Source of the DNA: Catajapyx aquilonaris
Lineage: Eukaryota
Direction: 5' to 3'
Length of the DNA stretch: 44,389 nt
Assembly: GCA_000934665.2 (NCBI GenBank)
Contig: JYFJ02003257.1
Span: 1 to 44,389 of the forward strand
In this document: positions 1 to 44,389 of the stretch, piece by piece
Numbering within the stretch: the first letter of the stretch is position 1
Layout: every line of letters begins with the position of its first letter
The notes under the pieces: model-generated
What the model saw: the letters and a program-made list of their open reading frames with translations, nothing else
Database searches by the model: none
Told to the model about the DNA's origin: nothing
Position numbers and translations under genes: made by a program

Positions 1-96
1 TATAGCCATAATTACTTCAAAGGTTACTACCAAATCAATGAGTCACTCCTATGGAAAAGTATTTCATAACCCGAGCAACGCCGGGTATCCTGCTAG
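1..96 (+). mobile_element. Helitron 3' terminus (element runs off the left edge)
   Basis: GC-rich hairpin CCCGAGCAACGCCGGG (70-85), followed 7 nt later by CTAG (93-96) and then T. This is the canonical Helitron 3' end. It lies in the intron upstream of the ASB terminal exon. Confidence 0.75.
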
Positions 97-277
97 TTAA
101 CTTATAAAAATTACTGATAAAGATTGTTGCTACTAAGGAGTAAATGGATGGAGGGAAAAGAAGGGGTTTGGGGTCCAGGGTCGCCTATGCTATTGTTTCC
201 TATGGTGCACTACAGGAACTGGTGGGGGAAAGTATTGATATTCCATGCCACTAATACCGCCTTAATTTGCTTCTCAG

Positions 278-849
278 AGGCAAATTCCAACTATCCAAAT
301 GGCCTGACTGGTGCTACTCCTCTCCATGAAGCAGTAGAGGGAATCCGGCGGTGTGACTACCCCACATTTGAGTCTGTCTTCCATATGCTTCGCAACTCAG
401 GTGCTCGCCTTGACTCTGAGTCATTCACCCCGGGTGATACTCCATTGTACCGTGCTCTTCTGCTGGAAAAGGATCAGGCAGCTGCCCTGCTGGTGAAGCA
501 AGGAAGTGACGTCAACTTGGGAAGGGTCTATTCCTGCAGTGTTGACAACCTAAGGTTGGCAAGAAGGAGAGGCTCTCTCTTTTTGGTTAAGTTGCTGGTG
601 ATGGCAGGATTTGACTTGTCTAGTGCAGCACATTGGTTGGAGGACAGCCCACCAGTACCAGAACCCCAAGGAGGGGTAAAAGGGTGGTTGTCACATGCCA
701 GAAGGAACCCGTTTGGCCTTGCTGAACTGTGCAGGCTGAGAATAAGGAGGCATTTGGGAGACCAGGTTTGCCAAGTGGTCAGTGAATCAAGGCTTCCTGA
801 AAGAATCAAACGATTCCTCATGTTAGAGGATGTCCAGGAGAGTGATTGA
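278..849 (+). CDS. Ankyrin repeat and SOCS box protein (ASB-like), terminal coding exon; 5' exons are outside the window
   Basis: Acceptor ttgcttctcag at 277. Ankyrin motifs GATPLHEAV and GDTPLYRAL..AALLVKQGSDVN. C-terminal SOCS box PFGLAELCRLRIRRHLG...LPERIKRFL. Stop TGA at 849. The ORF-track N-terminus (124-277) is intronic. Confidence 0.88.
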
Positions 850-976
850 ATGACTGCATCCATTTTAATTTTTTGGTGGGAAGCCATGTCTCAGTAGTTC
901 TAGGGGAAAGTGTATATATGGTGAACGTGAGCACAATGCTAACTATCCCTGCACCACACACATGCAAGGAGTCAGT

Positions 977-982
977 AATAAA
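977..982 (+). terminator. Probable polyadenylation signal of the ASB-like gene
   Basis: AATAAA about 130 nt after the stop codon. Confidence 0.5.
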
Positions 983-2318
983 GCAGTTTATTAATAGAAA
1001 TAGTCAGGCATTAATGTGAAAACATGGTGATATCCTAATGCTGAGGGTTTGGAATCAGTTAGCATTGTTTGGTTAGGTGCTTTCCATTTTAACGGAACTG
1101 TAGTCAGTATACATTGCGAAACTCCCTCATGCGGCAACAGTAGATGGTGACACCACATGACTAAAGCAGTTAGTAGAAGTTATTTGACTTCATGCAAGGC
1201 TCCTTCCCCATATGGAAGAACTATTGCTTTATGGACAGACCAGGAAGATTGAGGGTGTTCCAGAAATGTTGGCAAAGGAAGTGGCTAAACCAGAGTGTAC
1301 ATTGTTGAAGGAGATTTTACAAATTATTGTGATGCAAATTTTAAAGTACTGTACATTTCAATGTGGAATATCAATACCTACCAATTCCATGCCTGCCAGT
1401 TATTGAAAAGTAGTTCCAGTTTGTTTGTTATTTTGTAGCCTTTGAACCAGACCTCACACATTTGGGACCCTTGGGATAAAGTTTTGAAAATATTTTAATA
1501 TCTAACTGGCTTGCAGGGAATTTTTCATTCATGTACAGTATATGAAGATATATGACAAGCAACAGTGCAACTAAATGTAATATTCAGGATTAGTGATACT
1601 CTCAGCTGAAAGAGAGTTCATGGCAAGAAACTGCTGAGGGTTGATGTTGCACAAAATTATGGATTGTCTTTACATAAAAGAAATGGACTAATTAATGAAA
1701 GTGACCCAGGTCCTCTTAACTTAAAAACTTAATTTGCCCATGGTTTTGAGTTTGATTAAGGTTAGGTTGCATAAACAATGGTAAACCCTGAACAAGTAAT
1801 TAATCCTATATGGATATCATGGGATCAAACATTTGTTCTGTATGTACCTCATTTATGCAACTGGCCCAAAGTGAATGCATCTGAAAGTTAGGAGATGGAA
1901 TAATGGGGTCCTAGGCTTGGTCTGGGATTTGGGAAATTTGTACATGAACAGCTCAACCAAAGCTATAAACATGCATTCCACCACTTTTCAGCACGAAATT
2001 GTAATTACGGGATAAATTATCGTGGGTTTAAAAGTCATTCTCAAATTGGCTGGAAAAGTGGGGCGGGGGGGGTCCAAAAGGGGCATTCCCACTCCTGCCG
2101 GACAACACTGACATCAGCATACTAGACAGCAGACCATTTCCTGGCGGTAGTTTGATTCCATTGTTAGGCACACCAACAAAGCAAAGGAACAAAGGAACAA
2201 AGCAGCCCGGATGTGTTCCTGCCTCTGCACCTATCTTTTAACAACAATGACGTCAGAGGGCAATACAATACCGTATAATTATTATGAGTTTAGATCAATT
2301 ATAGCTCAAAAACTAATA

Positions 2319-2896
2319 CAGTAAAACTTATATAAGTCGAATCTCCATGGGGGCCGGAAAAAAACTTCGAGTTATAGAATATTTGAGTTAGAGAAGTTTG
2401 GATTTTTTAAAGCACAGAACTCTATAAGGAAGCCTACCTTTATATCCAGCGACAAAAGGTGTTCAAAACTTTAAAATAACTCTCATTATCACACTTACAA
2501 TGTTCCTTGTTGTTTTGATGTAAAAAAAACTATGTTATGGACATTTGCCTACTCTTAGATTCAAGGATTCAATTGTCACAATCGAGTGAAACACTTCTTT
2601 CGGTGCGTCTGGTAGAAGGAGATCAGGATATTGAGCCTTTCTGTACATGTGGCCTACTCCCGACCCTTTGGCTGGGAAATTAAAATATTTTCTCGCCAAC
2701 ATGAACTTCGACTTAGGGAGACTGAAAATGCATCATGATATCCCATCGTAAGGCCCTGCCTGCACTTCGAGTTATAGAAATCGAGTTAGGGAAGTTTATT
2801 TCCTATTATTTTACATTGTGACCAACCAAGCGCATATTTTTCTTTGACTTATAGAGAACTTCGACTTAGGGAAGTTCGACTTATAGAAGTTTACTG
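2319..2896. mobile_element. Tc1/mariner-pogo type MITE
   Basis: TIRs CAGTAAAACTTATATAAGTCGAA (2319-) and TTCGACTTATAGAAGTTTACTG (-2896), flanked by TA on both sides (2317-18, 2897-98). Repeated subterminal TTCGA(G/C)TTA motifs. No transposase ORF. Confidence 0.8.
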
Positions 2897-3136
2897 TACG
2901 TATTTTTTCAAACAAAAAACGACGGTTTTTTACATGGGTTTTCAAAATGTAGGCTAGGACCCCATTATGTTTAGGTCTCTGCTGGCAACTGCAGAGGGAT
3001 ATGAGAATAATGGAAGATAACATTGATTAATTAACCAACAGGGTAATGTGAGCAGGTCTCTTCCATGTTCGGGCAAGAATGTTAACCCTGTAGACAATGT
3101 GAGAAATACCGGCATTCTGAAGAATGCCTGGCGTTT

Positions 3137-3838
3137 TTAGGCAAGGTATGAAATGTCTGCGTTATAAATACTTTGCCTAGACTATAGGCAAACCGGCAAA
3201 GTATAGAACACTCCCGCCAGTGATGATTGGGCCCTTGTTCGGCCGTGGCCAAGCACGACAACTAGCCAAAGGTCAATTCGCTGCTGCCATGTCATTTTGC
3301 TGCAGTGAAATTGGCTGATACCTTTTGGTTTGCTGATTAAATTGGCTGCGGTCACAGTTGCTGGATCAAAATTGCTGCCAAGGGAGACATCCTCTGTGCA
3401 TCACCAAATCATTTGAAATGACAAATCGATCGAACGCAAGAGCACAATGATAAATCAGTGCGAGCTTGGATCTTGGCAAAGCCACAATAATGTTCGTTGG
3501 CCTGTGGCGCCACAAGACAGAGAGTAATGTAGCAGATACACAACAAGCTCCCAGCTTGCAAACGCTCAAATTTGCTGAAATCATCACGCAATGAGACGTG
3601 CCGTGCTTGGCAGAGTCACTTGACGGACAGTGCTGGTGCGGTCACCCCAGAGCCACACAGATGACACATACACAACAGGCACACAACACAAAGTGGTCGC
3701 AGCAAAATGACTCTGCAATGAATTGACCTTTGGCCAGTTGTCATGCTTGGCCACCACCAAGCAAGGACCCAAGCATCACTGGAAGGAGTATTCTATACTT
3801 TGCTGGTTTGCCTTTAGGCCAGATTTCATACATTGCCG
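3137..3838. mobile_element. Old foldback/MITE with long imperfect inverted arms
   Basis: Left arm (about 3185-3305, TAGGCAAACCGGCAAAGTATAGAA...TGGCCAAGCACGACAACTAGCCAAAGGTCAATTC...GTCATTTTGCTGC) is the reverse complement of about 3698-3818 (GCAGCAAAATGAC...GAATTGACCTTTGGCCAGTTGTCATGCTTGGCCA...TTCTATACTTTGCTGGTTTGCCT). The exact ends are uncertain. Confidence 0.7.
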
Positions 3839-6800
3839 GTAACAGATATAATGAATATTCCATGTCACTCTGTTGTCAATTGCATAATGTCCTTTCTTTA
3901 TTGATACTGACTTAGAGAAAATATTTTATGTTCACTGAAAGTAAATTTTAACAATTTCTTTATATGGAACATAAGTACATTTTGGGACGTGGTTATGATG
4001 CCCAGAAATATTTTTATAAATTTATGCAGTGCATCCATCTAAATGGGTGTTTATCAGTCTTTGATTTAGTGTAGTGTCACTGTTACTAGAGTGTCTTCAG
4101 ATAATTGACAGGATGACCATTGGATCAAAGGGATCAAACTGTTACCCTTCCAACAAACGGAATACATTTGATCACCTACCTGCTTTTCATGGGTGAACCC
4201 AGTGTAAATCACTCTGCAGTTGAGAGTACAAAGGACATGTAAAAAGCCGGACATGAGCCCGGACTTGGCGCCTTATACCGTACAACGGACTTGATGAGTG
4301 ATTTACCCCTTGAGTGCACACTATAGAGCAGGTATTACTACATTCTGTGATGTAACTTAGATAATTCTGGGCCATCCAAGTTCACCCCAGATAATTAATT
4401 AAGGAAAGTTTTTTATCCCCAATCTTAATATTCTGTCAGGAACTCCACATGACCGTGAATGATTTGAAAAATTCTTGTGTAAAATGAATTCAAAAGAGTT
4501 GGGACAGAGAAAATATTATCTTATGATCTGTTAAAGTCGAATTTTGCCTATATCCACCCATGCTTCAACGTTCAACCCCATAAAGTACACCATAATGCAC
4601 AACAATTGTTCGTGCAAGGACTGGGACCTGGATTATGCATATGTATCTGAAAAGGGATCTCATGTGGTGGTGAACATATAATAGTGTGAAAAAGAAAAAT
4701 CAGCTTTGTTTTCCTGCACTTGAACTGTGCAGCTGCATTGCTGCCAATGATGAAGGAACTATTAGCACGAAGCATATTTTATGCTCTAACTTACATGAAT
4801 TGATTATCATGGATTAGAACTGCTTGTGAACATAGTCTGAGCAATTTCCTCTGGCTAGTGCTTGTGAGCAAGTACAAAATACTGTACCTGTAGTTATCAG
4901 TTGCAGTGTTACTACTCCCTGTAAGGCGCACAAGCAATGCCACCCGGTGAGTGGCTACCTCTAACTTGTATAATATTACTATCCCCCCAAAGGTTTTTTA
5001 AACCCACCGGGGTATAATAAAAAAAAATATATATTACTATCATTTCAACCTTTTCCCACACCTGTCTCTGAAGGTAGCCTTATTGAAAAAGCTTTCAAGG
5101 TGATTCAAGTGCAGATAATGTAGGAAAAAAACACTATATTAAAGTATGTTATGAAATAACAGCCACCAGCTATTGAGTAAATTATGCAGGTTGTTTCTAA
5201 AATCAATCACATTACCAGATATAAAGTATCAGAAGACTAACTTTTGAATGTGAGACGTTCCATATATTGATATTAGAGATCTTGTTGAGATAATGTATAT
5301 TTTGAAACTAACCATTCCTAGTGAAGTGATGACAATTCATGCTGGTAAACATTTTCTTAGCTTACCTCCACATTTGATTGGTATTACATTATACCTGTTT
5401 GTAACCAAGGAGCCTATTACTAGTAGTAATAGGGGCTTTGCTTGTAACTTGAGGAACTTTGAGTCAGAGCATAAGATATTTACAAAGGCAGTCAACCATC
5501 ATTGTTGAATTCCTGCGCTGCTTGAGCCAGCCAAAACGTAATGAGACAGTATTTGTGGAATAGGAGAGTATTATTGATGTGTCATGTGAATATATCCATA
5601 TATCTCATTTAGACTTTTTTACTTACGAATGAAATGTATGACACTGCCATTACTGTTATTGTACTGGTTGTATTGTTTAACTGCGGGACGTTAGTTACTG
5701 AATTGTTAGAATAATCCACCTTTTCTTTATGGAAGACTGATTTGCTACCACATTTTAATTATTATTTGCCAGTACTTTTAATTTATTTTTACTTATGCGA
5801 AGGTGGCATGGATGCACTGAAACACTAGCCTGTCATACCCAGCTTACTGTTACATGTGTTACTGGCATTAGCAGCTTGTTATGAATTATGCTAGTCGTGT
5901 TTATTGGTATATATCAATAGGCAATGATTTCCATAAATTCCCTGTAAGACATGCCATTAAAAGTCCAGAGATTTCCATCATTACATTGGAGTATTTTTGA
6001 CCATCCCAAGTGACCTATAGATGAGGACTTCACCAACAGCCCGCCCAGACTGTGTGCAGCACACTAGCCTTTGACTAGCGTGCTTAGTACAGCATCACAA
6101 CATGCCAAGTGACAGGTCATAGGTATTGTTCTGCAGCATTACCATGTCGCTGAGTATGTCTTACAGTTAATTGGAACATTCTCTTCTCATGGGAGCTGCA
6201 ATATTTTTCAAATGTGTTGTTTACGTGACATGACCTTTGCATGACATATCGTGCTGAAGAATTCATGAAGGAAGTTGTTAGGTGTGGGTCGCCCTGTCAG
6301 CAGATTCCCAGTGGTGACAAATCACTGTGCTTGTCTAGCAGGTTTTCACAGCTGGGATTTGATTTGGGACCAAAACAAGGGTAACGTGGCTAGAGAATGA
6401 CGCAAGTACATTCTGGGCAATCGCAGTAGGGTGTTTGAGCGGAAGCCCAATCGTGGGGTGGGGGCCCTCCCTGCCCGCCTGCTTGCGCCTGCCCCTCCAC
6501 CCCGTCGTCCCCCAGCCGATGTGTCCTAGACCTTGAATTGGGTGGCCTTCCATGCAGCATGTGCCCTTCATTCGAAGGCTGCTCCTCAACCTTGACCGTG
6601 AGGCAGACCTTGGCCATGGGAAGCGGCCTTTGCTGCATTGCGGGGGGTCGGTCGCCTATGGCAACACCCCCCCACCCATTGGCTGGGTCTGGCCTTCCTT
6701 CCTGGGGACCTTCCTTCCTTCCTGCCTTCCTCCCCCTGATATCAAATACATGTTCCCGTGGACTACTCTACCTTTGCCGACCTACTGCCTGACACCCCCG

Positions 6801-9536
6801 TGTGCTTTATTGGGACATGCCAATTATGACGTCCCGGATTGATTGGTGACTTCCTGTCTTCCCCTCCATTCCCCCAGGATCATGTCCTGGGGATGGCAGG
6901 GCACTTGTTCGGAGGCGGATCAAGACGTATGATGTGGATCTTCATTATGATGGATTTGTCAGCTGGCTTGTTGGCACGCTCCCCGATGAAGGTCGCGCGC
7001 TTTCGTCAGGGTTGCATAGCTCTCAGGGGTATAGGTGAAGCCTCGTGACTCATCTCCCACTCGTGGGAATTGAACTAATAGATATAATTATGTAGCAGTA
7101 AACAAATTAATGTACAGTACTTGGTAAGACAAGTACAGTAGCGCGATGCAGTTCTGTTCATTTATGCTGGACATTACAGTTCGCATTGCTGCAAGCATTG
7201 TTGTATTGTTGTTTTTGGATGGGTTTGAGTAAATTGAAGTTTAAGTTGTTTGTGATGTTCAAGGTGAGCACTAGTGAGTAACGCACTAGTGCACGTGAGT
7301 AGAAGTTACCACTTCGTGAGAAGGAATTAAAGGTTAGCGCGTATCCTTGACTACAAATTAGCTTGTGTACTGTAGTTTCAGTAGCAACATTGTGCTTCCA
7401 AAGTAGTACGCGTAAGGTAGTACTGTAACATTACACAATGCTTTCGTCGGATCTCTTTGGACGTATTTAGGAAGTGACTGCGGGTGCTATATTTCTTCAC
7501 AATCTTGTTGTAATACATGTTTGGTTAATGATTTAATTCCATTACTGAATGTTACATGACAGAGTCGAAAGTTCGCAGGTTACGTGACGGGAGGGTACAT
7601 TGAATCGATCCGCTCCGCTATCATCAGCAGCCGTTACATGCGACTCCTCATTTACTAAAATATTCACAAGTCAGCAACCTGTTGGGTTTCACCTGACGAT
7701 CTAGCTATGGCTCGTTGCCCGAAAGTGTTCTCAGTACATTAATGCTGGGACTCTGACCGTTTCAAGTAACTCCGCCACCGACTTACGTGTGCACTTACAC
7801 AATACCGAGCTGATACAGTACCGTTGCGTTGTGGACTCGAGCCAAGGCTGTCATCACGCCATTGTACAATATACGCACGTTTGCACTGCGCACATGTTCC
7901 CTGTGATATCACGGAACAATTTCCGGATACCCACGGATCTGATAAAAGTCACTTATTCCAACACGTGATCGTGACGTAACAGGACAATTTCTGTAGAAGT
8001 TTTTGATGCAGTCAAGGAGAACCGGAACGCGACGAGGATCCATAAATTAACGGACCCATAAAATGTCTCGGCGCATTCCACTGTACTGCGCACATCATGT
8101 AGCCGAGCTTCTGAAATAGTGCACGTCTGGATGGGTGCCCATGTGACGGTGGTCCTTCATGGGACGCTGGACGATTTCCTGAAACTCCTGATCTGCAAAA
8201 GTGGGCAACATGCCTGCTGCTTACAGATGATAACGTTTGTTTATGGCACAGGTCGATAACTTTATCTACTCTCAACACCTGTATCGTTATCTCTCGAAAG
8301 GTGCAAACAAAATAAAGGTTTTAATTACACGTATCATGCCTCACCAGCGTGAGCAGGTCATGGTCACACGCAAGCCTCTGAGACAAGGAAGATGCCCGGG
8401 TGGGCTGCAGATGAATCAGAAAATAGCGAACGAGTGATCGATAAAATCCACCTTCACCTTCCAGCAACTCTATACGTTACACCTGCAAATATGTAGGCGA
8501 TGTGTAGCCTACTTCAATTTGTTCCAGTTTGGATTAACGTCACCCTTGTGTAGATTAGTAATGTGAGACAACATTAGTGATTATACCTGGCATGTTTGTG
8601 CACACCACTCGTAATGTACATATTATATATACCACTTTGGCTTTCATGGAACCACGTAGGGAACAAGGGCAATTTGCAACAAGTGTGGCGGCACCTGCTG
8701 GCGTGCCTTAGGCAATTACAGCGGTGGGTGTCACGTGTGGAAGTGTGCACGTGAGAGAGGCAAAAAGCACGCGTGATTCGTATAGCTGTCAGTTATGGCG
8801 AAATTCAGTGATTGATAGGAGTCTAAGAAAAGCGGGATCCGGTGTTTGCGGCGTAGAATTGCAACACTAATACACGCATTATCTCCATTCATCTGGGTGA
8901 GCAGCATGTCGTTTATATTAATACTCGTATGTATAGATGGGGAGTGGATCACGCATCATAACAAATGTGTTGATGGTATACGTATATATAGAAGGGAGTT
9001 CCCCATGGAACAGGATGTCACAGCAGTATGACGATGCCCGATTGATACGGTATACCATATTATTTTTATCTCATGGCACTCATGTCCTTATAAAGAGAGG
9101 TTGCAGAATATAGCTAGGACACCTAAAGCATTTCATATCTTATTAGGCAGTTTTATCCAATCAAATTGTTTGAGTACATTGCCCAAATGAGAAGGAACGG
9201 CACGACATAACATGTCCTGGCATCACCTCAGAACTAGAATTCATAAAGGAGCTATATTGCCACTATGTTGGCATCAGCAATGTTATGATTGTAGATGGTT
9301 ACACGGCGAATGTTTGATATCTTGACGAATATTTGACGTTGTCAGAATTGATTAGATATAGGGTAATAGTTGATGTGTATAGACATGTCAGTAATTTAAG
9401 GAACGAGTAAGCAATACCATAATTTGTCTTATCTGACGTTGTCGTTTTTTCGCAATATGTTAATCTCCGAAGGTAAAAACCCCATATCTCCGAAGTAGCT
9501 CTCTGGAGATACGATTGTTCTGTTGTAACATATCAA

Positions 9537-9575
9537 GTACCCTGATGATACTGCCAGAATGGGAAACTACGGTAC
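9537..9575 (+). other. Degenerate minimal type I hammerhead ribozyme-like relic
   Basis: GTACC-CTGATGA-TACTGCCAGAATGG-GAAAC-TAC-GGTAC. Both core boxes are present and the helix I arms GTACC/GGTAC pair. Helix II is truncated. Confidence 0.4.
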
Positions 9576-10439
9576 GCTTTATTCTTGGCCAGGTCAGTGC
9601 GCACCCGTTCCACGTTACGGTGCACTGATTGCTTCACCTGACATCATTTTTTGCGCGCGTATAATTTTCTGGTCCTTTGCCCTGAAGAGGATCCAGAGCG
9701 CGGCGATTGGTGAAGAACCATCACGCCATCGCCTACCAGCCACCGGACCGCAGAGCAGGTGAAGAAACCAGAACAACAAGTACCAACCCTTTATTACCAT
9801 GTACTGTAGGGCAATAATAATAATTGTAACAGGAAATGCTACCTCACGATATAAACTGCGCAGTACAATACGCCCACATATAGGCGAATTTCATGCGGCG
9901 TACCGGTGGTTGGTGCATCATGCCGCATAGGACCGGCGGCGGGGAAGGGCAAAGAGTGACATGTGCGCGAGGGAGGGCATATTATCGGAATGACGTCATA
10001 CCAGGCACAGGTTGGCATGCGTGGTCCGAGGTTCGGAAAGGAAGGGGAGGGGAGGGGAGGGCGAAAAAACCCAGCGGATTTTTCGGGGAGGGGCTCACCC
10101 GAGCTGAGCCTCTTTATTCGCTCTCGGCTGACAGGCTGGGTAGGTACTGCACCATTTGGTCCGATAGGGGAATGCGGCATAGGTGTATAGGTTGAGGAGG
10201 TGCTTGACGGAGCACGTGTTGAAGCAGGGGGTACTTGTTGCATCACGTGGTCCGGCTTCTCCGGCCAGTGGGTGCTGCTCCTGTCCGGATGCTGGGTACT
10301 GTTGCTGTGCATGGCCGGTTCGGTGCATGGGTGTACCTGTGGGTTGATTGGAGCCGGCGGGCGGCGGCCGGACCACGGTGCCGCCGCCGCCGGGATCGAT
10401 TATAATGGGATGGAGCGGAGTGTGCGCCGAAGGGACCAG

Positions 10440-10546
10440 CAGCCCGTTGTGGTCCGTCCGGCTGCATCCATCTGGCAACACTGAATTCGGTTTTAAAAAT
10501 AGCCATGTCCAAATTCGAAAATATTTGTCCTAATTACTCCTACAAG
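10440..10546 (+). promoter_or_regulatory. Probable Bmcp promoter and 5'UTR first exon at the edge of a GC/CpG-rich island
   Basis: GC-rich 9890-10480. TGGCAACACTG promoter-type motif at about 10473-10483. Candidate donor AAG|GTTCGG at 10546/10547 and acceptor ctgttgcag at 10869 leading into the ATG-containing exon. Confidence 0.4.
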
Positions 10547-11030
10547 GTTCGGGTGCCTGGAGCTGCTGCAGGTGTCTGGTGTTGCATTGTGTGCAGCCAA
10601 GGTGGATCTAATTAGATCACCTTGGGTGCAGCTGCATGATGAGGGTACAGTACAGCAGAATCCACTGTCAATATGTCATACTGCCTTTTCCATAAATGAA
10701 GACCTGCAGAGTTAATCACATGACATTCTGATGGCATGTGTTTTCCTATAATTAGAAAGAACTATATTAGCATGCAAGTGCTCGAGTTTGTTCACCGTAA
10801 TTTGATAGTGATGCAAATAGTGTTGGAAATGTGCCACACCTTGTCAATGTTATTTCTCTTCTGTTGCAGCTTGCATTATTTGTGGAGCCGAGACAGTGTA
10901 ATCAGTGAGCAGCCCCTGCACTAGTTACACGATTGGAGCGGCTTGCTTTCTGGGCAGTAGTGAGGTGTTATTTGACACGGAGAATAAGGTGACTGGGAAG
11001 TGAGTTGGAGTGGTGCATCTCAGAAGTGGG

Positions 11031-14000
11031 ATGGGCACACGCGATTGGCGCCCATTTATCTATGGAGGATTGGCGTCTTGCACGGCGGAGTTTGGTATGC
11101 AATGATGCAATTAGGCGATTTTCAATGATGATGTCAAATTTCATGCCAGTTCTTGTGTGTGCGTTTTTTAGGAACTTTTCCTATAGACACGACTAAAACA
11201 CGGCTTCAGATCCAGGGTCAGACGTTTGGAAGCCGGCATGAAGAAGTGAGGTACCGGGGCATGCTACATGCCTTGCTCAGAATCTCAAAGGAAGAGGGAA
11301 TACAGGCTTTGTACTCAGGGTATGTGTGGGGATATTTTTCATCTTCCATGTAATAATGATGATAACATGTTAAAACAATTTCATGTTATAAAATTATGTT
11401 CTGGTAACGGTAGCATAAATTTCCTAAGCACTAAAAAAAAATTTGATGCACCATAGCCTTACTAAGCCATAGCCTTCTTTGCAGGATATCTCCTGCTGTT
11501 CTCCGCCAGGCAACATACGGAACTATAAAATTTGGTGTGTACTACTCCTTGAAAAAGGTGCTTGTGAACAATCCTGAGGATGAAGACCTCATGGTCAATG
11601 TGTGCTGTGGAGTGCTGGCTGGCATGTTCTCCTCTGCAATTGCTAACCCGACTGATGTGCTTAAGGTGCGCATGCAAGCTGGGAAGTACCTGTCTGCTGG
11701 CCCTCAGGCCACCATGGTTGTTGAGGAGAGAAAGGGGCTGTACGAGAACTTCATGGAGATCTACAGACAAGAGGGTGTTCGAGGACTCTGGAGGGTACGT
11801 CCATGCATGTTCATTTGTAACTCCTTATTTTGAGAGCCGGGTTTGACCTGGTTAATCACAAGCAGGGAACATGTGCAGAGAAGTTTCAGAGTGTAACTTG
11901 TAGACTGAAGTGCTGTGTAATTTTCAGGGAGTGGGACCTACTTCACAAAGGGCAGCAGTCATTGCAGGAGTTGAACTTCCGGTGTATGATGCAACCAAGA
12001 GGTATTTCATCAACCTGGGAGTATTTGGAGATACCGTTCCCAACCACCTGGTGTAAGTATCCCTATTGGAATGTTGATGATAAGTGTTTGGGTTTGTGTT
12101 GTTTTGGGGAGGGAATTGGTACTCACAAAAGGAAACTTGTGTTTTGAATACACTGGTGTTTCACTGGTCTTGTTTACATGTGATAAGGAGTTAATCACAA
12201 GTGGTTATCAGGCATAACAGCTGTAAGGATAACATTAATTAGAAGGGAATTTACTTGTATTCCCCAATTGACATTAAAGTGATAAATGAAATTGCATTTA
12301 ATTATGAACATGCTGATGGTTATTAAATTTTTTAAACATTCTGGGACTACTGCCATGTAGGCTCACCATAGTATATACAATGATCTGATACATGGGCTTT
12401 CCATTTCTGTGCCAATGTTGTGTTTTGAATTTGCAGTTCTTGTTACAGGTTGACGCTTGACTATTAGTTTGCCCAGGCTTTTTAAATGCTGATTGAGAGT
12501 TCTTTGAACTGCATCTTCAAAATAAGGATTGGGTTTTCTGAGGGAAATAATGTCACTGCATGTTCTATAATTTGCTACCATTCCCATATTCTGTTTTGCA
12601 TTGTTGTGTGCCTTAGATGTGTACATGTTGCACAAGTGTAGTGTACGTACAGTGTTAACATTTCAGACTGTTTAAAGTGTACAAGTGTCAAGAGTGTGTG
12701 CATGAACAGTATTCCAGTTGATGACCTCTCCTCTATTATTAATAACCCATCCTTCATCCTCCATATTCACTTCAAAAAGAAGAAAAAAGAAAATTCAATC
12801 ATTAGTTAAGAAATCCCAATAATTAGCCCAATTGGAGTGCTGTTAGGGCTGTGTCCTGCTTCTGCTCTCACTCCGTATCTGTTACAGATTGCGTCTCCTC
12901 GGCGGTTAGCAGGGGAGCGCACGCCGAATCCCCAAACTTGAACTCGTGAAGGTATAGATTGGTACCATCACAGAACAGATACGTTTATTACGTGTAACAT
13001 CAATTTTTTTTAGCAATATGTATAAAGTACCATTATTTGTAAGAAGAGGTGAAGTGTACCTCTGATACATGGTACCAGAACGTGTTGAGGCCATGGGAAA
13101 AAGTATGGATGGGAGATGGGTTGGGGTCTGCTCTGCATGGGACAGTTGGGGAAGCAAGTGTTTTGGCTAGATACACATTCACACTAGTAATGCCGCCGGT
13201 TCCAAGTTTAGTGCATTTCTGAAGTTTTGCGAATATGACAGTATCCAGACACACATTTCTAGAAATTCAGGGCTTTTTAAGTGCAGGAAGTTGCCATGGT
13301 ATATGACAATCTGCCACAACTTTGCTTGTAAATGTGCGTGACTGTTTGAAAAACGTGAAGCGTGGCTAAGGCAGACATTACTCTTGCTTTCGACTCCTGA
13401 TGGTGCATGGAAGCAGCAGCCTCATCGCCAGCCTCAGACGGAGGGACACTTGATGGATGCCCACTGGACGCTGTCGTCACATGTTGGAAGTGGGAAATGT
13501 CTCTTGGCCATGCTACTTAGTAGTTACAATTCAATAAGAAATGCAGGCCAAAATGCTTGCTCTTTGGTTGATGGCAGGCTGTCATCAGGCAACTTTGAAG
13601 CAGGTCAGTGTAAGGGATAACATGTAAGGGATGATGAGGATCCGAAGTGTAGGAGACAGCCGCAGGCAGACCCCAAAATATTTCTTAGGCTGCTTGTCAG
13701 ACTTGGATGTAACTAACTTGTCCTCTTTTTCTTTCCCCCCCTTCCTCCTCTTTTCACAGCTCGAGCATGGTTGCCAGTCTGGCCGGAGCAGTGGCATCCA
13801 CCCCCATAGACGTCATCAGAGTGAGTTATACTCTACATTTAATTAATGTGCAAGTCACCTGATAAATATTAATGAAGTGAATATTTAAAATGAAAAATGT
13901 GATACTTTCAAACTTTCTCAAACTGCAAACATGAATGGATGGTGGGGAGAAAATGGGCAGGCAGGGGTGGGAGTCCGCTTCTATCTCCTGGTAGTTCAGA

Positions 14001-14329
14001 TGTAACTTTTGCAACTTTCTTGTGCTTGTATAAAAGCAGGTATTATTTCCACCTGCACATAAACAGATTCCAAGTGCTCTGCTCTACGTGGTTACTTTGA
14101 ATTTTAGACTCGACTGATGAACCAACGCAAGCTGAAGACTGCATCTTTGGCCACCACCAACCCTACAGCAGCTACAGTGTACAGTGGCAGTATGGACTGC
14201 CTGATGCAGACGGTTCGGAATGAAGGAATGAGGGCGCTATACAAGGGTTTTGTGCCTACATGGGTGAGGATGGGACCCTGGAATGTTATCTTCTTTGTCA
14301 CCTATGAACAGCTCAAGCAGCTTCATTAA
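11031..14329 (+). CDS. Bmcp: Mitochondrial uncoupling protein Bmcp / UCP5-KMCP1 (SLC25A14/SLC25A30-like), 309 aa, 6 coding exons
   Basis: Exons 11031-11094, 11172-11319, 11485-11794, 11928-12052, 13760-13820 and 14108-14329; all GT-AG with consistent phases (930 nt). Starts [38 protein letters not shown]. Three carrier signatures: [24 protein letters not shown]. Ends [28 protein letters not shown]. Confidence 0.95.
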
Positions 14330-14643
14330 AAAAGACAGTTTACCTGGAACCTTGAGTATGCACATGTACTTAAATGTTTTAATCCAGGAAGAACAGTATT
14401 ACTTTCTTTTTTTGTTGTTTTCCTTATGGTGTGAGGAGGTAGGCCTTGCTCCGAGATGTTGGATGTTATTTTATTCAGTCAAGGAAAATGTAACTGAAAC
14501 CTTAGAATGGCGTACATTTTCTCGCGTTCTGTTCGAGCATCAGTATTAAAAACTAATACATAGTCCTACCTGCTCTAAGAGAGAAATTTTTGTACTTAAG
14601 AAAGCGTGTATAAAGTGTGATAACTTATTGTCAATAAGTGACA

Positions 14644-14649
14644 AATAAA
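14644..14649 (+). terminator. Polyadenylation signal of Bmcp
   Basis: AATAAA 315 nt after the stop codon. Confidence 0.55.
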
Positions 14650-14686
14650 TAATGCACAGATACAGAAGGAGAAAGTTACTTGTACT

Positions 14687-14692
14687 TTTATT
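14687..14692 (-). terminator. Polyadenylation signal of EMC5
   Basis: TTTATT on + (AATAAA on -) about 160 nt past the EMC5 stop; a second copy lies near 14723. Confidence 0.5.
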
Positions 14693-14852
14693 GCAACTGT
14701 AATTATTTACATCTCCAGCTCTTTTATTATTATTTACAAATCATGTGCAAAGTGCTTTGGTTTGTGAAAACAAAACTTAATAATGACAATACACATAGAC
14801 ATACCTTCCCCCTCCTCCTGCCTTCCCAAAACAAATGTCAGAATAAATGATC

Positions 14853-16157
14853 TTATTCATCCAGCAGACTTTTTCCTGAAGGTGGCATGTAATTAGGTGA
14901 GAGCGCCTTCCCTCTATGGTTGAACACGTAGAATGATGGGCAGTTTTGCAAGGTTTCCCAAGTCCTAGAAGAAGAAACGATTAATGTGAAATTCAGCTGA
15001 TCTTCAGTTGCATTACAACAGTGGGTCCAATCTAGGCTGCTTTAACTTGTTCTCCCAAAATTGCATGTGCCAATTTTTTAAAAACGATAGCCTCACATTA
15101 GCAATGAACTCAGGTGTTAGCTTTATAGCTTCGAGCTAGGGTGCCAATGTAGAAAATGTACCATGATCTTCAGCCTGATCCATGAATGCGTAATTTTAGA
15201 TGCTTTTTAGGATTTGCTAGTGTATGGGAATCAAACCAAGAAAGGAATTACGGAAGAAGATACTCTTCTGAAATTGGAAGATATTAATTTTTCCCCTATG
15301 TAAAACGTAATGCAGGTCTAGCATGCTGAGGGGTAAACGAAAAAGAACTGAAGCGGAATAGTCTTGAAATTTGGACTGATAGAGAGCTGAAATTACAGGG
15401 ATGATAGCTAGTGATATCCAGGACATGGGCGGATATGTAGTGGCACCTCGCTTGTAAGGTTGCCATTTGGCATGGACTTATTAGGATTGTGCACTTGCAG
15501 AACTTGCCTCTTTTCTAATTCCACATTGGCTCTGATTTCCTTGAAGTCACCTGCGATGCACACTACACCATACATGGTTACAAACAAACTCAGAAGACCT
15601 TGCACGAAAATCTGCAAATAAAATAAAGGCAATTTTTCAACATTATGTAAAGAATGGAATTGTAGATACAGCAGTGTCTAAAAATATCATAGAATAAAGA
15701 ACCGATGCACTGGTGTCAGAAAATATTCGCTGGATTAAAATTTTAGAGTGACAGTGTGATGCCATCAACCATTATGGGAATCGAACTGGCTACCATGATG
15801 GTGGGTGGGCATGTCACTCCTGTTTTTGAGGAGCACGTCTCCACTCAAGAAGAGCAGTGCAGTGTATAGTGTGAGAGTACTCTGTCTTTTCTATCTGCAG
15901 TACACAAATATAATCTACTCTATGGGGGTGTGACCTGTACCTGTGTAATAAATAACCAACCCATCTGCTAGCCAGTCCAGAGCAAAGTTCTGCGTGATCA
16001 GACAAAAAGCAGTAACGCCAAGTGTCTCTTCTCCAACTCAATCAGACAATTTCAACCAGCTGCGGAATTCTAAGGCAGAAGGCAAGAAAATCTAGGCCTT
16101 CCTGCATTGACATGTACAACTTCTTTTTTCCTGATCACAGCAGAGTTGGTCTTTTAC

Positions 16158-16232
<75 letters not shown>

Positions 16233-19200
16233 TTCTGTGCCCAAGTTCTGATTCCATTTCTAGTATCATTAGTTCATTACGGTGGAATGCATATGCATCA
16301 TTGGGGCCGTCCAGACGGGCCAACCTTAGCCGCGGCTGGCCACGGCCCTGGCGTCGGCCCCGGCTTGCGGAGCCACGGCTGGCCACGGTACCCGTTCAGA
16401 CGGGCACATATTTTAATAACAGCCACCCGCATTTGTAATAGTGGCCGGTAGTCATGGCAGCGACGAAAAACAAGTGACGCGCAGTATCCGTCGCCGAGGC
16501 CAAGCCGTGGCCAAGCAGCGAGCCAACTTCCAGGAAGTCGGCCAACTTGGCCAACTTCTGAGCCGTGCCCTGGCCGTGGCCGTTGCCGTGTGAACCGTCG
16601 CGGCCTCGACCAGCCGCGGCTGGCCGCGGCTAAGGTTGGCCCGTCTGGACGGCCCCATTATTCATGAAACTGGCATAATAGCTGACCAATTTGCAATTCA
16701 GCATAAAAGTTGTTGAAGACTTAGCAACAGAGATATGATGTGAAATAACTCACATCTAGAGGGAGCGACGTGAACTCCTGCTCAGTGATGCGCAGGTATG
16801 AGCGATCTGGAATAAAGCAGTAATTGTTAAAAAATTGCTCCATCAAGTGCACTGCTAACAAAAAAAAATGAAAAGTCACAGTAAACCAACATGCACTGCT
16901 ATAAAGTGCATAGCAACAGAAAAGCAGTGTGGCAGCAAAACAAGCATCAAACTACAAATAGGACTGTCTACATTACCTGCCAAGCAATGCATGTTGGTAG
17001 GCTGGATTTTTTTTTCTTTTTGCTGTTTTCAGGTTGACAGGTGAAGGGGGAAGTCAGGTTAATTTGGATGATTTGTACTGAATGGACGGATGGATTCAGG
17101 ACATGGTGTTGCCATGGCTTCCCCAGGCCACTTTGGACTCTTGCAGCCATTGCCTAAGGTCACTGGTCTTTTCCAGGAGTGTTGGTTGTACCGAAACGCC
17201 AGGAGTCAGGCCATGGGAAACCCACTCACTCCATGACGGTGAGCGAAATGGACGGAGTAAAAACGGTGGAACTTGCAATGCAGCACCAGGCATAGGAGGA
17301 ATTCCTGCCGGTGGCATTGTTGGTGCTGAGTACAAGGTTGACCATGAGCTGGACAACGGCCTTGAATGGTGTAGGTGTGGTCTAGCATTGGAAGCAGGTG
17401 GTGCTGAAAATGGTGGCATGTTGGCACGGATATCCTGCATTTGGTGACTGAGGCGACGGAGGGATGATATTATCTCTTGGGATTTTATTTTCTTACGGCT
17501 TCCACGATTACGTCTGAAGTGATATCGTACACCATGACTCACCCCAGAGCTGGGTGAATCTGATTCAGTACCTACTGTTTCTATCTCATCTTCAACATCA
17601 CCTTCACTGTCAGATGTAGTAGATGGTATATCGGTTTGGGTAACTTTGGTTGCAACAGATGCAACTGGACGTGATTTGCTATTTCGAATATATTCTTTGG
17701 CATCTTGAACGGCTTCTTTAGGAGGCGGAACCTTGGATCTGGCACCCTTCTCCACCACTCCCTCACTAGCAGATCCATTTCCCATCAGGTCATGCTCCTT
17801 TCGTTCCAACTTAGCCTGTTCTCGTTCCAGCCTCTCTCTTTTCTTCTCAACCTCATCTAGCAACTCCCTCAACCGCCCACCAGATTCAAGCAGGTATGTT
17901 TTAGCTAGTCGGTTAAGTGCTTTCCCTCCATGAGCAGCAACCTCCTCCTCCATGTGAGCCAGTTCCTCCTTCTGGCGCTGCCTCACTTCCTCCACCTTCT
18001 CATGGTTCTCTTTCGCTGCAGCAGCAGCCTCATCTTTCCACCGCTGGCCAATTTCTTCCTTCTCTCTGTCCCACCTACAAGCCATTGCAATCTTCTCCTC
18101 TTCCCATGCATGTTCCATTATGGCTCGCTCTTCCTCCCACTTCTGCCTAATCTTGGCCTTTTCAGCGTCCCAATCATGCTTCAGGCTCTCCATCTCCAAC
18201 TCCCATTTCTTTCGCTCTTCTTGGACACACTGCTCTCTCTTTTCATGTTCCTTCCTAATGGCTTCTTCTGTTTCTTTGGTAACTTTTGCCCTCTCATGTT
18301 CAAGACGTTTAATTTCCTTATCCCGAAGCTGGTCAACTTCAGCACGAATTTTGCCTAAGGACTCACGCAGAACAGATCGCAGCTCTTCTTCCTCCTTAAC
18401 TAACTCTTGATGCAACTCCTTCTCAAGGGCTTTGCGTTTTGATGAAACTTCTTCCCGAATCTGCTTCTCAGCTTCCTCTAACTGTCTTTTAACCCTTTCC
18501 TCAGAATCTTCATTATCAACTGGCTTTCTAACTGGTGGGGATGACACAGGGGCCAGTTTTGAGAGTGATGGGGGTGACACATTAGCCACCTCTGAGGATG
18601 ATGGTGGTGATGTTGCAGTAGTATTCTTCACAATTGAACTTGCCATGCTGTCAGCTTTTGATGCCCCTGCTACCACTACACTCCTGGGTTTTGGAACTGC
18701 TGCCACTCGGATGGCTGGTTTTGATGGTGAAGATGGGGTGATGGAGCTTACAACTGATGTCACAATTGGTGCCTTAGGTGCTACTGCTGATAACGGCCGT
18801 AAAACTGCAGAGGGCTTCTTCCAAGGATCATGGACCCCTGAGATTGGAGGTGATAAGTCTGCAGCATCCTTTAGTAGCTCCAGTCCACCCTCTTTTTCCA
18901 CCTCCTCATCTGTTGTGTCTTCGTCAGATTCTTCCTCCTCTTCACTGGCATCAAACTTAATCTCATCTACATTCAAATTGAACTTTATGCTCTTCCTTTC
19001 AGCTTCCATCTCTTGCGCCTTCCATTCCCGACGCTCAGCTGGGGTCAGGTCACGTGGGTCCATGTCCCATAATCGTCGCTGCTGGGTTGACTCACCTCGA
19101 AGTATACCACGTGGTGCTGGATCTGCTTTAGATGAGACCACATCAATGTGACGGGCAGCTTCCTCTGCTTCATGGCTTGATATCCCCTTATCCAAGTTGG

Positions 19201-21050
19201 TCTGTGACCTCAAGAATGAGGCCCCTGCTCCGCCTAGAGTCAGTCCGCGTGGCTTAGAAAGTGGGTCAAGGCGCAAACCACTTGGGGGCCGCCCCACAGG
19301 TGGACGAAGTGGCTCCAGGTGCCTGGGAAGCATATCTGATGATCGTTCACTACAATCAGTTGGATCAAGGTCCTCCAAACTTCCCAGCAAGTCCTCTTTG
19401 AGAGAAGTAGCAGAATCGTCACAGTTCCGAGTACGACGCACAGCCTCACGATACACCTCATCCAGTGGATGATCCCACCTGACAGGAGGAGGCAACAAGA
19501 AGTTAAAGTGAGACTATCCAACCTCTCATACATCAAACACCAGTCACACCACATGAAACTCTACAGTAGAGCCAACATGTGACTGTGTTCTCCAAAAATT
19601 AAAACTTTTTTTGCATACAAAGGGTAACATCAAACAAAAATATGCATCCTACAAGTTTATTGGCTGTGGTACTACTTTTCCTTCTATTTTTAATCAGCTT
19701 GATAAAAACCATAGGAAACGTCTCGAGAGTACTTCTCTTGAAAATGCTGGAAAATACTGCAACATCAGGACAAACCTGACACTTTTATACTCTCTTTGGC
19801 ACTGAGAGCAAATGCTATGCTCGCAATACTATCTGTTCCATTCCTATTTTAACATCCCAAGAGATGTAACCTAAGAAAATATTTTACCAAGTCACATTCT
19901 GACATGTTGAAGAGTAACTGAATAGCATTTTTTCTTGAGGCCTACAGCTTGAGAAGTTTCAGTGGTGTGAACCTCAGTATCAAAATGAAAATTATAGGAA
20001 ATAACCTGCTCTCTCCAGTGTCAGAGTTAAAGTAGTAGTAGTGCCCTAGCGACTTCTCAAAAATGGGGCTCCAACCATTGGGCAACTTCTGGGTCAGGCC
20101 TCGCTGAGCCAGAGACAGGAGATGGGGCTCTCTCTCAGGGTCAATCCCAATGCGGACAGCATACTCCAAAACCTCCTCATGACTGGGAGGTTTCACTCCC
20201 TCAAACACCTCCTTACAAAGGACACTGCTGGTTTCACTGCTGTGGTTGTGAGTGTATTCTTGGTCCTCAATAGTAGCTTGCTTCCTTTTGGCAATGTCGG
20301 CCTCAGCGAGGACCATGGCAGGGGGCTAGTGGGATAGGGAGAAGGGAGAGGGTGGGATATGAGGATGGAAACACAGGCCTTCCTCTGGGCAGCATTTTCT
20401 GAGCGCCTCAGACACACACAACCTCCTAGCTCAACAGCATGCAAGTCTGATTTAAGTCTTTTGTTATATGTTAGTACATGTATCTGAAAAACAGAATGTC
20501 CTATTAATTTAGTTCATTTGCTGTATATTAGGCACCTATGATGTTACAAGTATGGATCATACAGGCATTGTTCTTGTACACTAAAATTTCCAAGTAGTAA
20601 CTAGTTAGTCACTGTCAACACCCATCGAAATCATTACAAAATTTAAATGGTGTTACCAATGATGACATGCACTGTCTTTGTAAAATGGAACATTGTGAGT
20701 TGTGCGAGACACTGCGTCTACATCCTGGGTGTGTGCAACGTGCCCTTTTCCCCAGTTCCAAGCCACGCCGTCCACCTAGCATGCATGCAATCAGGCAAGG
20801 ATCGATTGGCCTCTCCCGCGCTCCCTCCCTACGTTCCAATCGCATGCAGGCACCATCCATGCGCCACAAACCGAAGCCTCCCCACACCCCATTCGAACCC
20901 GCCCGGCACCCCCGCCCGTGCAGGTGCATCCCCGGGCCGCCCCTCCCGCCCGTGGGCAGACTACTCACGCTGCGCCGCCGAGTAGGCCGAGTGCAGGAGG
21001 GACACCAGCCCCACGGCGAACACCAGCTTGTACAAAAACGACGCCATCAT
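14853..21050 (-). CDS. EMC5: ER membrane protein complex subunit 5 / membrane magnesium transporter 1, 116 aa, 4 exons
   Basis: Exons 21050-20969, 16806-16754, 15611-15508 (GC donor AG|GCAAGT) and 14964-14853 join to MMASFLYKLVFAVGLVSLLHSAYSAAQHRSYLRITEQEFTSLPLDIFVQGLLSLFVTMYGVVCIAGDFKEIRANVELEKRTWETLQNCPSFYVFNHRGKALSPNYMPPSGKSLLDE*. Hallmark MMGT1 motifs LHSAYSAAQHR, LPLDI and PSFYVFNHRG are present. Confidence 0.95.
16158..16232. repeat. (AAT)25 microsatellite
   Basis: Perfect AAT run in EMC5 intron 2; it explains the poly-N and poly-Y spurious ORFs. Confidence 0.97.
16303..16656. mobile_element. Young GC-rich MITE, PIF/Harbinger-like
   Basis: Perfect 34-bp TIR GGGGCCGTCCAGACGGGCCAACCTTAGCCGCGGC at both ends. 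3-bp target duplication ATT (16300-02, 16657-59). Internal GGCCACGG/GCCGCGGC repeats. 354 bp. Confidence 0.9.
17096..20316 (-). CDS. CEP164: Centrosomal protein CEP164 (WW domain plus coiled coil), about 897 aa, 2 coding exons, nested in EMC5 intron 1 on the same strand
   Basis: Exon 20316-20006 (gccATGG, in-frame TAG just upstream) joins exon 19478-17096 via AG|GTTATT...CTGTCAG|G. The N-terminus PSHEEVLEYAVRIGIDPEREPHLLSLAQRGL..LPNGW..YYYFNSDTGESRWDHPLDEVYR matches the conserved CEP164 N-terminal/WW region. An acidic tract, a Ser/Pro-rich linker and a long EK-rich coiled coil follow. Confidence 0.88.
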
Positions 21051-21523
21051 GGACTACTCACTAAAACCAGGCTGGGAAATAACGCCCAATCGGGGGAGAC
21101 GGCAGCGCTTGGAAGTATCCTGACTGTCTACTCTGCCCTGGGCAACACGCTGGGCTCTCTCTCTCGGCGGGACAGCCTGACACCCAGGATATGACATGCG
21201 TAGCCCATGCCCGCGATTACTACTAATTAATAATTATGACAATCCCACTAGAATAACTACCAGTAAATGAAAAGTTACCTGGCGGTAGATGCCTCCTGGT
21301 TTCCGTCCGTCGCTTCACTGACTTCTGAATTTAGTTGTTTCTGCCTAAATACTGTAAAGTAAGAAGGCTGCCCTGTCCCCCCTTCGAAGCTAGATTACGA
21401 TTGATTATTTGCAGCCAGGTTGCCAGCAGCAACCCAAACAGTTAGATCAAATGTAGGGTCCTTGGCAACCGGCATCAGATATACCACCGGCAACCCCCAT
21501 TTTCTTGGGAGATCCTGCTCAAA
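21051..21523. promoter_or_regulatory. Bidirectional promoter region (EMC5/CEP164 on -, CFAP97D-like on +) with RFX X-box-like motifs
   Basis: 473 bp between divergent ATGs. GTTGCCAGCAGCAAC at 21419-21433 fits the X-box consensus. Further GGCAAC half-sites end at 21146, 21469 and 21494. Confidence 0.6.
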
Positions 21524-22348
21524 ATGATGTCCAGAAGAGAAGACTTGCTGGTTAAACCATGGATCCGGAGACGGTACCAGGATCATCGGAAAAAGGTAAT
21601 GATTACCTCTTTTCTGAAGGACCAAATGGTTGAGTCACGGCCTCATTAAAATGGCCATTAGCATGAATCATATCCGGTACCGGTACGTAACGAGGGTGCT
21701 GAAATCGATACTTTTGGCAGGTGGAAGCGGCCCTGCCTGCGGTGGACGCTGGTCCTCCTGCCTTCCGGCCACATGTCTGTCGGAAAATGAAAAAGCTTCA
21801 AATGGAAGAGGAGCGGCTGGCTCAGATTGCGGAGGACAACCTGAGACTTTTGGAGAGGACTTCCGCGATCATGAAGGCTAAGGGAATGGTCGATCATCAC
21901 CTTGGTCCGGTGCCGAGGTAGCCTACTTGATTTACTGGTGACAGGTGCAAATTATTATTACACTAATTAATGATTTTCTAAAAGCTTTTTGCGGCGTGTG
22001 GGTATCTACCTTCCACGAGAGCCTAGTGCTAAGGATGAACCTTTAAAAACTGCCATACATACGAATGACGAGGAAATACAAAAGATGATTGCTGCGGCCA
22101 CTTCCAGAAAGGGACGGTGCAGTGCTTGTGTTCGGAAGGGGCAAGAAAAGGCAAGACATGTCTCGCATTGTCGCAATAATTGGCAAAATAATACTTATGC
22201 GACTTATTAATTACAGAGCAAAAGCAATACATGTCCACCTACTCCGTTCATGCTGAAGCAACCTCGAAAGAAGGCTCAAGATAAACCCAGCATGAAGAAG
22301 CGACATAAGATCTCTCTTCCTAACATATCGACTAGCCAGAAGCTATAA
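21524..22348 (+). CDS. CFAP97 (KIAA1430)-domain ciliary/flagellar protein, CFAP97D1/D2-like, about 188 aa, 4 exons
   Basis: Exons 21524-21595, 21721-21917, 21985-22150 (GC donor AAG|GCAAGA) and 22217-22348. Sequence W..RRYQDHRKKVEAALPAVDAGPP..PHV..KMKKLQMEEERLAQIAEDNLRLLERTSAIMKAKGMVDH matches the family pattern. The last exon is less certain; the alternative is read-through to the stop at 22210. Confidence 0.8.
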
Positions 22349-23343
22349 ATCAATACATATCAGAAACTTGCATTCAAGACTCTTGCATGTTGCAATCTAA
22401 TGTGTCGGAGTGGGTTTGAAAGCGTGCGATCTTTCACATTATTGTTTTGATACCGTACTTATTAGAAAAATGTGTGATTTGCGAGTGACCATGTACGAAT
22501 TTGATACCAACCTATTATTACCTACTGCGTCATTAATTTCTGTCGCCTAATGTTCGTTGTTTTTACTTGTTTTTGCAGTTTCATAGTCTACGTAGAGGCC
22601 ACGAATCGCCTTGCTATGTTCACGTTTGATGTGCAATATTGTGTACAGTAGTACAGCAATTGCATGCTGACTAGGTATTTTGCATGTTGCATTATTAAAA
22701 TTCTTTGCAAAAGGGAGTGCTTAGCCCGCAATATTCTATTAATGATCTTACAGTGTCACCACGCATGTGTTCCTCAAGAGCTGGATGCGTGGCTGGATGG
22801 AAGGACGTAAAGTATACGGTATGAATACCGTATTCCCAAGGGACAAGAGAGTGATCCATGTTTCCGCCAGGTGTCTCTAAAATCCCTCATTTTTGGCAAG
22901 TGGTGCGCTCTGTTGGCGAGGGAGTGGAGTGGCGTCAAGAGCCGAGGGAGAGATTACATGAAGGGGGGAGGGAGGGAGGAGGCGCGGTGCGGTTGGCCGC
23001 TGCTGGTTTCCGTCTCCGGAGAGTGTGAGTGAGTGTGTGTTGTGCGTGTGTCACACATCTCGCGGTCAATCCTCGCCGGGGACACAGCCATCCAGTGCAC
23101 CTGCACCATGCCCACTTTGGACGCCCTTGGGACGCCCGCCACCATCCGTGCGCGACCATAACATGTTTCCCGCCTCAACGTGCTGCTCCTGCCACCGCAA
23201 GACGACCGCGGCGGGCGTGGGTCACCCGCTGGACTGAAAGGACTCGCCTGACTGTCGAGAGAAGGGACTCAGGGCGTGTGTGCCCGGGGCGAAACAAGCC
23301 CTTCAGTTGCAGGGAAAAGGGACCTACAGAGAGTGCATCAGGG

Positions 23344-26300
23344 ATGGCGGAGAGGAAGTTCACCAAGGGCCTGAGCAAGCCAGGGATGGCCGCCCAGCTC
23401 AGGGAGACCGTCTCGCAGGTCGTCAGGGAGACAACTGTGCAGGTCGGTATGACACACGCACAGTCGCACACCGTACAGCCAGCCTCCCGTCTTTCTGGCA
23501 GAGGTTATTGGTTAGGTACTGCCCACTGTGCAGTCCATTTCGTGTTTAGGAGGGGAGGACGGGCTTCGCTTACCACACACGTGGGGGACGGACCATCCTG
23601 GCCACCCCAAATTGCATTTGTACGGAATTATTCAGGCGTGGTCTTGTTTATCTCGTGCAGGTGATGCTCTATAAACTGCCGATGTTGCAACGCTGCTCGT
23701 ATGTGATATAGTAAAATACCTGCCAGTCATGCACAAATTGTGCTCCTGTGCAATATCTGGTAGCTATGCTGCTATTGTTTGGCCAAATCGTACACAGGTG
23801 GTGCATGTTCTCCCTTGGTACTGATAAAAGGTGTATCATCCATCCAGACGATTGCAGTTCAATTCCGTTAAAGGAACAAGTAATTCTTGTAGTGAATGCC
23901 ATACTCTGAAATGTCTGGTCAACAGCCCAGATATAATGTACACTTTTCATAAAGTTGGATTTCAGAAATTGAAAGTTACAAGGTTGCCTGTACAAAGGGT
24001 TAACGAGTACACCCACCTATGGGTGGACAATTTCCAGAGCCACATGAAATTTTGCAGGTGCAGGGTCATGGGGATGTTGTCTTCTTTATGTTTTATACCA
24101 TCATGAATGTTTGGCTGCACGTTTCCGCAGGACATGATCTATTCAAGGCAGTAGTCCAATTGCGGTGTGTGTTGTTGGATGGTGGCCAGTAATCTTATGC
24201 AATAATTAACAAAGTTCATGTGTAATGCCTTCACACTCTTTAGTAGCAGGAAAATATAAAGGCCCAGAGCGTGCATTATAATCAAATGAAGCCAGGATGC
24301 GAATAAACGTGGGTGTGCTCAACAGCTGTGGTGCAAAAACTTACCTAACAGGTTAGCATCTTCAGTACTTCCAAAATGGGACATGACAGATGGATTCTTG
24401 AAGGCCACATCGAACATAAGGTGCTCATGTGCAGGTGAAGTGTGGGTGACACGCAGGTATCAAAAGTTGACAGTGACTGATGTGTCACAGGAATATACAC
24501 CGCATTGACTGCCCGTGAAGTTGTAAAGAGCAGGAGGTCCCTGAAAGCAAGGGCAACAAACATTGGAACCCTCCTTTTTTTCGTTTGTTTATCTGCGAGC
24601 CTGTCTGCTGACATAATCACAGGACAAGGTTCCCAGCGTGGAGTAACTGGTCTGGAAATGCGGAGATCTTGCGCAGATTATGACTTTCATTTGGGCTTAC
24701 CTGCATTCACCTGCCCTTGCTGGTTAATGAGGGAAGCCCTTGCTCGTTGTTTTTGTTCTCCAACCTCATAACTTGGCCTGGAATCTTCCCACACTTTGGA
24801 AAAAAAAGAAAGGGCAAGGTCCGCTGCTTCAGGGGCAGTGGTTTTGGAGGTCAGACGCCGCCCATGTAAATTCAAACGTGCTGGAATTTCACTGCTCGTT
24901 AAAAGTCATGCAACAGGTGCAAATTGTACATTATGCATTCCTAGCCACAGAGGTCTTCATGTGGAATTAACATTGCGACTGTGACTAGTCAGCTGAAGCA
25001 GATTGAGAGAGAGAGAGATGTTAGTGTTGAGTGTCTATAGATCGTTCAGGATGACATGTCAAGGCCCACTCTTTATTCGCCATCACTCGAATAGAGCGAT
25101 GGTGTCCACTGATGCGGAATAATTGTGTCTGCCTGTGTTTCAACCGTAATTTGAGCGCAAGTGTTAAATATCGTAAGCTGCAGGCGAGTTTAATATCACA
25201 AATCACATGCAGTGTTAATTCAATTAACTGTCGAAATTTGATTACTGGGTGGCAAATTAAACAAGCCGTGGCTGTGACCTACAGTGTTCAAAAAGGGGGG
25301 ATTGGCTCATTAGTTGCACCAGCATATTCAGTGTGTACCCTTGTTTTGTCCTCTAATTATACCTATGCTAGTTGGTTTTATTTATAGATGAACCAAACTA
25401 AGTGTAATTTTACTAAAGTAAATGAGCTTTTTAATTTCACTATCATTATGGGGATAATTTGATATTTGGCACTGTATGCACTGCTCATGGATCAGGGGCT
25501 GCAGATTCAATTAGCACTTATTTAATGTGACGTGCATGATGTTAATGAAGTAGTGACAGGTAGTTTAATTTACAAGCATGTGTATTGGCGTGCAGTAATA
25601 TTATCAGCACTATAAGCGTAAGTTTGAAGGACAATGTGTAGAAATTTTGATACCGATTTGGGATAGTGATTTTGCTTTTTCCAATGGCCTCATTCATTGG
25701 ATATCGAAACATCTGTTTAGCTCAAATTTCTGTGTTGTTATTATTAGGAAGACAATTAAGGACACTGGTTTGTAGCTGTTTCAGTTCACTAGACTGCGGC
25801 ATAGAGAAAGCAAGTCATCTGAAACTGTTCTGGCACGAGGCTCCTTATCCCCATTCACATACCGACCCACATTTCTGATTCCTTTCTGGATTCGTCTATA
25901 GCGGTGAAAATAATTCAAGGAAAAATACATATTCAGAGATGGAAAGTTTCCGCATGCATGGTATCACCTACTTGTCACTCGTCATTGTTACCGTTCATCC
26001 ATAGAACTTTGTAGCGTATTGGTGAAAGGGATCCAAACAAAAGCTTAGAGATCGCTTATTGACGATATCCTGATCATTAACTCCTGGAGAAGAAACTAAA
26101 GCCGTTTAGGAAACGAGGTGTTTAATGACGGAAATGTGATAGTCTGCAATTGTTAAACCTCCCCCAACATCCTCTTTTTTTCTGGCGCACCTTTGCGGGC
26201 TGCAGGTATATTACCTTTCCCGACGCACATGGCGCATGGCGGGAATCGATCTCCGGCCGGGTTGGGTTGTCGACCTAACAGGGAAAATAAACTCTGCCAG

Positions 26301-29300
26301 TCTGCATCCGGACTCGCTCCCGGTACGTCGTCTCCGCTCCGGGCTCGGGCCGCCACGTGACCGTGTTTTGGCCGCCCGGATCGAGGGAGGTCAAAACTGA
26401 CCGCGACTAACGGGAGTTCCGCCGCATTCCGATCACGCGACGCGAGGATTGCCCAACCCTCCCCTTCGAAGCATACCCCACTAGAGGCGATTCCTATTAA
26501 CTCCTCCGGGGCCGTCAATGAAGAGAGACCACTTGTCAAATTGAGTTCCACGGTCGGGGAGTTGATTTGCATGCCAATCGTGGCCTTCCCCCTATACCAC
26601 CACCCTCCTTACTCAACCACACCTCCCCTTGTCAGGAGGTTCTTGCCTTCCAATTTCGTTGGGCCATTAGCTACGTGCGGATAGGTTGTGTAAATTACGA
26701 ACTCTTGGGCGCGAGGTGAAAATATGCAGGGGATGGGAAAACCTGGCGTGTTGAGGAAATTTTGCCTGTTGCCTTTTGTGTATAGTGCTGGGTCAATGTA
26801 CAGTGCCGGATCGTTAGTCACAATCATATTCAAGGTAGGAAAACAGACAGTGTTGTAGTGCCCAAATTGGATAAACACTGGAGTGTGCAGAGATTTCGAC
26901 CTCCCTCTCCGGCGGTATATATAGGTTTGTAATGTAATTATACTTGAGAGCTGTGGTCAGCAAAGTTTGCCAAGTTTCCTCCGTCATGTCACGCCGAGTC
27001 GAACGGATAATCCGGAGCCTACATTCGCAGTCTCGACAGGCGGATTTGCATTTGTTAATGGCAATATCCGGCCCGTCCGTGTCAGCAATATGTAGTCGGC
27101 AAATGAGAAGTTAGGATGTCGCTGAAGGCCCCATCATCGGAGAAGAGGTGGCCCCTCTGGCGCCAATCGAGCGAGGGCCGACGGGTGTCCTCCGCCTCCT
27201 CGTCCCCGTCAGGGTCACCAAACAGCCTGTGTCGAAACCCCTTGACCTGCACCAAGAGAGGCTTGAGCTGGCTGGCCATCACCCTCCGAAGACACGTCTA
27301 CTCCTACCCCGAATCGCCTGCCGGTCAGAATGGTGACCTACACCTCCGCTCTTGTCTGAAGGCTTCCAAGAAGGTACGGAACGATGGGTTTATAGGGGGC
27401 CTGCTTTAAATTCAGCATCCTGGCCAAATCTTCACTGACCCAATTGACCAGCATTGTTGCGGGCTGCGCAAGCCGGTTTGCACCGATACCGCACTGTACA
27501 TAGTTTTTAATCATCAATAAACGCCTGGAGATATACACTGTGAAAGTCCGCAGCGGACACACCTGACATCCGACATGCATTCATTTGAGTGTGTGCGCTC
27601 CACATGCCCACCCGAGGGCCTATTATATGGTGCCTTTTTCCCCGGGAAGCGTCCAGTGATTTTTCGCTCGACGTCCATGACACTTGAGTCAACGACCCAC
27701 TCAGTTGTCGAGCGCACCTCGTGTCGGATGCAGCAGCGGCTGGTCCTCTGACAGATCACCCCGATGGGGAAGGCGCCCAGTCCCAGGGTCCACTTCACCC
27801 TGCCATTACGCAGGATTAGGAAGAAAAAAGGGGTAAGGCGAGACCAGCAGGACCTGGGGGTAATTGGTCTCCGGGAAGGAAAAGTTGCGAGAGTCGTTTT
27901 GCTGGAGAGTAGGTACGGGACTGGATGCTGGTCCGGATTACGAGCTAGGAGACCAGGGACCGTAATTTCTACCACTGATATTGGATCTCGGAGGGGGAAA
28001 AGCCTGCTGGTGGTGGGACATTTTTAAAGGGGTTTCCGGAACATTTTGTTTGATTTGTCTTGGGAGTGCTGCTCGACATGGTGCAGATACGGGGCTATTT
28101 TTGGGATCGACGCTGTAATCAGTTCTGGGTATTAAGCTGTTTTTACGCAAATAAGTTGCTCCATATTAGGTGTGGCTGTGGAGTGTTGCCTGTACCTGAC
28201 GCAAAAGCAATTGGAGGTGATGCAGATTTCATGCGCAATTACCGTACTTACTGGCTGAAATGGCACAATTTCACCAAACGGTTGTCCCTGATGGTTATAC
28301 CGAAAAATATAGTTCATTATTGGTTAACGAGATGCTTCCGTGACGTGACTGTCGGCTGATTGAAACATTGAAAAGAGTGCGGATAAATATTTGCTCGATA
28401 ATATAGTGTCCATTCAAGCCCGACATGATATTGGTTTGCCAGCAACAGCGTAAATGAAAATGGCAGACGAGCTTGAACTGCTATAGTTAACTTGCCGTGT
28501 CCATGGGTGCCCCTTTTTTTAGTACGTCCATGTGGATTTGTTTAAACGCCAACTAGGAGATTACGCTGCATCAAGTTGATGGGTCACGCACGTCATGAAA
28601 CTATGCCCAAGACAAAAGGGAATGCTTTAACACCCACGTGTGCCAAACATGACCCAAAAAACATATCGAATCAATGGCGACTTTATATTGGGCCTGAGAA
28701 GTATATGGACGGCGCCTGCATGTCTTATTCAGGCGGCTGACATTCAAGAATTCAGACGTCTTTTACTATTCATGCCTGGACAGTTTCAGACCTTCGCTTA
28801 CGGTTTTAGGTCTAGGTTTTATCGACTTCCGTACATCGTCGTTTATGCCAGTTTAATGTAAGTGAAATCACGCTGGTTGTGAATATCAAGGGCATATTTT
28901 TTATCTAGTTATTATTTAAAAGGCGGGGCTTGGTGCTGTCTTTTTCAGCCATTTGGAAAGCGCATGACACGCGAAGTCATTTACTCGCACGATAACAAGC
29001 GATGCAGTTCGCACAGTATACCACAACCAAATGATTGGTCTCATTTTACGAGCCGCATATTACATCTGCATGGGGGCATGTATTTCAATCGTCGTTTACA
29101 GTTACTTTATTGTATCAAACCGCGACATAATTCGAGGCAACAGAATTGTGCAGAGCCCTGCTGGATCGGTAATATTGCTGGAAAACCGAGCTGCCGGAAT
29201 AAGTTGATTCATTAATGCATATACAATCGAGTACCCCAGGGTATCACTGCAGAGCCGGAGCAAAGACCCGGTTGCCGTTTGACTAACAAAAATCCTTAAT

Positions 29301-32300
29301 TTGGAGCACGGTTCAGTGTGCAGCACTCGACAGGATTTGCCACCCAACACCGTCCCCACAGTCATGGTGCCCTCTCAGGCATGCAGTTCTCGACATATAC
29401 AGCACAGGGAAGGGCTGCTGGCCTCTGAAAAGGGAGACCCTCCACCCTCATTTTAGTTCCCAAATATTTGGATTCAGTAGCAGGAACCTCCTGCAGATAC
29501 TTGGAGGAAAGCTGTTTCCAAGTGCTGGTCCATGTATACATATGCGAGGAGACGTCTGCGGTTCGCTCCGATGCATAACTGAGGCTTATCCCGGCCCCGT
29601 GGCGCGTAAGCCATCGTAAAACTAGAACCCTTCCTTCGACCCCGGGGATAGAAGTTTATGCCGAGGTCTAATTAGCGGCGGCGTGTTAAGAGAGTGTTTC
29701 TGCTCATTTCATAAGGTTTTCGGGTGCGGGGCTTTAATGAATTAACCCGGAGTGTGTCAGGCGGACACCATGGCGGGAAATTTACATGGCTAGGCTCGCA
29801 GTAGGAGGTGAAGGTGGTAATCAAGGCACAATTGGGCTTTTCAATGATTAATATGCGAGGCAACAATGAATCAAATGAGGCCTCCAACGAGTGATATCGC
29901 AGGTGATCCCTTATGACCTGCTTCTTGATTGCATGGCACGTATACTGTACATTTATGTAATGAGAATGAACAGGTTTTTAGTAGTTTGCTGGTTGGGGGA
30001 AGAGGAACCTGCTTTTTTCGATGAAAAATGTGCGAAAGTATATGTCTCAGGGGATTGAGCCCCTTGGAGCTTACTTTCCGGCGAACACCAGAAACGCATA
30101 GGTTTCCATAACCGAACAGGATAAGCGCATTTGCTCCGGTCAGGATTATTCCTAGAGGTACGGCACGCAAAAAATTGGAAACGGCAGTAGGTTCATGTTA
30201 GCAATAGGGGCACGGACTAATTAAAATTAGGCACGACAGAGTACGTCAGTACTCATTTTTATAAAAATAGTAAGACATGAAACAGGCCACGCCCGGTCGT
30301 CCTCGTCTAGCACTGCACAGCAGCAGAAACGCGACTCGCGACTTTTGTCCAATATATTTGGCTGCAGGCATGTGCCATATTTCATGTCAAAAGTTATATG
30401 TTTCATTCCACGTCTGCTGACTTGTGAGAGCAAAAATCTGCCTGCTGTTTTTCTCCTCTAAAAGGAATTCGGAGTATGGGGTCCACACACTCCATTATTG
30501 CTGACCATGGGTGTCAGTGTCCCTAATGAAGTTGGTGCAACTGGTGGTTTAGGGCCCTGCGAATTCGCCCGTGGAGTTACGCTGTGTCAAAGGGCCAGAC
30601 TGCGCTGATCGCATCCCATCACCAGTGTACTACTCAGCTCGGGTGCAAATAATTACTTTTCCCATGTGATCGAGCCCGAATCGAGGGCTTGAGGACAATG
30701 AAAACTGCATGGTGCACGTATCGATTCTGCGGGGCATGGTCTACGCCCACGCTGTAATGATATAGATATTGTCGCGCCAGACTTTATTTTTAAAAACGGC
30801 GGTGGCGCAGTGCTGCACTTTTCCAGTGGCAATTTCCCACGAGCACTCTTCTGAAAATTTCTTTCGCGAGATTAAAAATAATGCGCCGCTTTTGTGAGAG
30901 GGACAGAGACACTTGTAAGAGACAACTGGAGGATGCGACACTCGTTTTAGGGGGTGACAATTAGCAGAAGAAGGGGACTTGCAGATGAGAATAGACAAAT
31001 GCAGGTGTAGTCGAGACCATTAAGTCTGTGGGCCAAATGAGACGCATCTATAGGCGAATCCGTGTTACATAAAATTATCGACCAGACTGTCAGGCAAATT
31101 GTACATTCATCTTAGAGGCCTGCGATAACGAAGCGGCCGAGATTTCCATACACGGAGAGCCTCTCGGGCCAGGATTTGCACCGTACTTGAGCTATGTGAT
31201 ATTGATTTTGACGATTGTAGAGGGCTTATATGAACAAATGGAGGGGAAAAAGATGGGATTGTGCGAGAGTATGGGAGTGACGGGTATGGAAATTGCGCAT
31301 CCGTTTCTTTTCTGTACAAAGTTTTTTTTTGCCAGGTTGACACGGATCATTACAGATTTCTAGGCAGTCGGGGACAACGATATGGCTTTGACATTTTTGA
31401 ATTGGGAAATGTACACTGGACTGGCGGAGTTTTAAATCGGGATTTGTGAAGGTTAGAGAAAATGTTGGGATGATGATGACCAAACGGAATGATATCCGTA
31501 ATATTTGGGAGACGGAGTGGCGCTGCGGTAACGTATGCGCCCACGGATGTTAAGGTCCCGGGTTCGATCCCAGCCCGGGGACACCCCCTTCATCTCGTGC
31601 AGAGTTCGGGGTCATTTCTGGCTTCGTCTCGGGTGGTATTTCCAATAGACTAAACCATCCGGGGGAGTTCACAAAATGACCACAGCTACGACATTGCACT
31701 GCACCTTGCACATCCCCTCCTGTCATCCTGCCCGTGGGCCCGGGCTTTCAATAAATAGGCACCATGTACTTAACAACTTAAAATACAATAAAGGTCCATG
31801 CTATATACCCCGGAAGGGGTGAAAGCATTACCCACATATTATTATTATTATATTATTATTATGTCCGTAATATTCTGGAAGAATTTTTATGTGGAAATGA
31901 TATAATGTGAGTAATGATAAGTGCGATCAGCGTAAAGAAGTCATACCCCAATTTGGTAGGTTTTTATGATTACAAGGTGATGATTCAGAATATCCGTCCA
32001 CACTGCTATACTAAAAACTGATAGTAACAACTATCAACTTGAATAGCAGCAGTTCATAGAAGGGCATGGCGCCATGATATGCTATCGATATCATCACGTT
32101 ACATATAACATATGGAATTCCAGATGTTATACCTTTCGAAATCATGGAAATACTGCATCGCGGTGTAACTGTTCAACTATACAGTTGCAATTTGGCCACT
32201 TTTAAAATTGCACGAGTGCTAACGAGTTCAGCAGACACCACATTATGAAAACATACTGTACTGCTGTTGAAGTTTTGGATGATGGGCCCACCCGTGTCTG

Positions 32301-35300
32301 GCAGCCTTGCTGGCGTTATTGTATTTTTTCTTCCTTATTATGCTTATTATAATCCAAGGCGAAACATACAGTATACTTCATGCATATACGCTACGAAAGG
32401 ACCTCCGTTCGCCTGACTGTGAATAATTGTTGTCCCTGCTGTTTACAACATCACTTTACCGTGACAAATCACGCATCGTATGTTGACGTGTACAACGGAA
32501 CGTAGCGTAAAGAAGGTACTCTCTTTGGGGACAGATTCAATTTCCGCAGGAATTTCGGGCACTTTATCGACTGGCTTCGGGGGGGGGGGGGGNAGGAGTG
32601 GGGGTGATATGTCGCAGTGAGAGGGTGAGGGGGTGGCCAATTGGTTTTCCCATGACATCATCGCCATCAGAAGGGCACTGCTTCTGAGCTTCCAAAATCG
32701 ATCATCATTTTCCTTCATCCCTGTACATACCTGCCTGGAATTCCCACCACCTACATTACCACCTTTCCTAACTTTCAGGTATAAGAAAAGGAGCCTTCGA
32801 GGCATACAGGCAGCGGCGCTTGACCTTTTCTCCAGCATAGAAAATTAGGCCACATTACAAAAAAAAGAGGAGGATGGGGTGCTATATTGTCTGCAGGAAA
32901 GTTTTTGCCAACCGCACACCTGGACGGTGGCCAACCACTTCGTTTTAATGTGTTTTTATCCTAGGGAATCTGCTCATTTTTTTTGCCTTTGAATGTGGGG
33001 CTGGGTGTCCGTATTGTACCTGGTTTTTAGGTGGAAAGTATGAGAATAGCCTGCTTGAGGTGGTTGGTAATGAGCGGTAATGCGAGCGAACGATTAAATT
33101 TTCATCGAGTGGCGGGCAATTTTTAAAAGCTCATTCGCCAAAGTAACATGCATGGGGGTTGCGGGTACTGTAACTTCGTGTATTTTATTATTAAATTAGG
33201 TACACAGTGTACCGTGGATCGTAGGGTGGCTGGCAGTATAACTGTTGTAAAAGTAATGTGTATATGTAGAGTGCACAATAAGCTTCTGGAGCGAGGTAAT
33301 CGGATCTTACCTGTCTTGCAGGCAGTGTTGCATGCGGACTGGTTTTCATTTCGGAGTACACAGCATGAGATAATTGAATATCATTCCAAAATTCTTTACT
33401 AAGGAAATGTGATTTCTGTCATTTTGCCAGGAGAATTGACATTGATGAAAGGTCACATTTGGGATGGCTGACTATTTGCCAAATATACCTCTCCTCATTT
33501 ATTATCATCACAGTTCGACTTTTGGCGCTTTTTACCAAATTGAAGTCCACTTTTGGCACTTTTGGGCGGAGTCACGTTGTCACAGTTGTTGCAACGAAAT
33601 CAAATAATAGTAATGGAGATGCAGGCGCATGTTTTACATCCGTCAGCCAACAAGCACATGTGGGCATTTGTCCGTAGTAATTATTTTCGATCCGCTTGAA
33701 TAGAAACGTGGCCGAGTGATTGCTTTTCATCAAGTGCCGTTGAGCCTACCTTCATACTTGACGTGTTGGTCACGACTTTTATCAATCTGCGGGAACATGC
33801 CATGAATATTTCCACAGTCCATGTATAGCTGTAGTAATGCCCTTCCCTCCCAGCAAATACGATAAGGAATGGGATAGAGTAGGAGAACGTTGACTGGAAT
33901 CCATTCTGGAGACAAAAAGTAAAGTGCAATGGTCGTAAGTGATGGTAGATAAGTGGATGAACAGTGTCCTGGAGGGCAGATCCGGAGCAAAGCCTAGCAA
34001 TTTCCGGGGCTAAATCCGATGTCGCGTTGTCCTTGTTCGTGTCCCCAGCTTTGACCAAAGTGAAATCTGGCGAGCCTTTCGGTCGCGTAGAACCGCACCG
34101 ACCACTTTTATCACTTTCCGTTTCCTACGTCTTATCAACATTTTGTCGTCATTTTCTGTGCGACGGAAGTTTTTCCGAATGAGGGTTGAGTTATAGTAAG
34201 CAAGTCATGATCCCCTCCCCCCCCCTCCCCCTGACCCGGACAGAATTACTAATCACTGCGGAGATTTGCAGGCCCTTAATTGCTGGCAGCACGATTTTTG
34301 CAGTTGTTGGGGTGCAGGCCATCCCTCACGAATTCTGGTGCACAAAACCCTGTTGGTTTCACACAATCTGAGCGGCACACGTAACCTCACATGAGACGTG
34401 CATGTCAATGCCATTGGAAGCGTGCAAATAATTGTAGGCTCCAGATGACGGCTATCTAGAAAAAGAACAGCCTGCGTAATTTCGATAATGGATGCGGTGT
34501 TTTAATAAGTTGAGCATAATTTTTGGGACCATGGGCCCCGGATTGCTGGTTCAAGCGGTGTTGCACGCATTTTATAATTTTTGGTCCTGGTAACAGGAGG
34601 CAGACGGCTGTAGAACAGTGTGGTGAAGGATGTTCCTGGATTTCTTCCTGAAATAGGCGACATAATGCATTATGAATTTGCTCATGGGATTTTAAGCAAG
34701 TGCATGAGGGCTGGGGGGAGTAATAATGCTGGACGTGACATCATAACAGCTAACAGGATCTTGACTACACCAGTTTTAGCGTCGTGAATAAGACTGGACC
34801 TTTGCAAACTGTAAAAATTACATGTTAGAATGTATGGAGCATTTCTTATCGGGGAATTACACTCCTTTGCGAATAATGATGGTAACATAGTGTGCAATGA
34901 ATAAATGAATGGTATTTTTGTCTTTCTTTTTTGGGTCGAGTGTGGAGGCCATAACATGAAAGGTTTAATCTACAGTAGCTTGTTTACAAGGAAGAGCAAG
35001 AGGTGATGACCCCTGTAATGTTTAATTTTTTTTATAAATAAGTATGGAGGGACCTGTTAACCCTGCTTCCCCCCCTTCTGTTTAGTGCTCCAGTTTTACC
35101 ATAGAAATCACAGCAATCACAGTTGTACTCCTGCTGTCACCAATTTTTCATTGTAAAACATTCTTATAACTAAGTTGTCTTTTATTGATGTTTTCAGAAC
35201 AAACCTCTCCTGGTTGAGCCCATAGATTATGAAACATTCATCTTGAAAAACAAAACCATCCTGCAGAATGACCCACAGAGGGAACTGCTGCTGTACCCTC

Positions 35301-38300
35301 AGGATGATGTTACGGTAATGCGAGCAACTATTAAATTATGCCAGCACACTTATTTATCTGTACACATTAATTTTCAGAAAACCAGCCTTCCAAAGAGGTA
35401 TAGAACTCTGGTATCGACAGTACCACCCCAAGCACAAGATGAGGCTTCCAGTTTATTTGTTCGAGAATGTCTCAATACTTATACAAGTGCATGGCATCTC
35501 ATATTGTATAAGTACAGCAACTATTCAGGGACCTATCTTCAGTTACCAAAGTAAGCCTAGTTACAGATTTGTTTTTATTTTAAGGGTTTACATATCTATT
35601 TACTGATCATTTCTATTTAAATTTTGTTTAAAAAGACCAATGGATGGTATGTCCTGGAAATTGTTTTTCTTTGCAGAATGCCAAAATCCGAAGAGCTTAA
35701 GGAGCAGGTGTATGAAGTGGATGCAGAAGCTGATAACCAGGACGATGTTAGAAAAATTTATATCATCATGGTGTTGCCATGACAGTGTTGTGATTAAGAC
35801 ATGATGCCTTTGTCATTTTACAGGAGCTTCTGTCACCAGGCAATGGCCTTACAAAGAAGGGTTATCTTCTGAAAGGACCAGAAGGAGGAAATGAGAAAAT
35901 TTTTGCTAACAAGTCTTTTAAGAGGCGCTACTGTTATTTGAGGCAAGAAGTTGATGGTGCTTACATTTTGGAGCTGTACAAGGATGAGAAGAAAGGAGAA
36001 GCCAAAGCAACCATTGTAATGGACTTTTGCACAGAAGTCGTAAGGGTGAATATCAAGAACTGACGATAATTTTGCTTGTACTATTAAAATGTGTATTGCT
36101 AAATAATGTAAAATCTTGTGACAGAGCTCTAAACGAGGGAAACTGAGTTTTGAGTTGCGGATGGCTGAAGGTCACAAATCATATGTATTAGCTGCTGAGA
36201 CTGAGGTTGATCTTGTGGATTGGATAGAAAAGCTGACGAGAGTTGTACAGTTGAGTCACTGCCCTGAGGAGAAGAAAAGCAACTCTCTGGAAAGAGGTGA
36301 AGACCTGAATAATCCAGGTGTATTAATGTGAAATCTTATTTTGTCTGTCATTTTATATTCAGGAGCCACACCTCCACCTCCTCTTCCTGCTGGTGCCTAT
36401 GGGACACTTCGAGGACTGGAGCACAGTATGAATCCACAATTGAACAGATATGCACGTGAGACTGATGTTTCAATTGCACAAGCCAGAAAGGAAAGTCGCC
36501 ACAGGATATTTGCCATGTATCCAGACTTGCCAGTGAGTTTTTTTTGCATACTAGCACAATACACTGTGCAAGCCCACAGGGTCACACTTTTAGGGCTCAA
36601 CCAGGGGCTTAACTACCATAAGTGCAGGTTGTGCGACTGCACAAGGGCCCCCAGGCAAAGTGGCCCCCAAATTCTCCAACGAGTTATAGAAAAATTGGAG
36701 GAAACCTACAAATCAATAATATTCCTATAGTGTAGCCCATAGGCCTTTAAGGAAAGTGATGTAATATTTAAATTACTCGTGATATGTGCTGGAAGGATGA
36801 AATGGAGGGAGCTCCGCGTATTGTACCTCTCTGCTGACTTTCTGCACAAGGGCCCCCAAGAATCTTGTTACGCCCCTGCGCTCAGTGTATCACCTCTTGA
36901 AAAATTGGTGGTTCACCCCAGATTCCAAATGATTGCACGTAGTGACATAGTGAATCATGATGTTTTTCTCTCCTTATACTTGTGTGTTTCTTGAGAATCA
37001 TGCAAACGTTAATTTTAGCGAAGTGTTGCCACCACACCAACTTCAGCTTCTGAGTCAGGAGTAGACCCCTACAAAGAGCAGCATGGACGTCGATTTTTAG
37101 TACGCTGCAGCAGTGTAAAATTCCGTTTGCAAGCACCCATGGACAATGGTCAAATGTGCCAGGTAAGATCATATTTGGGGACAAATGTATGGCATCATTC
37201 GAAATATACTATAAATATCTGTACATTCACAATGAGTGAGTTAACTGATTTGTATCAAATGTACTTTAGCTGGAACCTTATGTCACCACAATGGCTCTTT
37301 ATGATGCCAAGCAAGGGAGAAAAATATCTGAAGACTTTCATTTTGATGTGAACCATCCATATATTCGAAACATGCTTCCCAAGCCTGCCAGAAGAAGAGG
37401 GGATGGAAAGGAATCTGGATCGCACTCCAGCCTGCTACCAAAACTTCAAGAAGTCCCCGAGGAGTGGCTGATATATCCTAAGCAGGTGAGAGAACCTATA
37501 TGTGTAAACATGCACCCAAGATTGCCATGTTTCTCTTTATCCAAATAAGGCTGTGTTTAGTGTGACTAGTCCGGATCCTGAGGTGTACCTGGTTGTGCGA
37601 GTAGAGAAGGTGTTACAAGGGGCCATTGCCAGTGCAACAGAACCATATGTGAAGGCAGCATCTGATCCGAAATCTGGACTTCGTGTACAGAAGTTGGTTA
37701 GGAGCTTCTGCCAGAGGTACTGACAAGGCTCAGCAACTGACAGCAGATGAAGAGTATTGAATATTTGTGCATCTTTTCCACAGGCTAGGCAATTATCGGA
37801 TGCCATTTGCATGGACAGCCCGTCCAATTTTCAAGCCTTATAGCATGGAGTTGGACACATCGTCTGACTTTCCAGCCATTTATCGCCAAGAAAGCAACCG
37901 CCTAAATGATGATGACTTGCTCAAAACTCTCTCCGAATTCAGGAAGTAATGCCATTTGATCTTATTCCAAGGAAGGGTGAAATAGTAACAGTTTTGTTTT
38001 TTGAAGGCCTGATCGAATTGGTCGTCTGACTGTGATACCTGGTGTCATCAAGGTGCATTTGGAGAACCTTGAAGATATGCCTACCAGTAAGTTTGTTTTG
38101 TGATTGGAGTGTTATTATTTCATGGAATGAAGATGTGGATATTTTTTAAACATGATCTGCTTCTGTTCTAGATTCTTTAACTCCATCTTTAGTGCCCTTG
38201 CAACCATTTCCTATTCCTCCGACACATGAGCCAACCCTGGAAATACAAGAGTTTTTGTCTGGTACATCAAAAGATGCATACCCATATACAACATACATCA

Positions 38301-41300
38301 ACCATTTATATGTGTATCCACATGTGTTGAAGTATGAAACCCAGCGTATGTTTGCCAGGGCACGAAATATTGCTTGCGTTGTGGAAATGAGAGACTCGGA
38401 TGCTGAAGATTCCCAGCCTCTCAAGGTAACTATGCTGTGACCAATTGCAGCTGGTCTTTTTGATGTTTTTGGGAAGCATTTTATTTTAAAGTTCATTGTT
38501 GTTCCTATGCTTGGGAGGAGCTCAGCCTGATAGAAGTAACTCTGCTTTTCAGTGCATATATGGAGGCCCAGGGGAACCTGTCTTCGTGTCTCAGGCCACA
38601 TGTGCTGTGTCATACCACAACACTTCTCCATCATGGTACAATGAAGTGAAGGTGAATCTTCCAGTTCAGTTGCACAGCCAACACCATTTGCTGTTCACCT
38701 TTTATCACATTTCATGTGAGCCAGGCAAAAAGAGGGAGTCAGTTGGAGTGGAAAGTATTGTTGGATATGCTTGGGTGCCTCTCATGGTGAAAGGAAGGTG
38801 AGAGTTGCGGTATTTTGCTCTGTCAAATACTTCGCTAAAGAAGAAGTGCATTGAAGGGGTAAATACAGACTGCCCGCGCCATTCATCAATGGTAAAAATC
38901 AACAATGAATGATATCTGTGTTTGGTAGATCATGTGTTCTGAGGGGGTACAAGCGCACCTTACGCAGCCTTCATTATAAGGTTCACTGATGTTGCTTGCG
39001 ATGTGATTTTTATCTTCTGTTACTTTTCTGTGAAGGATTCTCTTTGTAACAAAGAAATATTTGGTGGAAGTAATTTTCAGCTTTTAAATGACAAGCTGCA
39101 AACTTATATTCTGTTTTATTTTAGGTTGAATGTTGATGCTCAGTGTGTATCAGTAGCATCACATCTTCCTTCAGGATACCTAGCTGTTGAGTCACTGGGA
39201 TTGGGACGAGGAGTTAGTATTTCTGCCCATTTTTGTGTTTCTGCAGTCATATTGTGTTGTAGCTTTTTTTCTAATTGACAATCGCATTTGCAGTACACTG
39301 GACCTGAGATTCGTTGGGTAGATGGGCAGAAGCAGCTCTTCTCAGTGGCATTTAACTTGGTTTCCACTGTTGCCACAAAGGATCAACATCTTACCAACTT
39401 TTTCGCTCACTCGGAGAGACTTTTAGAAACTAAAGCACCAGTTCCTTCTGTGTCTGAGTCAGAGACTTGTAAGACTCTGAAGGTTAGTAATAAACACAAA
39501 GTTGATATAGGGTAACACGGTCTTGGTCTTTGTAACTAATTACTACCAATGGAACTGAACCTTTTAATAAGCATGTTTAAATTAACAACATTTATATTTC
39601 TTATTATAAGAAGGTGATGCATGAGGTTTTATACTAACGTCTTGTTTCCTTTAGGGCACTTCCCCTGACTCTGCGGATAGTAGCAGAGAGCTTTCCAAGT
39701 ACTTGAAGGTAGAGTGTAGACTTTGTTGTGCAGCATTTCCTATTTTTAAACTTGACTTTTCCTTCCAAAACATTGTAAAATGTTTGTAATGTTGTGTGAG
39801 ACATTGTGATTTCTCTTCTTCATTTCTGGAATATTTTATTTCTAGAAGGAAACACTAAGGGTCTGAGTCTCATGTCAGCCCAATGTACGAGTATCTTTGA
39901 AAACTTAAGTTATTATTTGTATCTCTGGCCTCTTTCTTATTTGGACATATCCTTATTGCTGAGTGTTTTTTTTTGTTTTACCTGCCTGACAGGATTTATC
40001 GTTCGCTTTTTTTGTAGGCTGTTCATCAGCTGTCCAAAAGTGTGAAGGTGGGAATGACTAGCATGATTTCTTACCTAATTCTTGTGGGTTATCTTGGTGA
40101 AAGTCATCGTTCCTATGGCTAATGTTTTCCATTATCTTTGTGGTTCTTACATGTTTTTACAAAGTACTGCATCCTCAGTATATCTCAACAAGAGAGATTT
40201 AATATGTTTGCTTATATGATTTCAATTGATCATAAATTCATTTGGAAGACAAAAATGCATGATGGAAGTGAATCCCTGATTTTTGGTGCATGGGTAGTGT
40301 ATGTTCATAATTTGCAGCAGTGTGACTCCATTTCAGATGACGCAATGGGTGACAAGACATCGGTGAGAATTTTTTTTGGAAAAAATTTTATCGCCACCAT
40401 CACATCTTGTACTCCAACGGAGTAATTAGTTTACAAGATCAAATTTAGTTACTGAGATATTAGCGTGTATTTGAAAGGGCACCAAAATAACATGCAAAGC
40501 AAGGGAAAAAGTGCATATTCTCCAAACTGTTGTTTTGGTACCCTTTGAAATTAATATTAATATCTCAGTAACTTAATTTAATCTTGTAAAACTAATTACT
40601 CCATTTGAGCACAATTGGATGTTGGCTTCACGTATATTTTTTCACAAAAATCGAATACTGTGATTGATGTCCATTGCCTGATCTGAAATGGAATCAGTTT
40701 ATGCTGGAGAGGGCGAAGTTGGGCTGAACTGGGAGCTGCACGGTATCATGATTATTAAAATTTTAATCATCTGACTGCTGCTTTTTATTTTTCCAGGCTC
40801 TTCATGCAGTAGATGTTGCTACTCTTGTCTCCTTCCTTCCAACAATATTGAATCAACTGTTCCGACTGCTTGTGGCTACTGCTAGTGAAGATGTGGCTCT
40901 AAATGTGGTGCGCATTCTCATTCATATTGTTCACTCGGTCCATGATGCAGGACATGGAGACCTCCTGAAGACATACATTAAATATGTGTTTGTGACTCCA
41001 AGTGGTGAATGTGGGAAAGTGAAGGGTACCCATGGAACTGTCCATGAGGAGCTGTGCAAGTCCCTAACCATTCTGCTGAGGCCTGCTAACATGGACTTCC
41101 TGGTCATCAATAAGTTTTTGCATCACTCAGGATTTTTCTTCTCTGTTGTGACCAAGAGTATGGCTCAACATCTACTCAGCTCTGGACGGATAAAGGCAAG
41201 TTGTGTTAGGTTGTAAATGTAGAAAGATGTAACCCAAGATGAAAGTCTCTAACCCCCCTGCAACTCCCTATATAGCCATATGGGGAAGGCTGTGCGCTTA

Positions 41301-42979
41301 GCAAGTCCCCTATCCCCGGATGTCGAGTCCAGCATACCCGGATGTGGAGCCCTGTGCCAAATTGCATTCGGGCGGACGACTTCTGAACCATACTGGACTC
41401 ACCTAAAGCGTCAAATCCCATTCAGTTCCAGTTTGCAGATCCACAGCACCAGCCACCCGAATGAGATTTGGACTTGTCCAAATATCATTCGGGTGGCTGG
41501 TGCGGTGGATCTACAAACTAGGGCTGAATGGGAATTCACAATTTTGTAGGTTAAGAACGGCTCAGAAGTCGTCTGCCCGAATGCAATTTGGCACATGGCT
41601 CCACATCCGGGGATAGGGGACTTGCTAAGCGCATGGGAAAAGAGAGGGAGTTGTGGGGGGCTGGTCTCTATGATGCATTCTGTGTCCAATAATGTTATAA
41701 TAATATTATTGTATATGTTTTCTGAATATACAGTAGTTTGTTATTTCAGTCCATCAGAAATATTCAGTAAAAAAATACTGTATAATGACAGGTTAATATT
41801 CTAATGGTACATAGAGCAACAAATGGAAAGCTGATGTACTGAAACGAAACTGAATTGCGCTGAAGTATGCAGATTGTAAAATAATTTCTGTTCATTTTTC
41901 AGATGCATCGGAATGAACGCTTTCAACCAGACTTTATGTTTAGGATCCAAAACCTGGTTCAGGTTTTATGCCCATACATTATTCAGAAGTACAAAGAGCT
42001 CCCAACTGAGACCCAAGAAGCAAATCACAGCCTAGCTAACTTTATTACTGTAAGTGTGGAAGTGTTCATGTGCAGTACAGATCCCTAATTTAATTATACC
42101 CTTCTAGCGATGCCTAACTTTCATGGATCGTGGGTTTGTCTTCAAGTTAATGAATTTCTTTATGGACAAGTTTAACCCTGGTGACCCACGGATGCTCTTT
42201 GAGCACAAGTTCAACTTTCTCCAAGTTGTTTGTGCTCATGAGCACTTTGTTTCTCTCAACCTGCCTCTAGAGCCAGGACCAAAAGGAAGAGGCTTAAAAG
42301 GCAAGTGTACCTATTAGAAATTGATCAGTGTGGTTCATATGTATAGTACGTTATAGTTTGGCAGCCATTTTCATCAGTAACATTACATCGATGTTTCTCT
42401 TTGTTGTGTTCCCACAGAAGAAGGAGTTGAACTTGTAGGTAAGCGACCGGAATATTGATGTCAACCTTTGAGCCTAACTACTTGTGTGTTTGAGTTTAAA
42501 ATTTTTACCTGTGTAGATGATGCTGACTGCTATGCTTTGTTTCTCTTGGGCATGTTGTGAAAATTTTGGCAGTGCTTGAATTGGATAATCTAATGGGTGG
42601 ATATAAGAGACAATACGAGTTGCCTCCTGCACACTATGTACAGTAGATTACCCATTACCTTGAAAATGTGTTTTAATTTATTGTGTTCTGAATAATTCCT
42701 TGCCAAAATTGAACCACTTCAAGCACCATAACTGCAAATAATGTTTTTTAAAAAATACACGGATACTACTTCATCTGTTATCATTATTGTTTATTTTCAG
42801 ATTTTGGATTTCATTATCGTCTGTCAGAAGAATTTTGCCAGCACCATTTTCTTGTTGGACTACTGCTGCAAGAAGTGAAAACTGCCCTGAATGAAGTGTC
42901 TGACATACGATGGGTGGCCATCCGCACCCTGAGGGATTTACTAGCCAAGCATGAATTTGATGACAGATATCAGAACAAG
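23344..42979 (+). CDS. Ziz: Dedicator of cytokinesis DOCK-D family (zizimin / DOCK9-10-11) Cdc42 GEF, 5' part; the gene continues beyond the window
   Basis: Exons 23344-23442 (MAERKFTKGLSKPGMAAQLRETVSQVVRE), 35198-35314, 35378-35550, 35677-35746, 35824-36045, 36125-36296, 36363-36532, 37019-37162, 37270-37485, 37550-37716, 37784-37945, 38007-38086, 38172-38425, 38553-38797, 39125-39212, 39294-39482, (39655-39708), 40797-41195, 41903-42049, 42108-42300, (42418-42438), 42801-42979; all phases consistent. Contains EPIDYE, a PH domain (KKGYLLKGP..FKRRYCYLRQ..DWIEKL), LGNYRMPFAWTARP, the DHR-1/C2 domain (YINHLYVYP..ARNIAC..HHLLFTFYHISC..VGYAWVPL) and MDRGFVFKL. Confidence 0.95.
27116..27373 (+). 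CDS. Candidate alternative first coding exon of Ziz/DOCK9 (86 codons)
   Basis: ATG at 27116, open to AAG|GTACGG at 27373 in phase 0, compatible with the phase-0 acceptors at 27755 and 35198. GC-rich. Ends ..HLRSCLKASKK. Confidence 0.5.
27755..27832 (+). CDS. Candidate alternative Ziz/DOCK9 exon (78 nt, ITPMGKAPSPRVHFTLPLRRIRKKKG)
   Basis: Acceptor gtcctctgacag at 27754, donor GGG|GTAAGG at 27833; symmetric phase 0. Confidence 0.5.
31506..31863 (+). mobile_element. tRNA-derived SINE
   Basis: Pol III A box TGGCGCTGCGG (about 31518) and B box GGTTCGATCCC (31561). (ATT)n tail at about 31838-31862. Target duplication TCCGTAATATT at 31495-31505 and 31864-31874. Confidence 0.88.
36602..36878. mobile_element. 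hAT-like MITE in a Ziz intron
   Basis: TIRs CAGGGGCTTAAC / GTTACGCCCCTG. Internal direct repeat CTGCACAAGGGCCCCCA near both ends. Degenerate 8-bp flanks GGCTCAAC / CGCTCAGT. Confidence 0.7.
39655..39708 (+). CDS. 54-nt frame-preserving Ziz cassette exon (GTSPDSADSSRELSKYLK)
   Basis: Perfect branch point TACTAAC (39632-38), pyrimidine tract and TAG acceptor; donor AAG|GTAGAG; phase 0-0. Confidence 0.75.
40323..40696. mobile_element. AT-rich foldback element in a Ziz intron
   Basis: TGACTCCATTTCAGAT.. / ..ATCTGAAATGGAATCA. GGAGTAATTAGTTTACAAGATCAAATTTAGTTACTGAGATATTA mirrors TAATATCTCAGTAACTTAATTTAATCTTGTAAAACTAATTACTCC. Confidence 0.75.
41250..41663. mobile_element. Near-perfect palindromic (foldback) element in a Ziz intron
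   Basis: Arms of about 200 bp around centre GGAC-TT-GTCC (41470-79), e.g. GCGCTTAGCAAGTCCCCTATCCCCGGATGT / ACATCCGGGGATAGGGGACTTGCTAAGCGC. Flanked by direct repeat GTCTC(TA) at 41245 and 41664. Confidence 0.88.
42418..42438 (+). CDS. 21-nt Ziz microexon (E-EGVELV)
   Basis: Acceptor ttgttgtgttcccacag and strong donor TAG|GTAAGC; phase 1-1, matching the flanking exons. Confidence 0.7.
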   Translation, partial: KKELNL

Positions 42980-44389
42980 GCAAGTTGTCCTGTTGAAATG
43001 TGTTTGTAATCCTGGCTTTACGGAATGGTATTTTCCAAAAACTTCTTCATAGGTGCTTGCGCTGTGTGTGTGTATTTTTTTAACGTGGGATTAGTCACAG
43101 GATTGAGCTCATTCATTTACGAAGGAACCTGCCAAGCAGGATTGGGCATTTTCAGGACAACTGTCTTGATTGTCACTGGCACTATTAATATTTTGGTACA
43201 CAGGTGCTTTTAATAATGTATACTTAAAAAGTGATTTGAACAGCAAACTGAGGGTGCTGAGCTGAGGTTTATGGTCAGCAGATTGCTGGTTTGTAATTTA
43301 TTGAATTTTTAAATGAGAAAAATCTATAAAATGTGCTGGGAACTTGAGGACGTATCAATTGCATAAATCCAGTGTGCACTGGGCCATATATTAAACCCTT
43401 CATAAATCCCATAAATCTGGTGTACACTGAAATGGTCAGTTATTTCTCTCTTGTAGGAATCTGATATAATTTTTATTGCTATATCTGACTACAGTGGCTA
43501 CGTGATACCCTGCTTTTCATCCCAACGGCACTATGGTCCACCATTGATCACTCCTCCCCAATATGTTTCTCCATCCCTTCTATTCTTACCAACATGGTTT
43601 AGTCAGGTTTAGTAGTGTTGTTAATCCTGCTGCCTTCCATGGGCATTTGAAACCTGAAAATATTGCAAATTTGCACCATGCTGACCCCTATATCTCACGG
43701 TCAGATCAGCATTTTTGTAACACAGACCGTAACATTAGTAAATTTTCTAGTAGACACAATCAAACATCAAACAACATCAGTAACAAAAAATCTTGAGTTA
43801 TAAGCAGAACAGGTGACCTGCAGATTCCTAGTCTTGCTTGGCAGGATACTTGCCGATTTTGTGAGATTGGTATGGTTCCTTAATTCATATATTCATACTA
43901 TTCTTTTAAAAAGTATTATTGAATTGGAAGAACAGAGCATAAATGTTTACAATAAAGGATTCTGCAAATATTTTTGACAAGAAGCACACGACATAGTAAA
44001 CGTCGAGGAAAAGGTATGGCAGAAAAAGTACGCCAAGAAAATCCCGACAGGCTGCCTGAGCAAACAATAAACCACAACCGCTATTCTTACATACAGCGCG
44101 TTTGTACCACCAGCTCGAACCCTGGGCCTGCCCCGAGGCCGCAGTTGCACCGTGCCACCGTGCCTATAGGATAAACATGGAATAAGATACCAGGATAGCA
44201 AGATATGGGACTCTTTGAATATTATGAATAAAACGTGATCATCACCCAATTACACCAGTAGTCTCGTAACCAAGGCAACAGTGTGTAAATTCTAAATAGG
44301 AACAATAAAGTATGCAACCAATGTGAGCGCAAAGCACTGACCAAAGTACAGCCACCACGTAGAAATGTAATGACACTGATGTGCTGGAG

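What the first reader, a model, noticed from the sequence alone, without database searches (positions are those of the whole stretch)
14853..21050. CEP164 embedded same-strand inside EMC5, apparently as a spliced-in cassette of one shared transcription unit
Seen in sequence: the entire ~897-aa CEP164 ORF lies in EMC5 intron 1 (20968-16807) on the same strand. A strong acceptor (ttctgtttttcag|AT, exon start 20483) sits 167 nt upstream of the CEP164 ATG and only ~485 nt below EMC5 exon 1, leaving little room for a separate promoter. After the CEP164 stop (17096) I find no AATAAA/ATTAAA before EMC5 exon 2. There is instead a good donor CAG|GTAATG at 16977/16976, 170 nt above the EMC5 exon-2 acceptor. 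Inference: one promoter and one poly(A) site may yield either EMC5 mRNA (exon 1 to exon 2) or an mRNA of exon 1 + CEP164 exons + EMC5 exons 2-4. A splicing switch would then choose between an ER insertase subunit and a centriole distal-appendage protein. Same-strand nesting with shared first and last exons is much rarer than antisense nesting.
Basis: partly seen in the sequence, partly recalled or inferred. Interest (0 to 1): 0.85.

Follow-up and report, generated by a model that had tools for sequence, protein, structure and literature searches.

The report
CEP164 gene nested inside EMC5 intron
A complete centriole-appendage gene (CEP164) sits, in the same direction, inside the first intron of a small ER-insertase gene (EMC5); that layout is real but is a common kind, and the idea that the two share one transcript could not be tested because no RNA data were available.

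Summary
The anatomy is confirmed. EMC5 (4 coding exons, 116 aa) matches insect and human EMC5 along its whole length. A complete 897-aa CEP164 orthologue in 2 coding exons lies on the same strand inside EMC5 intron 1.

The interpretation (one promoter, one poly(A) site, CEP164 as a spliced-in cassette) could not be tested. No RNA run was listed, no genome is held, and no related arthropod locus could be fetched.

Sequence alone is equivocal:
- The acceptor at 20483 and the donor at 16977 are good, but sites that good are expected 0.38 and 0.27 times by chance in their intervals.
One is EMC5's own strong AUG; another opens a reading frame that overlaps the CEP164 start.

Shared-leader nested loci are already known (ChAT/VAChT, CPNE1/RBM12). 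Interest is modest.

The parts
20969..21050 (-). EMC5 ATG exon (82 nt of CDS, 27 codons + 1 nt). Donor AGC|GTGAGT at 20969.
   Evidence: Weak Pfam MMgT match of the piece alone (14.4 bits).
16807..20968 (-). EMC5 intron 1 (4162 nt), which holds the whole CEP164 coding sequence.
   Evidence: the exon 1/exon 2 junction SAAQ|HRSYLRITEQEF is colinear with insect EMC5.
20006..20316 (-). CEP164 coding exon 1 (ATG at 20316 in context GCCATGG; 103 codons + 2 nt). Encodes the N-terminal domain and most of the WW domain.
   Evidence: WW, 21.7 bits; human CEP164 N-terminal domain 7nwj_A, E 5.6e-12.
19479..20005 (-). CEP164 intron (527 nt), which splits the WW domain between ESR and WDHP.
   Evidence: donor score 4.1; acceptor 19478 score 9.9.
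17096..19478 (-). CEP164 coding exon 2 (793 codons + stop TGA 17098-17096). Coiled-coil middle and conserved C-terminal motif.
20484..20499 (-).
   Evidence: score 9.1; 26 of 2587 AG sites score as high; 0.38 expected in the interval.
20326..20358 (-). A 30-nt tract that is 87% pyrimidine, then TAG; the exon would start at 20325, 9 nt before the ATG.
   Evidence: only 4 of 1274 YAG sites are as pyrimidine-rich; matrix score 6.5.
16971..16979 (-). Candidate 3'-UTR donor CAG|GTAATG (last exon base 16977).
   Evidence: score 7.4; 41 of 2390 GT sites score as high; 0.27 expected in 289 nt.
16807..17095 (-). Interval between the CEP164 stop and EMC5 exon 2. None of 11 poly(A) hexamers; A-run at 17021-17007.
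16754..16806 (-). EMC5 exon 2 (53 nt).
15508..15611 (-). EMC5 exon 3 (104 nt), followed by a GC-AG intron.
14853..14964 (-). EMC5 exon 4 with stop codon.
14687..14728 (-). Two AATAAA hexamers (starting at 14728 and 14692), the likely EMC5 poly(A) signals.
20700..21300 (.). CpG-rich, promoter-like domain around and just downstream of the EMC5 ATG exon. It continues to about 23500; CpG depletion begins near 20700.
20899..20951 (-). Cluster of four GGGCGG hexamers in the first 70 nt of intron 1. They could be GC boxes of a promoter or G-run splicing enhancers.
   Evidence: 4 of the 15 in the window.
21273..21281 (-). Strong donor-like site CAG|GTAACT (last exon base 21279), 230 nt upstream of the EMC5 ATG. 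It may mark the end of a non-coding leader exon.
   Evidence: score 8.5; 29 of 2390 GT sites score as high; no ATG in 21420-21275.
21419..21433 (.). Palindromic X-box-like motif GTTGCTGCTGGCAAC between EMC5 and the divergent CFAP97-like gene.
   Evidence: the only strict match in the window; 0.22 strand-hits expected.

Best explanation
This is an ordinary same-strand host/nested gene pair. An intact, presumably functional CEP164 orthologue occupies intron 1 of EMC5.

EMC5 mRNA is made by splicing 20969 to 16806 across the whole CEP164 gene (shown by colinearity).

I infer that CEP164 has its own mRNA. It would start at its own transcription start inside intron 1. The likeliest place is the CpG-rich, GGGCGG-bearing first ~270 nt (20968-20700), with a short leader spliced onto 20325 or 20483. 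It would end at a weak, non-canonical 3' end in the A-rich stretch after its stop.

CEP164's acceptors (20483, 20325, 19478) are at least as good as EMC5's exon-2 acceptor. Some EMC5-promoter transcripts will therefore probably splice into CEP164 exons. I read those chimeras as by-products that are unproductive for both proteins, not as the main CEP164 mRNA.
For: Both coding sequences are complete.
- EMC5 is colinear with P0163-P0165 and with human EMC5.
- The CEP164 N-terminus matches the human CEP164 N-terminal domain (E 5.6e-12). It also matches the N-termini of proteins named CEP164 in Diprion, Schistocerca and Cimex.
- The motif LLEKTSDLRQWLQESKVAW lies 8 residues from the window protein's end. 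Alignments covering it end 4-22 residues from the end in 14 of the 16 relatives in which it aligned (53 and 88 in the other two).

A leader carrying EMC5 exon 1 would place EMC5's AUG (A at -3, G at +4; a 33-codon reading frame) before the CEP164 AUG. It would also place up to three more AUGs there, one opening an overlapping 30-codon reading frame.

There is room for an internal promoter. Windows 21000-20701 hold 12, 8 and 5 CpGs per 100 nt and four GGGCGG.

No fused EMC5-CEP164 protein appeared among the 150 listed relatives or among the 3 EMC5 hits of 112-120 aa.

Nested pairs in the same orientation are common in mouse and human (PMC11694760, passages).
Against: No poly(A) hexamer of 11 kinds lies in the 289 nt after the stop. 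Shuffles give zero in 41% of 2000 trials, and 31% of 882 sliding windows have none. An own 3' end there would therefore need an unrecognised signal.

Only 3 such hexamers lie on the sense strand before EMC5's AATAAA, against 8.7 +/- 3.0 in shuffles (2.4% of 500 shuffles at or below 3) and 14 on the opposite strand.

A good donor (16977) sits in the 3' UTR.

CpG depletion starts ~390 nt upstream of the CEP164 ATG, so there is no separate CpG-rich domain at the CEP164 5' end.

A very pyrimidine-rich acceptor-like site lies 9 nt before the ATG. A strong donor lies upstream of the EMC5 ATG. Together they would allow a shared AUG-free leader.

No core-promoter motif (TATA, Inr, and others, recalled consensus) was found in 21450-20300, apart from one loose Inr-like TCATTT at 21270 and the GGGCGG cluster.

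Nothing here is RNA evidence.
Confidence: 0.42

Rival explanations
1. Full cassette. One promoter and one poly(A) site serve both genes. A shared 5' exon is spliced either to EMC5's next exon or to the CEP164 exons. CEP164 mRNA then continues through 16977>16806 into EMC5 exons 2-4, which act as its 3' UTR. The reader's exact version (AUG-bearing exon 1 joined to 20483) is a subset that I put at about 0.07.
For: There is a single CpG-rich domain. There are acceptor-like sites at 20483 and 20325. Donors lie at 20969 and 21279, and at 16977. No poly(A) hexamer occurs before exon 2, and such hexamers are depleted down to EMC5's AATAAA.
Against: Each signal is individually within chance. With exon 1 as the shared exon, the CEP164 AUG follows five upstream AUGs. 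With 20325 as acceptor, the EMC5 reading frame overlaps the CEP164 AUG out of frame. I did not find in print any case of a whole gene borrowing both ends of its host, but my searches were not designed to be exhaustive. There is no RNA evidence.
Confidence: 0.13
2. Shared promoter and 5' leader only (ChAT/VAChT or CPNE1/RBM12 type). Transcripts start at the EMC5 promoter, either at a non-coding leader ending at 21279 or inside exon 1 downstream of the AUGs. They are spliced either to the EMC5 coding exons or to the CEP164 ATG exon. CEP164 mRNA ends at its own weak site before 16807.
For: The donor at 21279 scores 8.5 (29 of 2390 as high), and 21420-21275 is ATG-free. EMC5 exon 1 has no ATG after its two start codons. 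The acceptor-like site at 20325 would give a leader free of upstream AUGs. An X-box-like palindrome, the recalled motif of ciliary-gene promoters, lies ~140 nt upstream of 21279. Precedents exist: PMC7524744 (passages) and PMC2568002 (abstract, sections 5 and 12).
Against: A donor as good as 21279 is expected 0.26 times by chance in 400 nt (from, 58 counts). The X-box may serve only the divergent CFAP97-like gene. No poly(A) hexamer is available for an own 3' end.
Confidence: 0.2
3. Shared 3' end only. CEP164 has its own start in intron 1 but no poly(A) site. Its transcripts splice 16977>16806, or read through to the exon-2 donor, and finish with EMC5 exons 2-4 and the EMC5 poly(A) signal.
For: (no hexamer, then depletion). 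(donor 16977 scores 7.4, comparable to the real EMC5 exon-2 donor at 7.9). The first hexamer downstream is ATTAAA at 16417, inside a transposon-like insert beyond exon 2.
Against: Zero hexamers is not rare by chance (41% of shuffles). The donor is within chance (0.27 expected). An A-rich stretch at 17021-17007 might support a non-canonical site (inference).
Confidence: 0.15
4. Spliced-leader trans-splicing. If the organism belongs to a lineage that trans-splices, CEP164 mRNA could be cut out of the EMC5 pre-mRNA by adding a spliced leader at 20325 or 20483. Trans-splicing is recalled for some crustaceans; I read nothing on it here.
For: An acceptor-like site with no obvious partner donor lies 9 nt before the ATG and is very pyrimidine-rich. 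There is one promoter-like domain.
Against: The taxon is unknown beyond insect or crustacean affinities. No spliced-leader RNA or any Rfam family was found in the window. This is pure inference.
Confidence: 0.04

Closest known systems
Host/nested gene pairs (a protein-coding gene inside an intron of another)
   Same: CEP164 lies wholly inside one intron of EMC5. As reported for mammals, it is in a 5'-most intron (PMC11694760, passages).
   Different: Nothing defining differs. The particular pair was not found in the papers searched. One search gave 1 paper and one search gave 2, all unrelated by title or abstract.
Cholinergic gene locus (ChAT/VAChT), for example in Ixodes ticks
   Same: The nested ORF lies in the first intron of the host on the same strand. 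In Ixodes an 82-bp exon 1 is shared, and alternative splicing gives either mRNA (PMC7524744, passages).
   Different: Sharing there is shown by RT-PCR; here it is untested. VAChT is not reported there to use ChAT's 3' exons. The two proteins here have no known common pathway.
CPNE1/RBM12 and other human promoter-sharing pairs
   Same: Two unrelated coding sequences lie behind one promoter and share 5' UTR exons. The choice between them is thought to depend on splicing and on use of the upstream gene's poly(A) site (PMC2568002; abstract, sections 5 and 12).
   Different: RBM12 has its own AAUAAA. Here no such hexamer follows CEP164. Sharing here is only a possibility.
Transcriptional interference and forced exonization at nested genes
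   Same: Host transcripts are expected to splice into nested-gene exons when good cryptic sites exist (PMC3192792, abstract only).
   Different: That study was in human cells. Whether it happens here is inference from splice-site scores.

Membership tests
EMC5 / MMGT1 (Pfam PF10270 MMgT) | Full-length colinear similarity to known EMC5 proteins | tested here: met
   Gap-free alignment of the 116-aa spliced product with P0163-P0165. Those three carry PF10270 and are 73-83% identical to exon 4. Exons 3 and 4 match human EMC5 6ww7_E at 46-77 and 80-101.
EMC5 / MMGT1 (Pfam PF10270 MMgT) | Score above Pfam's gathering cut-off | tested here: inconclusive
   Only single exons could be submitted. Exon 1 alone scores 14.4 bits against a cut-off of 23; exons 3 and 4 alone give no match. 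The spliced protein was not scanned.
CEP164 | N-terminal domain with a WW motif, like the human CEP164 N-terminal domain | tested here: met
   7nwj_A 'Centrosomal protein of 164 kDa', E 5.6e-12, query 33-103 against chain 18-87. Pfam WW scores 21.7 bits, below the 26.9 cut-off, because the exon ends inside the domain.
CEP164 | Best relatives are proteins named CEP164, matched at their N-termini | tested here: met
   One search gives single-stretch hits such as P0030, P0039 and P0035. One search names them 'centrosomal protein of 164 kDa' in Diprion, Schistocerca and Cimex, and 'Centrosomal protein' in a barnacle. Some relatives carry unrelated automatic names.
CEP164 | Conserved C-terminal motif close to the protein's end | tested here: met
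   The motif LLEKTSDLRQWLQESKVAW lies 8 residues before the stop. Alignments covering it end 4-22 residues from the end in 14 of the 16 relatives where it aligned, and 53 and 88 residues from the end in the other two. Individual E-values are weak (6.5e-06 to 2.6).
CEP164 | Localisation to centriole distal appendages and TTBK2 binding | not testable with these tools
   Function is recalled from the literature on human CEP164. PDB entry 7o3b is a TTBK2-CEP164 fusion.
Shared-leader nested locus (ChAT/VAChT, CPNE1/RBM12 type) | Nested ORF in a 5' intron of the host, on the same strand | tested here: met
Shared-leader nested locus (ChAT/VAChT, CPNE1/RBM12 type) | mRNAs of both genes carry the same 5' exon | not testable with these tools
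   No RNA run was listed. No genome or related annotated locus was available.
Shared-leader nested locus (ChAT/VAChT, CPNE1/RBM12 type) | The shared exon is untranslated | tested here: not met
A possible non-coding leader ending at 21279 would meet the feature, but it is only a candidate.

The most novel reading that the evidence does not exclude
A single promoter domain carries an X-box-like ciliary motif and is shared divergently with a CFAP97-like cilia gene. It drives one transcription unit in which a splice choice from a common leader yields either EMC5 mRNA or a CEP164 mRNA. The CEP164 mRNA has no poly(A) site of its own and borrows EMC5 exons 2-4 as its 3' UTR. A whole protein-coding gene would then behave as an alternatively spliced cassette of an unrelated housekeeping gene, so each pre-mRNA could make only one of the two proteins.
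Probability: 0.13. Interest if true: 0.6.

Novelty: new member of a known kind. Interest (0 to 1): 0.3.

Why it matters
If the two genes are simply nested, this is routine genome anatomy. Its main use is as a warning for annotation: gene predictors may fuse or truncate EMC5 and CEP164 here.

If CEP164 really uses EMC5's leader and/or its 3' exons, the locus would add an arthropod example to the small set of promoter-sharing nested loci. With sharing at both ends, it would be an unusual case in which output of a housekeeping ER insertase subunit and a cilium-initiation factor are mutually exclusive per transcript. That would be a directly testable splicing and polyadenylation competition.

Tried and rejected
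RNA evidence: no RNA holder was listed for 14500-21500 (cap spent), so read laying could not be used.

Own genome: none is held.

Earlier findings of the scan: nothing at this place, in relatives, or by sequence. The word search gave only unrelated notes.

Word-indexed protein search:
- It was blank for the large CEP164 exon (7999 candidates, none at E <= 0.001).
- It was blank for the N-terminal exon among longer proteins (115 candidates).
- For EMC5 exon 4 it found only 3 ordinary EMC5 proteins and no fused form.

Fusion test: blastp of the spliced EMC5 against the 150 listed CEP164-type hits gave 0 matches at E <= 1e-3.

Synteny via metagenome contigs: 3 loci were found. Only L001 carries clear CEP164-like exons (5449-5559 and 5792-5884). 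No EMC5-like match lies in its 5.4 kb upstream; the best tblastn E on that locus is 7.5. This is uninformative because the organism is unknown and distant, and EMC5 exon 1 encodes only 27 residues.

Retrocopy idea (A-run at 17021-17007 as a poly(A) remnant): the best flank repeat is one 8-mer, about what chance gives, and the gene has an intron. Dropped.

Core-promoter motifs (TATA, Inr, DRE and others, recalled consensus): only one loose Inr-like TCATTT at 21270, plus the GGGCGG cluster, in 21450-20300.

CCAAT/ATTGG: 4 in 21450-20300, against a window rate of 2.34 per kb, so not enriched.

Rfam and tRNA scans of the window: no match.

Literature: CEP164 with 'nested gene' gave 1 paper, on ALMS1. 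CEP164/EMC5/MMGT1/intron gave 2 papers, on retinal EMC genes. CG9170 occurred in none of the 10 papers listed of 291. CEP164 with X-box and RFX gave 6 papers, which I did not read.
Full report
**What is there**

On the minus strand, four coding exons (21050-20969, 16806-16754, 15611-15508, 14964-14853) join into a 351-nt reading frame of 116 aa.
- It aligns end to end without gaps to EMC5 / membrane magnesium transporter proteins of a mayfly, a termite and a cricket. The alignment includes the exon 1/exon 2 junction (SAAQ|HRSYLRITEQEF).
- Exons 3 and 4 match human EMC5 in the solved EMC complex (6ww7_E residues 46-77 and 80-101; E 4.7e-4 and 4.4e-5).
- Intron 3 has a GC donor.
- EMC5 mRNA must therefore splice from 20969 to 16806 across a 4162-nt intron.

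Inside that intron, on the same strand, lies an ORF of 897 codons in two exons (20316-20006 and 19478-17096). The intron splits a WW domain between ESR and WDHP.

**Is the nested ORF a complete CEP164?**

- The first exon matches the solved N-terminal domain of human CEP164 (7nwj_A, E 5.6e-12).
- A HMMER scan of 1.84 billion representatives gave 962 proteins at E <= 0.001. Among the 150 listed, many single-stretch hits match at their own N-termini. Examples are query 28-102 against residues 7-81 of P0026 and query 30-102 against 9-81 of P0030.
- Eight of these were looked up. Diprion, Schistocerca and Cimex entries are named 'centrosomal protein of 164 kDa' and a barnacle entry 'Centrosomal protein'. 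Other entries carry unrelated automatic names.
- The window protein starts about 20 residues earlier than most relatives and has no other in-frame Met. The ATG at 20316 sits in the context GCCATGG.
- At the other end, the motif LLEKTSDLRQWLQESKVAW lies 8 residues before the stop. Alignments covering it end 4-22 residues from the end in 14 of the 16 relatives where it aligned, and 53 and 88 residues from the end in the other two. These short matches have weak individual E-values.
- The coding sequence is therefore complete at both ends and needs no EMC5 exon for coding.

The best hits suggest an insect or crustacean. I did not try to go further.

All are present at the stated coordinates. I ranked them with a simple position matrix whose frequencies I recalled from memory (human-like). 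The ranks are more trustworthy than the scores.

| Site | Score | Sites scoring as high | Expected by chance |
|---|---|---|---|
| Candidate acceptor 20483 | 9.1 | 26 of 2587 minus-strand AG | 0.38 in the 652 nt between exon 1 and the ATG |
| Candidate donor 16977 | 7.4 | 41 of 2390 GT | 0.27 in 289 nt |

- Real sites in the same ranking: acceptors 19478 at 9.9, 15611 at 9.4, 14964 at 11.6 and 16806 at 7.4; donors 16754 at 7.9, 20969 at 6.0 and 20006 at 4.1. The candidates look like real sites but are not individually beyond chance.
- The two canonical poly(A) hexamers are absent in 77% of 2000 shuffles of the interval.
- All 11 hexamers I tested are absent in 41% of shuffles and in 31% of 882 sliding windows.

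**What argues against the exact model**

EMC5 exon 1 is not a leader. It carries two AUGs, the second with A at -3 and G at +4, and 27 codons of a hydrophobic N-terminus.
- Joined to 20483, that reading frame runs 33 codons. It is followed by two mini-ORFs and by a 30-codon reading frame (A at -3) that overlaps the CEP164 AUG out of frame.
- Joined to 20325, the EMC5 frame itself overlaps the CEP164 AUG out of frame.
- Such an RNA would translate CEP164 poorly.
- In the precedents I read, the shared exons are untranslated: the 82-bp exon 1 of tick ChAT/VAChT (PMC7524744, passages) and the 5' UTR exons of CPNE1/RBM12 (PMC2568002, abstract and sections 5 and 12).
- 'Little room for a promoter' is not compelling. 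The first ~270 nt of intron 1 are CpG-rich (12, 8 and 5 CpGs per 100 nt). They hold 4 of the window's 15 GGGCGG hexamers within 48 nt. Such G-runs could equally be intronic splicing enhancers (recalled).
- Same-orientation nesting as such is not rare in mouse and human (PMC11694760, passages).

**What argues for some sharing**

- The window shows a mosaic of CpG-depleted gene bodies and CpG-rich promoter or intergenic domains.
- One depleted block runs from about 10500 to about 20700. It covers the neighbouring carrier gene, all of EMC5 downstream of exon 1, and all of CEP164 including 390 nt upstream of its ATG. The CpG-rich domain (about 20700-23500) is the only promoter-like domain available to both genes.
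- Between the CEP164 stop and EMC5's AATAAA (14728, 14692) the sense strand has only 3 of the 11 hexamers. Shuffles give 8.7 +/- 3.0 (2.4% of 500 shuffles at or below 3), and the opposite strand has 14. The first hexamer is an ATTAAA at 16417, inside a transposon-like insert in EMC5 intron 2. A transcript that passes the CEP164 stop therefore meets no usual signal before EMC5 exon 2. Its strong donor would then be expected to pull the transcript into exons 3 and 4 (inference).
  - An acceptor-like TAG at 20327-20326, 9 nt before the ATG, follows a 30-nt tract that is 87% pyrimidine. Only 4 of 1274 YAG sites in the window are as rich, and the real CEP164 acceptor is among the top 6.
  - A donor CAG|GTAACT at 21279, 230 nt upstream of the EMC5 ATG, scores 8.5 (29 of 2390 as high). 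ATG-free sequence lies upstream of it, and a modest acceptor at 21071 lies before the EMC5 ATG.
- An X-box-like palindrome lies at 21419-21433. It is the only strict match in the window, against 0.22 strand-hits expected. It sits between this candidate leader and a divergent Hemingway/CFAP97-domain exon. The X-box consensus and its link to ciliary genes are recalled, not tested. The motif may serve only the divergent gene.

**Weighing**

None of this is RNA evidence, and every signal was found by looking for it. My estimates:

| Reading | Odds |
|---|---|
| Ordinary nested pair with separate mRNAs; chimeric host-into-nested splicing as a by-product (cf. PMC3192792, abstract only) | 0.42 |
| Shared leader only | 0.20 |
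| Shared 3' exons only | 0.15 |
| Trans-splicing | 0.04 |
| Anything else | remainder |

**What could not be done**

- No RNA run was listed and no genome is held.
- No related arthropod locus could be fetched.
- Two word-indexed protein searches were blank.
- No fused EMC5-CEP164 protein was seen.
- The one metagenome contig with a CEP164 relative shows no EMC5 upstream but is uninformative.
- I found no paper on this gene pair.

**Verdict**

A weaker form, a shared promoter region and/or shared 3' end, remains a live possibility worth one long-read RNA experiment. As it stands, this is a new example of a common kind of gene arrangement.

Noticed in passing
window 20326-20358 (-): A very pyrimidine-rich tract ending in TAG lies 9 nt before the CEP164 ATG. 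It is a better-placed candidate acceptor than 20483 because it would skip all three upstream AUGs of the 20483-20317 segment.
   Followed up: partly
window 21071-21351 (-): A strong donor-like site lies at 21279, and acceptor-like sites lie at 21351 (score 9.6) and 21071 (score 5.4), all upstream of the EMC5 ATG. EMC5 may have a non-coding leader exon and a 5'-UTR intron.
   Followed up: partly
window 21419-21433: The palindrome GTTGCTGCTGGCAAC resembles an RFX X-box (consensus recalled). It is the only strict match in the 44 kb and lies between EMC5 and a divergent cilia-type gene.
   Followed up: partly
window 21703-21921 (+): An exon with a Hemingway/CFAP97 domain (Pfam PF13879, E 9e-09) is divergent from EMC5. 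Two cilium-related genes (CFAP97-like and CEP164) therefore flank one CpG-rich region.
   Followed up: partly
window 20899-20951 (-): Four GGGCGG hexamers lie within 48 nt, directly after the EMC5 exon-1 donor. That is 4 of the 15 in the window. They could be promoter GC boxes or G-run splicing enhancers.
   Followed up: no
window 16302-16657: A 356-bp element with 45-nt terminal inverted repeats (93% complementary), MITE-like, lies in EMC5 intron 2. It has high CpG content and is the only copy in the window. It carries the first ATTAAA downstream of CEP164.
   Followed up: partly
window 16158-16232: A perfect (AAT)25 microsatellite lies in EMC5 intron 2.
   Followed up: no
window 15502-15507 (-): EMC5 intron 3 begins with GC (AG|GCAAGT), making it a GC-AG intron. 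The junction is fixed by gap-free alignment to insect EMC5.
   Followed up: yes
window 14729-17095 (-): Poly(A)-type hexamers are depleted on the sense strand: 3 observed against 8.7 +/- 3.0 in shuffles, with 14 on the opposite strand. This covers the stretch between the CEP164 stop and the EMC5 poly(A) signals.
   Followed up: partly
window 1-44389: CpG observed/expected shows a mosaic. Depleted blocks lie at about 500-2000, 10500-20700 and 35000-44000 (gene bodies). Near-1 blocks lie at about 7000-10500, 20700-23500 and 25500-34500. This pattern is typical of gene-body methylation in invertebrates (recalled).
   Followed up: no
window 121-849 (+), 11447-14329 (+), 35189-41216 (+): Neighbouring genes: an ankyrin-repeat/SOCS-box protein end, a mitochondrial carrier convergent with EMC5, and a DOCK C/D-type exchange factor.
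   Followed up: no
L001 5449-5884: A metagenome contig carries a CEP164-like N-terminal domain. Its intron lies after the WKP residues, not inside the WW motif, so the intron position differs from the window's.
   Followed up: no
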